A stretch of 64,000 nt of DNA from the NCBI RefSeq assembly GCF_003019035.1, contig NZ_CP027447.1; one strand, given 5' to 3'. Origin of the DNA: Escherichia coli. Lineage in GTDB: Bacteria > Pseudomonadota > Gammaproteobacteria > Enterobacterales > Enterobacteriaceae. This document shows positions 1 through 64,000 of the stretch, one piece after another. The translations under genes were made by a program, and so were the position numbers. Below the pieces are notes generated by a model. It worked only from the letters and a program-made list of their open reading frames with translations, was not told where the DNA came from and did not search any database. Numbering within the stretch: the first letter of the stretch is position 1; each line of letters starts with the position of its first letter.

Positions 1-11153: not shown

Positions 11154-12161
11154 TTACTTAATCACCCCATTGCGCCGCAGTTGTTCGGTATCTTTTTTCC
11201 AGCGTTCATTAGCCTGGTTGATATCGTCAATTTTCATCAAAATCGCGACTTTTTTACTGTTTATTTCTGAAACTTTCATCGTTAACGGATATTGCCCTTT
11301 TTCGAGCGTTATCCAGTCATCCTGCAATTTACGGCTAAGTTTTTGTGATTGCAGAAAAGTCTGTCGCCGTTGTTCGTTGATATCGAAATCTCGCTTCTGC
11401 TGAATCGGCACTTCATAACACTCTTCACTCTGTTTATGGCATGCCGCAATCGCCGGTTGATAAACCTCTTTGTCATATTTAACCGCGAACGCCTCGCTAT
11501 CGTTCTGTTTATTAAACTCATCACGCTGTTGGTGAATTTTTTTAAAGGCGTCTTCGCGGGTCATTTGCTTACCGTTTGCATCTTTTCCCCAATATGCATC
11601 CGCTGCTTTCTGCGCCGCCACCATTTGCTTATCAAGCGCTTTCACTTCCTTTTCCAGCGCAGGAATCGAGTTCTTCTGGGTATTCAACGCAGTCTCAAGC
11701 TGACTAAAGCGATAATTGAAATCTTCGCTATTCACGATCAGATATTTATTATTCGTTTTGATATCGTCGACCACCCGCCCACGATCGCTGGCTGCCGCCT
11801 GAAAAGAGTAAAAGTTCACCGACCAGCCAGACGCGGGCGTTCCTTTACTGGTTAACATCGCCGAGAATTTTACCGGTTTATCTTTCGTCCAGGTCTGTTC
11901 GAGCAGTTCGTAATCTGCCAACTGACCGACCCAGGTATAGAGATCGTCACTGGAAGAGACATCGCCTTCCGCTGACCAGGTGGCCTGATTACCCTTAGCA
12001 TCAAGATTTTTTAAGGTGATGGCATCAAGCTTGAGAATGCCGTGATACTGCTTTTTGAATTGATCTTTTAAGATATTTTCAGTTGGCGGTTCGCCATCTG
12101 CCCAGACATTACCAGTCATCAACATAAGCAGCGCCGTGCCAACAATCCATTGCTTTTTCAC
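11154..12161 (-). CDS. yggM: Exported protein YggM (DUF1202)
   Basis: 335-aa ORF with signal peptide; conserved neighbour of ansB. Confidence 0.7.
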   Translation of the reverse strand: MKKQWIVGTALLMLMTGNVWADGEPPTENILKDQFKKQYHGILKLDAITLKNLDAKGNQATWSAEGDVSSSDDLYTWVGQLADYELLEQTWTKDKPVKFSAMLTSKGTPASGWSVNFYSFQAAASDRGRVVDDIKTNNKYLIVNSEDFNYRFSQLETALNTQKNSIPALEKEVKALDKQMVAAQKAADAYWGKDANGKQMTREDAFKKIHQQRDEFNKQNDSEAFAVKYDKEVYQPAIAACHKQSEECYEVPIQQKRDFDINEQRRQTFLQSQKLSRKLQDDWITLEKGQYPLTMKVSEINSKKVAILMKIDDINQANERWKKDTEQLRRNGVIK

Positions 12162-12244
12162 CCGAAAACCCTCGCGCGGAATAATTTATTTCGGTGATTA
12201 TCATCAGGGTAATAAAAATTGGCAATGGACGTAAGTCTGAAGTG

Positions 12245-12270
12245 AAAAAGCCCCGGCACGATACCGGGGC
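12245..12270 (-). terminator. Rho-independent terminator downstream of ansB
   Basis: GC hairpin gccccggcacgataccggggc followed by a T-run on the minus strand. Confidence 0.6.
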
Positions 12271-12277
12271 GAGGTGA

Positions 12278-13324
12278 TTAGTACTGATTGAAGATCTGCT
12301 GGATCTGCTGCGGATCTTTGGTTTGCGTCAGAGCCAGTTGCAGCAGAACGCGCGCTTTTTGCGGGTTCAGCGTGCCAGAGGCGACGAAGCCGTATTTTGC
12401 ATCATCCACTTCAGCATCCTGAGTGGTAGCGCCCGTCGGTACGCGGGAAGAACGCACGACTGCAGTGCCGTTTTTCGCAGCGGTTGCCAGGGTGTCGAAC
12501 ACGGATTTATACAGGTTACCATTACCCACACCAGCGCTAACGATGCCATCATAGCCCGCATCTACCAGTGCTTTAGCCGGAAGATCGGATGCGTTAGCGT
12601 AGTTATAAACGATGCCGACTTTCGGCAGCTCATTCAGCTTAGAGACATCGAATGGCGTATCGCTGGTGTGCTTACGTGCCGGGGTACGTTGGTAGTCAAT
12701 CTTACCGTTGTGAATGTATCCCAGAGGACCATAGTTAACAGACTTGAAGGTCGCTACGTCGGTGGTGTTGGTTTTGGTGACATCGCGACCGTCCAGTACG
12801 GTGTCGTTCATCACCACCAGCACGCCACGATTAGCGGAGGCTTTATCAGCTGCGGTCACTACCGCGTTATACAGGTTGAATGGACCGTCTGCGCTCATGG
12901 ACGTGGACGGGCGCATTGCGCCGACCATCACCACCGGTTTGTCGCATTTCACCGTCAGGTCGAGGAAGTAAGCGGTTTCTTCCATCGTGTCGGTACCGTG
13001 GGTAATGACGAAGCCGTCGGTTTTATCGCAGTCGGTGTTAATTTTTTTCGCCAGTGTCAGCCAGACATCATCGTTCATGTCCTGGGAGCCAATATTCACT
13101 ACCTGCTCGCCTTTAACGTTCGCAATGTCCTTCAGTTGCGGCACCGCATTAACCAGATTTTCTACGCCAACTTTACCCGCTGTGTAGTTAGATTTGGTTG
13201 CGGAGTCACCACCACCGGCAATGGTCCCGCCGGTTGCTAAAATGGTGATATTGGGTAATGCCAATGCTGCACCACTAAAACCCATAACCAGTGCGGCAAG
13301 TGCCGTCTTTTTGAAAAACTCCAT
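12278..13324 (-). CDS. ansB: L-asparaginase II (periplasmic)
   Basis: 348-aa ORF with signal peptide and TGGTIAG motif. Confidence 0.9.
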   Translation of the reverse strand: MEFFKKTALAALVMGFSGAALALPNITILATGGTIAGGGDSATKSNYTAGKVGVENLVNAVPQLKDIANVKGEQVVNIGSQDMNDDVWLTLAKKINTDCDKTDGFVITHGTDTMEETAYFLDLTVKCDKPVVMVGAMRPSTSMSADGPFNLYNAVVTAADKASANRGVLVVMNDTVLDGRDVTKTNTTDVATFKSVNYGPLGYIHNGKIDYQRTPARKHTSDTPFDVSKLNELPKVGIVYNYANASDLPAKALVDAGYDGIVSAGVGNGNLYKSVFDTLATAAKNGTAVVRSSRVPTGATTQDAEVDDAKYGFVASGTLNPQKARVLLQLALTQTKDPQQIQQIFNQY

Positions 13325-13499
13325 TTCATTCCTCCAGTTACGTGAACGCTACGCATTATCCCTTAGCTTTGTATGGGAAATTTGACGTTAAACAATTTAC
13401 AACGTGAATATATTTTGGAGATCTACAAAGTTAGAGGCAGGTAACAAAACGAAGAATTAAACGGCATAAAAAAGTATTATGCCGTCTTAAAATAGAGGA

Positions 13500-14219
13500 T
13501 TATTTTAAATTCCCGACCAGGGCTTTGCGACTATCTTCCAGAGTCACAACGCGGCTACAAACATCTTTGCCAAACTGTTGGAAATCTTTTTCCTGCTTTT
13601 TCCATTCGCTTTGGATTGAGGATTGCAGACCGCCCAGGCTTCCCAGCACATTCTGTAATGGGTTACCGCCGCTTTTCAGCACCGCTTTCGCGCCCATTTC
13701 ATTAATGCTGTCCTGTAAAATTCCGCCCATTGCCTGATTCACTAATTGCTGGCCTTCGGCGCGAACCTGATCAATGGCTTTATAGTGGAACGTCAGGCCA
13801 TCGCTGCGCGTTTCGATAATGCGGTTCATCTGCTCTTTCAGCTGCGCATCAAGTTTGGTCAGACGGCTGCGCATTTTGCTGCTTTCGCCCATCTCCTGAA
13901 CGATAATTTTATCCAGCGCAATACGGGCTTTCTCGACGCGGCTTTTCGCGCCTTCATCAATCCACGGCAGGGTGCTACGTAGTTCAGCCTGATAATCCTT
14001 CGCCTGCTCGCGCTGGGCGGCATTCAGGGAATATTGCTTACCGTTATACATCACGTTGCCGTCTGGCGTGATCACCAGATTGCCGTTTTCGCCCTTCACC
14101 TGCACGGTTTGCGGGCTGACAATCACATCGTCACGCGGCGTGACGCTGCACTGGTAGTCGGCGTGAGCGGTCATTGCCGTCACTGAAAGTGCTGCCGCCA
14201 GCAGCATTTTGCGCATCAT
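13500..14219 (-). CDS. yggN: Exported protein YggN (DUF2884)
   Basis: 239-aa ORF with signal peptide; conserved position. Confidence 0.7.
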   Translation of the reverse strand: MMRKMLLAAALSVTAMTAHADYQCSVTPRDDVIVSPQTVQVKGENGNLVITPDGNVMYNGKQYSLNAAQREQAKDYQAELRSTLPWIDEGAKSRVEKARIALDKIIVQEMGESSKMRSRLTKLDAQLKEQMNRIIETRSDGLTFHYKAIDQVRAEGQQLVNQAMGGILQDSINEMGAKAVLKSGGNPLQNVLGSLGGLQSSIQSEWKKQEKDFQQFGKDVCSRVVTLEDSRKALVGNLK

Positions 14220-14290
14220 AGTCTTCCCTCAAGAACAAATCAGGCCAGCATTTGCTGGCCCCAGATTGATAACAAAGTGCGCGTTTTCCA

Positions 14291-14371
14291 TGCCGGATGC
14301 GGCGTAAACGCCTTATCCAGCCTACTCGATCGTGCATCTTTATAGGCCTGATAAGCGTAGCACATCAGGCA
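14291..14371. repeat. REP element pair
   Basis: gccggatgcggcgtaaacgccttatcc and gcctgataagcgtagcacatcaggc motifs. Confidence 0.65.
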
Positions 14372-14402
14372 GTTTTGCATTTGTCATCGCCCGTATGCTT
14401 TC

Positions 14403-14729
14403 TTAGTCCCACCAAACGTCGAAAAGTTCGCTGGTGCGTACCTCGCCCAGTTTGCGCTCTTCCAGCCACTTACGCACAATCGCCTGATGTTCTTCGGTGC
14501 ATTTGCCGATTTCCTGCATGCAGATCAGACCTTCCCAGGCCAGATAACCGCTGCCGTCAAAGGCCAGTTTGTTCGGTTCGATAACCTCGTTAATAAAGTC
14601 ATCAACGGTTTTATCAATCTGTTCTTCCGATGTACCTTCCGGGAATCGCCATGCCACCGAAAATCCTAATTCCTGGAATTCGTCGATGTGCATTTTTTTA
14701 CGCAGACGACGGCTACGGTTCTTTGCCAT
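14403..14729 (-). CDS. yggL: DUF469 protein YggL
   Basis: ORF 14403..14759; likely start at [12 protein letters not shown], overlapping the trmB stop by 1 nt. Confidence 0.75.
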   Translation of the reverse strand: MAKNRSRRLRKKMHIDEFQELGFSVAWRFPEGTSEEQIDKTVDDFINEVIEPNKLAFDGSGYLAWEGLICMQEIGKCTEEHQAIVRKWLEERKLGEVRTSELFDVWWD

Positions 14730-15448
14730 TATTTCACCCTCTCGAACATTAAGTCCCATACTCCGTGACCAAGACGATGACCACGTTGTTCAAATTTCGT
14801 CACCGGACGTGATGCCGGACGCGGTACGTAATCATTGCTCTCTGACAGGTTTTTATAACCGTCAATAGAAGACATCACTTCAAGCATATGTTCCGCATAA
14901 GGTTCCCAGTCGGTCGCCATATGGAATACGCCCCCCAGTTGCAGTTTGCTTTTTACCAGTTCGGCAAACGGCACCTGAACGATACGGCGTTTATTATGGC
15001 GCGCTTTGTGCCACGGGTCAGGGAAAAAGAGCTGCACCATGCGCAATGAATTGTCAGGAATCATTTTATGCAGCACTTCAACCGCATCGTGACACATCAC
15101 GCGCAGGTTGCTTAAGCCCTCTTCATGCGCAGAAGCCAGGCACGCACCAACGCCCGGTGAATGCACTTCAATGCCGAGGAAGTCCTGCTCGGGGCGATCT
15201 TTAGCCATTGCCACCAGCGACGCCCCCATGCCGAAACCAATCTCAAGCGTCACCGGCGCTTCACGGCCAAAAAGCGCAGGGAAATCCAGCATATCTTCGC
15301 TGAACTCAACGCCCATCACCGGCCAGTAGTTTTCCAGCGCATGTTCCTGGCCTTTGGTCAGTCGCCCCTGGCGGCGCACAAAACTACGGATACGGCGCAG
15401 CGGGCGGCCGTTTTCATCAAATTCCGGTGAGATGACGTCGTTTTTCAT
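14729..15448 (-). CDS. trmB: tRNA (guanine46-N7)-methyltransferase
   Basis: 239-aa ORF, SAM-dependent methyltransferase. Confidence 0.85.
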
Positions 15449-15608
15449 AAAGATTTAGTCGCTTGTGAAAGTGTTCTGAAAACGGGCATTATCCAAAGTT
15501 AGTTGCCGGATGCAAGCATGATAAGGCCGTGGCTGCGGAAAGTTCCGGTTTACACCCTGCCGTCGCTGTGCTGCAATCTTGCCCCCAACAACAGTGAATT
15601 CGGTGACC

Positions 15609-16661
15609 ATGCAAGCGTCGCAATTTTCAGCCCAGGTTCTGGACTGGTACGATAAATACGGGCGGAAAACGCTGCCCTGGCAAATTGACAAGACGCCCTA
15701 CAAAGTATGGCTCTCAGAAGTGATGTTGCAACAAACTCAGGTTGCGACCGTTATCCCCTATTTTGAACGCTTTATGGCGCGCTTCCCAACGGTGACCGAT
15801 CTCGCCAATGCGCCGCTCGACGAAGTTCTCCACTTGTGGACCGGGCTTGGCTATTACGCCCGCGCGCGCAACCTACATAAAGCGGCACAACAAGTGGCGG
15901 CCTTACACGGCGGTAAATTCCCGGAAACCTTTGAGGAAGTTGCAGCACTGCCAGGCGTCGGGCGTTCCACCGCAGGCGCGATTCTCTCGCTTTCTCTGGG
16001 TAAGCACTTTCCGATTCTCGACGGTAACGTCAAACGCGTGCTGGCGCGCTGCTATGCTGTAAGCGGCTGGCCTGGGAAAAAAGAGGTCGAGAATAAACTA
16101 TGGAGTTTGAGCGAGCAGGTGACGCCCGCGGTCGGCGTGGAGCGGTTTAATCAGGCGATGATGGATTTGGGCGCGATGATTTGCACGCGCTCGAAGCCGA
16201 AATGCTCGCTCTGTCCGCTACAAAACGGGTGTATTGCCGCCGCCAACAATAGCTGGTCGCTTTATCCGGGCAAAAAACCAAAGCAGACGCTACCGGAGCG
16301 CACGGGTTACTTTTTACTGTTACAGCACGAAGATGAAGTATTGCTGGCGCAGCGTCCGCCGAGCGGATTGTGGGGCGGTTTATACTGTTTCCCACAGTTT
16401 GCCGACGAAGAAAGTTTGCGGCAGTGGCTGGCGCAACGGCAGATTGCTGCCGATAACCTGACGCAACTGACCGCGTTTCGGCATACCTTCAGCCATTTCC
16501 ACTTAGATATTGTGCCTATGTGGCTTCCCGTGTCGTCATTCACCGGCTGCATGGATGAAGGCAATGCGCTCTGGTATAACTTAGCGCAACCGCCGTCAGT
16601 TGGCCTGGCGGCTCCCGTGGAGCGTTTGTTACAGCAGTTACGCACTGGCGCGCCGGTTTAG
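15609..16661 (+). CDS. mutY: Adenine DNA glycosylase
   Basis: ORF 15579..16661; start [20 protein letters not shown]; HhH and Fe-S (CxxxxxxCxxC) motifs. Confidence 0.85.
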
Positions 16662-16685
16662 CGCGTGAGTCGATAAAGAGGATGA

Positions 16686-16964
<279 letters not shown>

Positions 16965-17001
16965 AAACAGTGCCGGAGCACGCCTCCGGCAACTTGCATA
17001 A

Positions 17002-18108
<1,107 letters not shown>

Positions 18109-18309
18109 TTCCACTAACCGCCCCTGACGATGCTCAGGGGTAAAAATGTTATCCACATCACAATTTCGTTTTGCAAATTGGGAATGTTTGCAATTATTTG
18201 CCACAGGTAACAAAAAACCAGTCCGCGAAGTTGATAGAATCGCATCATCTCGCACGGTCAAATGTGCTTTTTCAAACACTCATCCGCATCACGATGTGAG
18301 GAAATTAAC

Positions 18310-19566
18310 ATGAATCTTAAGCTGCAGCTGAAAATCCTCTCTTTTCTGCAGTTCTGTCTGTGGGGAAGTTGGCTGACGACCCTCGGCTCCTATATGTTTG
18401 TTACCCTGAAGTTTGACGGTGCTTCTATTGGCGCAGTTTATAGTTCACTGGGTATCGCCGCGGTCTTTATGCCTGCACTGCTGGGGATTGTGGCCGACAA
18501 ATGGTTAAGTGCGAAATGGGTATATGCCATTTGCCACACCATTGGCGCTATCACGCTGTTCATGGCGGCACAGGTCACGACGCCGGAAGCGATGTTCCTT
18601 GTGATATTGATTAACTCGTTTGCTTATATGCCAACGCTTGGGTTAATCAACACCATCTCTTACTATCGCCTGCAAAATGCCGGGATGGATATCGTTACTG
18701 ACTTCCCGCCAATCCGTATCTGGGGCACCATCGGCTTTATCATGGCAATGTGGGTGGTGAGCCTGTCTGGCTTCGAATTAAGCCACATGCAGCTGTATAT
18801 TGGCGCAGCCCTTTCCGCCGTTCTGGTTCTGTTTACCCTGACTCTGCCGCATATTCCGGTTGCTAAACAGCAAGCGAATCAGAGCTGGACAACCCTGCTG
18901 GGCCTCGATGCATTCGCGCTGTTTAAAAACAAGCGTATGGCAATCTTCTTCATCTTCTCAATGCTGCTGGGCGCGGAACTGCAGATTACCAACATGTTCG
19001 GTAATACCTTCCTGCACAGCTTCGACAAAGATCCGATGTTTGCCAGCAGCTTCATCGTGCAGCATGCGTCAATCATCATGTCGATTTCGCAGATCTCTGA
19101 AACCCTGTTCATTCTGACCATCCCGTTCTTCTTAAGCCGCTACGGTATTAAGAACGTAATGATGATCAGTATTGTGGCGTGGATCCTGCGTTTTGCTCTG
19201 TTTGCTTACGGCGACCCGACTCCGTTCGGTACTGTACTGCTGGTACTGTCGATGATCGTTTACGGTTGCGCATTCGACTTCTTCAACATCTCTGGTTCGG
19301 TGTTTGTCGAAAAAGAAGTTAGCCCGGCAATTCGCGCCAGCGCGCAGGGGATGTTCCTGATGATGACCAACGGCTTCGGCTGTATCCTCGGCGGCATCGT
19401 GAGCGGTAAAGTGGTTGAGATGTACACCCAAAACGGCATTACCGACTGGCAGACCGTATGGCTGATTTTCGCAGGTTACTCCGTGGTTCTGGCCTTCGCG
19501 TTCATGGCGATGTTCAAATATAAACACGTTCGTGTCCCGACAGGTACACAGACGGTGAGCCACTAA
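18310..19566 (+). CDS. nupG: Nucleoside:H+ symporter
   Basis: ORF 18262..19566; start MNLKLQLKILSFLQF; MFS-like. Confidence 0.85.
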   Translation: MNLKLQLKILSFLQFCLWGSWLTTLGSYMFVTLKFDGASIGAVYSSLGIAAVFMPALLGIVADKWLSAKWVYAICHTIGAITLFMAAQVTTPEAMFLVILINSFAYMPTLGLINTISYYRLQNAGMDIVTDFPPIRIWGTIGFIMAMWVVSLSGFELSHMQLYIGAALSAVLVLFTLTLPHIPVAKQQANQSWTTLLGLDAFALFKNKRMAIFFIFSMLLGAELQITNMFGNTFLHSFDKDPMFASSFIVQHASIIMSISQISETLFILTIPFFLSRYGIKNVMMISIVAWILRFALFAYGDPTPFGTVLLVLSMIVYGCAFDFFNISGSVFVEKEVSPAIRASAQGMFLMMTNGFGCILGGIVSGKVVEMYTQNGITDWQTVWLIFAGYSVVLAFAFMAMFKYKHVRVPTGTQTVSH

Positions 19567-19575
19567 TTACGCAAA

Positions 19576-19610
19576 GAAAAACGGGTCGCCAGAAGGTGAC
19601 CCGTTTTTTT
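19576..19610. terminator. Bidirectional rho-independent terminator between convergent nupG and speC
   Basis: aaaaacgggtcgccagaaggtgacccgttttttttt: hairpin flanked by an A-run and a T-run. Confidence 0.65.
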
Positions 19611-19615
19611 TATTC

Positions 19616-21751
19616 TTACTTCAACACATAACCGTACAACCGTTTCATGCCATCCGCATCGGTTTCGCTATAAACACCTTGCAGCTCCGGCGAAAATCCC
19701 GGCAACAAATTCACCCCTTCTTCCAGCGCAAGGAAATAACGCTGGACAGCCCCGCCCCAGACTTCCCCGGGCACCACGCAAAGCACGCCAGGGGGATAAG
19801 GCAAAGCCCCTTCTGCCGCAATTCGCCCTTTGGCATCACGAATCCGCACCAACTCCACTTCACCGCGAATATAAGCGCTATGCGCGTCCTGGGGGTTTAT
19901 CACCACTGACGGGAAACTCTGCTGGCGGAACATCGCTTTTTGTAGGTCTTTGACGTCGAAACTGACATACAGATCGTGCATCTCCTGACACAACTGGCGC
20001 AAGGTGTAGTCGCGATAGCGCACCGGATATTTGTTATAAACGCTCGGCAACACCTCAGCCAGCGGCGAGTCATCCTCAATATGCTGTTCAAACTGCGCCA
20101 GCATCGCCACCAGTTGTGCCAGCTTCTCGTGGCTTTCCGCCGGAGTTAATAAGAACAGAATGGAATTGAGATCGCACTTCTCCGGCACAATGCCGTTCTC
20201 ACGCAGATAGTGCGCCAGAATCGTCGCCGGAACGCCAAAGTCGCTATATTCGCCAGTTTCGGCATTGATACCTGGTGTAGTGAGTAACAGCTTGCACGGA
20301 TCAACAAAATACTGATCCGCGGCATATCCTTCAAAGCCGTGCCACTTCGCCCCCGGCTCAAAACTGAAAAAACGCCGGTCGCTGGCTAACACTGACGTCG
20401 GATATTCCTGCCACAATTTGCCATCAACAACGGGCGGGATAAACGGGCGGAACAGCTTACAGCGCGCAAGAATAGCCTTGCGCGCTTCAATCCCTATCTC
20501 AACGCACTCCGCCCACAGCCGACGCCCACTCTCCCCTTCATGAATTTTGGCGTTAACGTCCAGCGCGGCGAACAGCGGATAGAACGGGCTGGTAGAAGCA
20601 TGGAGCATAAAGGCATTATTCAACCGCTTATGCGGGCAAAAACGCGCCTGTCCACGGATATGGTTATCTTTTTTATGGATCTGCGACGTCTGTGAGAATC
20701 CCGCCTGCTGTTTGTGCACCGACTGGGTCACAAAGATCCCCGGATCGTTTTCGTTAAGTTCTAACAGCAGCGGCGAGCTATCCGCCATCATCGGGATAAA
20801 CTGTTCGTAACCGACCCACGCGGAATCAAACAGAATGTAATCACACAGATGCCCAACGGTATCGATCACCTGACGGGCGTTATAGACAGTGCCGTCATAG
20901 GTTCCCAGCTGAATAATCGCCAGGCGAAACGGGCGCGGCAACTCAGCTTTTTCTGGCGCAACGTCGCGAATTTGCTGGCGCAGATACTCTTCATTAAAAC
21001 AGTGCGCATCAATACCGCCAATGAAACCAAACGGGTTACGTGAAGCTTCCAGATAGACCGGCGTCGCCCCCGCCTGAATCAGCGCGCCGTGATGATTCGA
21101 CTTATGGTTGTTACGGTCGAAGAGCACCAGATCGCCACGCGTTAACAGCGCATTCGTCACCACTTTATTCGCTGCCGATGTGCCGTTCAGCACAAAATAG
21201 GTTTTATCGGCATGAAAGACTTTGGCTGCGAATTTCTGCGCATCTTTCGCCGATCCTTCATGAATAAGCAGATCGCCCAATTTTACGTCAGCATTACACA
21301 TATCGGCGCGAAAGACGTTCTCACCAAAGAAATCGTAAAAATGGCGTCCGGCAGGATGCTTTTTAAAGAACGCACCATGTTGATGCCCAGGGCAAGCAAA
21401 GGTGCTGTTGCCCATCTCAACGTACTGCGTCAGCGTGTCATAAAACGGTGGCAGCAAATTCTCTTCATACTGACAGGCTGCGGATTCCAGCTCCAGCCAC
21501 TGCTGCTCGTTGCCGTTGATTACCGCCGTAACGCCCGCAGGTAATTCAAAAGCATGTTCGGAATACAAAAACACCGGTAGATGAAAACCGGTGCGCTTAA
21601 GCAACGCAAGAATGCCACTGCGACTATCCGCAGCGGTAATGACGACTGCCGCGACGTCCGTAAAATCAGTATCTCCCAACGCCACCACGCGGCGATGAGT
21701 AGAAAGTCGGGATACCAGTTCACTACTGGCGGCAATATTCATTGATTTCAT
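19616..21751 (-). CDS. speC: Ornithine decarboxylase (constitutive)
   Basis: ORF 19616..21835; likely start at MKSMNIAASS; PLP-dependent decarboxylase family. Confidence 0.85.
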   Translation of the reverse strand: MKSMNIAASSELVSRLSTHRRVVALGDTDFTDVAAVVITAADSRSGILALLKRTGFHLPVFLYSEHAFELPAGVTAVINGNEQQWLELESAACQYEENLLPPFYDTLTQYVEMGNSTFACPGHQHGAFFKKHPAGRHFYDFFGENVFRADMCNADVKLGDLLIHEGSAKDAQKFAAKVFHADKTYFVLNGTSAANKVVTNALLTRGDLVLFDRNNHKSNHHGALIQAGATPVYLEASRNPFGFIGGIDAHCFNEEYLRQQIRDVAPEKAELPRPFRLAIIQLGTYDGTVYNARQVIDTVGHLCDYILFDSAWVGYEQFIPMMADSSPLLLELNENDPGIFVTQSVHKQQAGFSQTSQIHKKDNHIRGQARFCPHKRLNNAFMLHASTSPFYPLFAALDVNAKIHEGESGRRLWAECVEIGIEARKAILARCKLFRPFIPPVVDGKLWQEYPTSVLASDRRFFSFEPGAKWHGFEGYAADQYFVDPCKLLLTTPGINAETGEYSDFGVPATILAHYLRENGIVPEKCDLNSILFLLTPAESHEKLAQLVAMLAQFEQHIEDDSPLAEVLPSVYNKYPVRYRDYTLRQLCQEMHDLYVSFDVKDLQKAMFRQQSFPSVVINPQDAHSAYIRGEVELVRIRDAKGRIAAEGALPYPPGVLCVVPGEVWGGAVQRYFLALEEGVNLLPGFSPELQGVYSETDADGMKRLYGYVLK

Positions 21752-22122
21752 AAGCGCAAAACCCGTTTCGGGGAAGTAAGAATACCGGACAAGGTGAAAA
21801 ACCCTGCCCCACGAGATATGGGTCAAACTGGTCACCAGCTCCGACCGCCAGACATCAGTAAAAGCAGAAACGCTCTGATTTTACTGTTGTCCTGCAGTGA
21901 GCGTGCGTTAACCTCACCGCATGAGCAGAAAAAGGGAGGAGTTTAGCGCGAAACAGCGATAAGCGAGAGAATGTAAGGAGGTGGCGTGCATCGGGCAAAC
22001 TCCGTACAGAGAGGAGAAAATTCGCGCAATCATGGCACCTTTCACCAGAGCGTGCAAGCCAGGACTTTGCGAACAAACAAGCCATCGAAGGAGCCAAACG
22101 GTCATAATAAGAAAATCAGACA

Positions 22123-22851
22123 ATGCAGCTAACAGGAACTCTTGTGGTCATCGGTCCTTTTATCAACGCAAGTGCAGTATTACTGGGTGGCGTTCTCGGT
22201 GCACTCCTTAGTCAACGCTTACCGGAACGTATCCGCGTCTCCATGACATCAATTTTTGGTCTGGCATCGCTGGGGATTGGTATTTTACTGGTGGTGAAAT
22301 GCGCCAACCTTCCGGCGATGGTTTTAGCAACCTTACTCGGTGCATTAATCGGCGAAATTTGTCTGCTGGAAAAAGGCGTCAATACCGCGGTCACCAAAGC
22401 ACAAAATCTGTTTCGCCACTCACGTAAGAAGCCAGCGCATGAATCTTTTATTCAGAATTATGTCGCGATTATTGTCCTGTTTTGCGCCAGCGGCACCGGG
22501 ATCTTCGGGGCGATGAACGAAGGGATGACCGGCGATCCGAGTATTTTAATCGCCAAGTCATTTCTCGATTTCTTTACGGCGATGATCTTCGCCTGCTCGC
22601 TGGGTATTGCGGTGTCGGTGATTAGCATTCCATTACTGATCATCCAGTTAACGCTGGCGTGGGCTGCCGCGCTGATATTACCGCTGACCACACCGTCGAT
22701 GATGGCAGACTTCAGCGCTGTAGGCGGTTTATTGCTGCTGGCAACCGGATTACGCATCTGCGGCATTAAAATGTTCCCGGTGGTCAACATGCTTCCAGCA
22801 CTCCTTCTGGCAATGCCGCTTTCCGCCGCCTGGACCGCCTGGTTTGCCTGA
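22123..22851 (+). CDS. yqgA: DUF554 inner-membrane protein YqgA
   Basis: 242-aa hydrophobic ORF immediately upstream of pheV. Confidence 0.7.
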   Translation: MQLTGTLVVIGPFINASAVLLGGVLGALLSQRLPERIRVSMTSIFGLASLGIGILLVVKCANLPAMVLATLLGALIGEICLLEKGVNTAVTKAQNLFRHSRKKPAHESFIQNYVAIIVLFCASGTGIFGAMNEGMTGDPSILIAKSFLDFFTAMIFACSLGIAVSVISIPLLIIQLTLAWAAALILPLTTPSMMADFSAVGGLLLLATGLRICGIKMFPVVNMLPALLLAMPLSAAWTAWFA

Positions 22852-22956
22852 CAATGCGTGCAATAGCGGCAAAGTGATGATAGATTGTGCAGTCTGCAGT
22901 AAATTGAAGAAATTTGATTGACGAGACGAGGCGAATCAGGTTTAATGCGCCCCGTT

Positions 22957-23032
22957 GCCCGGATAGCTCAGTCGGTAGAGCAGGGGATTGAAAATCCCCG
23001 TGTCCTTGGTTCGATTCCGAGTCCGGGCACCA
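22957..23032 (+). tRNA. pheV: tRNA-Phe (GAA)
   Basis: Exact cloverleaf sequence gcccggatagctcagtcggtagagcaggggattgaaaatccccgtgtccttggttcgattccgagtccgggcacca. Confidence 0.9.
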
Positions 23033-23043
23033 CTATTCTAAAG

Positions 23044-23068
23044 AACCCGCCCACAAGGCGGGTTTTTG
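23044..23068 (+). terminator. Rho-independent terminator of pheV
   Basis: cccgcccacaaggcggg hairpin followed by ttttt. Confidence 0.6.
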
Positions 23069-23181
23069 CTTTTGGATCTTTATATAAAATAAACTTGGGA
23101 GCATAACGCCATCAGGTCTTAAACACTACCGAATCATCAATAAACATCCCCCGTTAACAAAACACAGTTCAGTTCACATAA

Positions 23182-23412
23182 CATCCCTGTTATCCCACAC
23201 ATATCTGCTGGCCGAACGACGCCAGTGCGCGTACGGAGGCAAGAGCAGCCCTGCACATGGCAGCGCTTGTGGTAACCTGGTTTAATCCGGTGATAAAGGC
23301 GTTTTACATGCATCTGTCAGCAGCCGGAAAAACCAAAAAAGTGGCGCTGGTTGACTGTATGCGTAAATTGCTGACCATCCTGAACGCAATGCTCAGAAAG
23401 AACGAAGAGTGA
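23182..23412 (+). pseudogene. 3' fragment of an IS110-family transposase gene (remnant)
   Basis: Open frame translating ...ARTEARAALHMAALVVTWFNPVIKAFYMHLSAAGKTKKVALVDCMRKLLTILNAMLRKNEE*, resembling the conserved C-terminus of IS110/IS116/IS902 transposases; no N-terminal catalytic domain present. Confidence 0.55.
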
Positions 23413-23419
23413 AATGAAT

Positions 23420-24220
23420 CGTAGCATCATGTTGCTCCATAATTATTACGTTCAAGACAGTTGATTATCGGCGCATATGACTCAAAAAGAGCCTGATGAT
23501 TGCCTCTTTTCCATAGGCTCTTTCTCTGAAGTGAAGGAAGGCCCGGAAGAAAGCACTCGCTGGCATACGTGACTCCAGCTCAACCAGAGATAATCACCAT
23601 TGTTATTTTTCTATTTAATAATAATCTCCTGAAAAATAGATATAGCAAAAATACAATCCGGCCAGATTTAATTCCGCATTCATTACCAGAAATAATCAAC
23701 ACCACAACTATCATATCATTCAATAGTCACCGCTAAAATTTTATTATTTTCTTCTTCTTTACATAGAAATTGTCAACTTGTTTATTATACCGTTCTTAAA
23801 TAGTTAATCATAAAACAACATCACCATTATTTACGTGTTTTATTTATTAATAACATGGTCATACGTTCTTTTTTCACGAGGAAATAATCAATTGATAAAT
23901 TGTTTTTGGTCTTAATAGTCAAGTAGGAAACATTTTAATAAATGATAAAAATCCTAAATTCCTTGTTCATAATGTAGGGGTGTGTTAAATAGGTGGGCAA
24001 AATTTGGTTCCCCTTCTCGCCTGTAATATTGCAGCATCTTCGCACCTCCATGAGACATTGCGACTTAATAAGAAGGTGATAAGTCCTGCATATAAGCATG
24101 GACTGACCATGGTTTTATATTCATTAAAAAATTTGTTACAACCCATTGATTTAGCATAAATAAATTATAGTGGGTTCGGGTTTGTTGTGACTGTGGCATT
24201 ATTTCCGTGCAAAGGAGCTG
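23420..24220 (+). promoter_or_regulatory. AT-rich upstream region of kps region 1 (expected promoter region of kpsF)
   Basis: Very AT-rich non-coding stretch directly upstream of kpsF; group 2 capsule region 1 is known to be driven from a promoter upstream of kpsF with H-NS/IHF/SlyA input; exact promoter not mapped here. Confidence 0.4.
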
Positions 24221-24222
24221 AT

Positions 24223-25206
24223 ATGTCTGAAAGACATTTACCTGATGACCAGAGCAGTACTATCGATCCATATCTAATTACCTCTGTTCGCCAGACTCTG
24301 GCAGAACAAGGCGCAGCATTACAAAACTTGTCTAAACAACTGGATTCCGGGCAGTACCAGCGTGTCCTTAATTTGATAATGAACTGTAAAGGGCACGTTA
24401 TTCTTTCGGGAATGGGTAAATCAGGGCATGTCGGTCGTAAAATGTCAGCGACGCTGGCCTCTACGGGTACGCCTAGTTTCTTTATTCATCCTGCAGAAGC
24501 TTTCCATGGCGATCTGGGCATGATTACGCCTTACGATCTTCTGATCCTTATTTCTGCCAGCGGTGAAACGGATGAAATCCTCAAGCTAGTTCCTTCACTG
24601 AAAAATTTCGGCAACCGAATTATCGCCATTACCAATAATGGAAATTCCACGCTGGCGAAAAATGCTGATGCCGTGCTGGAACTCCACATGGCGAATGAAA
24701 CCTGCCCGAATAATCTTGCACCAACAACGTCTACCACGCTGACGATGGCGATCGGCGATGCGCTGGCGATTGCCATGATCCACCAACGCAAATTTATGCC
24801 GAATGATTTTGCGCGCTATCACCCGGGCGGTTCATTAGGACGTCGCCTGCTGACCCGCGTTGCTGATGTCATGCAGCATGATGTTCCTGCGGTACAGCTG
24901 GATGCGTCATTTAAAACCGTGATTCAACGTATCACCAACGGATGCCAGGGAATGGTGATGGTAGAAGACGCAGAAGGTGGGCTAGCGGGCATTATCACCG
25001 ACGGTGACCTGCGTCGCTTTATGGAAAAAGAGGATTCTCTGACATCCGCCACGGCTGCGCAGATGATGACACGTGAACCGCTGACGCTACCGGAAGACAC
25101 CATGATCATTGAAGCGGAAGAAAAAATGCAAAAGCACCGCGTCTCAACGTTATTGGTGACCAACAAGGCAAATAAAGTCACTGGCCTTGTGCGCATTTTC
25201 GACTAA
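24223..25206 (+). CDS. kpsF: Arabinose-5-phosphate isomerase (capsule region 1)
   Basis: ORF 24187..25206; SIS and CBS domain composition; start MSERHLPDDQ. Confidence 0.85.
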   Translation: MSERHLPDDQSSTIDPYLITSVRQTLAEQGAALQNLSKQLDSGQYQRVLNLIMNCKGHVILSGMGKSGHVGRKMSATLASTGTPSFFIHPAEAFHGDLGMITPYDLLILISASGETDEILKLVPSLKNFGNRIIAITNNGNSTLAKNADAVLELHMANETCPNNLAPTTSTTLTMAIGDALAIAMIHQRKFMPNDFARYHPGGSLGRRLLTRVADVMQHDVPAVQLDASFKTVIQRITNGCQGMVMVEDAEGGLAGIITDGDLRRFMEKEDSLTSATAAQMMTREPLTLPEDTMIIEAEEKMQKHRVSTLLVTNKANKVTGLVRIFD

Positions 25207-25277
25207 TTAAGCAACGGGGTTCGAGAGGTTAGTCTCTCATTGAGTTTGCGCCCCACTGAAACTTTGATAATCGTTAC

Positions 25278-26426
25278 ATGTTGATAAAAGTGAAGTCTGC
25301 CGTATCCTGGATGCGTGCTCGTCTGTCTGCCATCTCACTGGCAGATATCCAAAAACACCTGGCGAAAATCATCATTCTGACACCGATGGCGGTGCTGCTG
25401 ATCTATCTGGCTATCTTCAGCCAGCCTCGCTATATGAGCGAGTCGAAAGTCGCCATTAAACGCTCGGATGATTTAAACAGCGGCAGCCTGAATTTTGGTC
25501 TGCTTCTGGGTGCCTCTAACCCCAGTTCCGCAGAAGATGCGTTGTATCTGAAAGAGTACATCAACTCGCCGGATATGCTGGCGGCGCTGGATAAGCAACT
25601 AAATTTTCGTGAAGCGTTTAGCCACAGCGGGCTCGATTTTCTTAATCATCTTAGCAAGGATGAAACCGCAGAAGGCTTCCTGAAGTACTACAAGGACCGT
25701 ATCAACGTCTCGTATGACGATAAAACCGGATTACTGAATATTCAGACGCAGGGCTTTAGCCCGGAATTTGCGCTTAAGTTTAACCAAACCGTGCTGAAAG
25801 AGTCAGAGCGCTTTATCAATGAGATGTCACATCGCATCGCGCGTGACCAGCTTGCCTTTGCAGAAACGGAGATGGAAAAGGCACGCCAGCGTCTGGACGC
25901 CAGCAAAGCGGAATTGCTCTCTTATCAAGACAACAACAACGTTCTGGATCCACAGGCACAGGCACAGGCGGCGAGCACGTTAGTGAATACGCTGATGGGC
26001 CAGAAGATCCAGATGGAAGCGGACCTGCGTAACTTGCTGACGTATCTGCGTGAGGACGCCCCGCAAGTTGTGAGTGCGCGTAATGCGATTCAGTCATTGC
26101 AGGCACAAATTGACGAAGAAAAAAGCAAAATCACAGCGCCGCAGGGTGACAAGCTAAACCGTATGGCGGTGGATTTTGAAGAAATCAAATCAAAAGTAGA
26201 GTTCAACACCGAGCTGTACAAACTGACCCTGACCTCCATTGAAAAGACCCGTGTAGAAGCGGCTCGTAAGCTCAAGGTGCTGTCAGTGATCAGTTCGCCA
26301 CAGTTGCCGCAGGAATCGTCTTTTCCAAATATCCCTTATTTGATCGCCTGCTGGTTACTGGTGTGCTGCCTGCTGTTCGGCACCCTGAAACTGTTGCTGG
26401 CTGTTATTGAAGATCACCGAGACTAA
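25278..26426 (+). CDS. kpsE: Capsule export inner-membrane protein KpsE (PCP-3 family)
   Basis: 382-aa ORF; N- and C-terminal membrane segments with periplasmic coiled-coil. Confidence 0.85.
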   Translation: MLIKVKSAVSWMRARLSAISLADIQKHLAKIIILTPMAVLLIYLAIFSQPRYMSESKVAIKRSDDLNSGSLNFGLLLGASNPSSAEDALYLKEYINSPDMLAALDKQLNFREAFSHSGLDFLNHLSKDETAEGFLKYYKDRINVSYDDKTGLLNIQTQGFSPEFALKFNQTVLKESERFINEMSHRIARDQLAFAETEMEKARQRLDASKAELLSYQDNNNVLDPQAQAQAASTLVNTLMGQKIQMEADLRNLLTYLREDAPQVVSARNAIQSLQAQIDEEKSKITAPQGDKLNRMAVDFEEIKSKVEFNTELYKLTLTSIEKTRVEAARKLKVLSVISSPQLPQESSFPNIPYLIACWLLVCCLLFGTLKLLLAVIEDHRD

Positions 26427-26446
26427 CGCTGTCGCTGAATGAGTTT

Positions 26447-28126
26447 GTGATGAAATTATTTAAATCAATTTTACTGATTGCCGCCTGTCACGCGGCGCAG
26501 GCCAGCGCGGCCATTGATATTAACGCTGACCCAAACCTTACAGGAGCCGCGCCGCTTACCGGTATTCTGAACGGGCAACAGTCGGATACGCAAAACATGA
26601 GCGGCTTCGACAATACCCCGCCGCCCGCACCGCCGGTGGTAATGAGCCGTATGTTTGGTGCTCAACTTTTCAACGGCACCAGCGCGGATAGCGGTGCGAC
26701 GGTAGGATTCAACCCTGACTATATTCTGAATCCGGGTGATAGCATTCAGGTTCGCTTGTGGGGTGCGTTCACCTTTGATGGTGCATTACAGATTGATCCC
26801 AAAGGTAATATTTTTCTGCCAAACGTTGGTCCGGTGAAAGTTGCCGGGGTTAGCAATAGTCAGTTGAACACTCTGGTTACATCAAAAGTGAAGGAAGTGT
26901 ACCAGTCCAACGTCAACGTCTACGCCTCCTTATTACAGGCGCAGCCAGTAAAAGTGTACGTGACCGGATTTGTGCGTAATCCTGGTCTGTATGGCGGTGT
27001 GACGTCTGATTCGTTACTCAATTATCTGATCAAGGCTGGCGGCGTTGATCCAGAGCGCGGAAGTTACGTTGATATTGTGGTCAAGCGCGGTAACCGCGTG
27101 CGCTCCAACGTCAACCTGTACGACTTCCTGCTGAACGGCAAACTGGGGCTTTCGCAGTTCGCCGATGGTGACACCATCATCGTCGGGCCGCGTCAGCATA
27201 CTTTCAGCGTTCAGGGCGATGTCTTTAACAGCTACGACTTTGAGTTCCGCGAAAGCAGCATTCCCGTAACGGAAGCGTTGAGCTGGGCGCGCCCTAAGCC
27301 TGGCGCGACTCACATTACGATTATGCGTAAACAGGGGCTGCAAAAACGCAGCGAATACTATCCGATCAGTTCTGCACCAGGCCGTATGTTGCAAAATGGC
27401 GATACCTTAATCGTGAGCACTGACCGCTATGCCGGCACCATTCAGGTGCGGGTTGAAGGCGCGCACTCCGGTGAACATGCCATGGTACTGCCTTATGGTT
27501 CCACTATGCGTGCGGTTCTGGAAAAAGTCCGCCCGAACAGCATGTCGCAGATGAACGCGGTTCAGCTTTATCGCCCATCAGTGGCTCAGCGTCAGAAAGA
27601 GATGCTGAATCTCTCGCTGCAAAAGCTGGAGGAAGCCTCACTTTCTGCCCAGTCATCCACCAAAGAAGAAGCCAGCCTGCGAATGCAGGAAGCACAACTG
27701 ATCAGCCGCTTTGTGGCGAAAGCACGCACCGTGGTTCCGAAAGGTGAAGTGATCCTCAACGAATCCAATATTGATTCTGTTCTGCTTGAAGATGGCGACG
27801 TCATCAATATTCCGGAGAAAACATCGCTGGTTATGGTTCATGGCGAAGTGCTGTTCCCGAACGCGGTGAGCTGGCAGAAGGGTATGACCACCGAGGATTA
27901 CATCGAGAAATGTGGTGGCCTGACGCAAAAATCGGGTAACGCCAGAATTATCGTCATTCGTCAGAACGGTGCTGCCGTCAACGCGGAAGACGTGGATTCA
28001 CTCAAGCCGGGCGATGAGATTATGGTTCTGCCGAAATATGAATCGAAAAATATTGAAGTTACCCGTGGTATTTCCACCATCCTCTATCAGCTGGCGGTGG
28101 GTGCAAAAGTGATTCTGTCTTTGTAA
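26447..28126 (+). CDS. kpsD: Capsule export outer-membrane/periplasmic protein KpsD (OPX family)
   Basis: 559-aa ORF with signal peptide. Confidence 0.85.
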   Translation: MMKLFKSILLIAACHAAQASAAIDINADPNLTGAAPLTGILNGQQSDTQNMSGFDNTPPPAPPVVMSRMFGAQLFNGTSADSGATVGFNPDYILNPGDSIQVRLWGAFTFDGALQIDPKGNIFLPNVGPVKVAGVSNSQLNTLVTSKVKEVYQSNVNVYASLLQAQPVKVYVTGFVRNPGLYGGVTSDSLLNYLIKAGGVDPERGSYVDIVVKRGNRVRSNVNLYDFLLNGKLGLSQFADGDTIIVGPRQHTFSVQGDVFNSYDFEFRESSIPVTEALSWARPKPGATHITIMRKQGLQKRSEYYPISSAPGRMLQNGDTLIVSTDRYAGTIQVRVEGAHSGEHAMVLPYGSTMRAVLEKVRPNSMSQMNAVQLYRPSVAQRQKEMLNLSLQKLEEASLSAQSSTKEEASLRMQEAQLISRFVAKARTVVPKGEVILNESNIDSVLLEDGDVINIPEKTSLVMVHGEVLFPNAVSWQKGMTTEDYIEKCGGLTQKSGNARIIVIRQNGAAVNAEDVDSLKPGDEIMVLPKYESKNIEVTRGISTILYQLAVGAKVILSL

Positions 28127-28135
28127 GGAGTTGAA

Positions 28136-28876
28136 ATGAGCAAAGCTGTTATTGTCATCCCGGCTCGTTATGGCTCATCGCGTCTGCCGGGTAAGCCGCT
28201 ACTCGATATTGTCGGCAAACCGATGATCCAGCATGTTTACGAGCGTGCGTTACAGGTGGCGGGCGTCGCAGAAGTTTGGGTGGCAACAGACGATCAGCGT
28301 GTTGAAAAGGCCGTGCAGGCATTTGGCGGGAAAGCCATCATGACGCGCAACGATCATGAATCCGGCACCGATCGGCTGGTCGAGGTGATGCATAAAGTCG
28401 AGGCAGATATCTACATTAACCTGCAGGGCGACGAACCAATGATTCGCCCGCGGGATGTAGAAACGCTGTTACAAGGAATGCGTGATGACCCCGCGTTGCC
28501 AGTGGCAACGCTATGCCACGCGATTTCTGCCGAAGAAGCGACCGAGCCAAGCACGGTAAAAGTGGTGGTAAATACCCGCCAGGATGCGCTTTATTTCAGC
28601 CGTTCGCCTATTCCGTATCCGCGTAATGCTGAAAAAGCGCGCTACCTGAAACACGTTGGTATTTACGCTTATCGTCGCGATGTGCTGCAAAACTACAGCC
28701 AGTTACCGGAGTCCATGCAGGAGCAGGCAGAATCACTGGAGCAGCTGCGGTTGATGAGCGCGGGGATCAACATCCGCACATTTGAGGTTGCCGCAACCGG
28801 TCCGGGCGTCGACACCCCAGCATGCCTGGAAAAAGTGCGCGCCCTGATGGCACAGGAACTGGCTGAAAACGCATGA
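28136..28876 (+). CDS. kpsU: CMP-Kdo synthetase (capsule-specific KdsB paralogue)
   Basis: 246-aa [25 protein letters not shown]. Confidence 0.85.
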
Positions 28877-30900
28877 TTGGCATTTTCTCGTCCGGTATCT
28901 GGCGTATTCCGCATCTGGAGAAATTTCTGGCGCAACCGTGCCAGAAACTTTCTCTGCTGCGCCCTGTTCCGCAAGAAGTTGATGCTATCGCCGTGTGGGG
29001 ACATCGTCCCAGCGCGGCGAAACCAGTCGCCATCGCCAAAGCAGCGGGAAAACCCGTCATTCGTCTGGAAGATGGATTTGTGCGTTCGCTGGATCTTGGC
29101 GTCAATGGCGAGCCGCCGCTTTCTCTGGTGGTGGATGATTGTGGCATTTACTACGATGCCAGCAAGCCTTCAGCACTGGAGAAACTGGTACAGGATAAAG
29201 CCGGAAATACAGCTCTGATAAGCCTGGCCAGAGAAGCGATGCACACCATCGTGACCGGGGATTTGTCGAAATATAACCTGGCACCTGCGTTTGTGGCTGA
29301 TGAGTCAGAACGTTCAGACATCGTTCTGGTTGTCGATCAGACATTTAATGATATGTCAGTGACGTATGGCAATGCTGGCCCGCATGAGTTTGCTGCCATG
29401 CTGGAAGCTGCGATGGCGGAAAATCCTCAAGCCGAAATTTGGGTGAAGGTGCATCCGGATGTCCTGGAAGGAAAGAAAACAGGTTATTTCGCTGATCTGC
29501 GTGCCACGCAACGAGTACGTTTGATTGCCGAGAATGTCAGCCCGCAGTCGCTGTTGCGACACGTTTCCCGGGTTTACGTCGTGACATCCCAATACGGCTT
29601 TGAAGCCTTGCTGGCAGGAAAACCAGTAACATGTTTCGGCCAGCCCTGGTATGCAGGCTGGGGCTTAACCGACGATCGCCATCCGCAGTCCGCTTTGTTA
29701 TCTGCCCGACGCGGTTCTGCCACGCTGGAGGAACTTTTTGCCGCTGCATACCTGCGTTACTGTCGCTATATCGATCCGCAAACGGGAGAAGTAAGCGATC
29801 TATTTACCGTACTGCAATGGCTGCAATTACAACGTCGACATCTGCAACAGCGTAATGGTTATTTATGGGCGCCAGGCTTAACGCTGTGGAAGTCAGCGAT
29901 CCTGAAACCTTTCTTACGAACGGCGACAAACCAGCTGAGTTTTTCACGTCGCTGTACTGCGGCAAGCGCCTGCGTGGTATGGGGTGTAAAGGGAGAACAG
30001 CAATGGCGAGCCGAAGCGCAACGAAAATCACTGCCGTTATGGCGAATGGAAGATGGTTTTCTGCGTTCATCCGGACTTGGCTCTGACCTTTTGCCGCCGC
30101 TATCGTTGGTGCTGGATAAACGCGGGATCTACTATGACGCCACGCGCCCCAGCGACCTGGAAGTGCTGATTAATCACAGCCAGTTAACGCTGGCGCAGCA
30201 GATGCGAGCTGAAAAATTACGCCAGCGGCTAGTTGAAAGTAAACTGAGCAAGTACAACCTGGGGGCCGATTTCTCTCTACCAGCCGAAGCCAAAGATAAA
30301 AAAGTTATCCTGGTGCCGGGTCAGGTAGAGGACGATGCCTCTATTAAAACAGGCACTGTCTCGATTAAGAGCAACCTTGAGTTATTACGCACAGTACGCG
30401 AGCGCAATCCGCACGCTTACATTATTTATAAACCGCACCCGGATGTACTGGTGGGGAATCGCAAGGGCAATATTCCGACAGAACTAATTGCTGAACTCGC
30501 TGATTATCAGGCACTGGACGCAGATATTATTCAATGCATTCAGCGCGCAGATGAAGTGCACACCATGACATCATTGTCCGGGTTTGAAGCGTTATTACAT
30601 GGCAAGCAAGTTCATTGTTACGGCCTGCCCTTCTATGCCGGTTGGGGTTTAACCGTTGATGAACATCACTGCCCGCGCCGCGAACAAAAATTAACGTTAG
30701 CAGATTTGATCTATCAGGCGTTGATTGTTTATCCAACCTATATCCACCCAACACGGCTACAACCTATTACGGTTGAAGAGGCGGCGGAATATTTGATCCA
30801 GACGCCGCGCAAGCCGATGTTTATTAGAAAAAATAATATTTACAGAGTTATTAACATTTACCGTAAGTTAATCATGTTCTGCAAAGTAAGACTGGGCTAA
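28873..30900 (+). CDS. kpsC: Capsule beta-Kdo transferase KpsC
   Basis: 675-aa ORF with duplicated domain architecture; start overlaps kpsU stop. Confidence 0.85.
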
Positions 30901-30934
30901 ACAATTTCATTGTTGACTATTACGCAAATTATTT

Positions 30935-32107
30935 ATGCAAGGTAATGCACTAACCGTTTTATTATCCGGTAAAAAATATCTGCTATTGCAGGGACCGATG
31001 GGACCTTTTTTCAATGACGTCGCCGAATGGTTAGAGTCATTAGGCCGTAACGCTGTGAATGTTGTGTTCAACGGTGGAGATCGTTTTTACTGCCGCAATC
31101 GACAATACCAGGCTTACTACCAGACACCGAAAGAGTTTCCCGATTGGTTGCGAGATCTCCACCGACAATATGACTTTGACACCATCCTCTGCTTTGGTGA
31201 CTGCCGCCCATTGCATAAGGAAGCAAAACGGTGGGCAACGTCGAAAGGGATCCGCTTTCTGGCATTTGAAGAGGGGTATTTACGTCCGCAATTTATTACT
31301 GTTGAAGAAGGCGGAGTAAACGCATATTCATCACTACCGCGCGATCCGGATTTTTATCGTAAGTTGCCAGATATGCCTGCACCGCACGTTGAGAACTTAA
31401 AACCTTCAACGATGAAACGTATTGGCCATGCGATGTGGTATTACCTGATGGGCTGGCATTACCGTCATGAGTTCCCTCGCTACCGCCACCACAAATCGTT
31501 TTCCCCCTGGTATGAGGCTCGTTGCTGGGTTCGTGCATACTGGCGCAAGCAACTTTACAAGGTAACACAGCGTAAGGTATTACCGAGGTTAATGAACGAG
31601 CTGGATCAACGTTATTATCTTGCCGTTTTGCAGGTGTATAACGATAGCCAGATTCGTAACCACAGTAATTATAACGATGTGCGTGACTATATTAATGAAG
31701 TCATGTACTCATTTTCGCATAAAGCGCCGAAAGAAAGTTATTTGGTGATCAAACATCATCCGATGGATCGTGGTCACAGACTCTATCGACCATTAATTAA
31801 ACGGTTGAGTAAGGAATATGGCTTAGGTGAGCGAGTCATATACGTGCACGATCTCCCGATGCCGGAATTATTACGCCACGCAAAAGCGGTGGTAACAATT
31901 AACAGTACGGCGGGGATCTCTGCGCTGATTCATAACAAACCACTCAAAGTGATGGGCAATGCCCTGTATGACATCAAAGGCTTGACGTATCAAGGGCATT
32001 TGCACCAGTTCTGGCAGGCCGACTTTAAACCGGATATGAAGCTGTTTAAGAAGTTTCGGGAGTATTTATTGGTGAAGACACAGATTAATGCGGTTTATTA
32101 TGGTTGA
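30935..32107 (+). CDS. kpsS: Capsule beta-Kdo transferase KpsS
   Basis: 390-aa ORF; conserved region 1 terminal gene. Confidence 0.85.
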   Translation: MQGNALTVLLSGKKYLLLQGPMGPFFNDVAEWLESLGRNAVNVVFNGGDRFYCRNRQYQAYYQTPKEFPDWLRDLHRQYDFDTILCFGDCRPLHKEAKRWATSKGIRFLAFEEGYLRPQFITVEEGGVNAYSSLPRDPDFYRKLPDMPAPHVENLKPSTMKRIGHAMWYYLMGWHYRHEFPRYRHHKSFSPWYEARCWVRAYWRKQLYKVTQRKVLPRLMNELDQRYYLAVLQVYNDSQIRNHSNYNDVRDYINEVMYSFSHKAPKESYLVIKHHPMDRGHRLYRPLIKRLSKEYGLGERVIYVHDLPMPELLRHAKAVVTINSTAGISALIHNKPLKVMGNALYDIKGLTYQGHLHQFWQADFKPDMKLFKKFREYLLVKTQINAVYYG

Positions 32108-32330
32108 AAGTGCACTCAAAAAACAAATCATCTATAAAGGTATTAAAATCTCTCTCGAGAGGATTAAACCTGCAATAAAACAATATTATAAGACCTTCAT
32201 CCCCATTATAACACAGATAAATTTATACAGTATTCATAAGGGAACCGACTGGATATTTCCAATATAGTATTACCTTATTGCGTGCTCAGTGTAACTCTTA
32301 GCAATCGAAGGTCAATACAATGAAGCATGT

Positions 32331-33092
32331 TTATTTAAAATTCTGATTGTATCTATCAATAAGTATCTCATCATTACATAAATACGTATCAACAAATGAT
32401 TCTATACGAGAAACTGAAATACGCTCAGATGTATCATTAGAACCGTGATTCATAATATAGCAAACAACTGGAGTCTTCATAGCTAATACACTTCTTCCGA
32501 ATGCCAATGAAGATTCTGGATATTTTGTATGGTCTTTTAGTGAAAATAGAAATGTCCCTTTCTCTTCCTGATTTGAACAATCCTTGGCATCTAACTTAGA
32601 TATAAAACAACTACCACAATTTTTATAGAATATCTTTGTAACTCCATCAAGGTAAGCGATCTTCTCCCTGCGGGCATCAAACACATAACCTGTATAAAAT
32701 GCCAGATCATCAGCATCAGGATTTCGGGAAAACATATATTCTACTTGATAAGTGAAATCTTTGGATACCAGATCATCTGCATCAATAAACATGAAATAGT
32801 CACCAACTTTTGCAGTTTCGAGTATTTTTCGACGCGCGACATTTTTTTTTGATGCTTTGTCTGCCATGTAACCATTTTTATCTTCCGGGACGGGATGCCA
32901 GACTTTGATAAACTCAGTCCGTGGATTCTGATATCCACTTATAAACTCAGGAATGTCATGACATGCAACGACAATGCGATAGTCGCCACCCGCCCCCTCA
33001 ATTGACTTGATTGTAGCTTCCAGTCGAACGCAAACTTCATTCCAATCGTTAGAAGTCTGTTTTGCCCTGAGTGGGATTGCATAATGAAACAT
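32331..33092 (-). CDS. Putative glycosyltransferase or capsule-modifying enzyme (DxD motif, FIDADD)
   Basis: 253-aa ORF, AT-rich, between kpsS and kpsT; DADD motif suggests nucleotide-sugar transferase; function inferred only. Confidence 0.45.
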   Translation of the reverse strand: MFHYAIPLRAKQTSNDWNEVCVRLEATIKSIEGAGGDYRIVVACHDIPEFISGYQNPRTEFIKVWHPVPEDKNGYMADKASKKNVARRKILETAKVGDYFMFIDADDLVSKDFTYQVEYMFSRNPDADDLAFYTGYVFDARREKIAYLDGVTKIFYKNCGSCFISKLDAKDCSNQEEKGTFLFSLKDHTKYPESSLAFGRSVLAMKTPVVCYIMNHGSNDTSERISVSRIESFVDTYLCNDEILIDRYNQNFK

Positions 33093-33171
33093 TTTTATTC
33101 CTTATATACGTTAAATTAATAATATTATAATAAAGAGAACTACCTAATGTAAATAATATAAAATATTACAG

Positions 33172-33837
33172 CTAGGTAATATTCTCTTCTTCAGTGTATT
33201 TTTTTATGGCCTGTTCAACATCGTCATAATAATGAATAGCATTATCTCTACCCAAAAAAAGCGCAACATCACAGTATTCTTTTAATGAGTTAAGGCTGTG
33301 CGAAACCATAACAAAATTAGATTCAGAACGCCTAGCTTTAAATATTTTTGCACATTTCTCTCTAAATCGAGCATCACCAACCGCGGTAATTTCATCGACC
33401 AAATAGTAATCAAATTTGAACGCCATGCTTAATCCAAATCCTAGACGAGATCGCATCCCTGATGAATAAGACTTGATCGGCATATCAAAATATGTACCTA
33501 ATTCCGAAAATTCTTCTACAAAATTAATTTTTTCTTTAAGATCTTTTTTATCTGCATATAAACGCGCTACAAACTTTACATTTTCCCTTCCAGTCAGACT
33601 TCCTTGAAAACCACCAGAAATTCCAACAGGCCAAGAAATAGTTTTGTTTGTATAAACGGCCCCCTTGTCTGGTCTATCTATACCACCTATTATACGAAGA
33701 AGAGTGGATTTACCTGCTCCATTACGTCCAAGTAGCGCAATACTTTTACCACTTGGTAATTCAACATTTAAATCTTTAAATACATAATGTCGTCCTTGTG
33801 GTGTGAGATATGATTTAGTTAAGTTTTTAATTATGAT
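33172..33837 (-). CDS. kpsT: Capsule ABC exporter ATP-binding protein
   Basis: ORF 33172..33897; Walker A GRNGAGKST, ABC signature YSSGMRSRL, Walker B YYLVDE; likely start at MIIIKNLTKSY. Confidence 0.8.
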   Translation of the reverse strand: MIIKNLTKSYLTPQGRHYVFKDLNVELPSGKSIALLGRNGAGKSTLLRIIGGIDRPDKGAVYTNKTISWPVGISGGFQGSLTGRENVKFVARLYADKKDLKEKINFVEEFSELGTYFDMPIKSYSSGMRSRLGFGLSMAFKFDYYLVDEITAVGDARFREKCAKIFKARRSESNFVMVSHSLNSLKEYCDVALFLGRDNAIHYYDDVEQAIKKYTEEENIT

Positions 33838-34035
33838 CATAAAGTTAATAACACCTTGTGTATTGCTATACAATATAGGAACTCCGCATCTACCCAAGCA
33901 GTGATAAAAATAGGCCCATTATAAATGTTTTATAAATTTTAATTATAGGGAAACACATTAGAATGGGCCATGTAAATTATCGATACATCATCATAATTAA
34001 CAGTTTGGGCGTCATGACTCCCTTTAATTATACAA

Positions 34036-36798
34036 CTATATAAAAGCAATTTCTTTACTAAATCCTTTTTTAATAATTTTACAATTTTTCAAGTAATCAT
34101 CGTCTTCGATCCTCCATGTATGAGAATTCGTATTTCCATAACGCATTTGAATAAAGTTATATTTATCTGATGAGTAAATAATGAAGCCATTTTTCTTGCA
34201 TTCTTTGAGGAAATTAGTGTCTTCACCACGGTTTATGCATTCAAACTTAATTTTTTCAAAAACCTCTTTTCTAATTACTAAACTTCCTCCTGAAATGAAA
34301 TCAGAATAACGATTATCTTTTCCTGGTTGCTTAACTGCCATGATGTCTTTAGATTCTACATAGCAAAAATAAGAATCTTTGCCTACAATGTCGGCACCAC
34401 TAAATTTAAAAGCTTGCAAAGCGTCTAATAAATAGTTATCACCATAAAAATCATCATCATCCATCTTGGCAAGATAATCTCCTGAGGCATGAGTAACACC
34501 ATAATTAAGACACTCACCAAGAGTTATATCCTGTGGTAACTGATATACTTTAACATTAGGCATTCCATTTATCTTGTTTTTAACCACATTTATATCAAAA
34601 CTATCATTATTTAATATAAGTAATAACTCTTTATTCACGTGAGATTGTCGATGATAATTATCAAGCATCATATCAATATTATTGGGACGATTAGTACACA
34701 TAATTATTGATACTTTATCATCTTGAATGACCTTATTTTTAACTCCTATAGTCTTTAGAATCTGCTCAAAACGTTGTTGATACGAATGATACCGAATACA
34801 ATGACGAGCGGCCAAATGTCCTAAACGTTCACGTTCAATATCAGACTCAAGCAACCGTTGAACAATAGTTTTCGCTTCGAGTTTGTCTTTAACAATATGT
34901 ACATGTTCACCAAGCATAGCTTTCATACCATCAGAATGAGTTGATACAACTGGTGTACCGCAAGCCAAAATTTCGAAAACCCGACGGGAGAACATAGTTG
35001 GTGAGTCCTGAACAGTGTTGATATTCAGGAATAGCTTGTATTGTCTATAAGCAGTGAGCATCTGTTCATAGTCAAGTGAACCAACTATAAATGGTTGGTA
35101 TTTTTCAGGAAAGATTCGTGATTCTCTATGTTTGGTTGCATGCAGCATTCGGTCGTATATATGCAATTCACGATGTGCTGTTCCATCAAGGACAATTTCT
35201 GTTTGTGCTCGACGAGTATCATGTCCATTATTATACCAACTACCGGCAAAACATACTTCGTAAACTGGAAGTTTTTTATTCTTATCACGAATTGGGTTGT
35301 GGATAGCTGGTTGTGCCGCAAAAGGAAGTGCGTATACTCTATTATGTCCAACACGAGACTTGTATTTTTCTAAGATATTCCCATCAGTTGTGAATATATA
35401 GTCACAATCAGCTGCAACATCAATAAAGACTTCGTAGTTGGTTGGATCCTCCTTATTCCAAAATACTACAGGAATATTCTTGGATTGACAGTATTTGATA
35501 ACTTTGCGAAGTGGATCACCCAAATGTTTTTTATAACTCACCATGGTATATGTCCACTCACCATTATTACCATTCCAAGCTGATTCAAGAAATAACATTA
35601 CTGGGTGTGATTCGTCGATCTCTGATTTCCAATTTTGCTTGGTTAACGGAATAAAGTTTGCCTCATAGCGAAAGCATTCATAAGTAAACTTATCACAGAT
35701 CGTTACAACATTGATATGCTGATTTCGCAAGTGTGCATGTGATTCAAAGACAGGCCAACTAATCTCATTATCATGTTTTACCTCATTATAAACACCAACA
35801 CTTTCAAGCAATTGCTTCTTGACACGACAGTTAAGAGGGGGGTGATCAAATTTGCCTTTACGCTTAGCCGCACGAATCTTTATTAGCTTTTGAGGCAAGG
35901 AAAGAAAACCTTTCAGGCTGCTACGTTTAGTCTCTACCATAGTTTTGCCTAAACGATAGTATAAAGACCTTTCTAGTTTCTGCTTCTCGTAGAGAGCTGT
36001 AGCAAGCTTGTCTTTAAGCTCGTCAATTTTTTGCTTTTGTATTTGTGGTGATTCTGGTAATGAGAGAATTCGCGTCTCGAAAGCTTTTGTCAGCGTTTTT
36101 GCTTTCACTTCAAAGTGTCGTATAATTTCCTCATGGCTTTGGCAATTATCAAGCCTTATTGCATTCACGGGTAAAGTTTCTTCAATGTAGAGTTTAATAG
36201 GTTCAATACGAAGTGAACCTTGCCCTTTAAAACGTAATGCCATACTAAAGTAACGCGCATCAGGCATTGTATCGAATTCAATATGATTAATACCGTTATA
36301 AATAAGTTGATATTTGTGAGTAATTCTTTTATTTTCATCATACTGGATAATAAAAATTGCACATTCAGGTCGATTCTCTCCATATGATGTATTTAATACT
36401 AATCGATACTTGAATCCACCATTGATACGCCAGGAGTTTTTGTCCAATGGCAACCCATTAATATTCATACTGCCAGTTTGTAAATAAAAAGAGTCTCCAT
36501 TTATCAAATCCATTTCTACAAACAAACTTCCATCTGACTCTATATGCAAATGCTTATTACGACTATTATCAGCAGGTAATAACCATTCGGTCGATGATTC
36601 TATATTAGAAAGACCATTGAAAGGTAAAAACGGATAGTTTTGCTCTTTCCATTCTATTTTATTGGCCTTACGTGATAATAGACGAAAAAGTTTTTCGAAA
36701 TGACTATCATAGATTGAAAATGCCACCTGAAGTTGGTTAATTTCATCCCCAGTGTGTAATTTATTTTTTACTTTTTTCTTAGTAAGACGATTTGACAT
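34036..36798 (-). CDS. Large three-domain putative capsule polymerase: N-terminal unknown domain, central CgeB-like (GT1-fold) domain, C-terminal GT2 domain
   Basis: 920-aa ORF; central region paralogous to the 329-aa ORF at 39371..40360 (shared ...VFWNKEDP...FAAQP...SRRVFE...G.P... pattern); C-terminus has GT2 hallmarks (VSIIMCTNRP, DDDDF). Confidence 0.6.
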   Translation of the reverse strand: MSNRLTKKKVKNKLHTGDEINQLQVAFSIYDSHFEKLFRLLSRKANKIEWKEQNYPFLPFNGLSNIESSTEWLLPADNSRNKHLHIESDGSLFVEMDLINGDSFYLQTGSMNINGLPLDKNSWRINGGFKYRLVLNTSYGENRPECAIFIIQYDENKRITHKYQLIYNGINHIEFDTMPDARYFSMALRFKGQGSLRIEPIKLYIEETLPVNAIRLDNCQSHEEIIRHFEVKAKTLTKAFETRILSLPESPQIQKQKIDELKDKLATALYEKQKLERSLYYRLGKTMVETKRSSLKGFLSLPQKLIKIRAAKRKGKFDHPPLNCRVKKQLLESVGVYNEVKHDNEISWPVFESHAHLRNQHINVVTICDKFTYECFRYEANFIPLTKQNWKSEIDESHPVMLFLESAWNGNNGEWTYTMVSYKKHLGDPLRKVIKYCQSKNIPVVFWNKEDPTNYEVFIDVAADCDYIFTTDGNILEKYKSRVGHNRVYALPFAAQPAIHNPIRDKNKKLPVYEVCFAGSWYNNGHDTRRAQTEIVLDGTAHRELHIYDRMLHATKHRESRIFPEKYQPFIVGSLDYEQMLTAYRQYKLFLNINTVQDSPTMFSRRVFEILACGTPVVSTHSDGMKAMLGEHVHIVKDKLEAKTIVQRLLESDIERERLGHLAARHCIRYHSYQQRFEQILKTIGVKNKVIQDDKVSIIMCTNRPNNIDMMLDNYHRQSHVNKELLLILNNDSFDINVVKNKINGMPNVKVYQLPQDITLGECLNYGVTHASGDYLAKMDDDDFYGDNYLLDALQAFKFSGADIVGKDSYFCYVESKDIMAVKQPGKDNRYSDFISGGSLVIRKEVFEKIKFECINRGEDTNFLKECKKNGFIIYSSDKYNFIQMRYGNTNSHTWRIEDDDYLKNCKIIKKGFSKEIAFI

Positions 36799-36849
36799 AT
36801 CTATATTCTTTCAATTAAAAAAGTGTTTTCCAGACCAAAATAATATATA

Positions 36850-38103
36850 TTAATTGGCAGCATTTACAAAATCTAGTATTGTAGCGGTTGTATACTTTTT
36901 ATTAATAAGACCTTTAAATTCTTTATGCTTAACTAAAACTAGAACAATATCTGCTTGTTCCAGTGCCTCAGAGAGAGAAACCAATTTAACGTTATTACGT
37001 CCTTTTAAAGCTGATGGCAAATCATCAATATTAGGTTCAACTACTAAAAGCCGATTAGCAGGGTTATCTGCTAATCTTTTGGTAATTTCTAATGCAGGGC
37101 TTTCTCGTAGGTCATCAATATCCGGTTTAAATGCCAATCCCAAACAAGCGATCTTTGGGTTTCTTAGGCCGACAACAACTTGGCTAATTTTTTCAATCAC
37201 ATATTGAGGTTTATAATCGTTGACTAAGCGGGCCTGGTGAATTAACTTTGCAAGTTCTGGATTTTGGTTAACTATAAACCAAGGGTCAACTGCTATGCAA
37301 TGACCGCCAACACCACAGCCAGGCTGAAGAATATTAACTCGCGGATGCCGATTAGCCAATGAAATTAACTCCCATACATTTATACCTTGTTTATCGCAGA
37401 TTAGTGACAGTTCATTTGCAAAAGCAATGTTCACATCCCGAAAAGCATTTTCCGTTAACTTACTCATCTCAGCGGTACGCGCATTAGTGGCAATACATTC
37501 ACCTTTTTTAACGAAAAGTTTGTATAATTCAATTGCTGAAGTTGTACTGTGCTCATCCAGTCCCCCAATGATCCGGTCATTTTCAACTAATTCACGTATA
37601 ACTTGTCCTGGTAACACTCGCTCGGGGCAATGCGCAATGCAAATATCAGCCTTCAATCCATTTTTCATCTGATGAGGAAATGTTAAATCTGGACGCTCTT
37701 CTGCTAACCATTTAGCCATTTGCTCAGTAGCACCAACAGGCGAAGTGGACTCTAAAACAACCAGATTACCCTTTTCAAGTAGTGGCGCTAATGCACGTGA
37801 AGCTGATTCAATATATTTTAAATCAGCCTCAAAGTTCTTTCCTTTAAACGGTGTCGGTACAGCCATGAGGAATGCATCAGCTTTTTGCGGTTCTGTAAAG
37901 GCTTTCAAATATCCTTGGCTAACAGCAGACTTCACTAACTCCTGCAGTCCTGGCTCAACAATATGAATATTCCCTTGATTAATTGTATCTACAGCGTACT
38001 TGTTGATATCTACACCAACAACGTGAATATTGTTGCTAGCAATCACTGCTGCAGTAGGTAAACCAATATACCCTAAACCAATAACAGAAATACGTTTAAA
38101 CAT
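36850..38103 (-). CDS. UDP-N-acetyl-D-mannosamine dehydrogenase (WecC/Cap5O-like)
   Basis: 417-aa ORF with N-terminal Rossmann motif GLGYIGLPTA and UDP-sugar dehydrogenase catalytic Cys region. Confidence 0.75.
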   Translation of the reverse strand: MFKRISVIGLGYIGLPTAAVIASNNIHVVGVDINKYAVDTINQGNIHIVEPGLQELVKSAVSQGYLKAFTEPQKADAFLMAVPTPFKGKNFEADLKYIESASRALAPLLEKGNLVVLESTSPVGATEQMAKWLAEERPDLTFPHQMKNGLKADICIAHCPERVLPGQVIRELVENDRIIGGLDEHSTTSAIELYKLFVKKGECIATNARTAEMSKLTENAFRDVNIAFANELSLICDKQGINVWELISLANRHPRVNILQPGCGVGGHCIAVDPWFIVNQNPELAKLIHQARLVNDYKPQYVIEKISQVVVGLRNPKIACLGLAFKPDIDDLRESPALEITKRLADNPANRLLVVEPNIDDLPSALKGRNNVKLVSLSEALEQADIVLVLVKHKEFKGLINKKYTTATILDFVNAAN

Positions 38104-38185
38104 AATATTGAATCACTCTCTTGGACTAATTTTAATTAACATTAGTATAGATAAAAAAAGCTGTAATAATTTGCTGTTAGTTTAT

Positions 38186-39331
38186 TTATTCCAGTTGATA
38201 TCTAAAACCTAAAACAGCATCTACAATTCGCTGACTTGTTTTGCCATCACCATAAGGATTATTTGCATGACTCATTGACTGATATGTGACATCATCATCT
38301 AATAGACGAATAGTTTCACTCACGATTTCCTTATCACAAGTGCCTACTAAACGCACTGTTCCTGCTTTAACCGCAGCAGGCCGTTCAGTTGTATCACGCA
38401 TACATAGAACTGGCTTTCCTAATGACGGAGCTTCTTCTTGAATCCCGCCAGAATCTGTTAATATCAGATAACATTGCTTCATTAGATATACAAATGGTAA
38501 ATAATCCTGAGGTTCAATTAGATAAATATTTTCTAATTTTTGCAAATTTCTTTTCACTGGTTGTTGCACATTTGGATTCAAATGTACTGGGTAAATGATT
38601 TGAACGTCATCTCGTTGAGACAATTTAGCTAAAGCATTGCAAATTCGTTCAATTCCTTCTCCATGATTTTCTCTGCGGTGTAAGGTGACAAGGATCATTT
38701 TTTTATTTTTATCGATAAAATCAAATTGAGACTCCAACTGTTTTCTTAATATGGAGTTTTGTTCAATTTTGTTTGATACAGACACCAAAGCATCAATAAC
38801 TGAATTCCCTGTTAAAAAAATATTTTCTGGTGGAATATTTTCCATTATAAGATTTTTCAATGCACCAGCAGTCGGAGCATAGTGTTGGTCAGCAATTCCT
38901 CCCGTTAGTCGACGCATACCTTCTTCAGGCCATGGAGAATAAATATTTCCTGTGCGTAGACCGGCTTCAACATGGCCTACAGCAATATGATGATAATAAG
39001 CAGCTAATGTTGCTGCGAATGAAGTTGCTGTATCTCCATGGACAAGGATACGATTTGGTGTAAATTTAGAAAATACCGTTTTTAACCCTTGTAAGATAGC
39101 TGTTGTTACATCGGTTAAATCTTGACCAGGCCTCATAATATTGAGATCATAGTCAGGCTTAATCTCAAATAATTTTAACACTTGATCCAACATCTCACGA
39201 TGCTGTCCAGTTACACATACTCGCGCGTCTATTAGATTATTATTTTCAAATGCCTTAACAATAGGGGCCATTTTTATAGCCTCTGGTCTAGTACCAAATA
39301 TTATAAGTATTTTTTGCTGTATCATTTTCAT
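38186..39331 (-). CDS. UDP-N-acetylglucosamine 2-epimerase, non-hydrolysing (WecB-like)
   Basis: 381-aa [28 protein letters not shown]...; strong family resemblance. Confidence 0.8.
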
Positions 39332-39370
39332 CCTTCTTTAACATTAAAGAATAAACATTACATTTTTTAA

Positions 39371-40360
39371 CTAATAAAGTTCAAAATCCCGATTCATCTG
39401 CTGAAGGCGATGATGCCAGGTATGTTGAGATAATACAATTTCTTTTGCGCGTTCCCCCAAGACAGTTCTTTTATTTATGTCTTTTTGCAATTCCAAACAC
39501 CATTCTCGCGCGGATTGACCATTCGCAATTGAAATAATACTATCCTCAAATATACGATTCATAGCTATTGATGGACTGCTGATTATAGAACACCCTGAAG
39601 CACCTAATTCAAAAACCCTCCGTGAAAGCATTGTTGTAGATTTTCTAATTGTATTAAAATTTAGATAGATTTGATATTGAGTGTATGCCTGTGCAACTAA
39701 ATTTAAAGGAATTGATGGTCGACAATATACATGTAAATCATTTGGATAACTACAGTTATTTTTTTTATTCCAAAATCGATCATAAATAACCAACCCACAT
39801 CTTGAAAGTGAGTGTAGAACATCATATTGCATTTGGCTCCTTTCACTAAACTGATTACCATAGTAGCCACCAAAAAATGCAACACCATATTTCCGCTTTA
39901 CTTGAGGAACAGACTTATACCAATGAGGTTGCGCTGCAAACATCAGTACACCTACTGACTGGCACCTGTGGTCTAGTAATGAGTCATATCGATTAATTGA
40001 ATCCGCGTCTGTTGTATATATTATATCAAAAAAAGAAGCTGAATCAGAAAACCTTTCAAAATGGAATGGATCTTCTTTATTCCAAAATACAGTTTTTATT
40101 TTTTTTCTTTTGCAATATTCAACTATTTTCTTTAATTCATTGTTATTATCTGGTTTGTTTTCATAACTTGCTATTTTACCTTGCCAGCTATTCCTATATC
40201 CTCTCCAAGCAGATTCAACAAACAAAAAATCAGGTTTAAACAAGCGTAATTTCCAACGCCAATCAAAGGGAGTTAAAGGCAAAATATCTGCATCTGGAGC
40301 CAAACCATATGTCGTAAACTCATCTGCGATTAATGCAATACAAGGTTTTTTTTTCTTCAA
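39371..40360 (-). CDS. CgeB-like glycosyltransferase-fold protein
   Basis: 329-aa ORF paralogous to the central domain of the 920-aa protein; apparent TTG start followed by an A9 tract. Confidence 0.5.
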   Translation of the reverse strand: MKKKKPCIALIADEFTTYGLAPDADILPLTPFDWRWKLRLFKPDFLFVESAWRGYRNSWQGKIASYENKPDNNNELKKIVEYCKRKKIKTVFWNKEDPFHFERFSDSASFFDIIYTTDADSINRYDSLLDHRCQSVGVLMFAAQPHWYKSVPQVKRKYGVAFFGGYYGNQFSERSQMQYDVLHSLSRCGLVIYDRFWNKKNNCSYPNDLHVYCRPSIPLNLVAQAYTQYQIYLNFNTIRKSTTMLSRRVFELGASGCSIISSPSIAMNRIFEDSIISIANGQSAREWCLELQKDINKRTVLGERAKEIVLSQHTWHHRLQQMNRDFELY

Positions 40361-40729
40361 AATAATTCCCGCTGAATATTATTGAGTTCATACTAACAAA
40401 GAATCATTGATTGAATTTAAAGCATGTTATAAATACACTTTGACATGATTGCATCCAAAGCATCATAATTAAATAAATGTATTATTTTCCAACAAGGTCA
40501 TCTTATATAGATTATTATATATAAATGAGTGATATGGAATTATATTGGAACGAACAGAATGCGACTTAAAACATAACGCATTTGAGCATTAATAAAAATA
40601 TTACTTATTATAACATTAAAAAATACTTTCTTATGCCGTGCCATTATCTTTTAACTAGCACAGTTTTTATTATATTAATATTATTAATATAATAAAATCT
40701 AAACCGTTATTTATTTTATTCACAACAAC

Positions 40730-41728
40730 TTATATACCTAAAATATATTTAACCTTCCTGTACATTGTATCATAACGATCTACATGGCCAGGTTTATTAT
40801 CAAAGTATATGCTATAATCTCGAATATCATCCCCCCTATCAATACATCGTTGTATAAATGATAAAAGCAATGTTGTGTCGTAATGGCATTCATCACTAAT
40901 GGCGTTTTTATATTTATCTCTAAAAATACGATAATTCTCTTCTCTTGCACTATAATAACTATCATTGTGCTTTTTGTCATGATATAAATGAAGAGCTAAA
41001 TCTTTCTGAAGCAATATATCTAAACAATACTCTCCCAAATATTTTCTGAACCCAGTAGTAAATAACGGAGAATGACATGGTTTATCTATCAAAAAATCAG
41101 ATTTTAGTTTTGACAAAAAGTGATGGTTATATAAACGTATCAAAAAATCAAAATCTTCATACCCATGACCTTGAAAGCTTTCATCAAACCCATGTATTTT
41201 TTTATAGCTTTCTGACTTCAAAATTGTAATAGAGGAGGGACTTGCTAAATGTAAAAACTCTTTTCTTGAAAAATCAAAATATCTTTTTTTTAATAACTCT
41301 ACTGATATCTTTTTTTTAATTAATATGTGCGTCCCATATTTTGTCAAATATAAACACGGTAAAATATAGAATGGTTTTACTCCTTTTTGTATTTTATTTT
41401 TATATTTTTCGAATAAAACAACATCAGGATATATATCCACATCAAGCAATATGATAAATTCAGTATCAACTAATTTGAATGCAAAATTTCTTAGCAATGA
41501 AGTATTTATGTATTTATAACTACAATCGTATGAATTGACAATAACATGGTTATATTCACTCAAGGCTTCTATAAATACATGATCGTATTTAGTAAAGCGA
41601 TTTCCGTGACCAAATATAATTTTAAAATTATTTTCCCTAGTTGCTTCGGCAATACTAATTGCTTTCTGAATAATATCTTTAGGTCTGCGTTTTAGGTCTA
41701 TTGGGATTATAGCGGTTAACATTTTCAA
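40730..41728 (-). CDS. Putative GT2-family glycosyltransferase
   Basis: 332-aa ORF with AIIPI...LLDVDIYP and GYEDFDF motifs; extremely AT-rich. Confidence 0.45.
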   Translation of the reverse strand: MKMLTAIIPIDLKRRPKDIIQKAISIAEATRENNFKIIFGHGNRFTKYDHVFIEALSEYNHVIVNSYDCSYKYINTSLLRNFAFKLVDTEFIILLDVDIYPDVVLFEKYKNKIQKGVKPFYILPCLYLTKYGTHILIKKKISVELLKKRYFDFSRKEFLHLASPSSITILKSESYKKIHGFDESFQGHGYEDFDFLIRLYNHHFLSKLKSDFLIDKPCHSPLFTTGFRKYLGEYCLDILLQKDLALHLYHDKKHNDSYYSAREENYRIFRDKYKNAISDECHYDTTLLLSFIQRCIDRGDDIRDYSIYFDNKPGHVDRYDTMYRKVKYILGI

Positions 41729-41822
41729 ACTATTTGTAAGCCATAACAGATGTATGTTACAAAATCCATAGTATTTTCAATTGTGGCATTTCCTTTTTTA
41801 TTAAATTGCAAAGCCACACTAA

Positions 41823-42599
41823 TCATGATGTCAGCATTGCCTCTTCACGCGTTCGGTATAACGCCAGACCGATGAACAGGGTGACCAGAGTGAACATTGC
41901 AAGGTAGTTTAGACTCACGCCTTCGCTGATATAGCCAGGCATAACTGCCTCGCGGCTTAACTCTACGACATGCACTAATGGATTCCAGAGTAGATATGAC
42001 CAGTATTGCTTCGGAATCGAGTGTAGAGGGAACATGATGCAGGAGATGAAATACAGCGGCTTAAGCAGTATCGGCAGGACCTTTTGCATTTCAGGGAAAG
42101 TCTTACCAACGACCATGAATATTAAGCCAACGCCACATGAAAGAATGATTAACAAACTCCAGGTAAGCACAAGTTGTAAAAAGTTTGTTATTTCGAAATA
42201 TTCGCCTGCCATCCAGACAATAAGCATAAGCAATATATAAACAGCAACATAAATCAGTGTCTCAAGCAATGCACGCGCAATGATCGTATCGATGGGTTTT
42301 ACTGGTCGATAATTAAACAGCCCCTGATTCGCTTCAATAGCACCTACAGAACGATTGCTGATACTGCTAAAGATAAAAAAGGGAATCAGGCCATTAAGTA
42401 AAAACACCGGGAATGAGATGTCTGGCATCGTGCGGTGCATAATGTAACCAAAAATGCCCAACAGTATCAGCAAATGCGCAGAGGGTTCGAGAATCGCCCA
42501 CAGATATCCCAGACGGAACTTACCAAAGCGTGTTCGTATTTCTCGTAGAAATAATGCCTCTACGGTGACTTTCTGGACTTCAAATCCACTTCTTGCCAT
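41823..42599 (-). CDS. kpsM: Capsule ABC exporter permease
   Basis: ORF 41823..42659; start MARSGFEVQKVTVEALFLREIRTRFGK; ABC-2 permease. Confidence 0.85.
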   Translation of the reverse strand: MARSGFEVQKVTVEALFLREIRTRFGKFRLGYLWAILEPSAHLLILLGIFGYIMHRTMPDISFPVFLLNGLIPFFIFSSISNRSVGAIEANQGLFNYRPVKPIDTIIARALLETLIYVAVYILLMLIVWMAGEYFEITNFLQLVLTWSLLIILSCGVGLIFMVVGKTFPEMQKVLPILLKPLYFISCIMFPLHSIPKQYWSYLLWNPLVHVVELSREAVMPGYISEGVSLNYLAMFTLVTLFIGLALYRTREEAMLTS

Positions 42600-42630
42600 T
42601 TGATGATGTGATCCTAATCTCTTCAGGTAC

Positions 42631-42642
42631 GCTACCGCCCTT
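42631..42642 (-). promoter_or_regulatory. ops (operon polarity suppressor) / JUMPstart element for RfaH-dependent antitermination
   Basis: Minus-strand sequence GGCGGTAGCGTA about 30 nt upstream of the kpsM start; matches the ops core GGCGGTAG known upstream of kpsM. Confidence 0.6.
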
Positions 42643-43637
42643 GGCTTAACAGCTACCAATACACTGGAGGTAATGCTTATTTGTAACTGGATAAAATTTA
42701 CTCAGACGGTTTGACCTTTTTAATAGCCGCAAAAAATTTCAGCAGAAATTATTTCCGCAGGGATAAATAGATCTATTTCCGTCTCGTTTCTTCTAATCCA
42801 TTCTTCAGGCATGAATGTATTCGGTCTTCTGGTAATTTCAGAAAACTGGCCGTTTTAGAATGTAGAGTTAATTTCTCAGGAAATTATTTTTTGTTCTTAC
42901 TGTTAACTACTTGATTATAATACCCCATATGGATTTTATGCGTAACAATACCTGCAATCTGTTTCAAACCAGAACGCATGCGATTGATTACCAATAAATT
43001 GTTTAGCGAGAAACTATTTCCCTATTTAAAATTCACTCATGTACTTCTTATTTATATCTACAGCACCCTCTTTACAGTCACATTTGTGATTTACATCACA
43101 TTTAAACGGTGTTATTTAAGCCCCATTAATAATTCCGTGAGTAATTATTTTCGTCAATTAAAATATACATCTTGATTATTTTGTGCGTTTATTTTAACCA
43201 GCGTTACAGCCAGCATTATCCCTCAGTAGATATACCTGAGCAGACATTTCTTAAAATCGACGAATAGTTTCCCTGGAAATTATTATGCTTATTTGAAATT
43301 CCCTTTCTGATTATCTCCAGTAATTTTACTAATTTCCAGGCTACACAAAATACAGATCACATAAGAATTATCCTATATGTTTTGACCTATCAATTGTTAC
43401 TCAATGATTTATTACAACTATTAATAATCATAATGTGTCAAAACACTTAAGCATCTTTACAGTCTTAGAAAGGTGTCGATTAACGAAGGCTACATGGTGA
43501 AAAACAGGTTCCTTCAGTGTTACCGAATATTCCGTGGTGGTCTGGAGGGAGATAATTCTTGCTACATCGAAACTCAGCCCGGTGAGCGGGTTTGACAGTT
43601 CCGCACTCACCATTGGGCTAAGGGTTATCAGGTGGGG

Positions 43638-44192
43638 TTAAGGAAATGGCAATACCTCCCCCCGTCCAAACTCCAGTCGCTGCACATTCACCATCCCAGG
43701 CTTCTCAGCAGCACTGACATCAATTTGTGTCACCCGCAGCGCATATTTTTCATCCAGTGCGTTTAACCAGTTCAGCAGGTCATTAAACACCACAGGTTCT
43801 ATCCAGACTTGAATATTCTCCCCTCGCTCGGCTATTCGCTTAATGACCACTGAATGCGCCGAAGCACTGTCGCTGATGACCCGCGATACCTGTGCTGGCG
43901 TTGTCGTGGCGGATTTTCGCGCCGCAATAATATCCGGCGCAGTGCTCTTCAGTCGCGCGTTCATCGCCACGAGCTGCTGCAACATCGTCTCCTGTTGTTC
44001 TATCCGTTCGCTCAACGGCTGCCAGATGAGGACGTAATATCCGGCGCTAAACAGGAACACTACCGCTGCCAGTAACATGCCTTTTTCACGCGGAGAACGT
44101 CCCGCCAGGTGTTGTGTCAGCCAGTGTTCGCCACGGCTTAACTGGCGTTCACGCCATTGCTGAAAATAGTGAATAAATTTATCGCGTAACAT
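43638..44192 (-). CDS. gspM: Type II secretion system protein M
   Basis: 184-aa ORF, single TM segment, last gene of the gsp operon. Confidence 0.75.
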   Translation of the reverse strand: MLRDKFIHYFQQWRERQLSRGEHWLTQHLAGRSPREKGMLLAAVVFLFSAGYYVLIWQPLSERIEQQETMLQQLVAMNARLKSTAPDIIAARKSATTTPAQVSRVISDSASAHSVVIKRIAERGENIQVWIEPVVFNDLLNWLNALDEKYALRVTQIDVSAAEKPGMVNVQRLEFGRGEVLPFP

Positions 44193-44193
44193 G

Positions 44194-45372
44194 TTATTTC
44201 CTCCGCAACGTTACGCCGCCGGAAACCGCATCACCCTCTTTCTGTAACGCGTCCTGTTGCACAACATAATCTGCCGCCAGTGCACTACGCAGTTTGTCGA
44301 AACTGGCAAAGTTCGCGGCCCGCAGCTGGAGGTGAAGCGTCTGGCGTTTTTGATCAAAGGTGAAACCACGCATCTCGATGTCGGAAAGTGACGCCGTTTT
44401 CAGAGTACTGGCGATCGCTGACAATTCTGCGAGCAGCCGGGTATCGTCGGCCTGTGGGCGATATTTTTTCAGCGCCATCGTCACCTGAGAGCGTAAATTC
44501 ACAATCCGCTTCTGCTCCGGGAATAGCGTTAAGAACTGTTTCTCCGCCTGGGTGCGGCTTTGCGCCACCTGTTCGCTGACGCTCCATAACGTCACGCCCC
44601 GTTCCACTACCAGCGCAACCAGAATCAGCAATATCGGCAGAATCATCACCCGCCAGCGCGCCCACTGTTTTCGGTAGCTGACACGAGGCTGCCACGGCCC
44701 TGTTAGCAGGTTCCCTTCCGGTTCGCCATAAGTGGTAATGGCGGGCAGAGCCGTAACGGTCAGGCGTTCGGCGTCCGCACCAGCCCATGCAGACAGTTCT
44801 TCCGGTGCAATGCCGACCACGGTTAGCGAAAGCGGTAAATCCTGCTCATTGAGCTGGGCGTGGAACATGACCGGAGCCAGCGCCAGCCCGGCACTCCATC
44901 CCCGGCATTCATCGATGCGGCAGATAACCCGTTGCGCATCGCCAGCCATAAACCCACAAGGAATGGACATCCAGTCCGGCGCGACGATAGCGCGGGTGAT
45001 GCCGTTTGCCTGCAACCACTGCGCAATGTTGCGCATATGCTGCTGGTGAATCACAGCTACGGTTGCCAGTTGCTGGTCGATTTTCAACGGGGCGAAATGC
45101 AGTTCATCGATATCCTGGTTCAGCTCTTCTTCCAGCAAGGCGGGCAGAATCGTCGGTATCTGCTTGCGGGGCACATCAGGCAGTTCAACCTGCCAGACGC
45201 TGATCCATTCGCCGGGAATGTAGAGTCGAATCGCATCAGTTTGCAGCCATTGCTGGAGACATTCATCAGCAACGTCAGGCCAGATGCCGCACTCCACGTC
45301 GGCGGTACGACGCTGCCAACGGATGGGAGCGGAAGCGCAAAGCGGGAAAAAAATCTCAAGCATGGAACTCAC
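44194..45372 (-). CDS. gspL: Type II secretion system protein L
   Basis: 392-aa ORF in conserved gsp order. Confidence 0.8.
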   Translation of the reverse strand: MSSMLEIFFPLCASAPIRWQRRTADVECGIWPDVADECLQQWLQTDAIRLYIPGEWISVWQVELPDVPRKQIPTILPALLEEELNQDIDELHFAPLKIDQQLATVAVIHQQHMRNIAQWLQANGITRAIVAPDWMSIPCGFMAGDAQRVICRIDECRGWSAGLALAPVMFHAQLNEQDLPLSLTVVGIAPEELSAWAGADAERLTVTALPAITTYGEPEGNLLTGPWQPRVSYRKQWARWRVMILPILLILVALVVERGVTLWSVSEQVAQSRTQAEKQFLTLFPEQKRIVNLRSQVTMALKKYRPQADDTRLLAELSAIASTLKTASLSDIEMRGFTFDQKRQTLHLQLRAANFASFDKLRSALAADYVVQQDALQKEGDAVSGGVTLRRK

Positions 45373-46346
45373 TCACTTTCTCCTGTCTGATGCCAGAGAA
45401 CAGAAAAGTGTTGTGGGCCCATGCGGACAATTAACGAATTCATCGTCAGTTCAATCTCATTCACGGTGATATCTGAACGCAGCCAGAAGTAATTGCTGTC
45501 CACGCTCAGGACGGTTTTTAGCTGTTTTTTAGTACGCTCATCGACGTCTGCAAGTAGCGGCTGAGCAAGAAACTGATCGACATCTTCCCAGCCCTTCGCC
45601 GGACGTTGTTGTAATAACGCCCGCGCCTGAACAGGGCTTAACCACGGGTCAAACAGCGCCTCAAGAATCACACTTTGCGTGACATCTAATGTATTGATGT
45701 TGATTTGCTGGCGGGCCATCGGCAGCGCACAGACCAACGGTTTCAGTTTTTGATAAAGCCCGGCGTCCATTCCCTGTACCACGCGCATTTCGCTGATATC
45801 AGCCAGCGGTTGATTAGCGGCGTAGAACGGCACCGAGCGGGCGAGATACTCGCTGTCTTCACGCCCCAGACGCGTCTGCACGCTGCGGTCCTCGTCAATA
45901 AACTCCCACAGGCTTTCGGCTATCAGTTCGGCCCGATAAGCAGGCACATCCAGGCGCGAGATCAGGGCAATCAGTTGTTGTACCGCGATAGGACGCGACG
46001 CCGTTGTCGGCTGAGCGAGGGCATTCAGGTTAAAGCAGGCCTGGGCGTCATGCAGGGTGACGGCAATTTGCCCCTGCGGCAGTGGGAAAAAACGAGGGCC
46101 GGAAGCCCACGGCTGCGCCAGATGCACGCGCTTTTCATTTTTCAGGCTCAGACTGAGTGCGCTCAACGCCAGGCTTTCCGCACTGGCGCTGTACCACAGC
46201 GCCTGCTGGTACTCCTGCTGGCTGCGCGTTCGCCCAAGTTGTTGCTGCATCCGCCCGGAAAGCGTGATGGTCACCAGCATCATAACCGCCAGCAATACCA
46301 GCACCACGACCAGTGCCATTCCGCGTTTTGGTGGTGAGGTGATCAT
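45369..46346 (-). CDS. gspK: Type II secretion minor pseudopilin K
   Basis: 325-aa ORF; N-terminal hydrophobic segment MALVVVLVLLAVMMLV. Confidence 0.8.
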   Translation of the reverse strand: MITSPPKRGMALVVVLVLLAVMMLVTITLSGRMQQQLGRTRSQQEYQQALWYSASAESLALSALSLSLKNEKRVHLAQPWASGPRFFPLPQGQIAVTLHDAQACFNLNALAQPTTASRPIAVQQLIALISRLDVPAYRAELIAESLWEFIDEDRSVQTRLGREDSEYLARSVPFYAANQPLADISEMRVVQGMDAGLYQKLKPLVCALPMARQQININTLDVTQSVILEALFDPWLSPVQARALLQQRPAKGWEDVDQFLAQPLLADVDERTKKQLKTVLSVDSNYFWLRSDITVNEIELTMNSLIVRMGPQHFSVLWHQTGESE

Positions 46347-46948
46347 GATAATTGCGGCCCGCGTAACAACCAGATGCGTTCAATTTCGCCCCATTGCGGC
46401 GAATGCAGGGTTATGCGTACTGCCACAGGAATCGCCTGCACTGATGACCAGCTCTCCTGCCAGCGCGTGCCGTCGTAGAACTGCAAACGGAGCGAATCCG
46501 CCGGGATTAATTTTTGCGTTGTTGGCTTCACGCTGCCTGCCGCATCGGTCAGTGGCCAGGCTAACCGTTCGAGATAACCACCATGAATGCGGTAACCGAC
46601 GGTGAGCAGATTACTGCGCGGCAGACGCATCAACGGATTAACCACGCCGCCGCGCACAAAACGCATCCCTTCACTCTCAGACGCCAGCACGCCAGCGCCC
46701 GCCAGTAACGCTGGTTCACGCTGGCCCTGATCGCCTCTTACCGGACGCGGCATCATTTGTGTCAGATCGTGGTTCAAAAAACTCATCGTTTGCTGCATGA
46801 GGTTTAGTTTTTGATCGTGTCCGGCGACGGCGCTATTCACGCGTGTAACGCCGTTTGTCACCTGCTGCGCCATCAGTGCCAGTGAGGCAAAAATGGCAAT
46901 TGCCACCAGCATTTCCAGTAACGTGAAACCAGCGCAAGTCCTTCTCAC
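46343..46948 (-). CDS. gspJ: Type II secretion minor pseudopilin J
   Basis: 201-aa ORF with prepilin-type N-terminus GFTLLEMLVAIAIFA. Confidence 0.8.
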   Translation of the reverse strand: MRRTCAGFTLLEMLVAIAIFASLALMAQQVTNGVTRVNSAVAGHDQKLNLMQQTMSFLNHDLTQMMPRPVRGDQGQREPALLAGAGVLASESEGMRFVRGGVVNPLMRLPRSNLLTVGYRIHGGYLERLAWPLTDAAGSVKPTTQKLIPADSLRLQFYDGTRWQESWSSVQAIPVAVRITLHSPQWGEIERIWLLRGPQLS

Positions 46949-47316
46949 TGTTGGCCTCCCACGGCGCTAAACCAGGCGCGTCGTGACTGAATCACCGACG
47001 AAAAGTCTTCGTGACGGCTGACTTCAATATCCACTGCCTGGAGCAGCGCGTTGCCTGTACTCAGCGGTGTGGTTCGCCAGTACCAGCGGCTTCCTGCCAT
47101 ATCACTCTCGCCCTGGTGCCTGACCGCTCGTTGTTCACGGGTCATCAGGTAAAGCAGTGCGGTCTGGTTTTCAGCTACCCAGCCCGCTACCGTTTTTTCT
47201 TCAAGGATTTGCTGATTACTCAGCGCGCCGCTGGCGATCTGTAACACCGCCATGGCGGCCAACGCAAAAATCGCCAGCGCGAGCATTACTTCCAGCAAGG
47301 TAAATCCACGCTTCAT
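46945..47316 (-). CDS. gspI: Type II secretion minor pseudopilin I
   Basis: 123-aa ORF with prepilin N-terminus MKRGFTLLEVMLALAIFA. Confidence 0.8.
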   Translation of the reverse strand: MKRGFTLLEVMLALAIFALAAMAVLQIASGALSNQQILEEKTVAGWVAENQTALLYLMTREQRAVRHQGESDMAGSRWYWRTTPLSTGNALLQAVDIEVSRHEDFSSVIQSRRAWFSAVGGQQ

Positions 47317-47876
47317 GGCATCCCCTCATCACATTGATTGAGGGATAACACGCCATCGTGCGCCAGCTTTACCGCCCAACACGCGTTTTGTGCCGACGCG
47401 TAAAAACGCAGTGTAAACGGCGTGGCGGGTTCAAAAGGCGAAAAACGGATCTGCGGTGTCTTCTTTTTCGCCTCTTTTTGCAGCTCCAGTTCAATATCGT
47501 GCAGCGTCAGGCGACGACGCTGCAGCTCCAGCGCATATTCCTTCTGCCAGATATCACTTCCGGGTTGTAACAGCATCTGCACCTGTTTCGGCACCGTAAC
47601 CTGTGCCGATAACCGGGTCGCAGAAACGGGCAACCATTGCCCGTGACGACGCTGCATAAACTGGTAACCTGGCGGGTCGATTAGCACACCGAGTGTTTGC
47701 CCTTCGATCACTGCCCTGTCCTTAAACTGCGCAAAGCGAGTCAGAAAATCCTGCGCCGCTTTTTTCGCAGGCGGCTCTGAAGCGGTCGCAAAAGTCTGCA
47801 CCACGCCCGCACTGGCAAGGCCGATAAGGAAAATCACCAGCATGATTTCCAGAAGTGTGAATCCGCGTTCAGGCAC
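47313..47876 (-). CDS. gspH: Type II secretion minor pseudopilin H
   Basis: 187-aa ORF with prepilin N-terminus ERGFTLLEIMLVIFLIG. Confidence 0.8.
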   Translation of the reverse strand: MPERGFTLLEIMLVIFLIGLASAGVVQTFATASEPPAKKAAQDFLTRFAQFKDRAVIEGQTLGVLIDPPGYQFMQRRHGQWLPVSATRLSAQVTVPKQVQMLLQPGSDIWQKEYALELQRRRLTLHDIELELQKEAKKKTPQIRFSPFEPATPFTLRFYASAQNACWAVKLAHDGVLSLNQCDEGMP

Positions 47877-47879
47877 TGA

Positions 47880-48335
47880 TTACTGAAACTCCTGCAAATT
47901 CCAGTTACCGATATCTGCGCCAGCGCCCTCCCCGTTTTCCTGACCATCTGCTCCCAGGGTATAAACATCAAACAGCCCTTTTTCACCCGGGCTGAGATAC
48001 TGATAATCATTGCCCCACGGATCCTTTGGCAGTCGTTTAATGTATCCACCGGTACGGTAGTTACGGGAATCCGCCATATTGGCCGGTTGCTGGATCAGCG
48101 CCTCCAGCCCCTGTTCGGTAGTCGGATAACGCCCGTTATCCAGTCGGTACATATCCAGCGCATTCTCCAGCGCCACGATATCGCTGATGGCTTTTTGCCG
48201 ATCGGCTTTCTCTTTGTTGCCCAACAGGTTAGGCACCACCAGACTTGCCAGGACGCCAAGAATAACAATCACCACCATCACTTCCAGCAGGGTAAAACCT
48301 GCCCGTGGTTTTTGTGTGCGGGATAACGAATTCAT
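47880..48335 (-). CDS. gspG: Type II secretion major pseudopilin G
   Basis: ORF 47880..48362; prepilin N-terminus AGFTLLEVMVVIVILGVLASLVVPN; start may be MNSLSRT. Confidence 0.85.
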   Translation of the reverse strand: MNSLSRTQKPRAGFTLLEVMVVIVILGVLASLVVPNLLGNKEKADRQKAISDIVALENALDMYRLDNGRYPTTEQGLEALIQQPANMADSRNYRTGGYIKRLPKDPWGNDYQYLSPGEKGLFDVYTLGADGQENGEGAGADIGNWNLQEFQ

Positions 48336-48351
48336 GTGATAACTCCGTAAA

Positions 48352-49575
48352 TTACATTCCAACCATATTGTTCAGTTGCAGCATCGGTTCGAGGATGGCG
48401 ATGACGATAAACAGCACCACGCCCGCCATCATCACCACCAGCGCCGGCTCAAACAGCCCTAACGCCAGCCCCACCTGGGTATCAAATTCCCGTTCCTGGT
48501 TGACCGCGGCCTGTTCAAGCATGGTTTCCAGCTCGCCGCTCTGTTCGCCGGAGGCGATCATGTACAGCATCATCGGCGGGAACAGGCGCAGATCCGCCAG
48601 CGCGGCGCGCAGGCTGCTTCCTTCGCGGACGCGATCTGCCGCCAGCAGCAGTTGTTGTTCGACATAGCGATTTGCCGACACGGCGGCAGCGGTCTGAATG
48701 CCTTCCAGTAGCGGAACACTGCTGGCGGTGAGGATGCTTAACGTGCGGGAAAAACGCGCCGTATTCAGCCCGCGCGCAACACGCCCCGTCACGGGCAAAC
48801 GCAGCAAGGTTTTATCCCAGCGCAGGCGCATCGCAGGATTTTTGAGTAGCCGTTGCCCCAACACCAGAAGCCCCAGCAAACCCGCCAGCCAGTACACGCC
48901 GCTGGTCTGTAACGTGTCGCTCATGGCGATGAGCATTCGGGTGGAGGCAGGCAGCGCGTGTCCGAGATGATCAAACTGTTCGATAATTTTCGGCACTACT
49001 GCCGTCAGCAAAATAGTGACCACGCCCGTTGCCACCACCAGCAGTACCAGCGGGTAGAGCATGGCCTGCAGCAGGCGAGATTTCAGGCGCTGTCGCTGTT
49101 CGGTGTAATCCGCCAGGCGATTGAGCACCACGTCGAGATGTCCGGATTTTTCTCCGGCAGCGACCATCGAACAAAACAGGGAGTCAAAGACGCGGGGATG
49201 TTCGCGCAGGCTGTCCGACAGGGTATAACCTTCCTGAATCCGGCTGCGCAGCGCCATTCCGAGGCTTTTTACATGCAGTTTTTCACTTTGCTCACTGACC
49301 GCCTGTAAGCAGGTTTCCAGCGGCATTGCTGCCTGCACCAGCGTTGCCAGTTGGCGTGTGAACAGCGCCAAATCTGCCGCCGCCACGCGACGATGTGCAT
49401 GCCGCCGACGCTGCAACATTCCCCCTGTCGAAGCATTCAGCCGGGCTTCAATGTGCACGGGGATAAGCTCTTTACCACGCAACAATTGACGGGCATGACG
49501 CGCGGAATCCGCCTCAATCATTCCTTTGGTTTTGCGACCATTACGCTCCAGCGCCTGATAGTAAAACAGTGCCAT
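48352..49575 (-). CDS. gspF: Type II secretion inner-membrane platform protein F
   Basis: 407-aa ORF with duplicated GspF domain. Confidence 0.85.
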   Translation of the reverse strand: MALFYYQALERNGRKTKGMIEADSARHARQLLRGKELIPVHIEARLNASTGGMLQRRRHAHRRVAAADLALFTRQLATLVQAAMPLETCLQAVSEQSEKLHVKSLGMALRSRIQEGYTLSDSLREHPRVFDSLFCSMVAAGEKSGHLDVVLNRLADYTEQRQRLKSRLLQAMLYPLVLLVVATGVVTILLTAVVPKIIEQFDHLGHALPASTRMLIAMSDTLQTSGVYWLAGLLGLLVLGQRLLKNPAMRLRWDKTLLRLPVTGRVARGLNTARFSRTLSILTASSVPLLEGIQTAAAVSANRYVEQQLLLAADRVREGSSLRAALADLRLFPPMMLYMIASGEQSGELETMLEQAAVNQEREFDTQVGLALGLFEPALVVMMAGVVLFIVIAILEPMLQLNNMVGM

Positions 49576-51068
49576 TACGCCTCCATGGTTACCCGCAGAA
49601 CTTCATCGAGAGAGGTTTCTCCGGCGAGCACTTTCTCAATGCCGTTGCTGCGGATACCCGCAGAGTGTTGCCGGACATAACGTTCCAGCTCCAGTTCCCC
49701 GGCCTGACGGTGGATCAAATCACGCAATGTGGCGTCCACCACGATCAGCTCATGGATGGCAGTACGTCCGCGAAAACCTTTGTGATTACAGGCGGGACAG
49801 CCCTGCGGATGGTACAGCGTGACGGTTCGCGCATCGGTAATCCCCAGCAGGCGTTTTTCTTCGTCGGTGGCAGGCGCGGACTGGCGGCAATCGGGACACA
49901 GCGTGCGAACCAGTCGCTGCGCCATCACGCCCGTCAGACTGGAAGAGAGCAGGAAAGGCTCAACGCCCATATCCTGCAAACGCGTGATCGCCCCCACCGC
50001 CGTGTTGGTATGCAGCGTGGAAAGTACCAGGTGTCCGGTCAGTGAAGCCTGAACAGCGATTTCTGCGGTTTCGGTATCGCGGATTTCACCGACCATCACC
50101 ACATCCGGGTCCTGACGCAAAATCGCGCGCAGGCCACGGGCGAAGGTCATGCCGACGCGGGTGTTAACCTGCGTCTGACCGATCCCTTCAATCATGTATT
50201 CGATAGGGTCTTCAACCGTGAGAATGTTACGCGAGTGGTTGTTCAGCTCCTGCAATCCAGCGTACAGCGTGGTGCTTTTGCCGGAACCGGTCGGCCCCGT
50301 CACCAGAAAAATGCCGTGCGGTTTGTGTAACAGCTGGCGCAACTGCGCAGTCAGTTCGAGACTTAAACCCAGACGCTCCAGCGTCAGGCGAGCCTGGTTT
50401 TTGTCCAGCAGTCGCAGCACCACCCGTTCCCCCCAGGCGGAAGGCATGGTGGAGACACGCACGTCAATCGCCCGACCGCCCAGCAGCAGCGCAATACGTC
50501 CATCCTGCGGTACGCGCTTTTCGGCGATATCCAGCCGCGCCATCACCTTGATACGCGAGACCAGCAGCGAGGCCAGTTTACGACCGGGGCGCAACATTTC
50601 ATGTAATGTGCCGTCAACACGAAAACGGATCACCAGACTCTTTTCAAACGTCTCAATGTGGATATCCGAAGCGCCTTCTTTAATCGCCTCTGCCAGCATG
50701 GCGTTGATCAGTTTGATGATCGGCGCATCGTCGTCACTTTCCAGCAAATCCTCGGTTTCCGGTAACTCTTCTGCGAGGGTAAAAAAGTCCTCGGCGGAGC
50801 CGAGATCTTCCATCAACTGGCGAGCCTCGGAGGAGTCCCGCTGCCAGACCGCATTCAGCCGCTGTTCAAATTCGGCCTCGTCGATTTGCCTCAGCGTAAA
50901 GGGCGCGTTCAGCCCCCGTTGCAGCTCCTGCAAAACAGAGAGCGACAACGGATGCACATGGAGGATCTCCAGCGACGCTTCGCACCATGCCACCAGGCTA
51001 AACCGACGGCTGAAACTATAGGGCAGACGCACGGTGTTAGCGGTGGTTTCCTGTGCTACAGGCACCAT
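49575..51068 (-). CDS. gspE: Type II secretion ATPase E
   Basis: 497-aa ORF; Walker [11 protein letters not shown]; tetracysteine motif CPDC...CPAC. Confidence 0.9.
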
Positions 51069-53128
51069 TAACGCGTTCTCCCGGCATTAAGGAACGCACG
51101 AACTTCTGGCGGTAAGGCCTGATTTTGCGCAGGCAATATCGGCTGCGCGGTGTGCGGCATCAGGCTTAAGCCCTGCTCATCGCGGTAGATTTGCTCGGCG
51201 CGCATGTAGTTATATTTGCGCTGCGACACACCGTCTGCCGCCATACCGTCACGCAGAATGGTCGGGCGGATAAACACCATCAGGTTACGTTTTTCTTTTT
51301 TATCCGCCGTCGATTTAAACAGGTTACCAATCAACGGGATATCGCCCAGCAGCGGCACTTTCGCCACGCTTTCTCCCGCCTGGTCGTCCATCAGACCGCC
51401 AAGCACAATTAGCTCACCATCGTTAGCCAACACGGTGGTTTTCAGTTTGCGCTCACCAAACACCACGTCGAGGCTGGTCTGTCCTTCCACCTTCGACACT
51501 TCCTGCTCAATCACCATCTGTACCGCGTTTCCTTCGTTAATCTGCGGCGTGACTTTCAGCATGATGCCGACTTTTTTCCTTTCTACTGTATTGAAAGGAT
51601 TGCTGTTATTGGAGCCAACGGTAGAGCCGGTTAATACCGGAACGTCCTGACCCACCATGAAGAAGGCTTCCTGGTTGTCCAGCGTGGTGATGCTCGGCGT
51701 GGAGAGCACGTTAGAGCTGGAGTCGTTTTTAACCGCCTGCACCAGCGCCATCCAGTCGCCTTTCACCACACCAACCGCCGTACCGCTAAAGCCGGAAAGA
51801 AGCTGGGCGAGCGTGGAGAGATCGCCGTTGGTATCCGGGTTAATGGTGGTAGCGCCGTTTTCACTGATTACCGTCGAGCCTTTCTGCGGTTTTGCCTGAG
51901 AAATGGCTGCACCCAGCGTGCCAATAGGGATCTGCGTACCGTTAGCAAACTGCATTAATCCGGCATCTTTCGACGCCCACTGCACGCCGAAATTGATATT
52001 GCTGCCTTCGGCAACTTCCACGATTAACGCCTCGACATGCACCTGAGCACGGCGAATATCCAGTTGTTCAATCACGCTTTGCAGCGACTGCATGATGTCC
52101 TGCGGCGCGGTAACAATCAGGGCATTACTGTGTTTGCTGGCGGCGATGGAGACAACCTCACGCCCGCTACCGACCGTGCCTTCCGCCTCTTCTTTAGCCG
52201 CCGTGAGCGTGCCGCTGACCTGCTTCAGCACATCGACCAGATCTTCGGCTTTGCTGTATTTGAGATAGAAAACCTGGCTGTTGCCGCTGCGTTCCATTTC
52301 TGAGTCCAGCCGACGGATCAGGCGGCGCATTTTGTCCCGCGTGGCCGGGTCACCACTGACAATCACACTGTTGGTGCGTTCGTCGGCGACAATTTGAGAT
52401 TTCAGCGTCGCAGGCTGGTTCTCGCCGCTGTTTTTAGTCAGGCTTTCCAGCACGCGGGCGATTTCCGAAGCAGAGGCGTTATCCAGCGGGATCACCTCTT
52501 CAGTGCGATTACCCGCGTGATCCACACGCTGGATCACTTCCGTCAGCCGCTCCACGACGGAGGCGCGCCCGGTGAGCATAATCACGTTGGAGGGATCGTA
52601 ATTAACAACGTTGCCTGAGCCTGCGCTGTCGATCATCTGGCGCAGAATCGGTGCCAGTTCGCGTACCGAAACATTACGTACCGGCACGACTTTGGTGACC
52701 ATTTCATCGCCCGCGTAGTTGTCGCTGCCTTCACCAACCAGCGGCAGCGGCTCGACTTTCGCGGCACTGGATTTCACCACCTTCAGCACGTCGTTTTCCA
52801 TCGGTACGACCGCATACCCCTGTGCTTCCAGCAGGTTAAGGAATAGCTGGTAATACTGGCGTTCATTGAGCGGGGTCATGGTGCGAATACTCACTTTCCC
52901 CTGTACGCCCGGCCCCATAATGATGGTTTTATTAAGGTTAGCGCCGACGGTTTCGATGAACGATTTCAGGTCGGTATCTTTAAAATTAGCGGTGAAAGTG
53001 GCTTCTTCCGCCCAGACCGGTGAACTGCATAATGCCGCTGCCAGCACCAGCGGCAGTAAACGCTTTTTTGTTTTGAGGCCAGTTGTCTTCTTACGCCAGA
53101 CCGACAACGTCATATCACGCCAAAACAC
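51068..53128 (-). CDS. gspD: Type II secretion outer-membrane secretin D
   Basis: 686-aa ORF with signal peptide and secretin domain. Confidence 0.85.
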
Positions 53129-53157
53129 GATGAATGATTCTCCTGGATTAAATGCGG

Positions 53158-54117
53158 TTAGCGCAGCGCGATGGAAATGTCGTGGCGCGCACCCTTGCGT
53201 AAAACCGTAAGTTGAATGGAATCCATTGAAGGTAACTGCCGCATCAGAGCAATCATTGCTCGTGGATCAGTGAAATCCTGCTGATTTAGCGCAATGGCGA
53301 TATCGCCTTCCTTAAAACCGCTGGCATCGAACAGAGAACGATCTGCCCCCGGTTTCACTGCATAACCGACAATCCCTTCCTTACGCACAGGCGTAAGCTG
53401 GATATAGTTAAAAATTTTCTGCGGATCTTTCGCCAGTGCCTGACGCACGGCAGCCGGGATCTCAACTGGCGCACTGACAGCAGGTTCAGCAACAGCTTGC
53501 TTTGCTTCGTCACTGACAGCTTTTTTGTTGGTCACGGCAACGGTGGAACGCTCCTCTTCAGCCAGGCTCAGGCGCTCTATTTTTCCCTGATAGCGCAGCA
53601 TCACATGGTCGCGGTTGATTTCCTCAATCACTGCGTTGTGCGAGCCAAGCGTTTCACCCTGCAAATAGACCTGCTGTTTACCACCTTCTTCAATAACCGC
53701 GCCGGGTCTGGCACCAAAGGCGATCCCACGCAACACCACATTAAGACGCGTTTCGGCCACAGGTGCAGGTTCGGGTTGTTTTACCGGCGTGGCGACGGGC
53801 TGATATTTGCCAAACCAGTTTTGCTGGCTGATTAATTGCACGTCATTTTTATCGAACGCTTTTGCATCCGCACGGAGCGGTTTATTCGCCGATGGGGAAA
53901 CCGCCGTATATTCCGCAGAAAAGGAGAAATAGCGCCAGAGTGAATGCGCCACTTTTGCAGAAATAATAAGCAGCATCAGCCAGAACATCCCGCGTGCAAT
54001 TTTGCGCAGATGCTCTTTGTCTGTATTAAGAGATTGTCTCTGGTTAAGAGTGTGACGAATTTTTGTCAGCCATTGAATGAGATAAATTCGTGCGTCACGA
54101 AAAACAACCCGCGCCAA
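53158..54117 (-). CDS. gspC: Type II secretion protein C
   Basis: 319-aa ORF with N-terminal TM segment and C-terminal PDZ-like region; position upstream of gspD. Confidence 0.7.
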   Translation of the reverse strand: MARVVFRDARIYLIQWLTKIRHTLNQRQSLNTDKEHLRKIARGMFWLMLLIISAKVAHSLWRYFSFSAEYTAVSPSANKPLRADAKAFDKNDVQLISQQNWFGKYQPVATPVKQPEPAPVAETRLNVVLRGIAFGARPGAVIEEGGKQQVYLQGETLGSHNAVIEEINRDHVMLRYQGKIERLSLAEEERSTVAVTNKKAVSDEAKQAVAEPAVSAPVEIPAAVRQALAKDPQKIFNYIQLTPVRKEGIVGYAVKPGADRSLFDASGFKEGDIAIALNQQDFTDPRAMIALMRQLPSMDSIQLTVLRKGARHDISIALR

Positions 54118-54134
54118 TTTATATCTACCCGACG

Positions 54135-54545
54135 TTATGCTTTGACTATTCCACAGGTGGTACGATCCAGTTTCCGCTGATACTGGTTACCTGTACGTGT
54201 ATCATTAATCGTTATGCTGTAATTAATTCCCTCAGTGATCATTAATTTCACCGTCGGGTCAGCGCACATTTGTCGTTGATAGCTGGTTAAAAAGGCGTCA
54301 GGTGTCTGCGTGGTCTGAGTACCCGCTTCGCTGATAATGGTCATTTTTACCGTCGTGCCGCTACTTTGTGCCAGCACTAAGGTATATCCCGCAGATTTAA
54401 TCGGCAGGTTTTGGCTGATATTTTGCGCCTGTTTTTTCGCCAGTAAACTGGCATTTTCATTATGGCCGGCACAGCCACTTAATAATCCTGTAACGCTCAA
54501 CAATAGCGATATTAATACCCTCCCTGGCATTTGTTTTATCGACAT
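54135..54545 (-). CDS. yghG: Lipoprotein YghG (T2SS secretin pilotin, AspS/GspS-beta type)
   Basis: 136-aa ORF with lipobox LLSGCAG; conserved position between pppA and gspC. Confidence 0.65.
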   Translation of the reverse strand: MSIKQMPGRVLISLLLSVTGLLSGCAGHNENASLLAKKQAQNISQNLPIKSAGYTLVLAQSSGTTVKMTIISEAGTQTTQTPDAFLTSYQRQMCADPTVKLMITEGINYSITINDTRTGNQYQRKLDRTTCGIVKA

Positions 54546-54610
54546 GGTAAATAATCTCTAAGGTTATTAATAAGAGTTAAAATGTCACTTTGATAATGAC
54601 GTGGTTATCA

Positions 54611-55420
54611 TTAAAGCAATGCCTGTAGATAAAGTGTTGCTATACCGCCCAGACTTAAACACGGTCCAAAAGGCAGTGTGGTTGATCCTCTTTTTGTAAT
54701 AACGGCATATATCAGGCCGCAGCATGATGCGATTAAAGCAACATTGGGTAGCGACAACGGCCCCACCCAGCCACCTAACGCAGCGAAAAGTAATACATCG
54801 CCCATGCCTAATGCTTCTTTACGCAGAACTATTCCGGCTATCCAGCGCAGAGAGTAAAAAGTGATAAACCCCACCAGTACGCCGGTAACTGCGTCTTGTA
54901 GCGTTAACGGACTCTGTTGCGCCCATGCCGCAATCAGCCCAGTCCACAATACGCCCTGAGTAAAAACATCGGGCAGCCATTGGTTATCGAGGTCAATGAC
55001 GCTCGCGGCAATCAGCCAGGCGGATAATATCATCACCGCCAGCGCCCATCCACTTTCTGGCCAGACCAGGCTCGCCAGCAAAAAAGCGAGTGCCGTCAAT
55101 AACTCCACCAGCGGATAACGCTTGCTGATTTTCGCCTGACAATCACGGCAGCGCCCTTTGAGCATCAGCCAGGAGAGCAGCGGAATATTGTCACGTATCC
55201 GGATGGTCTGCTGACAATGTGGGCAGTGCGAACGCGGTAGCGCAAGGCTTATTTTTGACTGCGCACTCGGCATTTCACCGTGAAACTCCGCCATTTGTTG
55301 GCGCAGCATGATGGGGTAACGCCAAATCACCACATTCAAAAAACTGCCGATAATCAATCCTCCGACGGTAGCCAGGACGGGCATCGCCGCGGGGTATTGC
55401 TGAAAAACATCAAAAAACAT
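54611..55420 (-). CDS. pppA: Prepilin peptidase (GspO-type)
   Basis: 269-aa polytopic ORF with CxxC pairs (CPHCQQ, CRDCQ) typical of A24 prepilin peptidases. Confidence 0.8.
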
Positions 55421-55445
55421 GGTTAAAGGTTATTTGTTGTAACTT

Positions 55446-64000: not shown

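Follow-up and report, generated by a model that had tools for sequence, protein, structure and literature searches.

How did a group 2 capsule locus of Escherichia coli come to lie directly beside a tRNA gene that genomic islands use as a landing site, and did the tRNA have any part in it? We addressed this question in a window of 64,000 nucleotides, the whole stretch of DNA that was analysed here (assembly GCF_003019035.1, contig NZ_CP027447.1). Upstream of pheV the window contains speC and yqgA (DUF554), and downstream of it kpsF, kpsEDUCS, a serotype-specific region, kpsM, yghD/gspM with the remaining genes of the beta type II secretion system, sslE and glcA. This corresponds to the classical group 2 capsule locus that E. 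coli carries near pheV. A first-pass annotation of the interval between pheV and kpsF (23033–24222) had proposed that it is the junction of an old, fixed pheV island with decayed mobility genes, which contains only a truncated IS110-like transposase end and AT-rich DNA, and no integrase. For the present study, the composition, the boundaries and the genome distribution of the interval were computed, while the data about binding to and activity of the capsule promoter region PR1 were taken from the literature.

Results and Discussion

pheV encodes tRNA-Phe(GAA) at 22957–23032 on the plus strand (ARAGORN; Rfam tRNA, 68 bits). It is the single tRNA that ARAGORN finds in the window, and an Rfam scan of 22800–24400 returned nothing but this tRNA above threshold. 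The last 22–23 nt of the gene (23010–23032) are the attachment core for islands with a P4-type integrase. On the same strand follows a core chromosomal flank of 46 bp (23033–23078), which contains the intrinsic terminator of pheV with its hairpin at 23041–23067, detected by a scan as a terminator-like site, and then a T-run. K-12 is identical to the window over 46 bp beyond pheV, including the terminator, and diverges after GGATC at 23078. Thousands of capsule-negative genomes lose the match at exactly this base (23078/23079). Additionally, a 29-nt hairpin is present 7–9 bp after tRNA-Phe at 10 loci of other Enterobacterales, including Citrobacter, Enterobacter, Kosakonia and Leminorella. Because the hairpin is kept behind tRNA-Phe in these other Enterobacterales, the 46-bp flank is core DNA. 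At four other loci the hairpin was seen without a tRNA-Phe in the sequence stretch examined. In Morganella morganii (NZ_CP066129.1, 2141–7108), 4.9 kb separate tRNA-Phe from the conserved terminator hairpin, which points to a small insertion, in a distant genus, into the corresponding attachment site. The part of the flank at 23033–23045 exists in two alleles, CT-ATTCTAAAG in the window and CTAATTCTTAAG as the K-12 type, and both are present among the kps-positive strains.

In about 87% of the kps-positive genomes, an island with an integrase is situated between pheV and a 22–23-nt pheV' repeat. In FDAARGOS_497, for example, a tyrosine integrase is located 200 bp after pheV and is followed by a 66.5-kb island, which terminates in the pheV' repeat TTCGATTCCGAGTCCGGCACCA immediately ahead of the same 46 bp and the IS110 relic described below. 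The arrangement of the window, where yqgA and an unbroken pheV lead directly to the relic, is found in only 208 genomes; in the remaining relic-positive genomes the match sets in with the attachment core, whose first base is 23010. The pheV pathogenicity islands (PAI-V type, with the P4-like integrase intB and 22-bp repeats) use the attachment site that is present in the window, and in the island strains the pheV' repeat precedes the same 46-bp flank that follows pheV here, only that in the window the island is absent. This matches the "intact pheV, no PAI" configuration of Arredondo-Alonso et al. 2023 (PMC10272209), who describe both pheV configurations together with the 22-bp repeats, report repeated excision of the island and state that an integrase is lacking in the cps locus. 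Because the islands insert between pheV and the 46-bp flank, pheV is in our window an empty site beside kps and not the kps junction. The pheV' repeats vary by island: besides the 22-nt TTCGATTCCGAGTCCGGCACCA we also saw TTTCATTCCGA(G/T)TCCGGGCACCA, which suggests, as far as the repeats tell, that different island families use the site.

Within the window itself we detected no integrase. In colinear genomes PGAP annotates nothing but core genes on the upstream side and kps, gsp, sslE and glc genes on the downstream side, so that the "no integrase" of the first-pass annotation holds for the whole window. The distal copy of the pheV 3' end, which had been suggested as the mark of the far island boundary, was not found: the search of the window gave a single occurrence of the pheV 3' end, even when 3 mismatches were allowed.

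We next describe the segment that contains the capsule genes. It spans 23079–43658 (20.58 kb), has a GC content of 40.7% compared to 48.2% for the window, and stands in place of about 105 bp of the K-12 pheV–yghD site. Capsule-negative genomes match the window again only from 43659. The kps-type right junction was found in 1,533 of 5,426 genomes, and both junctions are identical in about 1,530–1,550 genomes. At the right junction (43638–43660), the stop codon of yghD is replaced and six codons (EVLPFP) are added. The gene itself, gspM of the beta type II secretion system, is located at 43638–44192 on the minus strand (Pfam T2SSM; K-12 comparison), and its product ends in ...RLEFGRGEVLPFP in kps-positive strains compared to ...RLEFGRG in K-12. 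No direct or inverted repeats flank 23079–43658; we obtained AT-rich matches at chance level only. The comparison of the pheV flanks among lineages therefore gave a mixed outcome for the earlier proposal: the junctions are indeed fixed, but kps DNA sets in only at 23079, instead of directly behind the tRNA.

Could kps nevertheless have been carried by a classical pheV-integrated island that has lost its integrase and distal repeat by erosion, with the IS110 tail as the remnant of its mobility genes? The site adjoins a tRNA, older literature places kps in a composite pheV island, and two properties of tRNA islands are indeed seen for kps, namely the atypical GC content (40.7% versus 48%) and the presence/absence polymorphism. 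An integrase next to the tRNA, a distal repeat and foreign DNA that starts at the tRNA 3' end are, however, not found. The core sequence that runs 46 bp past the tRNA already contradicts such an island, the window contains no pheV repeat, and intact islands sit between pheV and the very same flank and leave kps outside. Moreover, an IS110 transposase is not an island integrase. We consider this explanation very unlikely, and the earlier idea of a pheV island with decayed mobility genes is not supported in the form in which it was put forward.

The IS110 assignment itself proved correct. When the translation of 23182–23412, the fragment listed in the first-pass annotation, was aligned to IS110-family transposases, as had been suggested there, significant similarity was obtained: it matches residues 251–311 of an intact 321-aa transposase with 79% identity over 61 aa (BLASTP, E = 7e-30). 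This intact relative, WP_000056792, carries the DEDD_Tnp_IS110 and Transposase_20 domains. The relic translation also matches 1,472 plasmid records (tblastn, E ~1e-22) and positions 281–342 of the 343 positions of NCBIfam NF033542 "IS110 family RNA-guided transposase" (E = 8e-9). The match to Pfam Transposase_20 (PF02371, positions 60–86) is weak and under the curated cutoff (E = 0.017), because just the last 27 profile positions, the final third of the domain, survive in the relic. In the complete RefSeq genomes that we inspected, PGAP lists 23230–23412 as "IS110 family transposase, incomplete, missing N-terminus". In the literature that we searched, we found no description of an IS110 relic upstream of kpsF.

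While the fragment is real, its limits had to be corrected. For the DNA alignment we used two mutually independent copies, one from the chromosome of strain SL124 and one from the plasmid pCFSAN004179G. Protein homology begins at about 23227 and DNA homology at about 23243, not at 23182, and the DNA homology reaches about 23465, which is 53 bp past the stop of the reading frame, up to the 3' terminus of the IS. This terminus ends with "...CAAGACAGTTG", and in the three-way alignment the sequences of the window, SL124 and pCFSAN004179G diverge right after it. The relic accordingly covers 23243–23465 on the plus strand and corresponds to the last ~223 bp of a ~1.15-kb element. The SL124 and pCFSAN004179G copies share 1,151 bp, namely 158 bp of left end, the transposase gene and about 24 bp of right end, showing that the window retains just the last ~19% of the element. 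These are the closest copies that we found: the element on the E. coli plasmid pCFSAN004179G is intact (WP_000056792), and the SL124 copy has an internal stop in its transposase gene. The relic has 87% nucleotide identity to the chromosomal copies and has the 3' terminus in common with them. In other E. coli genomes, similar IS110 copies are annotated next to a gene for a "putative zinc ribbon protein".

The transposase frame of the relic is not intact, because it is truncated at the 5' side and ends in a premature TGA (23410–23412). Intact copies have a TGG at this position, 10 codons ahead of the native stop, so that a nonsense mutation is present in addition to the truncation. The RuvC-like DEDD domain (PF01548) occupies residues 9–155 of the intact relative, and homology to the window begins only at residue ~251; the catalytic domain is absent from the window. 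The IS110 5' terminus and the ~158-bp left end are missing from the relic as well. In IS110-type elements the guide RNA is encoded in the left end. Compared to an intact IS110-family element, the relic hence lacks the DEDD domain, the left end and the guide-RNA region and, judged by what is left of it, it cannot transpose.

How old is this relic? It is carried by about 1,500–1,620 of 5,426 complete E. coli genomes, and the last 23 nt of pheV, the 46-bp flank and the relic are found together in 1,549 of the 5,426. We aligned eight intervals from other strains, including an ST131 strain and duck, marsupial, dog and human isolates, with the island present or absent. The truncation point, the TGA and the IS 3' end are identical in all eight, with 98–100% identity over the relic and the surrounding orphan DNA. 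As all sampled lineages have this truncation and this premature stop in common, the relic is old and fixed, which supports the "old, fixed" acquisition of the first-pass annotation.

Such conservation raises the question of whether the relic was co-opted, either as a small protein (51-codon ORF, 23257–23412) or as an element that regulates or insulates PR1 from a distance. The 98–100% conservation across the eight intervals and the ~1,550 carrier genomes would fit to this, but the relic is conserved no better than the adjoining orphan DNA, it has no RNA family match in Rfam, and the published control elements of PR1 are all located at or beyond 23773. In addition, the kpsF operon is intact in strains that lack part or all of the relic. 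We regard co-option as extremely improbable. The zone between pheV and PR1 (23117–23668) is repeatedly targeted by IS insertions and deletions in other strains. We saw breakpoints with IS600 at the equivalent of 23123, with ISEc22 at 23438 and, on a plasmid, with IS5 at ~23600, all with an intact kpsF operon. With IS1 at 23117 the operon is lost and the deletion extends into region 2, while for ISEc10 at 23668 the operon was not seen in the sequence stretch examined. The IS600, ISEc22 and IS5 variants with their intact operon argue that 23079–23600 is dispensable. From the decay and these natural deletions we infer that the relic and its flanks (23079–23772) are functionless passengers.

On both sides of the relic lies DNA with little to identify it. 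The left piece, the orphan segment at 23079–23242 (164 bp), is the left edge of the kps segment and was found in E. coli only linked to kps. We considered it as the left end of an internally deleted IS, whose terminus would then coincide exactly with the kps junction, but rejected this because it does not resemble the left end of either related copy. The right piece, at 23466–23772, is a spacer without a recognisable feature (GC content 48% over 23466–23600 and 27% over 23601–23772); it gave no Rfam family and no homologue outside of kps contexts. The IS probably inserted into this DNA at some time in the past. For the orphan segment and the spacer, no plasmid or phage homologue was found except two kps-carrying records.

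The relic is only 164 bp away from the left kps junction, and we therefore asked if an IS110-family element was the vehicle, so that guide-RNA-directed recombination brought kps beside pheV and most of the IS was deleted later. In another strain IS-flanked kps has indeed moved to a plasmid, although the element there is an IS5. IS110-family elements move as simple elements via circular intermediates, and none is known to carry a cargo of 20 kb. The right junction has neither another IS copy nor an IS end, the 164 bp that separate the left junction from the relic do not resemble the IS left end, and the orientation of the relic points its right end, and not a junction-forming end, to kps. This scenario is in our view very unlikely. 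Similarly little credit can be given to the idea that the relic is a fossil of the placement of kps beside pheV, for example by an IS110-type guide-RNA-directed capture of a circular kps-bearing molecule. If true, it would provide a concrete mechanism for the unexplained origin of a capsule locus without integrase. No evidence ties the IS110 relic to the arrival of kps.

Finally, we turned to the AT-rich DNA in front of kpsF. The GC content is only 26–27% over 23601–23996 compared to 48% for the whole window, so the AT-rich character noted in the first-pass annotation is correct. That the interval holds only this DNA and a transposase end is not: the pheV terminator (23041–23067) and the characterised PR1 region had been omitted. 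kpsF (24223–25206, plus strand; Pfam SIS and CBS, PGAP KpsF/GutQ) is the first gene of capsule region 1 (kpsFEDUCS). The IHF site, the EMSA primers and the PR1 promoter positions of strain UTI89 were taken from Jia et al. 2017 (PMC5738388). The IHF site TTACAACCCATTG is found exactly and once in the window, at 24136–24148. The EMSA primer that begins at +46 has an exact single match at 24042, and the primer that finishes at +224 has an exact single match at 24220. The exact matches of the IHF site and both primers fix the +1 position of PR1-1 at 23997, which is 225–226 bp before the ATG of kpsF, as published. The 5'-UTR with its three tandem promoters consequently occupies 23997–24222 on the plus strand (exact UTI89 oligonucleotide matches), and the transferred starts of PR1-2 (+132) and PR1-3 (+181) fall on 24128 and 24177, both on the plus strand (PMC5738388). 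Upstream of it, the regulatory region at 23773–23996 (plus strand, GC 26%) contains, judged by position, the H-NS/SlyA-protected sites I (−224 to −134, 23773–23863) and II (−121 to −79, 23876–23918), and H-NS site III is at 23997–24028, all with coordinates transferred from PMC8960920. The two studies report binding of H-NS, SlyA and IHF, and PR1 transcription that depends on temperature and growth phase (PMC5738388, PMC8960920). The window shares the IHF site, the EMSA primer sites and the +1-to-ATG distance with PR1 of group 2 capsules (K1 in UTI89, K5), and we detected no difference to UTI89/K5 in the UTR. By its sequence identity to the experimentally studied strain, the AT-rich DNA at 23773–24222 is the experimentally characterised PR1 region and not decayed filler. 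A consensus promoter scan was uninformative: it gave 4 sites with 4.5 expected and missed the published PR1 promoters.

Across lineages, no other piece of the interval diverges as much as the upstream part of PR1 (23773–23996), in which the H-NS/SlyA sites I and II are located. This part shows 9–15 differences in 224 bp (4–7%), compared to 1–2% for the relic, the spacer and the UTR, and this hints at distinct promoter alleles.

A few observations were made in the wider capsule locus. In group 2 capsule loci the textbook order is kpsM-kpsT-region 2. In the window, the genes for a kpsT-like ATPase and for kpsM (ABC-2 permease) (33172–33897 and 41823–42659, both on the minus strand) are split by about 7.9 kb of serotype-specific genes, comprising galactosyltransferase-related and CgeB-like genes, wecB, wecC and a gene for a 920-aa glycosyltransferase. 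Another glycosyltransferase gene (32331–33092) follows after kpsT. Strain SCU-301 shares this split layout, of which a variant occurs in 1428 and FDAARGOS_497. The 187-kb IncFIA plasmid unnamed2 of E. coli HNSQ2209 (NZ_CP137739.1) contains complete kpsFEDUCS and kpsMT at 10976–24173, with an IS5-family element adjoining the equivalent of ~23600 and with kpsMT oriented like region 1; this looks like an IS-mediated capture of the capsule locus. Another plasmid record, NZ_LR890315.1 ("Klebsiella oxytoca plasmid 4", 29 kb, circular, non-mobilizable), contains the distal end of a pheV-type island, the relic and the kps cluster. Its island end is of the E. coli type and its IS110 relic has 100% amino-acid identity. 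The record is probably a contamination or misassembly, or possibly an excised circle.

Conclusion

In summary, we showed how the interval between pheV and kpsF is built. It is a composite of five unrelated pieces, next to a kps segment that very probably entered a single time without a tRNA-targeting integrase, with pheV as a separate landing site. The first piece is the 46 bp of core chromosome that end pheV transcription, and the second the 164 bp of orphan DNA. The third is what remains of an IS110-family element of ~1.15 kb, namely its dead 3' fifth, in which the C-terminal ~61 codons and the 3' terminus are kept, whereas the DEDD domain for catalysis and the left end are gone and an extra nonsense mutation has been gained. 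A spacer of ~300 bp is the fourth piece, and the fifth is the ~450-bp PR1 region, which is expected to drive kpsFEDUCS via H-NS, SlyA and IHF in response to temperature and growth phase. The kps segment would have entered the pheV–yghD intergenic site once and may later have spread by descent and by homologous recombination of the conserved flanks. For islands with an integrase, pheV would remain a landing site that can be used repeatedly; in this strain it is empty. The direction of the insertion and the ancestral state of the pheV–yghD site are deduced, and the K-12-type genomes could in principle instead be deletions; the terminator-hairpin scan of the genome collection recovered other Enterobacterales only and no Escherichia outgroup.

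The arrangement of the interval is ordinary, already annotated and largely published, and the use of the refined map (terminator, orphan piece, IS110 tail, spacer and PR1) is limited to annotation hygiene. The kps locus should, however, not be called the cargo of a decayed pheV island. The capsule genes are located beside, and not inside, the pheV attachment site. Two consequences follow, both of which have been described before: because they are beside it, the capsule and the pheV islands are inherited and lost independently, and because kps is outside of the attachment site, the transfer of the capsule between lineages has to rely on homologous recombination of the flanks and not on site-specific integration.

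Follow-up and report, generated by a model that had tools for sequence, protein, structure and literature searches.

The capsule locus in the 64-kb window (the whole stretch of E. coli DNA analysed, 64,000 nucleotides) is, judged from its sequence, the pheV-linked group 2 (2A) kps locus already listed as K106 and, relative to the classical K7 locus, a recombinant sister. Together, K7, K52 and K106 are a small E. coli family whose kpsT is found downstream of the polymerase gene and does not overlap kpsM. We put the probability of the full account, which joins identity with K106, displacement of kpsT, recombination with respect to K7 and a single RfaH-dependent operon, at about 0.85.

The locus occupies the pheV-gsp (yghD) site, with tRNA-Phe at 22957–23032 and yghD, gspL and onwards from 43638. 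Its plus strand carries the group 2A kpsF-E-D-U-C-S block (24187–32107), that is, region 1 plus kpsC and kpsS, the conserved export and Kdo-linker genes; in the ORF list the block runs from kpsF (24187–25206) to kpsS (30935–32107, 390 aa), and the gene names agree with the RefSeq annotation of the identical SCU-301 locus. KpsC and KpsS are 97% identical at the amino acid level to their counterparts in the K7 locus and other group 2 loci. As in the group 2A pattern, kpsM and kpsT are present in one copy each on the minus strand, convergent to region 1 and thus to kpsS. The minus-strand order is kpsM (41823–42599), a PF10111 GT2 gene (40730–41722), a CgeB-like glycosyltransferase gene (39371–40360), wecB (38186–39331), wecC (36850–38103), the gene for a 920-aa glycosyltransferase (34036–36798), kpsT (33172–33840) and a 253-aa GT-A gene (32331–33092). 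This differs from the textbook group 2 order, in which kpsM and kpsT adjoin and the whole of region 2 is bounded by kpsT and kpsS; here, by the ORF calls, kpsM and kpsT are 7,982 bp apart with five genes between them. The first-pass annotation had placed about 8 kb of biosynthetic genes in this gap and had named the genes in this order, and both the distance and every gene call are upheld by the ORFs, NCBIfam, Pfam and RefSeq names. Two of its gene ends need correction. It closed kpsT at 33837, 3 nt short of the ATG start at 33840 (the mechanical ORF extends to 33897), and it opened kpsM at 42659, an upstream TTG; since this TTG overlaps the JUMPstart element, the kpsM start is taken as the ATG at 42599.

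The match to K106 extends to ORF order, domains and sizes (253, 920, 417, 329 and 330 aa for K106_7, K106_9, K106_10, K106_12 and K106_13, respectively). In the K106 entries of the kTYPr catalogue and its supplement (Miravet-Verde et al., Nat Microbiol 2026, PMC13171606; reference GCF_019104395, contig NZ_JAHRXU010000002.1; lineage G2A), a 253-aa GT-A protein stands at position 7, the 920-aa protein at 9, a 417-aa ManNAc dehydrogenase at 10, wecB at 11, a 329-aa protein with PF13524 at 12 and a 330-aa protein with PF10111 at 13. Our kpsT and kpsM fall at positions 8 and 14, both unannotated in the catalogue. The locus measures 18,375 bp in SCU-301 versus 18,378 bp in the K106 reference. The assignment is based on ORF sizes, domains, order and locus length, in which we detected no difference from K106, together with matches in complete genomes. 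The same 10.9 kb is present at 99.5–100% identity in five independent complete RefSeq genomes, so the layout is not an assembly artefact, and misassembly as the source of the split can be ruled out.

The K106-type locus is rare (5/5426 complete genomes); the K7 locus is found in about 48 complete genomes and the K52 locus in an estimated 40 or so, both with kpsM and kpsT apart. The split is also stated in the kTYPr paper, and with that 2026 catalogue kpsM-kpsT adjacency is no longer defining for group 2A (PMC13171606). The novelty that the first-pass annotation implied therefore falls away, because the catalogued K106 locus shows the same gene order and content, and the long-described K7 and K52 loci have the same split. 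Its query as to whether any serotype shares the kpsM-biosynthesis-kpsT order is answered by K7, K52 and K106; since the layout is already catalogued in all three, it is ordinary and not a new discovery.

The reading of the locus depends on the 222-aa ORF at 33172–33840 being the capsule-exporter ATPase, as had been proposed. Over its full length it is 74% identical at the amino acid level to the KpsT of K5, 80% to that of K7 and 78% to that of K52, and residues 1–215 match PDB 8tsi_A, the KpsT chain of the KpsMT-KpsE structures, with E=3e-83. All motifs are intact in the translation: Walker A (GRNGAGKST), signature (YSSGM), Walker B (FDYYLVDE) and H-loop (VSH). No second kpsT or kpsM, nor a remnant of either, was found in the 64-kb window (tblastn, E<=10), which leaves the displaced kpsT as the sole kpsT both there and in the matching genomes, and as the only ATPase partner for KpsM in them. 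The permease itself is the canonical allele (NF050053 at 1.2e-55), 99.6% identical to K5 KpsM and 100% identical to K7 KpsM. It might be argued that the distal ORF is a different ABC ATPase or that the whole cluster is degenerate and non-functional, given that NCBIfam has no KpsT-specific model and that the best named hits for this ORF, to TagH and Wzt, stay below the cutoffs (1e-34 to 1e-38). However, the full-length identity to E. coli KpsT, the match to 8tsi_A, the intact motifs and the lack of any other partner for KpsM rule out the non-KpsT ATPase, and all 14 of the 14 ORFs of the locus are intact in the five matching genomes, which leaves this alternative as a whole with almost no credence. 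On its sequence the 222-aa ORF is a true KpsT, and by analogy with characterised exporters we infer that it would, with KpsM, energise capsule export.

Between the two transporter genes lie predicted functions for the synthesis of an aminouronic acid and its incorporation into a polymer. The 417-aa wecC-type product matches NF008286 (UDP-ManNAc dehydrogenase) at 3.9e-200, with 664.8 bits versus a cutoff of 459, and the wecB-type product, a non-hydrolysing UDP-GlcNAc 2-epimerase, matches TIGR00236 at 4.8e-151 (379 aa from the RefSeq start, 381 aa as the mechanical ORF). The 920-aa protein, a putative polymerase, joins a CgeB-like GT-B part to a GT2 part (Pfam DUF3880 at residues 459–522, Glyco_trans_1_2 at 571–681 and Glycos_transf_2 at 698–825). 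The 329-aa protein is a ‘CgeB family protein’ in RefSeq, and the 330-aa PF10111 GT2 is a ‘galactosyltransferase-related’ protein whose homologues occur in 107/5426 genomes, including the K52 and K116 loci; in K52 the gene likewise directly follows kpsM and is 74% identical at the DNA level. The 253-aa protein, a ‘glycosyltransferase family A protein’ in RefSeq, matches Pfam GT2 weakly (E=0.013), and the kTYPr supplement entry for K106_7 gives cd00761 at 6e-06 (PMC13171606); its gene was found in 5/5426 complete E. coli genomes. WecB and WecC would supply UDP-ManNAcA, and on the Kdo linker of KpsS/KpsC the transferases would assemble a K7-like polymer that contains ManNAcA and probably differs from K7 in linkage or side group. 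The K7 repeat unit is ManNAcA-Glc, O-acetylated. Our literature search on the ST167/K7 capsule and the K7 structure returned only Tsui et al. 1982, as cited in the kTYPr supplement.

Comparison with K7 (=K56; for instance in MS6198 and ATCC 8739; loci L002 and L005) shows where the two loci part. In K7, too, the whole biosynthetic block separates kpsT from kpsM. DNA identity is at least 99% from about 35.0 to 43.7 kb, that is, from inside the 920-aa gene through kpsM and the leader, and about 75% from 34,037 to about 34,900, placing the breakpoint at about 34.9–35.0 kb. The K106-specific segment thus includes the 3′ ∼0.9 kb of the 920-aa gene, which encodes the GT2 domain (about 75% DNA identity between the two loci). 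Correspondingly, the 920-aa protein is 90.4% identical to its K7 counterpart, with differences confined to residues ∼600–920; the kTYPr supplement gives 90.8% for K106 versus K7 (PMC13171606). Further on, the K7 order is polymerase, DUF6270 gene, kpsT, kpsS, whereas here it is polymerase, kpsT, GT-A gene, kpsS: the DUF6270 gene of the classical K7 set is absent and an unrelated GT-A gene is present instead. The two kpsT genes are only 76% identical at the DNA level (80% at the protein level), and KpsS is 414 aa in K7 but 390 aa here. By these sequence comparisons K106 is K7 with the kpsS-proximal ∼2.9 kb replaced. We propose that this part of a K7-like locus was swapped for a homologous segment of about 75% identity, comprising the polymerase GT2 domain, kpsT and an accessory gene, which would have come from another locus that was already split. 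Since the 3′ end of the polymerase gene and kpsT are only about 75% identical at the DNA level between K7 and K106 while their linkage is kept in both, the split is neither recent nor specific to a strain, and a recent strain-specific insertion can be ruled out.

K52 (FDAARGOS_1370; L004) has the same split as well: kpsM is followed by the homologous PF10111 GT2 gene, the polymerase gene and kpsT, and its KpsT belongs to the same clade as ours. However, the K52 polymerase is a TagF-like CDP-glycerol glycerophosphotransferase and not a 920-aa two-domain glycosyltransferase, four more genes lie between kpsT and kpsS, and wecB and wecC are absent. Canonical group 2 loci (K5 of Nissle 1917; K116-like) share with ours kpsFEDUCS, kpsM (99.6% amino acid identity), the JUMPstart/ops leader and the pheV-gsp site, but there the kpsM stop codon and the beginning of kpsT share an ATGA overlap, and the whole of region 2 sits in the interval from kpsT to kpsS. 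Orthologues of the CgeB-like, wecB, wecC and 920-aa genes are found in the same order, at 61–81% amino acid identity, in Aeromonas (bestiarum-type; L015 and L013), where the CgeB-like homologue is 61% identical to the 329-aa protein and a homologue of the 253-aa GT-A, 63% identical, adjoins kpsC. The Aeromonas locus is nevertheless built differently. Its genes all run in one direction as a single cluster (kpsM-kpsT-kpsE-kpsD-region 2-kpsC-kpsS) in which kpsM adjoins kpsT; its transporter proteins are only 35–50% identical to ours, and its region 2 GC content is 49% versus 34% here. Two further foreign loci, L008 and L009, have adjacent kpsM-kpsT followed by a PF10111 GT2 gene and a TagF-like gene, and, kpsT aside, L008 and K52 are collinear.

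From these sequences the split looks derived and old; its age is indicated by the fact that the three diverged loci K7, K52 and K106 all share it. Homology to canonical loci of the K5 and K116 types breaks off at 41820, at the stop codon of kpsM. The junction at the former kpsT start (41725–41826, minus strand) keeps the first 7 nt of kpsT, ATGATTA (the ATG of the ATGA overlap plus ATT A), and the retained ATG opens a 33-codon ORF without kpsT homology. By neighbour-joining, without bootstrap, the KpsT proteins of K7, K52 and K106 cluster together as sister to those of L008 and L009; in principle, exchange between kpsT alleles by recombination, and not one event, could account for this clade. 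No remnant of the kpsM 3′ end was detected near the displaced kpsT (tblastn, E<=10), where the upstream sequences showed no homology, and a search of the three junctions for direct or inverted repeats and IS fragments gave only AT-rich chance matches. The proposed course is that an ancestor had the order kpsM-kpsT-GT2-polymerase, that kpsT later moved beyond the polymerase block, and that in the K7/K106 branch this block would be an Aeromonas-like module of CgeB-like glycosyltransferase, wecB, wecC and 920-aa glycosyltransferase.

That K7, K52 and K106 share the split despite kpsT genes only about 75% identical at the DNA level might instead mean that the kpsM-biosynthesis-kpsT order is ancestral in this lineage and adjacency derived. 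This is very unlikely, because the nearest KpsT outgroups, L008 and L009, have adjacent kpsM-kpsT, as do the module-bearing Aeromonas locus, the system of solved structure and all other E. coli types examined, and because the split loci retain ATG ATT A from kpsT, joined to the stop codon of kpsM. The first-pass annotation had offered either a different ancestral arrangement or a rearrangement that placed biosynthetic genes between kpsM and kpsT; the end of homology at 41820, the KpsT clustering and the collinearity of L008 with K52 favour the latter. An independent origin of the split in K52 and in K7/K106, with the kpsM/kpsT junction acting as a recurrent insertion slot for foreign biosynthetic blocks, fits the position of kpsT relative to the accessory genes, which differs among K7, K106 and K52, and the ∼95-nt post-kpsM spacers of K52 and K7/K106, which cannot be aligned although both start with ATGATTA. 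AT-rich spacers are, however, expected to diverge past alignability at this distance, in both cases kpsM is followed first by the same PF10111 GT2 gene, and the KpsT alleles of all three loci cluster together, so that separate events seem unlikely. A single old displacement of kpsT accordingly remains our preferred reading of the split.

As to expression, a JUMPstart element (Rfam RF01707, 58.5 bits versus a gathering score of 35) lies at 42628–42666 on the minus strand, just upstream of kpsM in the region 3 leader, and contains an exact ops match, GGCGGTAG, at 42632–42639. In canonical loci ops within JUMPstart is where RfaH is loaded in the leader of region 3, and it is established that RfaH lets transcription from the region 3 promoter continue into region 2 (PMC8960920). 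All eight minus-strand genes are co-oriented. Terminator-like sites numbered nine versus 6.0 ± 2.4 expected, not above chance, with none in the intergenic gaps from kpsM to kpsT; likewise, counts of promoters and terminators that could split the operon did not exceed the shuffled expectation, and the intergenic gaps held no convincing candidate. By analogy with the canonical loci we infer a single JUMPstart/ops (RfaH) operon, in which one long RfaH-dependent transcript from the region 3 promoter past JUMPstart/ops would cover all eight genes, from kpsM through the five biosynthetic genes and kpsT to the GT-A gene. KpsT would then be translated from its own ribosome-binding site, uncoupled from kpsM, and would join KpsM in the usual KpsMT-KpsE-KpsD exporter. 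Function is probably unchanged by the split; K7 and K52 are serologically defined, expressed capsules with the same layout, and in the bloodstream K52 ranks within the top five K types.

As a catalogued rare K type the locus is of minor importance as a discovery. The unusual order of its genes recurs in K7 and the clinically important K52, which calls for caution in annotation and in PCR or in-silico typing that assumes kpsM-kpsT adjacency or a kpsT-bounded region 2. It also bears on how capsule diversity is assembled, with breakpoints exactly at the kpsM stop codon, within the polymerase gene and at the kpsS 3′ end, and with biosynthetic modules common to Escherichia and Aeromonas. A bolder suggestion, which we consider quite unlikely, is that kpsT is part of the exchangeable serotype cassette and not a conserved ‘region 3’ gene, one old displacement having made a second cargo slot between kpsM and kpsT that is open to whole foreign polymerase modules (here the Aeromonas-like ManNAcA module), with kpsT keeping its linkage to the kpsS-proximal accessory genes. 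If this were true, the exporter ATPase would be made only after RfaH-dependent transcription had crossed all the biosynthetic genes, and export capacity would be coupled to synthesis capacity.

ORF calls delineated a complete group 2 kps capsule locus flanked by tRNA-Phe (22957-23032) and the gsp/yghD operon (from 43638). kpsF, kpsE, kpsD, kpsU, kpsC and kpsS occupy 24187-32107 on the plus strand. The minus-strand ORFs, in transcription order, are kpsM (42599-41823; family match 1.2e-55), a 330-aa PF10111 GT2 gene (41722-40730), a 329-aa CgeB-like glycosyltransferase gene (40360-39371), wecB (39331-38186; 4.8e-151), wecC (38103-36850; 3.9e-200), the gene for a 920-aa putative polymerase (36798-34036), kpsT (33840-33172) and a 253-aa GT-A transferase gene (33092-32331). 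The family assignments of wecC, wecB and KpsM are firm at the sequence level, and the 920-aa protein combines DUF3880 and Glyco_trans_1_2, a CgeB-like architecture, with a following GT2 domain. The order from kpsM to kpsT given by the first-pass annotation stands, with two coordinates adjusted slightly: kpsM starts at the ATG at 42599, since the longer TTG-started ORF upstream overlaps the JUMPstart element, and the kpsT start is corrected to 33840. The stretch between tRNA-Phe (pheV) and kpsF downstream of it measures only 1.15 kb and contains an IS110 fragment (22957-24186); this short junction is common to 241 complete genomes. Unlike the window, SCU-301 has a large island upstream of kpsF (Ag43, CbtA toxin-antitoxin and other genes in its near part). 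A C0719 sRNA at 62360-62581 (+; full-length Rfam match, 297.6 bits) bears no relation to the capsule locus.

Judged by sequence, the ORF far from kpsM is the true kpsT. Its earlier designation as the capsule ATPase was borne out by full-length identities of 74% to K5, 80% to K7 and 78% to K52 KpsT, by a match to KpsT chain 8tsi_A of the solved KpsMT-KpsE complexes (3e-83) and by ATPase motifs that are all intact. No further kpsT was found in the window or in genomes with the same locus. The divergence of this KpsT is normal for the gene: in the kTYPr source data, K1 and K5 share 72.7% identity in KpsT and 97% in KpsM (PMC13171606). The window and K5 KpsM proteins are 99.6% identical.

The kpsM-biosynthesis-kpsT layout is already known, and the novelty implied by the first-pass annotation does not hold, the split being shared by catalogued K106, K7-type and K52-type loci. 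When 32100-43000 was compared by megablast with 5,426 complete E. coli genomes, the entire stretch was found at 99.5-100% identity in five (SCU-301, EC6563, D2, WP4-S18-ESBL-08 and 510016), and ~48 further genomes matched only from the 920-aa stop codon through kpsM. The K-specific ORFs that kTYPr gives for K106 comprise K106_7 (253 aa, GT-A), K106_9 (920 aa), K106_10 (417 aa, ManNAc dehydrogenase), K106_12 (329 aa, PF13524) and K106_13 (330 aa, PF10111) (PMC13171606), and their numbering leaves positions 8 and 14 for kpsT and kpsM. The catalogued locus lengths agree closely with the genomes, at 18,378 bp versus 18,375 bp in SCU-301 for K106 and 18,648 bp versus 18,647 bp in MS6198 for K7. MS6198 has the order kpsS, kpsT, DUF6270 gene, 920-aa gene, wecC, wecB, CgeB-like, GT2, kpsM, with kpsT again at the far end. 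The catalogue records 100% identity between K7_10 to K7_13 and the corresponding K106 ORFs, and 90.8% between K7_9 and K106_9 (PMC13171606); we computed 90.4% between the window and MS6198 920-aa proteins. FDAARGOS_1370, which fits K52 by ORF sizes, has the order kpsM, GT2, TagF-like, kpsT, four more genes, kpsS. K7 or K106 loci are present in ~55 complete genomes and K52 loci in ~40 more, the latter an estimate extrapolated from a spread of listed matches. The 253-aa GT-A is confined to the five K106 genomes of the 5,426. One of these, WP4-S18-ESBL-08 (NZ_AP022095.1 806345-818581), is probably a capsule-negative variant because an IS3-family insertion interrupts its locus.

The split had been attributed either to a different ancestral order or to a rearrangement, and the sequence evidence favours a derived layout. 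Homology to the canonical K5 (Nissle) and K116-like loci ends at 41820, with unrelated sequence beyond; the last bases before this point are the stop codon of kpsM together with ATG ATT A, the seven nucleotides with which every kpsT begins. Beyond the known E. coli loci, the proteins most similar to K106 KpsT (81-83% identical) are encoded on two foreign contigs, L008 and L009, with the order kpsM-kpsT-PF10111 GT2-TagF-like. The genes of L008 follow the K52 order one by one, apart from kpsT, which adjoins kpsM in L008. In a neighbour-joining KpsT tree, built without bootstrap support, K7, K52 and K106 form one clade, sister to L008/L009, with K116 and K5 elsewhere. An Aeromonas bestiarum-type capsule locus (L015 5637-20993; also L013 and L014) likewise has adjacent kpsM and kpsT, unlike K7/K106, in the order kpsM-kpsT-kpsE-kpsD-region 2-kpsC-kpsS, yet carries orthologues of the CgeB-like, wecB, wecC and 920-aa genes in the same order (61-81% amino acid identity) and a GT-A 63% identical to that of K106; its region 2 has a GC content of 49% versus 34% in E. 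coli. Repeats, IS scars and gene remnants that would reveal how kpsT was displaced were looked for and not found. The displacement appears to be old, because K7 and K106 kpsT and polymerase 3′ ends are only ~75% identical in DNA and yet the polymerase-kpsT linkage is kept in both. The interpretation given with the first-pass annotation is partly supported: rearrangement is the favoured alternative, but it is old, common to other types and already catalogued. The ATG that once belonged to the ATGA overlap of kpsM and kpsT now opens a 33-codon ORF (41725-41826, minus), which closes shortly ahead of the GT2 start. The ORF is kept in K7, and the equivalent spot in K52 holds one of 5 codons. The 33-codon ORF may be a mere scar or may still couple translation.

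In a comparison using 200-bp sliding windows, identity to K7 was at least 99% from ~35,000 to 43,700 and ~75% from 34,037 to ~34,900. Since kpsT is also divergent (76% identical) and the accessory genes are unrelated (GT-A versus DUF6270), K106 reads as a K7-like locus in which the kpsS-proximal ~2.9 kb, containing the polymerase GT2 domain, kpsT and the accessory gene, was replaced. The exchange has one breakpoint within the polymerase gene and a second at the kpsS 3′ end, where homology stops at 32103. This end (32001-32107) is variable, with KpsS being 390 aa in the window versus 414 aa in K7 loci, and marks the cassette boundary. The 370-bp spacer at 40361-40729 (very low GC, ~28%), between the K52-shared GT2 gene and the Aeromonas-like module, is probably a seam joining two modules, since K52 homology stops at 40767; a 19-nt AT-only palindrome lies at 40662-40700. 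Close GT-A homologues also occur as lone cargo genes within P2-like prophages on L011 (10001-10762, 79% amino acid identity) and L012 (10001-10765, 76%), the hosts being one NCBI assembly (GCA_049169235.1) and one Aeromonas media. Their location suggests that phages can carry members of this enzyme family, possibly to modify surface polysaccharides.

In canonical loci, JUMPstart/ops recruits RfaH, and transcription started at the region 3 promoter continues through kpsMT into region 2 (PMC8960920). Because the eight minus-strand genes are co-oriented and kpsM, the first of them, is preceded at a distance of ~30 nt by a JUMPstart element with the ops octamer (RF01707, 58.5 bits), and terminator-like sites are not enriched and are absent from the intergenic gaps between kpsM and kpsT, the simplest model would be one long RfaH-dependent transcript. 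kpsT, preceded by AAGGTG 13 nt upstream, would be translated from its own Shine-Dalgarno sequence without coupling to kpsM. A capsule would then be expressed from the K106 locus, its polymer presumably ManNAcA-containing and K7-like, with a linkage or side group presumably changed through the swapped GT2 domain and GT-A. That a capsule can function with the split layout is clear from K52, which ranks in the top five K types from bloodstream infection and whose estimated invasive potential is the highest (PMC13171598).

Follow-up and report, generated by a model that had tools for sequence, protein, structure and literature searches.

A run of nine adenines in the coding sense, within the gene for a 253-amino acid glycosyltransferase of an Escherichia coli group-2 capsule locus, varies in length among natural isolates, and this variation is genuine and recurrent. 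At this short poly-A run the enzyme has thereby been truncated repeatedly in nature, in at least eight independent events. The run is nevertheless probably an incidental hotspot of replication slippage and not a dedicated switch, and its effect is to truncate an accessory capsule enzyme in a mostly one-way manner.

The capsule locus and its terminal glycosyltransferase gene

The window (the whole stretch of DNA that was analysed, 64,000 nucleotides) is a segment of the E. coli chromosome with a group-2, that is ABC-transporter-dependent, kps capsule locus, and the assignment to group 2 comes from the presence of kpsFEDUCS together with kpsM and kpsT on the flanks of the type-specific genes at the pheV/yghD site. 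The genes kpsF-E-D-U-C-S are on the plus strand, and the minus strand has, in this order, kpsM, the gene for a GT2_2 glycosyltransferase, that for a CgeB-like glycosyltransferase, wecB, wecC, the gene for a 920-amino acid two-domain glycosyltransferase, kpsT and the gene for the 253-amino acid protein. The kpsM gene (41823-42659, minus strand) is separated from kpsT by ~8 kb with five type-specific region-2 genes, and rearrangements parting kpsM and kpsT were noted for K7 and others in the paper describing kTYPr (PMC13171606).

From ORF lengths and annotations the locus is K106-like and a sister of K7, the resemblance to K106 being to its 253-amino acid GT-A (K106_7), 920-amino acid product (K106_9) and 379-amino acid 2-epimerase (K106_11) (PMC13171606 supplement). 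K106 and K7 agree at 100% in genes 10-13 and at 90.8% in gene 9, while gene 7 is without a listed K7 counterpart (PMC13171606); the DNA for the 920-amino acid glycosyltransferase is 92% identical to its K7-type counterpart, where the 90.8% of the catalogue is for protein. The sister, K7-type, locus is present in 49 further complete E. coli genomes, ATCC 8739 among them, and has the same five-gene core, but there kpsT and a DUF6270 gene separate kpsS from the gene for the 920-amino acid glycosyltransferase; the 253-amino acid glycosyltransferase is absent from it, the DUF6270 gene being there instead. As the order beside kpsS is kpsS|GT-A-kpsT-GT920 in the window and kpsS|kpsT-DUF6270-GT920 in the sister locus, the kpsT end has been reshuffled between the two types. 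In Aeromonas a kps-like cluster has a GT-A homologue at the equivalent position and the same gene set, and this match of the type-specific genes suggests that region 2 of the E. coli locus may have been acquired from an Aeromonas-like source. The cluster of Aeromonas bestiarum and related isolates (L038-L040) comprises genes for KpsD, the CgeB-like protein, wecB, wecC, the 920-amino acid glycosyltransferase, a 268-amino acid ORF, an NTP-transferase, GT2_2, GT-A, KpsC and KpsS.

The 253-amino acid product (WP_001401112.1-like; 32331..33092, minus strand) is encoded by the gene at the end of the region 3/2 transcription unit, which is convergent with kpsS, and a Shine-Dalgarno sequence, AAGGA, is 6 nt 5′ of its ATG. 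The initial annotation had placed the run mid-gene in a putative transferase adjoining kpsT, and this holds: kpsT, for the ABC transporter ATP-binding protein (PF00005; 33172..33840, minus strand), is directly upstream in the same orientation, and fold and DXD motif identify the product as a GT-A glycosyltransferase. Its match to PF00535 (GT2) is 17.2 bits, under the gathering cut-off of 23.3. The AlphaFold model (pLDDT 92, pTM 0.90) gives Foldseek matches, at probability 1.00 and E down to 6e-9, to Leptospira 6p61, the fucosyltransferase WrtF, SpsA, the K4 chondroitin polymerase K4CP, PmHS2 and KfiA, all pointing to the Rossmann-like GT-A fold. The DXD metal/nucleotide-sugar motif, DADD (D104-A105-D106-D107; 32772..32783, minus strand), is in columns that are invariant in an alignment of 27 homologous sequences, as is K82, and S-K-K-N is kept in homologues down to ~50% identity. 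By its modelled fold and motif the protein belongs to a divergent GT-A family, and it matches K106_7 in length and annotation.

The gene was found in only 5 of 5,426 complete E. coli genomes. A GT-A homologue, 78-79% identical, is cargo of a P2-like prophage, with the portal gene on one side of it and the replication gene A region on the other (L036 10001-10762), and another at the same level of identity is in Aeromonas phage P05B (OQ680521.1 23486-24244). The absence of the gene from the K7-type sister locus and the phage-borne homologues suggest that its product acts as a self-contained decorating enzyme and not as backbone polymerase; this accessory role, and the phenotype considered below, are read from gene content. 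The prophage and phage cargo also hints at lysogenic conversion of surface polysaccharide.

Length variation of the A9 run and its products

On the plus strand the run consists of exactly nine T's at 32842-32850 (TTTTTTTTT), flanked by A and G. The minus strand over it reads GCA TCA AAA AAA AAT GTC, for A80-S81-K82-K83-N84-V85, so that the A9 covers the third base of the S81 codon (TCA), the AAA codons of K82 and K83, and the two A's that open the N84 codon (AAT). The A9 tract encoding ASKKNV that the initial annotation described is thus there at exactly that length, and its description as a second 9-nt homopolymer is right also, as the window has two 9-mers, at 32842-32850 and 40346-40354.

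The effect of a 1-nt slip is likewise as had been claimed. Computed products are of 116 amino acids for A8 and 97 amino acids for A10, each with native residues 1-83 followed by an out-of-frame tail, so that in both the native sequence stops short of the DXD. The run is in the part encoding a helix, residues 72-91, that is upstream of the DXD, and since the motif is downstream of the run it is lost from the A8 and A10 products alike; a change of +/-1 removes it, as is expected for a simple repeat within the ORF of an SSR phase-variable locus. According to the model the frameshifted products would be without the catalytic and acceptor parts of the GT-A fold. C-terminal restart fragments predicted for A10, from GTG or ATG starts, are absent from the protein collection, and the C-terminal ORF of the A10 allele is called from an MFIDADD start instead.

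Five complete RefSeq genomes have the gene; all are A9, and no homopolymer of at least 7 nt varies among them. A verdict of no variation from these was set aside, the sample being too small and a larger look-up having found slipped alleles. In that look-up the predicted A8 and A10 frameshift products were sought by exact sequence among ~15 billion proteins. The 116-amino acid A8 product is on 21 contigs, a second A8 variant on 2 and the 97-amino acid A10 product on 1, and intact variants sum to ~363 contigs, which makes the slipped share ~6%. The C-terminal companion fragment of A8 is on 28 contigs with A152 and on a single one with T152, the residue of the window allele. Counts by index block are 34 for A8 and 1 for A10, with 587 and 83 for the two main intact alleles. 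Overall A9 is the form in 94-95% of assemblies, the length range is very narrow, and deletions outnumber insertions by ~23:1. These percentages are rough, since the counted contigs and blocks come from NCBI, ENA and Logan assemblies together, possibly of the same isolates or runs, and include clonal outbreaks. A homologous-protein search yielded no short clusters for this glycosyltransferase, as the truncated forms sit inside its 90% cluster.

Among loci for which DNA was fetched, A8 is in 12, A10 in one and A9 in the remainder. An alignment over 17 kb and a tree were built from 30 loci, in which A8 alleles are enriched by design. They fall in two clades ~238 SNPs apart over 12.6 kb, and A8 is in both. 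The sub-haplotypes with A8 number at least eight, and in four haplotypes A8 and A9 members occur together at 0 SNPs over the 12.6 kb; with A10 included, the three lengths are found on haplotypes only 0-1 SNP apart, so that the polymorphism is among close isolates. Fitch parsimony assigns eight changes to the run, seven from A9 to A8 and one from A9 to A10 with A9 ancestral, where a single step suffices for 271 of the 272 variable SNP sites, and the run is by far the most homoplasic character of the locus in the 30-locus tree. A lack of length variation among isolates was the result named in the initial annotation as counting against it; variation there is, with A8 in at least seven independent lineages and A10 in one.

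Should A8 and A10 stem from sequencing or assembly, with homopolymers under-called by ONT, Ion Torrent or 454 and the run in truth invariant, the uniform A9 of the five complete RefSeq genomes would follow, and both the deletion bias and the trend with run length described below would fit under-calling too. Such an origin is very improbable, however, for the 12 A8 loci and the A10 locus have no further indel over 17 kb even though another 9-mer and six 8-mers are included, and this internal homopolymer control is the ground on which an artefact was rejected. Identical A8 contigs were assembled from 3-6 independent samples, with related A8 places clustering as clones; NCBI and Logan assemblies are concordant and most are long-contig and Illumina-style.

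Slippage is not the only way in which the gene is disrupted. In WP4-S18-ESBL-08 (NZ_AP022095.1), one of the five complete genomes, genome comparison reveals a 1336-bp IS3-family element, itself carrying a programmed-frameshift transposase, that interrupts the gene at ~32920..32927, and the resulting 178-amino acid fragment (P0089) is on 6 contigs. IS3 insertion is therefore an alternative, non-slippage route of inactivation.

Replication slippage hotspot or phase-variation switch

Several features of the run are those of an ordinary one. The serine-lysine-lysine-asparagine is conserved in homologues, yet its codons are TCA AAG AAG AAT in the prophage, TCC AAA AAG AAT in another E. coli allele and TCG AAG AAG AAC in Aeromonas, and the uninterrupted A9 thus appears to be a lineage-specific synonymous accident. 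With Lys-Lys-Asn conserved and an AAA:AAG usage of 14:6 in the gene, a run of A8-A9 is an expected by-product. Both 9-mers of the window are inside a block of 30-37% G+C at ~32-43 kb, and dinucleotide-preserving shuffles have a mean of 2.89 9-mers, with two or more in 70 of 100, so that the two of the window are not above chance. Neither maintenance of the run in homologues nor its over-representation is therefore found.

Other A-runs of the locus provide the nearest comparison. The second A9, of the same length (40346..40354, minus strand), is in codons 3-5 of the gene for the CgeB-like glycosyltransferase, in the context TTG AAG AAA AAA AAA CCT, and its A8 allele is on 19 contigs against 375 intact (~5%), close to the share of slipped alleles at the first A9. 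In this allele an upstream ATG (~40391) comes into frame, giving a 339-amino acid protein that starts MNSIIFSGNYFEEKK (P0117, 'CgeB family protein n=17'). A slip there would thus let an ATG take the place of the weak TTG as start codon, with no truncation. The A8 run at 40099-40106, at nt 254 of the CgeB-like gene, has slipped to A7 on 10 contigs and to A9 on 2 (~3%); A7 leads to an immediate TAA stop and a product of 87 amino acids (P0112), and A9 to one of 94 amino acids (P0113), which includes a locus (L029, ~3000) where the gene is no longer called. In the GT2_2 gene the A8 runs at 41284-41291 and 41310-41317 have 7 and 13 slipped contigs, with -1 and +1 alleles, against at least 2,000 intact. 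Taken together the four A8 runs of the locus have 12, 13, 7 and 0 slipped contigs (0 to ~3%), one of the four having none in the collection, and deletions exceed insertions at A8 runs by 28:4. The intact GT2_2 protein, on at least 2,000 contigs, is far commoner than the products of other K106 genes, and this suggests that the GT2_2 gene beside kpsM is common to additional and commoner K-types.

Indel rates in E. coli climb exponentially with run length, as PMC8510543 states at second hand, and the frequency of slipped alleles in the locus, which roughly tracks run length, is as expected from such length dependence. Run length is not the sole determinant, in that the A8 at CgeB nt 254 is at ~3% and two other A8 runs are under 1%. 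Since deletions dominate, and reversion of A8 is an insertion in a shorter run, the step from A8 back to A9 should be much slower than the forward one. In the tree of 30 loci no A8 to A9 revertant is resolvable, and A8 clones are stable across samples.

The heterozygosity of the run, 0.116, may be set against a within-clade pi of 3.1e-4, which makes its rate ~375 times that of an average site. With a per-site mutation rate in E. coli of ~2e-10 per generation, the run would mutate at roughly 1e-7 per generation if both it and the sites are neutral, and this points to a rate that is short of the ~1e-5 or more per generation of high switching.

In what is probably the best explanation, the A9 would stem from the choice of TCA-AAA-AAA-AAT codons for conserved S-K-K-N in an AT-rich, horizontally acquired gene, and during replication the run would sometimes lose one A and rarely gain one, the mechanism of replication slippage itself being inferred. 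The frame would then shift after K83, giving the 116-amino acid (A8) or 97-amino acid (A10) product without DXD or acceptor half, and because the gene is last in its operon the lesion would be non-polar. The likely phenotype would be an altered capsule without one glycosyl decoration, on a K7-like backbone, and not capsule loss, as the gene is a type-specific accessory that the K7-type locus does without and that has homologues on P2-like Aeromonas phages. Slipped alleles originate repeatedly and persist in clones, and they account for ~5-6% of sampled assemblies. That frequency is high for a neutral site, however, and there could be positive selection for loss, from phage or immune pressure, which would bring the run closer to an adaptive contingency mechanism.

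A true contingency locus would go further, with A9 kept for fast and reversible slipped-strand mispairing that turns the glycosyltransferase on and off, so alternating two capsule structures and permitting escape from capsule-specific phages or antibodies. In Neisseria, Haemophilus and Campylobacter, phase variation typically affects surface-polysaccharide glycosyltransferases, and the target here is such an enzyme, encoded at the non-polar end of its operon. The tract-length changes, at least eight of them independent and in natural isolates, make the run the most homoplasic character of the locus, and slippage is the main disruption of the gene, with ~24 contigs against 6 with the IS3 element. 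Such a locus is unlikely all the same. The run is missing from all homologues examined despite identical residues, the other A-runs of the locus act likewise, mismatch repair is intact in E. coli, and the implied rate is 2-5 orders under that of contingency loci. In addition, the large majority of assemblies have the one length, and the deletion bias would slow a return from the clonally stable A8. Rapid reversible phase variation at the A9 is accordingly unlikely, and the suggestion in the initial annotation of a phase-variation switch survives in part: natural length variation and truncation are found, but the run is non-conserved, is no more abundant than chance and is like the other A-runs, and a switch in the strict sense is not supported, given also the ~23:1 excess of deletions, the clonal stability of A8 and the low implied rate.

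Recoding potential, known parallels and consequences

From a recoding perspective, the run includes an in-frame slippery heptamer of the type X_XXY_YYZ, A_AAA_AAA (TC-A AAA AAA-AT). Were this, or the A9 itself, to drive -1 ribosomal frameshifting or slippage by RNA polymerase, tract length would tune the dose of the enzyme: A9 would yield both full-length and 97-amino acid products, and A8 would be leaky, with a -1 shift restoring S-K-K-N-V exactly. The heptamer is in the correct frame for this, -1 frameshifting on C-AAA-AAA was 25-60% in constructs expressed in E. coli (PMC1851650), and leakiness would help account for the persistence of A8 clones. E. coli RNA polymerase slips on runs from 8 A upwards, though on poly(A) the slippage is weak (PMC6260861). 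No stimulatory structure was detected in the 82 nt downstream of the run, folding being no stronger than that of shuffles (z = -0.17), and no SD-like stimulator is in the sequence upstream. Furthermore, neither the run nor the alternative product is kept in homologues. Because there is no downstream stimulatory structure and the run is non-conserved, programmed recoding was rejected as the primary explanation and a dose-tuning recoding site is quite improbable; still, A8 alleles may be leaky.

Some of these elements can be combined. Under pressure from phages or antibodies, slippage at both A9 runs might switch the capsule from the decorated K106 form to an undecorated, K7-like backbone and back, and the A8 'off' state might be partly active through -1 frameshifting on A_AAA_AAA, so that enzyme dose would be graded. 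Contingency of this low grade is also an unlikely reading; if it were true, it would amount to SSR-based capsule phase variation in E. coli.

There are several known systems with which the run preferred here as a slippage hotspot can be compared. In Neisseria meningitidis the poly-C tract of siaD reportedly mediates capsule phase variation through slipped-strand mispairing. Common to both is a short homopolymer within the ORF of a capsule glycosyltransferase, truncation on a +/-1 slip and the occurrence of variants in natural isolates. SiaD, however, is the polymerase, so that the capsule is lost, the switch operates rapidly in both directions, and siaD belongs to a large set of SSR loci in an SSR-rich genome, whereas the E. 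coli tract is poly-A, non-conserved, in an accessory gene and in a host proficient in mismatch repair, with a far lower inferred rate. Closer in outcome are the poly-G loci for capsule and LOS modification in Campylobacter jejuni, where slippage toggles decorating enzymes and the capsule is not abolished; but Campylobacter is without MutS/MutL-type repair and its tracts, of G8-G13, are of several lengths per culture, in contrast to the ~94% of assemblies in which the E. coli tract is of one length. In Klebsiella pneumoniae poly-G frameshifts of rmpA and rmpA2 are known, and there too an enterobacterial capsule-related gene is often frameshifted at a homopolymer in clinical isolates, though the product is a regulator and not a transferase and the poly-G is of 10-11.

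At the level of transcription, slippage at a poly-A run rescues Shigella mxiE. Citrobacter rodentium tssM is similar in that an enterobacterial RNA polymerase acts on an A/T run of 9-11 nt in an ORF and out-of-frame alleles are partly expressed (PMC4256274). The genome is fixed out of frame in those cases and slippage is functional, but the ancestral state of the K106-type locus is the in-frame A9, and recoding has no support from conservation.

The nearest relatives in kind are of the same species and the same class of locus, namely the 'disrupted loci' of kTYPr and the pair K2a/K2ab (PMC13171606). There, the sole difference of 22 database K-loci from their parent locus is that SNPs or short indels have introduced early stop codons, and the K2a and K2ab serotypes were proposed to be set apart by one inserted base in the gene for an acetyltransferase, which is a decorating enzyme (PMC13171606). 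Those are described as fixed between-strain differences, and multi-lineage recurrence at one homopolymer is not reported there (PMC13171606). Literature searches that covered the typing and phase variation of capsules, and slippage, uncovered no description of capsule phase variation through SSRs at kps loci of E. coli. The K106 tract is a well-documented addition to the known K-loci that differ by short indels.

In silico K-typing may consequently divide one K-type into 'new' loci or overlook structural variants, and ~5% of K106-type isolates may show a capsule epitope other than the one that the locus type predicts. Such a mismatch would be relevant to capsule-targeted phages, vaccines and serotyping, and also to phage susceptibility and antigenicity. 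Whether E. coli with working mismatch repair can use slippage at homopolymers to vary its surface is a question for which the run also offers a concrete and cheap test case.

Small lesions of other kinds are frequent in the locus. Over 10.7 kb SCU-301 and the window differ by 2 SNPs and by two indels, one a 1-bp non-homopolymer deletion at window position 36782, at the 5′ end of the gene for the 920-amino acid glycosyltransferase (annotated there as 925 amino acids from a different start), and the other an intergenic change of T6 to T5 at 40618-40623. In GCA_037022785.1 (L023) a further one, a 1-bp deletion at the equivalent of window position 34108 that turns GGATCGAAG into GGAT-GAAG, cuts the same glycosyltransferase from 920 to 902 amino acids.

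Follow-up and report, generated by a model that had tools for sequence, protein, structure and literature searches.

The group 2 capsule (kps) locus of this Escherichia coli genome raises the question of how kpsT, the gene for the ATPase of an ABC transporter, is expressed when it no longer lies beside kpsM, and what part a short inverted repeat directly upstream of the displaced gene plays in that expression. The window, by which we mean the whole stretch of 64,000 nucleotides that was analyzed, is 100% identical to DNA of strain SCU-301. From its open reading frames and from the annotation of the identical SCU-301 locus we recognized kpsFEDUCS, kpsM, kpsT, an ops-containing leader and the neighboring gsp type II secretion genes, which together identify the region around the repeat as a group 2 capsule locus adjoining gsp.

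Region 1, with kpsF, kpsE, kpsD, kpsU, kpsC and kpsS, lies on the plus strand at about 24187-32107. On the minus strand, kpsM (41823-42599) is followed by a galactosyltransferase-related gene (332 aa, 40730-41728), a CgeB-like gene (39371-40360), wecB (38186-39331), wecC (36850-38103) and a gene for a 920-aa glycosyltransferase with two domains, Glyco_trans_1_2 and Glycos_transf_2 (34036-36798). This enzyme is the presumed polymerase of a ManNAcA-containing capsule, and wecB and wecC fit such a polymer, as made by K7. A spacer of 195 bp (33841-34035, minus strand) then leads to kpsT, a diverged allele of 222 aa (33172-33840, minus strand, with its ATG at 33840), and downstream of kpsT to a gene for a family-A glycosyltransferase of 253 aa (32331-33092, minus strand). 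All minus-strand genes from kpsM to this last glycosyltransferase gene are co-oriented and converge on kpsS. The two transporter genes, kpsM and kpsT, are thus separated by five biosynthesis genes, some 8 kb in all, and by the hairpin described below.

Such a displacement is already on record in catalogues of K types and is not new. K7, K51, K52, K104 and others are listed with kpsM/kpsT rearrangements in a 2026 catalogue (PMC13171606), and the locus in the window has its layout of kpsM, K-specific genes and then kpsT next to kpsS in common with a frequent sister locus that carries wecB, wecC and the gene for the 920-aa enzyme. The locus in the window appears to be related to K7, where kpsT sits in the serotype-specific region; none of the five complete genomes in which the stretch with the hairpin is found was matched, by accession, in the supplements of the K-type catalogues. 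About 1400 standard kpsMT loci are homologous to the window up to position 41820 exactly, and the resulting kpsT-less junction between kpsM and a glycosyltransferase gene occurs in 101 of 5426 complete E. coli genomes, so kpsT is relocated in about 2% of them. The variant with the hairpin stretch is rare, being present in 5 of the same 5426; its carriers are SCU-301, D2, 510016, EC6563 and WP4-S18-ESBL-08. Its closest outside relatives, the metagenome contigs L002 to L004, have kpsM and kpsT overlapping as usual, followed by a homologue of the 332-aa gene. At the junction in the window, the kpsM stop codon overlaps ATGATTA (41820-41826, minus strand), the first 7 nt of the lost kpsT, and an ORF of 33 codons (MISVALQFNKKG...) is left there, in the spacer at 41729-41822; in one sister locus (L009) this ORF is called as a gene.

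Comparison with the sister locus, which is much the commoner form, revealed how sharply the DNA around the repeat is bounded. Five examples (L006 to L009 and L020) are collinear with the window and 96.8% identical to it over a stretch that begins with the PR3 leader and runs into the stop codon of the gene for the 920-aa glycosyltransferase, where homology ends one base short of the end of that codon. Beyond this first breakpoint the sister locus has a DUF6270 gene, a spacer of 639 bp and a different kpsT allele next to kpsS, whereas the window has its 195-bp spacer, its own kpsT allele and the gene for the 253-aa enzyme. The two kpsT alleles share 76% identity in DNA and 80% in protein, and KpsT of the window has at most 83% protein identity to anything else in the database. 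The second breakpoint, at 33857, precedes the kpsT ATG by about 17 nt. A stretch at 33841-33857 (minus strand) is common to other kpsT genes, BLAST alignments with the sister locus L006 and the metagenome contig L003 starting 16 to 17 nt before the ATG, and includes a Shine-Dalgarno-like AAGGTG at 33852-33857 (minus strand) that is present in both kpsT regions. Compared by eye, this stretch could possibly be a decayed 3' end of kpsM; tblastn and tblastx found no remnant of a kpsM pseudogene in the spacer, and the resemblance by eye covers at most 20 to 35 nt near the ATG.

Between the two breakpoints lies orphan DNA (33858-34035, about 160 to 180 bp) that has no homologue in the sister loci or in any collection searched. 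None was found among 50 loci retrieved for comparison, and the spacer showed no homology to the DNA that flanks the 920-aa gene on its 3' side in Aeromonas, in Leclercia or in other loci of E. coli. The spacer's only matches in E. coli are copies of this locus itself, in 5 of 5426 genomes. A pattern that takes the structure of the hairpin into account was absent from one genome each of 100,044 species and from JGI metagenomes; 29 matches in the viral contigs of IMG/VR, with the same pair of arms at a gap of 36 to 46 nt, share only these 8-bp arms around unrelated interiors and are chance matches rather than copies. BLAST against phages returned only short AT-rich chance matches. The covariance models of Rfam 15 gave only chance matches (E of at least 1.9) far below the gathering scores, so that no described RNA family was recognized, and a repeated extragenic element, a MITE or the end of an insertion sequence was rejected on the single copy per genome and the absence of copies from the genomes, metagenomes and viral contigs searched. 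The other aligned copies of the spacer are identical to it except for one C/T polymorphism upstream of the hairpin; the hairpin itself is invariant, and therefore no support from covariation is obtainable. A search for a donor through the closest proteins outside the locus reached at most 83% identity for KpsT and 79% for the 253-aa enzyme, values from which we conclude that the donor of the segment comprising the spacer, kpsT and the gene for the 253-aa enzyme is unsampled.

The block of the CgeB-like gene, wecB, wecC and the 920-aa gene is a portable cassette that is also found in Aeromonas, in Leclercia and in E. coli loci resembling group 3, with kpsM and kpsT adjacent there. Homologues of the 253-aa enzyme are encoded beside or after the 920-aa gene elsewhere, at 52% identity (L016 and L017) and 63% (L050); since they accompany the 920-aa enzyme, kpsT and its spacers lie here inside a serotype-specific gene set. 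The closest relatives of the 253-aa enzyme (79% and 76% identity) are cargo genes of P2-like prophages (L012, 9001-9762; L013, 9001-9765), one of them in Aeromonas media, and the homology is confined to the ORF, which suggests a phage-shuttled, serotype-modifying enzyme that was recruited into the K locus.

The initial annotation had drawn attention to an 8-bp inverted repeat upstream of kpsT, and the repeat is indeed there: on the plus strand, ggcccatt occupies 33913-33920 and aatgggcc 33962-33969. The arms, said to bracket about 40 nt, are 41 nt apart; 72 nt separate the repeat from the kpsT start codon, and 66 nt separate it from the stop of the 920-aa glycosyltransferase gene. Taken alone, the 8-bp repeat is not beyond chance. 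Perfect 8-bp inverted repeats with loops of 3 to 50 nt number 75 in the window, and at least one arises in 24% of dinucleotide-shuffled versions of the spacer; imperfect inverted repeats number 81 in 11.7 kb. Across the 10.5-kb capsule region there are 18 perfect ones, against 11.9 +/- 3.4 in shuffled sequence, and the spacer itself holds two more 8-bp inverted repeats, both all-AT.

A second claim concerned the interior of the repeat, which was said to resemble a motif in the kpsM leader and so to be, perhaps, a duplicated regulatory module. The interior does read TTTCCCTATAATTAAAATT in the minus-strand sense, that of kpsT, and a copy of the motif does exist upstream of kpsM (TTTCCCTATTTAAAATTC, 43017-43034), but that copy is on the plus strand, antisense to kpsM, and the likeness does not rise above chance. 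The motif TTTCCCTAT occurs twice in the window and likewise in 7 of 100 shuffled sequences. The best local alignment between the spacer and 1 kb of kpsM leader is this very motif, in opposite orientation, with a score of 27 that is equaled or exceeded in 28 of 300 shuffles, and the best score in the same orientation is 17, below the shuffle mean of 23. Because the two copies are oppositely oriented relative to the genes and the match is not significant, a duplicate of the control region in the kpsM leader was rejected. Nor does the element recur elsewhere in the genome, each genome holding a single copy.

The arms had been described by themselves, and they turn out to be merely the base of a longer hairpin that is followed by a run of U residues. 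In the kpsT-sense strand, 33913-33969 forms a predicted imperfect stem-loop of 57 nt whose perfect 8-bp base, GGCCCAUU paired with AAUGGGCC, contains five G-C pairs, a stable GC-rich stem such as intrinsic terminators have. Above the base are helices of UAA/UUA, GUGUUU/AAACAU (with one G-U pair) and UAUAA/UUAUA, closed by an apical loop of 7 nt, in the order GGCCCAUU-C-UAA-U-GUGUUU-CCC-UAUAA-(7-nt loop)-UUAUA-AAACAU-UUA-U-AAUGGGCC. The stem, of about 22 pairs, is interrupted by three internal mismatches or loops, and its upper part is all A-U. Directly 3' of it is the tail UAUUUUUAUC (33903-33912, minus strand), with 7 U in its first 9 nt; the tract UAUUUUUAU at 33912-33904 begins right after the stem and so falls within the 0 to 2 nt expected of a terminator, on the minus strand only. 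On the plus strand the stem is followed by atgtaaatt, which has no T-run, and the terminator-like anatomy is therefore one-directional, in the sense of kpsT.

The extended fold, as modeled, exceeds chance, unlike the 8-bp repeat. Alone, the hairpin has a predicted energy of -17.6 kcal/mol. On the kpsT-sense strand an 80-nt context folds at -18.8 kcal/mol (z = -3.95) and a 91-nt context at -21.4 kcal/mol (z = -4.95), and in contexts of 80 to 91 nt no more than 0 or 1 of 200 dinucleotide shuffles folded as stably; the antisense strand folds more weakly, at -16.7 kcal/mol (z = -2.35). When energy was adjusted for GC content by regression, the hairpin window came fourth among all 80-nt windows on the sense strand across the 10.5-kb capsule region. 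Of the first four, three were intergenic, namely, the spacer between kpsT and the 253-aa gene, that between the 332-aa gene and the CgeB-like gene, and the hairpin spacer. By raw energy it ranked only 61st of 2083, and as the hairpin was also picked after the fact, these ranks are suggestive and not decisive. A loose scan of the minus strand for hairpins with U-rich tails (32000-43700) placed it lowest in energy among the matches listed.

The spacer also contains two tiny ORFs, both probably chance ORFs in AT-rich DNA. One, at 34014-33976 (minus strand), encodes MTPKLLIMMMYR and has AAGGGAG 2 nt before its ATG. The other, at 33971-33939 (minus strand), encodes MAHSNVFPYN and starts with AUGGCCCAUU, its AUG-GCC-CAU coinciding with the 5' arm of the hairpin, and its translation would melt the stem.

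The hairpin thus resembles intrinsic terminators in its GC-rich base, the U-run immediately 3' of it, its sense orientation, its position after a stop codon and a predicted stability that is typical of them. It differs in being unusually long (57 nt) and interrupted, where terminators of E. coli are compact, in its A-U-rich top, in not being called by a scan for consensus terminators and in standing before an essential gene of the pathway. On balance it is an ordinary, routine intercistronic terminator-like element in the junction DNA of a known rearranged layout. As to its function, the account that we prefer, tentatively and at somewhat less than an even chance, is that the inverted repeat is the base of a terminator- or attenuator-like hairpin between cistrons that is read through by RfaH-modified polymerase from the kpsM promoter.

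This proposal draws on what is established for related capsules. RfaH lowers both pausing and termination by RNA polymerase, modestly at some intrinsic terminators too. In the K1/K5 paradigm, an ops element located 28 bp before kpsM loads RfaH, and region 2 is known to be expressed by read-through from PR3 that depends on this factor and is essential for all that follows (PMC8960920); in both K1 and K5, transcription past region 3 requires RfaH (PMC8960920, PMC9765446). In strain CFT073, RfaH remains with RNA polymerase along the entire kps unit, and in its absence polymerase occupancy collapses toward the end of that unit (PMC9765446). The locus in the window is similar to the PR3 units of K5 and K1: its kpsM leader carries an ops element (GGCGGTAGCGT, 42629-42639, minus strand) at 29 nt from the kpsM ATG, and the genes downstream of kpsM are co-oriented and AT-rich. 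It departs from them in what follows kpsM: in the paradigm kpsT comes directly after kpsM and then region 2, whereas here five biosynthesis genes and the hairpin intervene, so that kpsT is predicted to depend on long-range read-through. The ops element of the leader is the only one in leader position in the transcription unit from kpsM to the 253-aa gene. The JUMPstart/ops core GGCGGTAG has its sole leader-position copy upstream of kpsM (42632-42639, minus strand) and none in the kpsT spacer, so that a second ops or JUMPstart element there was rejected. With all genes co-oriented, ops only before kpsM and no promoter in the spacer passing the scan described below, expression of kpsT by read-through is the best supported.

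Under our model, kpsT would have no demonstrable control region of its own and would be transcribed within a long PR3 transcript comprising the kpsM leader with ops, kpsM, the five biosynthesis genes, kpsT and the last glycosyltransferase gene. RNA polymerase loaded with RfaH at ops would pass the hairpin, polymerase lacking this factor would be prone to stop at it, and the hairpin would thereby set or lower the level of kpsT relative to the upstream genes. Three steps of this model are inferred: the hairpin would fold inside the cell, it would terminate or attenuate transcription, and RfaH would suppress this effect. The hairpin could also act as a 3'-end stabilizer of the upstream message. 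A stronger version, in which an RfaH-gated attenuator evolved or was co-opted after the relocation of kpsT and made the export ATPase the final control point of the PR3 transcript, seems to us improbable; if true, it would yield KpsT only after an antiterminated polymerase had crossed the biosynthetic block and would couple export capacity to polymer synthesis. In this version, a second layer of control might come from the -10 hexamer within the loop and from the tiny ORF beginning in the 5' arm (AUGGCCCAUU...).

Other loci with a relocated kpsT bear on the model in both directions. In the independent locus L018 (E. coli CP070098.1), kpsM, a 330-aa glycosyltransferase gene and a 1248-aa glycerophosphotransferase gene are followed by a spacer of 171 bp (8830-9000) and the relocated kpsT. 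That spacer is not homologous to the one in the window, and it holds a hairpin, CCCAGTCT...AGACTGGG, with a 10-bp stem followed by UUAUUUAUC, about 78 nt before the kpsT ATG (z = -2.95). A nonhomologous hairpin with a U-run at a similar distance before a relocated kpsT favors the terminator-like reading, whereas in the K7-like sister locus L020 the hairpin that precedes kpsT is followed by no U-run, which argues that a terminator is not a conserved requirement there. A terminator placed directly before an essential export gene is, moreover, counterintuitive unless it is leaky or suppressed.

Nearly as likely as the terminator-like hairpin, and a serious possibility, is a functionless palindrome that arose by chance in AT-rich, horizontally acquired junction DNA, with kpsT simply read through from upstream. 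The frequency of 8-bp repeats in shuffled spacers and across the locus speaks for this explanation, the two additional all-AT repeats mark the spacer DNA as palindrome-prone, and the hairpin is neither conserved in the sister loci nor copied in any collection searched. Chance accounts less readily for an extended fold far more stable than its shuffles (z of -4 to -5), for an intergenic position in sense orientation with a U-run immediately after the stem, or for the concentration of the structured windows of the locus in intergenic spacers. An internal promoter or a control region belonging to kpsT itself, built on the TATAAT within the hairpin (33942-33947) or on another AT-rich site, would produce a transcript that lacks the 5' arm and hence does not fold into the hairpin. 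Internal promoters of region 2 have been reported for the K5 locus. A looser scan found, as its best case, this hexamer, which is the motif of the initial annotation and a perfect -10, at a spacing of 17 nt from TGGCCC, which matches 3 of 6 positions of a -35; two more TATAAT hexamers lie in the spacer, kpsT has its own Shine-Dalgarno-like AAGGTG, and PR3 itself has been described with a -10 but without a -35 (PMC8960920). We nonetheless consider such a promoter unlikely: no site on the kpsT strand of 33841-34035 reached the threshold of the sigma-70 scan, TATAAT should arise frequently in DNA as poor in GC as this (26%), promoter-like sites in the region are fewer than in its shuffles (44 versus 55), no ops element precedes kpsT, and the likeness to the kpsM leader is at chance level and wrongly oriented.

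The remaining suggestion, also made in the initial annotation, is that the repeat is a scar or site of recombination, a trace of how kpsT was placed here, for example a mobile-element terminus, a site for cassette recombination or a junction formed through a hairpin. Its location in junction DNA holds up: the repeat is surrounded by orphan DNA with a sharp homology breakpoint on either side, kpsT has seemingly entered between two genes for glycosyltransferases that related loci have next to or near each other, IS1 can be present at the corresponding place in the sister locus (L006), and kpsM/kpsT rearrangements are frequent in these K types (PMC13171606). There is, however, no sign that the repeat itself is a product of recombination. 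The hairpin is 66 nt from one breakpoint and about 55 nt from the other rather than at either, it has no flanking direct repeats beyond chance 10-mers, inspection found no integron attC-type core sites (GTTRRRY/RYYYAAC), and the hairpin resembles neither an Rfam family nor any repeated element in E. coli, the genomes of 100,044 species, metagenomes or viral contigs. We therefore judge a recombination scar to be very improbable, the least probable of the readings considered.

Should the terminator-like hairpin truly attenuate transcription, it would show how expression of an ABC-transporter ATPase stays balanced after kpsM and kpsT have been separated by 8 kb, and it would offer a natural test case for the action of RfaH on a signal resembling an intrinsic terminator. 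The broader facts, that kpsT is relocated in about 2% of genomes and that a rare variant carries a prophage-related glycosyltransferase, are more useful for K typing than for regulation.

Several other structured elements were observed in the locus. The spacer of 369 bp at 40361-40729, just after the 332-aa gene, contains an almost perfect all-A/T palindrome of 39 nt (40662-40700) with 19-nt arms that are 95% complementary; it is kept in the sister locus and is among the most structured windows after GC adjustment. A hairpin at 33139-33180 (minus strand), UUACCUAGCUGUAA...UUACAUUAGGUAG, extends across the stop codon of kpsT, with a U-rich stretch after it; among sense-strand windows it ranks first once GC is adjusted for, yet its z is only -1.85 in a 101-nt context. 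Another, at 32200-32244 (minus strand), is located some 85 nt beyond the stop codon of the unit's final gene, within the convergent spacer toward kpsS. Its 3' arm has the 10-mer TTATAATGGG in common with the main hairpin; kinship between the two was rejected, as this 10-mer does not stand out from the others shared by chance within 2 kb.

The sister loci showed variation of their own. In the draft sequence of L006 the spacer between the DUF6270 gene and kpsT is broken by a scaffold gap (12600-12760), flanked by sequences that we take to be IS1 terminal repeats (GGTGATGCTGCCAACTTACTGATTTAGTGT...). The complete genome of HM670 (L020) has this 639-bp spacer uninterrupted. Its 332-aa glycosyltransferase gene (L020, 11229-12195) is annotated as two fragments, separated by a frameshift or stop, and the K7-like locus of HM670 may thus be partly inactivated.

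Follow-up and report, generated by a model that had tools for sequence, protein, structure and literature searches.

A candidate bifunctional backbone polymerase, joining GT-B and GT-A domains to an accessory N-terminus, in a K7-like group 2 capsule locus of Escherichia coli

The 920-aa multidomain glycosyltransferase encoded at 34036..36798 (-) (exact bounds, ATG start, stop codon included) in the analysed window, a 64,000-nucleotide stretch of an E. coli chromosome, is on balance likely to be the bifunctional backbone polymerase of a K7-like group 2 capsule, as judged from sequence, gene context and predicted structure. Two potentially active transferase domains are combined in one chain, within a capsule locus that also holds matching donor genes. 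The assignment as a glycosyltransferase comes from the ORF call, Pfam, a homologue search and structure prediction. The gene lies in an island of 30–36% GC, within a surrounding chromosome of about 52% GC. The exact protein is public on 136 contigs, where its sole name is 'glycosyltransferase', and 1575 homologues were found at E ≤ 1e-3; the ORF is therefore a genuine gene, not a fortuitous reading frame.

In the window lies a group 2 kps locus of E. coli that types as kTYPr K106, the sister type of K7; it holds the group 2A genes kpsFEDUCS, a 253-aa GT-A gene between kpsS and kpsT, the 920-aa transferase, wecC, wecB and the CgeB-like and GT2-like genes. The choice of K106 over K7 was settled by the catalogue entry K106_7, a GT-A of 253 aa like the one in the window (32331..33092 (-)). 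Genome comparison found this gene only in the five K106-type complete genomes, and the K7 type carries a DUF6270 gene in its place. Comparison of md5 values of the translations with the kTYPr InterProScan table was also tried for this choice and gave no match; the md5 column appears unreliable, since the same values recur in different proteins. The 920-aa ORF is almost certainly the gene catalogued with domain annotation as K106_9 by Miravet-Verde et al. 2026 (PMC13171606); K7_9 and K106_9 share with it the length of 920 aa, the Pfam and coil layout and the neighbouring genes. For K106_9 the accessible text of the catalogue has domain annotation only, with the labels 'GT2' by dbCAN_sub and 'GT0' by DIAMOND, and it mentions neither the mosaic breakpoint nor the CBM-like fold, the wider distribution of the modules or the cross-phylum wecBC linkage described below. 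The protein is thus already public and catalogued, and current models are not overturned.

A central CgeB-like domain and a C-terminal GT2 domain with a DDDDF motif had been recognised in the initial annotation, and the per-domain profile searches and structure prediction proposed there recovered transferase folds in both regions, predicted with high confidence (pLDDT mostly >90). The central domain (aa 345–690; 34729..35766 (-)), delimited from Pfam, conservation and structure, matched DUF3880 (PF12996; residues 459–522, E = 3.5e-7) and the CgeB-type family Glyco_trans_1_2 (PF13524; residues 571–681, E = 4.8e-21), and the two Rossmann lobes of a GT-B fold were found in its predicted structure. 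Its invariant residues include E405, K449, E450, D451, H500, R529, D549, R550, N592, N594, R605, R606 and E609, of which E405, E450, D451, H500 and D549 are the acidic or histidine candidates, and R605, R606 and E609 are of nucleotide-sugar type and lie in the usual nucleotide-sugar helix of GT-B enzymes. The closest structural neighbours were the retaining GT4/GT5-type enzymes PimA, BshA and GlgM. The complete EX7E motif of CAZy GT4 was absent from the domain, which has only the second glutamate, E609; the position eight residues before it is T601, within 'DSPTMFSRRVFE'. Glycos_transf_1 matched at E = 0.003 only, and in PMC13171606 neither dbCAN nor DIAMOND made a GT4 call. The incomplete motif may point to a different chemistry, although it proves nothing. 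The C-terminal domain (aa 691–920; 34039..34728 (-)), delimited in the same way, matched Glycos_transf_2 (PF00535; residues 698–825, E = 2.9e-11) and showed the Rossmann-like GT-A fold in the predicted structure. The DxD-type metal and nucleotide-sugar motif was placed by sequence and conservation at D780–D783 (34450..34461 (-)), with F784 following it, so that DDDDF occupies residues 780–784. K778, D780, D782, D783 and D860 are invariant among 58 homologues at 32–90% identity, and an ED-type motif, E859–D860, is also kept. Among 25 full-length homologues conservation is highest in the GT-B core (87.5% mean pairwise identity), the N-terminus shows about 60% identity and the GT-A domains fall into two classes, with 71–76% or 46–52% identity to the query. 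This difference between a conserved GT-B core and two GT-A classes marks the GT-A domain as the exchangeable module.

In agreement with the initial description of some 330 N-terminal residues without a nameable motif, residues 1–340 gave no Pfam match; searches of PHROGs, NCBIfam and, by profile, the PDB likewise returned nothing for this region. Structure prediction, charge and conservation divide it into three parts. A basic, disordered tail with a net charge of +6 over 16 aa is followed by an amphipathic helix at residues 17–45 (aa 1–49; 36652..36798 (-)). Residues 50–206 (36181..36651 (-)) were predicted to form a beta-sandwich of the jelly-roll, CBM-like kind, with W72, Y105, D154, Y167, N171, G192 and G194 invariant; it belongs to no Pfam family, and neither Pfam nor the PDB profile search placed it by sequence in any known family of CBM or Wzt_C domains. 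The stalk that follows, helical or coiled-coil (aa 207–340; 35779..36180 (-)), comprises predicted helices at 222–245, 251–276, 279–292 and 295–313 and a conserved SLYYRLGK motif, and the supplement of PMC13171606 gives a Coils prediction at 258–278 for K106_9. The stalk includes the conserved cationic helix LKGFLSLPQKLIKIRAAKRKGKF (aa 295–317; 35848..35916 (-)), which is a candidate membrane or poly-Kdo contact; the net charge computed over aa 295–320 is +7. A third catalytic domain at the N-terminus was considered and rejected, because the fold is a plain jelly roll whose only enzyme neighbours in structure are accessory domains, and transmembrane anchoring was rejected on a top 19-residue Kyte–Doolittle mean of 0.8. 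The carrier role earlier suggested for this region gained no support. The sandwich is a mobile module, found elsewhere fused to glycan-acting GT4, FkbM methyltransferase, sulfotransferase and pyruvyltransferase enzymes, and environmental homologues carry methyltransferase domains in the N-terminal position where the 920-aa protein has the sandwich. The sandwich is a candidate for a new family of glycan-binding domains in the cytoplasm.

Directly upstream of the 920-aa ORF lie wecC, the UDP-ManNAc dehydrogenase (36850..38103 (-); NF008286, 665 bits), and wecB, the UDP-GlcNAc 2-epimerase (38186..39331 (-); TIGR00236, 503 bits), both of donor synthesis and both above their NCBIfam equivalog cut-offs. 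Three further transferase genes are present in the locus, encoding proteins of 329 aa (CgeB-like), 332 aa (GT2-like) and 253 aa (GT-A), and because of them more than one pair could be the polymerising one. The stand-alone CgeB-like GT-B (39371..40360 (-)), named 'CgeB family protein' by PGAP, is a paralogue of aa 364–680 of the ORF (32% identity, 8e-50) and keeps the motifs ESAW, FWNKEDP, FAAQP, YDR and SRRVFE of the fused domain. The GT2-like protein (40730..41728 (-)) combines the Pfam domains Glyco_tranf_2_2 and Glyco_transf_7C, and BLASTP detected no similarity of the ORF's GT-A domain to this protein or to the 253-aa transferase. The locus also encodes a kpsM-like ABC permease (41823..42659 (-), PGAP start near 42598), with an ops core, GGCGGTAG, at 42632–42639, just upstream of that PGAP start, and a kpsT-like ABC ATPase (33172..33897 (-), PGAP start near 33840) with 76% nucleotide identity to the K7-type kpsT.

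Comparison with the K7-type locus revealed that the gene is a mosaic. Identity to the K7 allele is about 99% over residues 1–630 and about 70% over residues 631–920, with a recombination breakpoint at about aa 630–636 (34890..34910 (-)). The DNA identity to the K7-type locus is 99–100% upstream of this point and 73–77% downstream, and K7_10 to K7_13 are common to both loci at 100% identity. The breakpoint falls inside the last GT-B helices, about 60 residues before the GT-A domain. An intragenic breakpoint near the GT-B/GT-A junction illustrates cleanly how a new K type arises in nature when one catalytic module is exchanged together with the genes that follow. The polymer of the sister type K7 is a ManNAcA-Glc repeat, for which Tsui 1982 is the cited source.

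The didomain formed by the CgeB-like and GT2 domains was also traced in other genomes. Genes of wecB and/or wecC type accompany it in seven of the eight loci examined and ABC-transporter genes in six, across a range from E. coli to cyanobacteria and Bacillales. Aeromonas and a second kps type of E. coli have the same cassette of CgeB-like gene, wecB, wecC and the gene for the 920-aa protein. In Pseudobacteriovorax the didomain lies beside a fused wecB-wecC gene together with kpsC and kpsS; in Trichodesmium it adjoins Epimerase_2 and a dehydrogenase, in a metagenomic genome an ABC transporter, wecB and wecC, and in Metabacillus dehydrogenases and an ABC transporter. No sugar-nucleotide genes were found near the didomain in one locus (L008). 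Outside kps loci the recurring transferase is the didomain, and several distant loci have few or no other transferase genes near it (one of them, L005, ends at a contig end). The stand-alone CgeB-like and Glyco_tranf_2_2 genes were found in three loci only, each of which also has kpsC and kpsS (the window, L003 and L004). Additionally, the GT2-like transferase (K7_13) has 61.6% identity to K116_9, and K116_9 has 63.1% to K52_13. Because of this confinement and these identities, a role in priming the poly-Kdo linker fits the two stand-alone neighbours, and they probably act there.

From these features we infer how the activities, sugars and modules may be arranged. The 920-aa protein would be a soluble, membrane-peripheral cytoplasmic enzyme whose two domains take turns, one adding ManNAcA from UDP-ManNAcA supplied by the adjacent WecB and WecC, the other a housekeeping hexose (glucose in K7); a slight preference is given to ManNAcA transfer by the GT-B domain and hexose transfer by the GT2 domain. 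The chain would start on the KpsS/KpsC poly-Kdo lipid linker, with the stand-alone CgeB-like and GT2-like proteins as proposed priming or transition transferases that place the first residues on it, and would leave via KpsMT-KpsED. The CBM-like sandwich may hold the acceptor or growing glycan, the helical stalk may oligomerise or space the enzyme, and the basic tail and basic helix may bind it to the poly-Kdo linker or to the anionic face of the inner membrane, with the 253-aa GT-A possibly adding a K106-specific decoration. Polymerisation by the 920-aa protein fits its two intact catalytic modules, the adjacent donor genes, the K7 sister polymer and the cross-phylum context. Both K7 linkages are reportedly beta, and inverting enzymes would therefore be needed, so the retaining-type structural neighbours of the GT-B domain count against it. 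The dual-activity disaccharide polymerase proposed in the initial annotation thus keeps the backing of the ManNAcA-Glc repeat and the adjacent wecB/wecC, and is weakened by the three additional transferase genes and by the retaining-type neighbours.

The alternative that survives best, though it is considered rather unlikely, is that the 920-aa protein does not polymerise processively but acts in priming or transition, or supplies one half of a polymerase made up of several proteins; the stand-alone CgeB-like and GT2-like pair would polymerise, and the CBM-like head would find the linker or chain end, where first or special residues are added. The locus does hold this second complete set of a GT-B and a GT-A, the stand-alone CgeB-like protein keeps the motifs of the fused domain, and split polymerases have a precedent in KfiA/KfiC of E. 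coli K5. Transition transferases also exist in ABC-dependent capsule systems (PMC11666461). Against this, the element conserved with wecB and wecC across phyla is the fused didomain and not the stand-alone genes, and the serotype-defining recombination falls in the GT-A domain of the fused gene. Moreover, K52 and K116 are separate K types, and if their polymers are, as assumed, unrelated to that of K7, the identities between K7_13, K116_9 and K52_13 suit a linker role for K7_13 better than a polymerising one. A single catalytic domain, with the other serving as a structural or regulatory pseudo-enzyme and a partner supplying the second linkage, is improbable: the inactive GT47 half of EXT2 is a precedent, EXT1-EXT2 structures were the top Foldseek matches and the first glutamate of EX7E is missing, but invariant polar residues are dense in both domains across the 58 homologues, the GT-B core with R605, R606 and E609 is the most conserved part and the GT-A domain keeps both DDDD and E859–D860. 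Slightly less probable still is decoration, with the glycan-binding head guiding side branches or a terminal cap onto a backbone made by other enzymes, as in chain-terminating or modifying enzymes of ABC-dependent O-antigen pathways; fusions of the sandwich to methyl-, sulfo- and pyruvyl-transferases, the N-terminal methyltransferases of environmental homologues and a coiled-coil region that recalls WbdD/WbbB agree with it, but K7 is reportedly a plain linear disaccharide repeat with O-acetyl as the only decoration, only four GT modules in its locus are available for priming and the two backbone linkages, and several distant loci show few or no other transferase genes near the didomain.

As a backbone polymerase, the 920-aa protein would resemble KfoC/K4CP of E. 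coli K4 and PmHS2/PmHAS of Pasteurella, in which one chain with two GT domains alternates a uronic acid with a second sugar in a group 2-type pathway, and its GT-A domain matches K4CP/PmHS2-type enzymes structurally. The KfoC/PmHAS type is GT-A plus GT-A, whereas the 920-aa protein is GT-B (CgeB-like) plus GT-A with a 340-aa N-terminal module; it has one GT-A only, no tandem GT2, and no significant PDB sequence match to 2z86 or PmHS2, so that its likeness to them goes no further than the GT-A fold. The heparan sulfate polymerases EXT1/EXT2 (GT47 + GT64) share the order GT-B then GT-A and an alternating uronic acid/hexosamine polymer, and were the top Foldseek match over about 640 columns, at a TM-score of about 0.27 that reflects different domain packing and with 10% identity. 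EXT proteins are type II membrane proteins of the eukaryotic Golgi lumen, and no Exostosin or Glyco_transf_64 Pfam match was found in the 920-aa protein; the likeness is convergent or very distant. WbbB (Klebsiella O12/Raoultella) and WbdD-WbdA likewise combine an N-terminal accessory domain, a coiled coil, polymerising transferases and an ABC transporter. Unlike WbbB/WbdD, the 920-aa protein, which belongs to a kps poly-Kdo-linked pathway, has no terminating domain (kinase, methyltransferase or GT99); for a possible ruler of that type, helices are predicted at 222–313 and a Coils segment is reported at 258–278. Bacillus subtilis CgeB, with Glyco_trans_1_2 and DUF3880 in common with the central domain and the 329-aa neighbour, differs as a stand-alone protein of spore-surface glycosylation (spore crust maturation). 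In Cps3D/Cps7D, with a TPR domain, and Bcs3, an accessory non-catalytic domain is needed for the linker or acceptor and transition transferases are separate (PMC11666461); those are TagF-like phosphotransferase polymerases with TPR, whereas the 920-aa protein has a predicted beta-sandwich and presumably purely glycosidic chemistry.

A bolder extension of the polymerase proposal, held to be doubtful, is that the sandwich, coiled-coil stalk and cationic helix form a built-in product-sensing or chain-length device, anchored to the membrane or poly-Kdo, that binds the growing ManNAcA-hexose chain and sets processivity or length. If so, no earlier control element of this kind would be known in a kps (group 2) capsule pathway, and the sandwich family would serve generally as a cytoplasmic 'nascent-glycan reader', bringing polymerases and methyl-, sulfo- and pyruvyl-transferases to chains before ABC export and resembling the Wzt CBM and the WbdD ruler in function without homology to either.

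Polymers containing ManNAcA include those of Haemophilus influenzae types d and e and Mannheimia A1, and Gram-positive teichuronic acids. We know of no glycosyltransferase assigned to ManNAcA-containing ABC-transporter-dependent polymers, these and E. coli K7 included. Literature searches found no functional study of the 920-aa protein, no characterised K7 polymerase, no biochemical or genetic study of any CgeB-like transferase and no ManNAcA transferase for ABC-dependent capsules. If the didomain is a ManNAcA polymer synthase, the chemistry catalysed by the large CgeB-like family, which CAZy leaves unclassified ('GT0'), would be defined, and an enzymatic route to K7-type glycans for vaccine or phage-receptor work would be available. 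The K7-specific DUF6270 protein, without a meaningful match in a PDB sequence search, is guessed to be an O-acetyltransferase. Phase variation of the 920-aa gene found no support: SCU-301 differs by one deleted C at codon 6, and not by slippage in the nearby A run.

The 920-aa protein encoded at 34036..36798 (minus strand, ATG start) lies in an island of 30–36% GC at 32–43 kb, the surrounding chromosome being at about 52%. The initial annotation had described an N-terminal domain without a nameable motif, a central CgeB-like GT1-fold domain and a C-terminal GT2 domain with a DDDDF motif, and this architecture was borne out. Residues 1–345, scanned alone, gave no match in Pfam, PHROG or NCBIfam, and Pfam matched DUF3880 (residues 459–522, 3.5e-7), the CgeB-type family Glyco_trans_1_2 (residues 571–681, 4.8e-21) and Glycos_transf_2 (residues 698–825, 2.9e-11), with the motif at D780–D783 and F784. 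The AlphaFold2 model (58-sequence alignment, mean pLDDT 88.6, pTM 0.67) comprised a disordered basic tail (residues 1–16, net +6), a helix (17–45), a beta-sandwich (50–206), four helices (222–313) whose last part is the conserved cationic segment LPQKLIKIRAAKRKGKF (net charge +7 over residues 295–320), a GT-B domain (360–685) and a GT-A domain (695–920). No transmembrane segment was found in the protein. The identical protein is public on 136 contigs, labelled merely 'glycosyltransferase', and a literature search found no functional work on it or on any CgeB-like transferase.

The window carries an E. coli group 2 capsule (kps) locus adjoining tRNA-Phe, with kpsFEDUCS on the plus strand and a minus-strand operon in the order kpsM, a GT2-like gene (332 aa, Glyco_tranf_2_2 and Glyco_transf_7C), a CgeB-like gene (329 aa), wecB, wecC, the 920-aa gene, kpsT and a GT-A gene (253 aa). 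Unlike in the classical kpsMT pair, kpsM and kpsT stand apart, with five serotype-specific genes between them and a further transferase gene between kpsT and kpsS (32331–42659, minus strand); the kpsM-like protein scored under the NCBIfam KpsM cut-off (189 vs 300 bits). The ops/JUMPStart core GGCGGTAG at 42632–42639 (minus strand) precedes the annotated start of kpsM by about 34 nt, which suggests that read-through along the entire operon, from kpsM through the 920-aa gene and kpsT to the GT-A gene, depends on RfaH; the position of the core is suggestive, the sequence by itself being weak evidence since the octamer occurs three times in the window against about one expected. Between the tRNA-Phe gene (22957–23032, plus strand) and kpsF lies the remnant of an IS110 transposase (~23.1–24.1 kb), this being the usual pheV-linked site of kps insertion, and the opposite flank carries a gsp type II secretion operon (43.6–53.1 kb).

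The gene is already catalogued as K106_9 in kTYPr (Miravet-Verde et al. 2026, PMC13171606). In the accessible parts of that publication, K7 and K106 are sister types, K7_9 and K106_9 (both 920 aa) are 90.8% identical, genes _10 to _13 are 100% identical, K106_7 is the 253-aa GT-A, the 920-aa protein carries domain annotation only, and a figure legend gives the K7 polymer as a ManNAcA/Glc polysaccharide (Tsui 1982, as cited there). The 920-aa gene was present in 54 of 5426 complete E. coli genomes, five at an identity of at least 99% and 49 at 92%. The 253-aa GT-A gene is found in the window and, among the complete genomes, only in the five at 99% or above, a DUF6270 gene taking its place in the 92% group (e.g., ATCC 8739), and the window is therefore assigned to type K106.

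Residues 1–630 differ from the K7-type allele at seven positions, and residues 631–920 are about 70% identical to it. At the DNA level, identity to the K7-type locus was 99–100% from 43.0 kb down to 34902 and then 73–77% as far as the stop codon; kpsT was 76% identical, and gene content past kpsT differed. The breakpoint (about aa 630–632) falls within the last GT-B helices, some 60 residues ahead of the start of the GT-A domain, and the segment swapped relative to ATCC 8739 (33172–34902, minus strand) runs from about aa 632 through kpsT, exchanging the DUF6270 gene of K7 for the 253-aa GT-A of K106. One type therefore arose from the other, K106 from a K7-like locus or vice versa, when the GT-A domain was replaced together with the downstream genes. 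Across 25 full-length homologues (Aeromonas, Leclercia and other E. coli), mean pairwise identity was 87.5% in the GT-B core and about 60% in the N-terminus, and the GT-A domains fell into two classes with 71–76% or 46–52% identity to the query; as judged from these comparisons, the GT-A is the exchangeable module. The DUF6270 protein, for which no sequence relative was found in the PDB, might be the K7 O-acetyltransferase. DUF6270 also occurs near a CgeB–GT2 gene in Metabacillus.

The CgeB–GT2 didomain, the C-terminal 60% of the protein, is 40–49% identical to proteins of cyanobacteria, deltaproteobacteria, Oligoflexia and Bacillales, and many distant homologues carry methyltransferase domains at the N-terminus instead of the sandwich. 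Aeromonas veronii and a second E. coli type have the cassette of CgeB-like gene, wecB, wecC and 920-aa gene in their kps loci too. The didomain gene neighbours a fused wecB-wecC, kpsC, kpsS, kpsF and kdsA in Pseudobacteriovorax, an abutting Epimerase_2 and a nearby dehydrogenase in Trichodesmium, an ABC transporter, two tandem methyltransferase–CgeB–GT2 genes, wecB and wecC in a metagenomic genome, and two sugar dehydrogenases and an ABC transporter in Metabacillus; at one further locus (L008) no sugar-nucleotide genes lie nearby. Over these eight loci, the window's included, wecB- and/or wecC-type genes were present in seven and ABC-transporter genes in six. K7_13 was 61.6% identical to K116_9, and K116_9 63.1% to K52_13. 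In the A. veronii locus (12813–15321), an AA_permease_2-like gene and then an ATP-grasp (TupA-like) gene directly follow the 920-aa homologue; by analogy, their products may amidate the uronic acid with amino acids, as happens in the H. influenzae type d capsule. In the metagenomic locus (10001–15654) and at both ends of the Metabacillus locus, two tandem or nearby methyltransferase–CgeB–GT2 genes stand right behind an ABC transporter with an ATPase that is extended by an LRR region at its C-terminus, an arrangement that looks like an O-antigen-style terminator plus polymerase.

We infer, as the probable reading and for all activities concerned, that the 920-aa protein polymerises the backbone of a K7-like capsule. 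UDP-ManNAcA would be supplied by WecB and WecC, and ManNAcA and a housekeeping hexose (Glc in K7) would be added alternately by the two transferase domains; the stand-alone GT2-like and CgeB-like proteins, as transition transferases (a concept from PMC11666461), would start the chain on the KpsS/KpsC poly-Kdo glycolipid, and export would run via KpsMT–KpsED, with the 253-aa GT-A providing a K106-specific difference. In this picture the sandwich would keep hold of the growing chain or of the acceptor, the helices would serve for oligomerisation or as a spacer, and docking on the membrane or the anionic linker would fall to the two cationic segments. The assignment of ManNAcA to GT-B and of the hexose to GT-A is weakly favoured, because GT-B is constant and GT-A swapped, because neither GT-A class is accompanied by extra sugar-nucleotide genes (none in the A. 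veronii and second E. coli loci), and because the second CgeB-like gene lies directly beside wecB. A division of labour in which the stand-alone pair is the polymerase and the fused protein the primer appears doubtful; stand-alone CgeB-like and Glyco_tranf_2_2 genes were found only in the window, A. veronii and second E. coli loci, the three also showing kpsC and kpsS with them.

Invariant residues include E405, K449, E450, D451, H500, D549 and R550 in the GT-B and K778, D780, D782, D783 and D860 in the GT-A; R605, R606 and E609 are retained on the usual nucleotide-sugar helix of the GT-B, and its GT4 EX7E motif is incomplete, the first Glu being replaced by T601. Both modules look catalytically competent, and conservation speaks against one of them being a pseudo-enzyme, which we consider improbable. 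A real tension for the polymerase reading comes from the GT-B domain, whose nearest structural relatives are retaining enzymes, whereas both K7 linkages are reportedly beta and beta linkages need inversion. Similarity of fold does not in itself settle the mechanism, and the EX7E motif here lacks one of its two Glu residues. That the protein is a decorating or terminating enzyme is very unlikely, and the backbone polymerase is the reading retained.

The sandwich was structurally closest to a xylan-binding CBM (4qpw), the hyaluronan-binding module of pneumococcal hyaluronate lyase (4d0q) and a CBM4 (1gui), with scores of 11.9, 11.5 and 11.4 at 2.6, 3.1 and 2.9 Å, respectively, followed by CBM16, CBM61, CBM-like Asp2, Asp3 and Gap3, and phage tailspike accessory domains; no sequence relative of the N-terminal domain was found in the PDB. 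An N-terminus profile gave 122 matches in 1.84 billion representative proteins and, beyond the immediate family, only the sandwich portion matched, placed N-terminal, internal or C-terminal in proteins of 400–1500 aa. In a Pfam scan of 50 of these matches, its partners were GT4/GT1 transferases (18), CgeB-like transferases (11), sulfotransferases (10) and polysaccharide pyruvyltransferases (6), as well as FkbM and other methyltransferases, heparinase II/III-like domains and one ABC ATPase; the fusions to GT4 and to FkbM were confirmed by further checks. Judged by this partner spectrum and the varied positions, the sandwich is a mobile accessory module, mostly on polysaccharide-synthesising or -modifying enzymes, plus a few glycan-degrading domains. 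Such a distribution is as expected of a glycan-binding module, and glycan binding is what we infer. The family (proteins P0128–P0238) has no Pfam name and may deserve to be described as a cytoplasmic module for glycan binding. That head and stalk form a chain-length or processivity device, and the sandwich family a general cytoplasmic reader of nascent glycans, is a speculative extension.

In its proposed working the protein resembles the bifunctional capsule polymerases KfoC/K4CP and PmHAS/PmHS, but it is not of the same family by sequence; with the exostosins it has the fold order in common, not family membership by sequence, and the GT-B half is a member of the CgeB-like family, which is uncharacterised. 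To our knowledge, no characterised capsule polymerase has anything equivalent to the CBM-like and helical unit at the N-terminus; in concept, the unit comes nearest to the TPR domain of Cps3D and to WbdD and WbbB, which are coiled-coil regulators. Relative to the accessible parts of the earlier publications, the mosaic breakpoint, the CBM-like module with its distribution and the cross-phylum linkage of the didomain to wecBC are new. E. coli SCU-301 lacks one nucleotide in codon 6 of the 920-aa gene (cttactaag to cttataag; 12018–12020 of its locus, about window position 36780), and for this reason the PGAP gene model there begins at an alternative start farther upstream; the deletion may be an error of sequencing, or else a mutation that inactivates the protein or alters its N-terminus. 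In E. coli WP4-S18-ESBL-08 (NZ_AP022095.1), the 253-aa GT-A gene matches at two separate places, only from base 167 onward, and is probably interrupted.

Follow-up and report, generated by a model that had tools for sequence, protein, structure and literature searches.

The siaD site of the meningococcus belongs to a species-wide repertoire of contingency loci and switches at high rates. In Escherichia coli, a comparable event is described for the group 3 capsule type K96, in which slippage of an A7 run in kpsC to A6 causes a reversible loss of capsule, as shown by experiment, and the same allele is found in natural isolates (PMC13410964). That study (mSphere, 2026) raises the question of whether homopolymers inactivate or phase-vary the capsule genes of group 2 as well. 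Two further systems are cited in it and are taken here as they are summarised there: siaD of Neisseria meningitidis, where a poly-C homopolymer in a capsule transferase/polymerase gene shifts the frame (Hammerschmidt et al. 1996), and cap8E/tts of Streptococcus pneumoniae, where misalignment of short repeats produces frame-shifting indels of tens of bases in the form of precisely reverting duplications (Waite et al. 2003). K2a and K2ab have also been reported to differ by a naturally occurring frameshift in one of the K-specific genes of a group 2 locus of E. coli; in the parts of PMC13171606 drawn on here, it lies in an acetyltransferase ORF and changes the phenotype by altering decoration rather than synthesis, and those parts give no homopolymer mechanism for it.

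Here we describe a slippage-prone site in a group 2A capsule locus. The window that was analysed is a 64,000-nucleotide stretch of an E. coli genome (GCF_003019035.1, contig NZ_CP027447.1), and the site consists of two A8 runs in a predicted glycosyltransferase gene. As in K96 kpsC, a poly-A run in a kps-locus gene is subject to a single-base slip that causes a frameshift and recurs in natural isolates, with loss of capsule as the probable consequence. Unlike kpsC, which is a conserved gene of a group 3 locus, the gene in question encodes a K-type-associated GT-A transferase of the group 2A K7/K106 locus, and there are two A8 runs together with a repeat-mediated 26-bp deletion, all known from sequences alone. 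The position of a frame-shifting homopolymer in a capsule transferase gene recalls siaD; however, there is no over-representation of tracts here and no rate of the siaD kind was seen. The deletion is similar to the events in cap8E/tts in its size, its effect on the frame and its dependence on short-repeat misalignment, but only the deletion was found, which slippage cannot revert, whereas the pneumococcal duplications revert precisely according to the summary mentioned above. What K2a/K2ab and the present case have in common is that a K-specific gene of a group 2 locus is frameshifted in nature. The K7/K106 site is a fresh example of an already known type of slippage in capsule genes. The A8 pair is probably a by-product of lysine coding that forms an ordinary slippage-prone site and offers a low-frequency, stochastic ON-to-OFF route for the capsule, rather than a tuned contingency locus.

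The window contains an E. coli kps capsule locus adjoining the gsp type II secretion genes, with its K-specific, AT-rich part at about 32.3–41.8 kb on the minus strand. The gene set includes wecB, wecC, a 920-aa dual glycosyltransferase (GT), a 329-aa CgeB-like GT, a 330-aa GT and a 253-aa GT-A; with kpsFEDUCS, and with kpsM/kpsT next to the gsp operon, this is the gene content of a group 2A kps locus. The locus matches the K7/K106 pair of the kTYPr catalogue, as far as the catalogue is represented in the parts of PMC13171606 used here, and the match is one of gene lengths and domain coordinates rather than of the catalogue sequences themselves: the entries K106_7 (253 aa), K106_9 (920 aa), K106_12 (329 aa) and K106_13 (330 aa, with a Pfam match at residues 4–273) all have counterparts of equal length. 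K7-type loci have a DUF6270 gene in place of the 253-aa GT-A, and because the latter corresponds to K106_7, the window is by gene content the K106 form. Instead of being adjacent, kpsT (33172–33897) and kpsM (41823–42599) are about 8 kb apart with K-specific genes between them, a type of rearrangement that the same parts of the catalogue paper list for K7 and several other K types (PMC13171606). Set against a majority consensus of the loci fetched, of which nearly all are K7-type, the window (noted at 34036–36798) has about 250 substitutions over 8.7 kb; nonetheless, 53 of the 54 full-length copies of the 330-aa GT gene have at least 99.6% identity to that of the window. In the portion of the catalogue consulted, the 920-aa GTs of K7 and K106 are 90.8% identical and the remaining shared genes 100% identical (PMC13171606). 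Taken together, the substitution-rich 8.7 kb and the near-identical 330-aa GT gene make the K7/K106 locus appear mosaic.

The gene that carries the two runs (K7_13/K106_13 in the catalogue) is at 40730..41722 on the minus strand, within an ORF that spans 40730..41728 on that strand; RefSeq places its start at the ATG at 41722 and names the product a 'galactosyltransferase-related protein'. Its G+C content is 28%. The 330-aa product is predicted to be a GT-A-fold, GT2-like glycosyltransferase. Residues 4–273 match Pfam family PF10111 (Glyco_tranf_2_2) with E=1.1e-18 and 68.2 bits against a cut-off of 27.3, there is a weak second match to PF02709, and an AlphaFold2 model based on 40 homologues has a GT-A fold with a mean pLDDT of 89.4. 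The GT2-like label, which the original prediction had assigned from the sequence, is thus borne out by the PF10111 match and by the fold of the model. The best PDB matches of the model are K4CP (K4 chondroitin polymerase), RmlT, LARGE1, TarP and SpsA; a sequence search of solved structures gave no solved or characterised relative, and no NCBIfam model matched. Both aspartates of the DxD motif, D94 and D96, are invariant among the 40 homologues. The model places the first lysine cluster after helix 128–135 and the second inside helix 141–149.

Related genes are not confined to this pair of capsule types. K7_13 and K106_13 are 100% identical in the supplementary table of PMC13171606, and among the entries consulted there K116_9 has about 62% identity to K7_13, and K52_13 about 63% to K116_9. 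Relatives that adjoin kpsM in other K types are 62–71% identical, and copies with 45–57% identity occur in Aeromonas, Yersinia, Pantoea, Rahnella and Pseudomonas. The gene had been called serotype-specific, a description that holds in so far as it is K-type-associated, but not in the strict sense, since it is common to K7 and K106 and has relatives in other K types and genera. The segments MLTAIIPIDL, FSRKEFLHLASPSS, GHGYEDFDF and FDNKPGHIDR are strongly conserved among K types whose polymers differ, and also between genera, and this conservation suggests that the role of the enzyme is not tied to the repeat unit. The enzyme was also considered as a 'transition transferase', the class that links poly-Kdo to the polymer (PMC11666461), and no link was established.

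On the given strand the two runs are T8, that is, A8 in the coding sense. Tract A (41310..41317, minus strand) occupies nt 406–413 of the CDS in the codons ATT AAA AAA AAG (I135 K136 K137 K138), and tract B (41284..41291, minus strand) occupies nt 432–439 in TTA AAA AAA AGA (L144 K145 K146 R147). Both are inside the CDS of the 330-aa GT and are separated by 18 nt; the sequence and the run list confirm the pair of T8 runs in lysine clusters as originally predicted. Each run is the core of one copy of a 16-nt perfect direct repeat, ATATCTTTTTTTTAAT, of which copy 1 (41305..41320) contains tract A and copy 2 (41279..41294) contains tract B. The copies are offset by 26 nt and are read in two different reading frames. 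The repeat is longer than any close repeat found in shuffled sequences, for which the maxima were 15 nt in 400 synonymous shuffles and 13 nt in 400 codon-order shuffles. As is expected for a contingency locus, a change of one nucleotide in either direction at either tract shifts the frame, with a stop at codon 140, 149 or 158.

It had been proposed that homopolymers are enriched in the serotype-specific genes. When the protein and the codon usage were kept in the shuffles, however, the gene had 2 A/T runs of at least 8 nt against 1.03 expected (P=0.19), and the eight locus genes had 6 against 4.58 (P=0.26), so that the tracts are not over-represented beyond coding need, as would be looked for in a contingency locus. 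Dinucleotide shuffles gave a marginal excess (2 observed against 0.40 for the gene, P=0.055; 6 against 3.06 for region 2, P=0.08). The run count is therefore as expected given protein and codon usage, and the proposed enrichment does not hold. Lysine is encoded by AAA and AAG in a ratio of 30:4 in the 330-aa GT gene, and the A8 runs result from clustered lysines with AT-biased codon choice, given that their number is at the synonymous expectation. A coding A8/T8 control in a core gene was not available in the window, in which the sole run of at least 8 nt outside region 2 (19604–19611) is intergenic, flanked by a plus-strand ORF of 434 aa and a minus-strand ORF of 739 aa.

Length variation was surveyed first of all in complete genomes. 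Among 5426 complete E. coli genomes, 55 match the gene and 54 have a full-length copy, with the expected span of 999 nt in 52 of the 54. The two exceptions map exactly onto the tracts. Strain CE0007a has A7 at tract A, with all ten other tracts checked at reference length, and strain HM670 has an exact deletion of 26 bp between the two copies of the 16-nt repeat; both strains are annotated with two fragments of the gene. In E. coli XH993 the match (positions 10001–11283 of its fetched locus) is limited to the last 197 nt of the gene, beside an IS1 element, in keeping with an IS1-bounded deletion of most of the gene; this strain is without kpsM and the gsp operon, and gss follows directly. In the 55 complete genomes with a match to the gene, the repeat and tracts thus account for 2 of 3 disruptions, and it is on these that the site can be called a hotspot relative to the rest of the gene. 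Other loci of the set have probable capsule-inactivating lesions elsewhere: the CgeB-like gene has a 1-nt deletion in CUVET21-1780, which was rejected as a homopolymer slip because of its position, and two shortened runs in FCI5, and in KE51 wecC is matched only in part, the annotation at that point being a shorter 'NAD(P)-binding domain-containing protein'.

The predicted truncated products of every simple event were also looked up by exact sequence among about 15 billion proteins. By sequence background, the product of the −1 change at tract A was found in 11, 14 and 1 contigs, that of the −1 change at tract B in 6 and 11, that of the +1 change at tract A in 1 and 1, and that of the 26-bp deletion in 1 and 2; the product of the +1 change at tract B was found in 1 contig. 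The intact protein was found in at least 1000, 846 and 136 contigs. Because these counts include the same genome from several sources and are partly lower bounds for the intact protein, the resulting frequencies are rough: frameshift alleles make up about 1% or less of gene copies in public assemblies, compared with 2 of 54 in complete genomes. Absent from the same proteins were the products of a 26-bp duplication and of an in-frame double slip (+1 at tract A with −1 at tract B), as well as the tract B −1, tract A +1 and deletion products in the sequence background of the window (Y129).

To control for artefacts, contigs were fetched and eleven homopolymers were measured in each. Other shortened homopolymers were present in 17 of the 20 fetched loci with the −1 allele at tract A, often with fragmented neighbouring genes, and likewise in 8 of the 19 with the −1 allele at tract B. 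Because the same contigs hold many shortened homopolymers, most tract A −1 matches look like uncorrected long-read errors, and the raw frameshift counts therefore overstate the effect. The same signature of shortened homopolymers and fragmented genes runs through whole public series (fetched loci L005, L007, L047–L051 and L059–L067; ERR10496768–ERR10499214), including the 'complete' genomes CP163898–CP165520, in which counts of apparent frameshifts are inflated. CE0007a is the only tract A −1 locus with every other tract at reference length; two further loci (L054 and L056) have seven nucleotides at both tracts A and B and no change in the other tracts covered. In contrast, the −1 allele at tract B is otherwise clean in 11 of 19 loci, far more than at tract A although both runs are A8. 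All other tracts covered, up to nine, are thus at reference length in these eleven loci, in CE0007a, in the three contigs with A9 (two at tract A and one at tract B) and in the two deletion carriers whose comparator tracts were readable. The clean carriers of A7 include SRR14629587, SRR13343667, SRR13802983, ERR4034585, ERR11477884 and GCA_037400995.1 besides CE0007a. An apparent truncation of kpsT in two of the tract B −1 loci (L016 and L017) proved to be a difference in gene calling, with the ORF intact.

The alleles that pass this control are spread over distinct backgrounds. Clean tract B −1 alleles occur on at least four haplotypes, which are 200–425 SNPs per 20 kb apart. The 26-bp deletion is carried by HM670 (also in run SRR7221040) and by GCA_004960195.1, and since 419 SNPs per 20 kb separate the two backgrounds, their sequences indicate that the deletion arose at least twice. 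One tract B −1 locus (L016) is separated by a single SNP per 20 kb from CE0007a, which has the tract A allele, and another (L015) by 39 SNPs per 20 kb from HM670, which has the deletion. Clean alleles on several haplotypes, together with different events in near-identical lineages, mean that the site has been hit repeatedly. Polymorphism of tract length in natural isolates, another property of contingency loci, is hence present even when contigs with other shortened homopolymers are set aside. An absence of length polymorphism had been named as part of the outcome that would refute the proposal, and variants are instead found at both tracts and as the 26-bp deletion. The original prediction had left the choice between AT bias alone and a mutational hotspot: AT-biased lysine coding does explain the number of runs, but AT bias alone does not account for the recurrent alleles, which support a hotspot of low frequency.

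Slippage is not peculiar to tracts A and B but is generic for A8 and A9 runs in the locus. The gene for the CgeB-family GT (39371–40360, minus strand) has an A9 run in codons 2–5 (40346..40354, minus strand), with A8 instead in 5 of the 54 complete genomes. The A9 allele gives a 329-aa ORF that starts from TTG, and the A8 allele, found in 19 contigs, puts an upstream ATG in frame to give a 339-aa ORF (WP_168728535.1), so that either run length leaves an intact ORF with a different start. Two A8 runs in the same gene also vary: that at CDS nt 255 (40099..40106, minus strand) has its −1 product in 10 contigs and its +1 product in 2, and FCI5 has A7 at this position plus A8 at the nearby A9 tract; that at CDS nt 595 (39759..39766, minus strand) has its −1 product in 2 contigs, and its +1 product is absent from the roughly 15 billion proteins. 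The gene for the 253-aa GT-A K106_7 (32331–33092, minus strand) has an A9 run (32842..32850, minus strand) for which the A8 allele, a frameshift that leaves a 116-aa product, is present in at least 21 contigs against about 350 wild-type contigs, and no slip allele of the locus was seen at a higher frequency; 7 of the 8 such loci fetched are otherwise intact draft assemblies, and at least two haplotypes are represented. A paralogue with 71% identity to the 330-aa GT, from another K type (positions 6001–6990 of fetched locus L057), is situated directly after kpsM and before a gene for a 1248-aa TagF-like polymerase. It has A9 at the position of tract B and no run at that of tract A, and its A8 allele occurs in at least 39 contigs, with at least one lineage clean. 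No A7 run changed in length in any sequence in which the other tracts were unchanged. Variation at A8 and A9 but not at A7 fits the exponential rise of indel rates with run length in E. coli (PMC8510543).

A simple mechanism may be envisaged for these alleles. Replication slippage would add or remove one A at either A8 run, and misalignment of the two copies of the 16-nt repeat would remove 26 bp. Each event shifts the frame, with a stop at codon 140–158 of 330. The truncated product keeps the N-terminal half, including D94-x-D96, and loses the invariant segments SRxxFLHxAxPSS (S152–S164) and GHGxEDFDF (G185–F193). Because these segments are downstream of the stops, we infer that the products of 140–158 aa would be inactive, and carriers would then most likely have lost, or not make, the K7/K106 capsule. 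By analogy with the A7/A6 slip in kpsC of K96 (PMC13410964), the +1 and −1 alleles should be able to revert. The alleles may persist since the capsule is dispensable or sometimes costly. On this evidence the site is best described as a modest, ordinary hotspot for capsule loss, with the hotspot reading supported at low frequency.

Alternative interpretations have to be weighed against that of an ordinary slippage-prone site. One is that the tracts are inert, the outcome of AT bias and lysine coding only, and that the length variants are sequencing or assembly errors. Such an explanation is in agreement with the tract count, which fits the expectation from protein and codon usage, and with the shortened homopolymers and fragmented neighbours of most tract A −1 and 8 of 19 tract B −1 contigs, which are typical of uncorrected long reads. 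However, a repeat-bounded deletion of 26 bp is not a homopolymer miscall, and it is present in two unrelated backgrounds and, for HM670, in both the complete genome and a separate run of the lineage. Also at odds with error are the tract B −1 alleles of eleven contigs whose other tracts are all intact and which represent four haplotypes or more, and the slip allele of the A9 run in K106_7, which is present in the early-accession runs SRR488358 and ERR054676 with the neighbouring genes called intact. Artefact explains much of the tract A signal, but not the deletion or the clean tract B alleles on multiple haplotypes, and as a complete account we consider it unlikely. A different proposal is programmed recoding, in which a dnaX-type −1 frameshift or transcriptional slippage at A8 would produce a deliberate 149-aa isoform or partly rescue frameshift alleles. 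An A_AAA_AAG heptamer is in frame at tract A (41310–41318) and conforms to X_XXY_YYZ, and A runs of about 8–9 nt are at the threshold for slippage by RNA polymerase in E. coli. The sequence nevertheless has no stimulatory structure downstream (MFE −9 kcal/mol, z=−0.34) and no Shine-Dalgarno-like element upstream, neither the heptamer nor tract A is conserved in the closest paralogue (71% identical), and the 149-aa fragment is without the invariant C-terminal motifs, all of which makes recoding very improbable.

A further possibility is that the A8 pair and the 16-nt repeat were selected as a reversible ON/OFF switch of the capsule under pressure from phages or the host. This would account for the recurrence of independent OFF alleles, including different events in near-identical lineages, and for a 16-nt repeat longer than any in 800 shuffles; moreover, the tract B position also holds a variable A8/A9 run in the paralogue, and reversible slip-mediated capsule loss in E. 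coli K96 provides a precedent. Against selection, there is no excess of tracts once protein and codon usage are fixed, the paralogue has no tract A, and conservation of the lysines across the family is poor. OFF alleles make up about 1% or less of copies, contractions outnumber expansions, and exact look-up in the roughly 15 billion proteins gave no match to the in-frame double slip or to the 26-bp duplication. In addition, switching at an A8 run in repair-proficient E. coli is expected to be far slower than at classical contingency loci. We therefore think it improbable that the site is an evolved contingency locus. In a broader version, to which we attach little credence, a selected, reversible switch with multiple sites would serve K7/K106 and related K types: slips of one nucleotide would toggle the capsule in response to pressure from phages or the host, transcriptional slippage would partly rescue the A9 alleles, and further states would come from the A9 runs nearby (at the start of the CgeB-like gene and in K106_7). 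If this were true, group 2 capsule loci of E. coli would have multi-site phase variation as in Neisseria and Campylobacter.

Finally, the ordinary slippage-prone site that we favour has consequences for how capsule loci are read from genomes. In extraintestinal E. coli, the host range of phages, resistance to serum and the targeting of vaccines are all governed by capsule type. K-typing in silico reads gene content, and a carrier of a slip allele or of the 26-bp deletion would be typed as K7/K106 and yet is probably acapsular. Counts of capsule pseudogenes need to be controlled for homopolymer errors elsewhere in the same contig, because most database 'frameshifts' at tract A are long-read artefacts. 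With regard to the question raised in the K96 study, that of homopolymer-based inactivation or phase variation in group 2, we suggest that the K7/K106 locus provides a concrete, recurrent example in group 2A, with defined alleles that are open to screening.

Follow-up and report, generated by a model that had tools for sequence, protein, structure and literature searches.

The interval between gspM (yghD) and kpsM at positions 42600–43637 of the window (the whole 64-kb stretch of DNA that was analysed) almost certainly corresponds, judging from its sequence, to the known PR3 promoter, leader and ops system of the group 2 capsule locus. The flagged stretch is an already known system with minor new detail and not a new element, and the main value of the analysis is negative because the PR3/leader/ops system is already well described. 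The new detail is an inverted repeat, AATTTC-N4-GAAAYT, whose conservation in the leader is real and for which two candidate roles, as RNA hairpins or as a protein operator, are considered below. Capsules of group 2, with K1, K5 and K2 among them, rank as major virulence factors of extraintestinal E. coli, and both their export genes and their synthesis genes are driven from PR3 through its long leader.

Both kpsM and gspM are encoded on the minus strand, so that the motifs named in the original prediction are the complement of the transcribed strand. The interval is 100% identical to its counterpart in E. coli SCU-301, where it lies between yghD and a gene for an ABC transporter permease (kpsM), and its identity to the leader of the K5 strain Nissle 1917 is 95.7%. 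The region-3 interval was found in 1699 of 5426 complete E. coli genomes. For allele comparison, 11 genome alleles were aligned and the set was extended to 47 unique alleles sampled from approximately 1700 genomes; the alleles are mostly more than 90% identical, with some only about 75–79% identical overall. This strain carries a short leader allele, like the K1 and K5 alleles examined. The CFT073-type (K2) alleles are 117 nt longer, the 95-nt core of the insert is present in 419 genomes, and the longer allele is probably ancestral.

The spacer of about 1 kb had been described as non-coding, and no conserved ORF was indeed found in it. The starts, frames or stops of leader ORFs of 30, 36, 61 and 65 codons are not kept across divergent alleles (the 30-codon ORF starts in the conserved block at 42800–42836 and is broken in these alleles), and the small ORFs gave no Pfam match above threshold; on both grounds, a small protein-coding gene in the leader was rejected. 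The hairpin located directly after gspM (MFE −15.1 kcal/mol, z = −1.6) has a stem that is invariant in 11 alleles, except for a change from U·G to U-A in the divergent group, and is probably the end of the gsp operon, outside the capsule leader. The coordinates of all features are collected in Table 1.

Table 1. Features of the gspM–kpsM intergenic region, with positions in the window.
Feature	Position	Strand	Basis or remark
Whole stretch between gspM (yghD) and kpsM, region-3 control region of the group 2 capsule locus	42600..43637	−	ORF map, homology
Conserved hairpin GGTGAGTG...CGCTCACC directly after gspM	43581..43611	−	Alignment, folding
Promoter-upstream core AATTGATAGGTCAAAACATATAGGATAATTCTTA	43362..43395 (−55..−22)	−	Invariant blocks, 11 alleles
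PR3 (= kpsM P1) −10 hexamer TATTTT	43352..43347	−	Published K5 start mapped through Nissle alignment
PR3/P1 transcription start, placed by homology	43338..43340	−	K5 −741 mapping; leader ~741 nt here
Predicted 5′-terminal stem-loop, CCUGGAAAUUA (+1..+11) paired with UAAUUUCCAGG (+59..+69)	43272..43340	−	Folding
Inverted repeat copy A, AATAATTTC CAGG GAAACT	43266..43284	−	Contains GGAAATTATT (43275) and TTTCCCT (43268)
CRP operator TGTGA-N6-TCACA (published)	43085..43100		Sole perfect match in window
Conserved block UUUAAAUAGGGAAAUAGUUUCUC with second TTTCCCT (43017..43023)	43008..43030	−	Alignment
TATAAT (42919..42914) overlapping an exact match to the IHF consensus, AATCAAGTAGTTA (42916..42904)	42904..42919	−	TATAAT invariant
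Inverted repeat copy B, AATAATTTC CTGA GAAATT	42870..42888	−	Site of the additional 117 nt and fourth copy in long alleles
Highly conserved leader block GAAGACCGAATACATTCATGCCTGAAGAAT	42800..42836	−	Alignment
Perfect 14-bp palindrome AAATAGATCTATTT, central GATC	42765..42778		Sequence scan
Inverted repeat copy C, AATAATTTC TGCT GAAATT, overlapping the alternative hairpin GCGGAAAUAAUUUCUGC	42735..42758	−	Alignment, folding
JUMPstart with ops GGCGGTAGCGTA (42639..42628)	42628..42666	−	Rfam RF01707
Shine-Dalgarno-like AGGA (42615..42612) and kpsM start codon (42599..42597)	42597..42615	−	Read from sequence

The K5 PR3 start is located 741 nt before kpsM (Stevens et al. 1997 and Xue et al. 2009, as summarised in PMC8960920). 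The assignment of TATTTT as the −10 hexamer is consistent with both the '-13G' and the '245G' published mutations. The hexamer sits inside the 17-mer TGATCTGTATTTTGTGT, which is invariant in 11 alleles, and is itself intact in 46 of 47 alleles. PR3 would have no −35 element; the place where one would be reads TAGGAT, which is conserved. Most of the invariant blocks of the promoter-upstream core remain invariant in the 47 alleles, and the core falls, as mapped here, inside the published upstream H-NS footprint; a 12/14 match to the RcsAB box was found at 43375–43362. A comparison with 35 non-Escherichia kpsM loci indicated that only JUMPstart/ops is broadly conserved and that the promoter core recurs in three species: the sequence TTGATAG-N3-AAAAC-N3-TAGGAT can be aligned in Pantoea (two species) and in Phytobacter, there with a single change.

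The CRP operator is located about 250 nt downstream of P1. A CRP site at −492.5 from kpsM has been demonstrated in EAEC 042 by ChIP-seq, bandshift and repression (PMC12360894). Among the alleles the half-sites are conserved and the spacer is variable. The operator encloses the −10 hexamer of the weak promoter P2, which reads TGTAAA here versus TATAAA in 042, K1 and K5. Since the natural G coincides, by mapping, with the base of the engineered P2-minus change 245G, P2 is probably inactive in this allele, and differences between alleles in CRP-sensitive expression are predicted from this base.

At the other end of the leader, the ops-like element that had been noticed about 30 nt upstream of kpsM was confirmed. 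The JUMPstart segment matched the Rfam RF01707 covariance model over its full length (58.5 bits versus a cut-off of 35). It contains GGCGGTAG on the non-template strand (42639–42632, minus), and the 12-nt ops element GGCGGTAGCGTA ends 28 nt before the kpsM ATG, which agrees with the published spacing (PMC8960920). The last ops base is A, as in the other aligned kps leaders, and the kpsM start codon matches the RefSeq annotation. In 29 of the 35 other species GGCGGTAG was found 32–48 nt before kpsM. A search of plasmid and phage collections revealed relatives of the JUMPstart segment only, apart from a single plasmid-labelled record of 4.9 Mb in which 49% of the leader is covered. A permissive search for other Rfam families in the leader gave chance-level matches only. 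Dependence of downstream transcription on RfaH, the elongation factor that loads at ops, has been shown for kps in CFT073 by ChIP-seq. The polymerase has to travel about 8.7 kb beyond ops to reach kpsT, which in this strain belongs to the same transcription unit, so capsule export should rely unusually strongly on leader read-through.

The repeated motif of the original prediction was recovered as GAAATTATT on the plus strand at 42745, 42880 and 43276, and in the GGAAATTATT form at 42879 and 43275. The complement of GAAATTATT is AAUAAUUUC, which forms an arm of the inverted repeat AATTTC-N4-GAAAYT. In its extended form, AATAATTTC-N4-GAAAYT, the repeat occurs exactly three times in the 64-kb window, always in this leader and always downstream of the mapped PR3 start, and four times in the allele with the additional 117 nt. 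Dinucleotide shuffles of the leader itself were used as the chance baseline: three copies of the extended repeat were obtained in none of 3000 shuffles, and one 6-nt arm shared by at least two perfect 6/4 inverted repeats in only 0.1%. The hexamer GAAATT/AATTTC was found 8 times versus 1.5 expected, and GGAAAT/ATTTCC is also over-represented. The bare 9-mer is less telling, since some 9-mer recurs at least three times in 14% of the shuffles; as first described, neither the 9-mer nor TTTCCCT nor the palindrome is significant when post-hoc choice is allowed for.

Among the 47 unique alleles, 7 of 36 arm columns are variable. The figure is 298 of 693 (43%) for the remaining leader columns (p = 0.005) and 9 of 12 for the spacer columns (p = 0.0009 versus arms). 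In copy A the arms are conserved and the spacer reads CAGG, CAGT, CCAA or CACA; the arms of copy C are invariant in 47 alleles and its spacer reads TGCT, CGGC or TGAT. Neither of the two refuting conditions named with the original prediction applies to the GAAATTATT-type motif: homologous leaders keep it, and its extended form lies far above the expectation for AT-rich DNA. No repeats were found in the kpsM leaders of the 35 non-Escherichia loci.

The other two motifs fared differently: neither the palindrome nor TTTCCCT goes beyond chance or is conserved as a unit. The perfect 14-bp palindrome is present 2 nt away from its predicted coordinates (given as 42763–42776, actually 42765–42778). 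A perfect palindrome of at least 14 bp arises in 10.5% of leader dinucleotide shuffles, and this one is perfect in 37 of 47 unique alleles; its centre reads GATTAA, AACCAA, GAACAG or GCTTAA in divergent alleles, five of the six central columns being variable. It is an allele-specific accident within a conserved flank. A conserved hairpin at this place was rejected, with folding no better than in shuffles and a varying centre, as was a Dam-methylation switch, the GATC being lost in divergent alleles. TTTCCCT was present at 43017 and 43268 as claimed, occurs 13 times in the window versus 8 expected and is no more than a piece of two larger elements, copy A and a further conserved block. In the latter, AATAGTTTC is invariant in 47 alleles and two of the seven TTTCCCT columns vary. 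Invariance in 47 alleles was also observed for ATGCCTGAAGAAT in the block at 42800–42836.

The best explanation overall, which we hold with moderate confidence, is the known PR3/ops leader with repeats most likely acting in the leader RNA. The narrower statement, that the repeats work in the RNA and not as a DNA operator, is plausible, though short of probable. The 73-nt 5′ domain has an MFE of −18.2 kcal/mol (z = −4.6, reached in 0 of 200 shuffles), with z values of −2.3 and −2.6 in the K5 and CFT073-type alleles, and RNAalifold gave the same 5′ stem. All 11 genome alleles keep its 8-bp core paired; four of the changes in it are wobble-compatible, and one, from A-U to G-C, is compensatory. 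A single change that disrupts the 5′ stem was found in 4 of 47 alleles. The covariation score of this stem was reached in 68 of 500 shuffles and is not significant, and the covariation terms given by RNAalifold are small (−0.37 and −0.23). When the alignments were read by eye, six arm substitutions in copies A, B and B′ kept or improved pairing, mostly via G·U, and three to five arm changes were incompatible with pairing. As local hairpins the copies differ: copy A (−1.0 kcal/mol) is no better than shuffles, copy B has −3.2 kcal/mol (z = −3.3), and the alternative hairpin at copy C has −6.4 kcal/mol (z = −2.3). No double changes were found in hairpins B and C among the alleles compared. An intrinsic terminator or attenuator at copy C, flagged by a terminator scan, was rejected: the stem is weak (7 pairs, only 3 of them G-C), and the T-run is set off from it by 5 nt and varies, reading TTGTTT, TTGGTC or TTGTTC in other alleles.

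A competing but doubtful reading takes the repeats as DNA operators. They would be bound by a dimeric regulator with sequence specificity, with YbdO or a capsule-gene regulator not yet mapped as candidates, and it would act inside the leader as a roadblock or anti-silencer. Conserved arms with a free spacer of fixed length are the classic operator pattern, and the copies, three here and four in the long allele, show identical 6-bp arms around a fixed 4-bp spacer of free sequence; because all copies share one arm sequence, a sequence-specific protein fits better than structure alone. CRP, too, already acts from within the leader. However, no protein is known to recognise AATTTC-N4-GAAATT, the even-length 6-4-6 repeat is unlike the usual LysR-type T-N11-A box, and several arm changes are of the G·U type, which are mismatches in a DNA palindrome. 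In EMSA and ChIP-qPCR, YbdO binds a fragment made up of the 300 bp directly before kpsM (PMC9141747); this fragment includes the palindrome and repeat copies B and C, but copy A lies outside it and overlaps the 5′ stem. MprA and LrhA act on both PR1 and PR3 (PMC8960920), but no repeat copy was found in the co-regulated PR1 region, which argues against regulators shared by the two promoters, and no motifs were found to be shared with the PR1 region upstream of kpsF.

The motifs had also been proposed as sites of the known thermoregulatory and nucleoid-protein control. The K5 PR3 is bound by H-NS and SlyA and is under temperature control (PMC8960920), and the published H-NS footprints, −135 to −21 and +141 to +219 (PMC8960920, review), correspond to about 43475–43361 and 43200–43122 when the K5 −741 start is carried over via the Nissle 1917 leader. 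Copy A (+57 to +75), the second TTTCCCT (+318 to +324), copy B (+453 to +471), the palindrome (+563 to +576) and copy C (+588 to +606) all lie outside both DNase I footprints as mapped, although the footprinted fragment may not cover the distal leader; the proposal was not supported. At the thresholds used, the SlyA, H-NS, IHF, FNR, RcsAB and Lrp consensus sequences gave no match on these motifs; a 13/19 Fur-like match over copy A is near chance level. For IHF, there is no established role at PR3 (PMC8960920). It is very unlikely that the motifs serve as AT-rich words with AATT cores that nucleate or extend an H-NS/StpA filament as part of temperature silencing. The low G+C content of the leader (29–35% versus about 51–55% in gspM), the over-represented hexamers, the binding of H-NS on both sides of the PR3 start (PMC8960920) and the coating of the kps operon by H-NS-StpA would suit such a role, but, besides the footprints, no motif matches the high-affinity H-NS site, of which the leader has 2 matches versus 2.4 expected from shuffles, and neither a fixed 4-nt spacer nor conserved arms with free spacers are needed for H-NS binding. 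It is also unlikely that the repeats are functionless leftovers of small duplications, conserved through the recent common origin of the leader alleles. Two copies bound the 117-nt length difference as direct repeats, which shows their involvement in duplication or deletion; the high identity of most alleles points the same way, as does the lack of repeats in other genera and in a group 3 leader that retains the promoter and ops. Neutral leftovers, however, would not show the contrast between spacers and arms against the 43% background, nor copy C arms that stay invariant even in alleles only about 75–79% identical overall.

Returning to the preferred reading, the leader would work as follows, with the promoter, CRP and RfaH steps taken from published work by homology. 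RNA polymerase would initiate at PR3/P1 (−10 TATTTT, no −35) and make a leader of about 741 nt without a conserved ORF, and CRP bound about 250 nt downstream of the start would dampen expression. Copy A would pair with the first 10–11 nt of the transcript, and the resulting 5′-terminal stem-loop could shield the long leader against degradation. Short hairpins with free loops would form at copies B and C, and the repeats together would have a share in the published influence that the leader exerts on the amount of transcript reaching kpsM. At JUMPstart/ops, RfaH would load onto the polymerase, letting it traverse kpsM and about 10 kb of following genes. The leader repeat and the possible 5′ stem-loop might in this way explain the published, unexplained moderating effect of the leader. 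A wider proposal, to which we give a rather low probability, is that the repeats form an Escherichia-specific control module, either as operators for YbdO or an unknown protein or as mutually exclusive weak A/U hairpins that include the 5′-terminal stem. If true, the module would set the amount of PR3 transcript surviving to ops, and the common 117-nt deletion of one copy would alter capsule expression between lineages. The existence of two common leader length classes that differ by one repeat copy is a detail of possible specialist interest.

A comparison with known systems places the leader among described ones. Long leaders in bacteria, such as the ompA 5′ UTR, can be stabilised by 5′-terminal stem-loops, and here a stem is likewise predicted at the first nucleotides, placed by homology, of a long leader without a conserved ORF; the resemblance is one of possible mechanism and not of membership, with no sequence relationship. 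The group 3 leader next to yghD (e.g., MS1494) shares the first 411 nt after yghD, comprising P1 and roughly 110 nt at the start of the leader, together with a JUMPstart/ops; it lacks the middle ~530 nt, where the palindrome, the CRP site and repeat copies B and C are located, and has only a degenerate copy A. Since the repeats are absent in other genera and the group 3 locus is without most of the leader, they are not essential to the ops/RfaH mechanism. There is no difference of substance from the JUMPstart/ops of O-antigen, core-LPS, haemolysin and F tra operons. The kpsM P1/P2 region of EAEC 042 (PMC12360894) has the TGTGA/TCACA half-sites equally far from kpsM, centred at about −493. The K5/K1 PR3 with its 741-nt 5′ UTR has the same position between yghD and kpsM, the same −10 region and mapped leader length, and an ops element 28 nt before kpsM, and differs from the leader of this strain by allelic differences only.

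The interval 42600..43637 (1038 bp) is flanked by kpsM and gspM/yghD, and it was read on the minus strand because both genes lie on that strand. It is a known regulatory region, and the original prediction recognised it correctly as the kpsM leader. E. coli SCU-301 contains a sequence 100% identical to the window; there, the interval is bordered on one side by yghD, with which the gsp type II secretion operon ends, and on the other by the ABC transporter permease gene kpsM. The interval is carried by 1699 of 5426 complete E. coli genomes, with a single occurrence per genome in nearly all of them. Its small ORFs are not maintained across divergent alleles, and none of them reached the threshold in a Pfam search. 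The G+C content drops from ~0.51 to 0.31 near 43480; upstream of about this position, the alleles form two strongly differing sequence types, suggestive of a recombination boundary. The hairpin behind gspM, which carries a compensating U.G to U-A change in a divergent allele group, is probably the end of the gsp operon.

Features of the kpsM leader and its surroundings (window coordinates)
Feature	Position	Strand	Remark
kpsT	33172..33842	minus	ABC ATPase gene; followed by one more glycosyltransferase
kpsM	41823..42599	minus	
Repeat copy C	42753..42735	minus	spacer TGCT
Repeat copy B	42888..42870	minus	spacer CTGA
TATAAT	42919..42914	minus	perfect and invariant; ~315 nt before kpsM
CRP site TGTGA-N6-TCACA	43100..43085		sole perfect match in the window
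Repeat copy A	43284..43266	minus	spacer CAGG
-10 hexamer TATTTT	43352..43347	minus	mapped from the K5 start
Promoter-upstream core TTGATAG-N3-AAAAC-N3-TAGGAT	43362..43395	minus	also aligns in other genera
Hairpin, 8-9 bp	43581..43611	minus	conserved; directly after the gspM stop codon
gspM/yghD	43638..44192	minus	

In K5, the transcription start of PR3, the region-3 promoter (P1 of kpsM), lies 741 bp ahead of kpsM; the promoter has a -10 hexamer and lacks a -35 element (PMC8960920). Via the leader of the K5 strain Nissle 1917 (95.7% identity to the window), this start maps to 43339/43340, 7 bases past TATTTT. For EAEC 042, a 2025 study (PMC12360894) located P1 ~750 bp ahead of kpsM and a CRP site at -492.5, which encloses the -10 hexamer TATAAA of a second, weak promoter, P2. 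With +1 set at 43338, the mutations '-13G' and '245G' of that study fall on the second base of TATTTT and TATAAA, respectively. The hexamer within the CRP operator (43090..43095) is TGTAAA in the window, with G at 43094; TATAAA is present in 26 of the 47 unique alleles. By mapping, this G corresponds to 245G, the base change engineered to abolish P2 (PMC12360894), and therefore the CRP-repressed promoter P2 is probably inactive in the window allele. The CRP half-sites stay conserved although the P2 hexamer differs. Further upstream, TAGGATAATTCTTA (43375..43362, -35..-22) fits the RcsAB box at 12 of 14 positions. AATCAAGTAGTTA, within 42904..42919 on the minus strand, exactly matches the IHF consensus and overlaps the TATAAT hexamer, which could be a further internal promoter. 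RcsB effects on kps expression were described in a K92 study, and a CFT073 study mentioned two different predicted kps starts, one by 5' RACE and one by RNA-seq.

The published K5 control sites comprise H-NS footprints at -135..-21 and +141..+219, the upstream one overlapped by SlyA, and an ops element 28 bp before kpsM that permits RfaH-dependent read-through into region 2; FNR, Fur, MprA and LrhA provide further input, and the long leader moderates the amount of transcription reaching region 3 (PMC8960920). Mapped onto the window, the footprints correspond to ~43475..43361 and ~43200..43122. The predicted ops GGCGGTAGCGTA occupies 42639..42628 (minus strand) and ends 28 nt short of the ATG, and a full-length JUMPstart was found at 42666..42628 (Rfam, 58.5 bits; cut-off 35). 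Note that the leader RNA strand (42600..43340) contains more G than C (plus-strand GC skew -0.1 to -0.33), the opposite of a C-rich, G-poor Rho-loading site; this bias stands out in a leader of ~741 nt that has no conserved ORF and lies upstream of the RfaH loading site.

The other predicted motifs were all present in the leader: GAAATTATT at 42745, 42880 and 43276, TTTCCCT at 43017 and 43268, and the palindrome AAATAGATCTATTT, whose position is 42765..42778, 2 nt off the one predicted. In dinucleotide shuffles of the leader itself, with the post hoc choice of motifs allowed for, the motifs as described were within reach of chance: 14% of shuffles had some 9-mer at least three times, and 10.5% had a perfect palindrome of at least 14 bp. 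For TTTCCCT, 13 occurrences were counted in the window, with 8 expected. The motifs had been proposed as candidate sites of thermoregulatory and nucleoid-protein control, or of an unrecognised regulator. By mapped coordinates, none coincides with the published sites, and all lie elsewhere in the transcribed leader: copy A of the repeat described below and the first TTTCCCT at +57..+75, the second TTTCCCT at +318..+324, the second GAAATTATT at +453..+471, the palindrome at +563..+576 and the third GAAATTATT at +588..+606.

On the transcribed strand, all three GAAATTATT sites have the form AATAATTTC-N4-GAAAYT, an inverted repeat AATTTC/GAAATT with a 4-nt spacer (copies A, B and C). The 64-kb window contains this extended pattern exactly three times, always within the leader, a result seen in 0 of 3000 shuffles; 0.1% of shuffles had the same arm in at least two perfect 6/4 inverted repeats, and the hexamer GAAATT/AATTTC was observed 8 times against 1.5 expected. 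To evaluate conservation, 47 unique alleles of the leader were compiled, drawn from 11 genomes and 67 metagenome contigs. Variable columns made up 7 of 36 in the repeat arms versus 298 of 693 in the rest of the leader (p = 0.005) and 9 of 12 in the spacers (p = 0.0009 versus arms), and the arms of copy C were invariant in 47 of 47 alleles. Thus, a larger repeat that is real, conserved and non-random underlies GAAATTATT. TTTCCCT is not a unit of its own: at 43268 it consists of the spacer and the 3' arm of copy A, and at 43017 it is a piece of a different conserved block. The perfect palindrome shows the opposite pattern. It is allele-specific and not beyond chance, with conserved flanks around a centre in which five of six columns are variable; GATC is absent from divergent alleles, and the palindrome's hairpin folds no better than those of shuffles.

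Two leader length classes were revealed. The long class (the CFT073/ATCC 25922 type and all the most divergent alleles, including that of E. whittamii) has 117 extra nt bounded by two repeat copies as 20-nt direct repeats AAATAATTTCYTGMGAAATTA, and long alleles therefore contain four copies. The 95-nt core of the insert was found in 419 genomes, about a quarter of the leader carriers. In the short class (window, K1, K5), the extra segment seems to have been lost by deletion between the direct repeats.

No published function of the GAAATTATT repeat was found in the literature. The first 73 nt of the inferred transcript are predicted to fold into a stem-loop (-18.2 kcal/mol, z = -4.6; 0 of 200 shuffles as good), in which CCUGGAAAUUA (+1..+11) pairs with UAAUUUCCAGG (+59..+69), the 5' arm of copy A. 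For the K5 and CFT073-type alleles, z was -2.3 and -2.6, and RNAalifold recovered the same stem. Its 8-bp core is paired in 11 of 11 genome alleles (four wobble-compatible changes, one A-U to G-C double change), and our reading of the alignments shows, for copies A, B and B' (the extra copy of long alleles), several C-to-U or A-to-G changes in the arms that retain G.U pairs. However, covariation in the stem was not significant (score reached by 68 of 500 shuffles), the RNAalifold covariation terms were just -0.37 and -0.23, a single disruptive change occurs in 4 of 47 alleles, and the local repeat hairpins are weak (-1.0 and -3.2 kcal/mol).

The arm sequences are identical in every copy, which would suit a sequence-specific protein with the repeats as its DNA operator. 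The LysR-type regulator YbdO shifts a fragment spanning 300 bp before kpsM (PMC9141747), and this fragment includes copies B and C and the palindrome. The stem evidence, its counterpoints and the YbdO fragment therefore led us to place action at the RNA level first, as possible and somewhat short of probable, and a DNA operator second. Repeats without function, to be set against the arm conservation, come third, and H-NS nucleation sites, with the mapped footprints lying elsewhere, fourth.

In the wider locus (32331..42599, minus strand), five region-2 genes (galactosyltransferase-related, CgeB-family, wecB-like, wecC-like and a 920-aa glycosyltransferase) intervene between kpsM and kpsT, so that kpsT lies ~8.7 kb downstream of ops. 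All genes from kpsM to the last glycosyltransferase run in one direction, converging on kpsS, and 54 of the 5426 complete E. coli genomes share the kpsM-glycosyltransferase junction. A tRNA-Phe (GAA) at 22957..23032, ~1.2 kb before kpsF, is probably pheV, where capsule islands are known to insert. At the other end of the window, 62360..62581 matches the sRNA family C0719 over its full length. The existence of atypical K-loci with other kpsM/kpsT arrangements was mentioned in a 2026 preprint.

The comparison of the leader was extended to 35 Enterobacterales species outside Escherichia, using the loci of their kpsM relatives (63-86% protein identity). The JUMPstart/ops segment is the sole part common to these loci, barring the promoter core in three, and in 29 of these species GGCGGTAG precedes kpsM by 32-48 nt. 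The promoter-upstream core recurs in two Pantoea and one Phytobacter species (one change in Phytobacter), just ~250-370 nt before kpsM. The repeats are absent from all 35 loci. In addition, the 45-nt JUMPstart segment of the leader matches conjugative plasmids of E. coli, Enterobacter and Klebsiella in a plasmid collection (~91-95% identity), presumably ops-containing leaders of transfer operons.

The group 3 capsule locus of MS1494 retains P1 and approximately the first 110 nt of the leader, fused to JUMPstart/ops, but lacks the middle ~530 nt of the group 2 leader. In this locus (3001..3520), JUMPstart/ops is followed by a remnant of the kpsM start with ATG changed to ATT, and a frameshifted hypothetical gene and kpsD lie further downstream. 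Because the middle section with the repeats, CRP site and palindrome is missing in the other genera and in MS1494, it is specific to Escherichia group 2 leaders, and the core promoter-ops-RfaH mechanism does not require it. Modest additions to a known system are the repeat family, the two leader length classes and the natural P2-hexamer variant.
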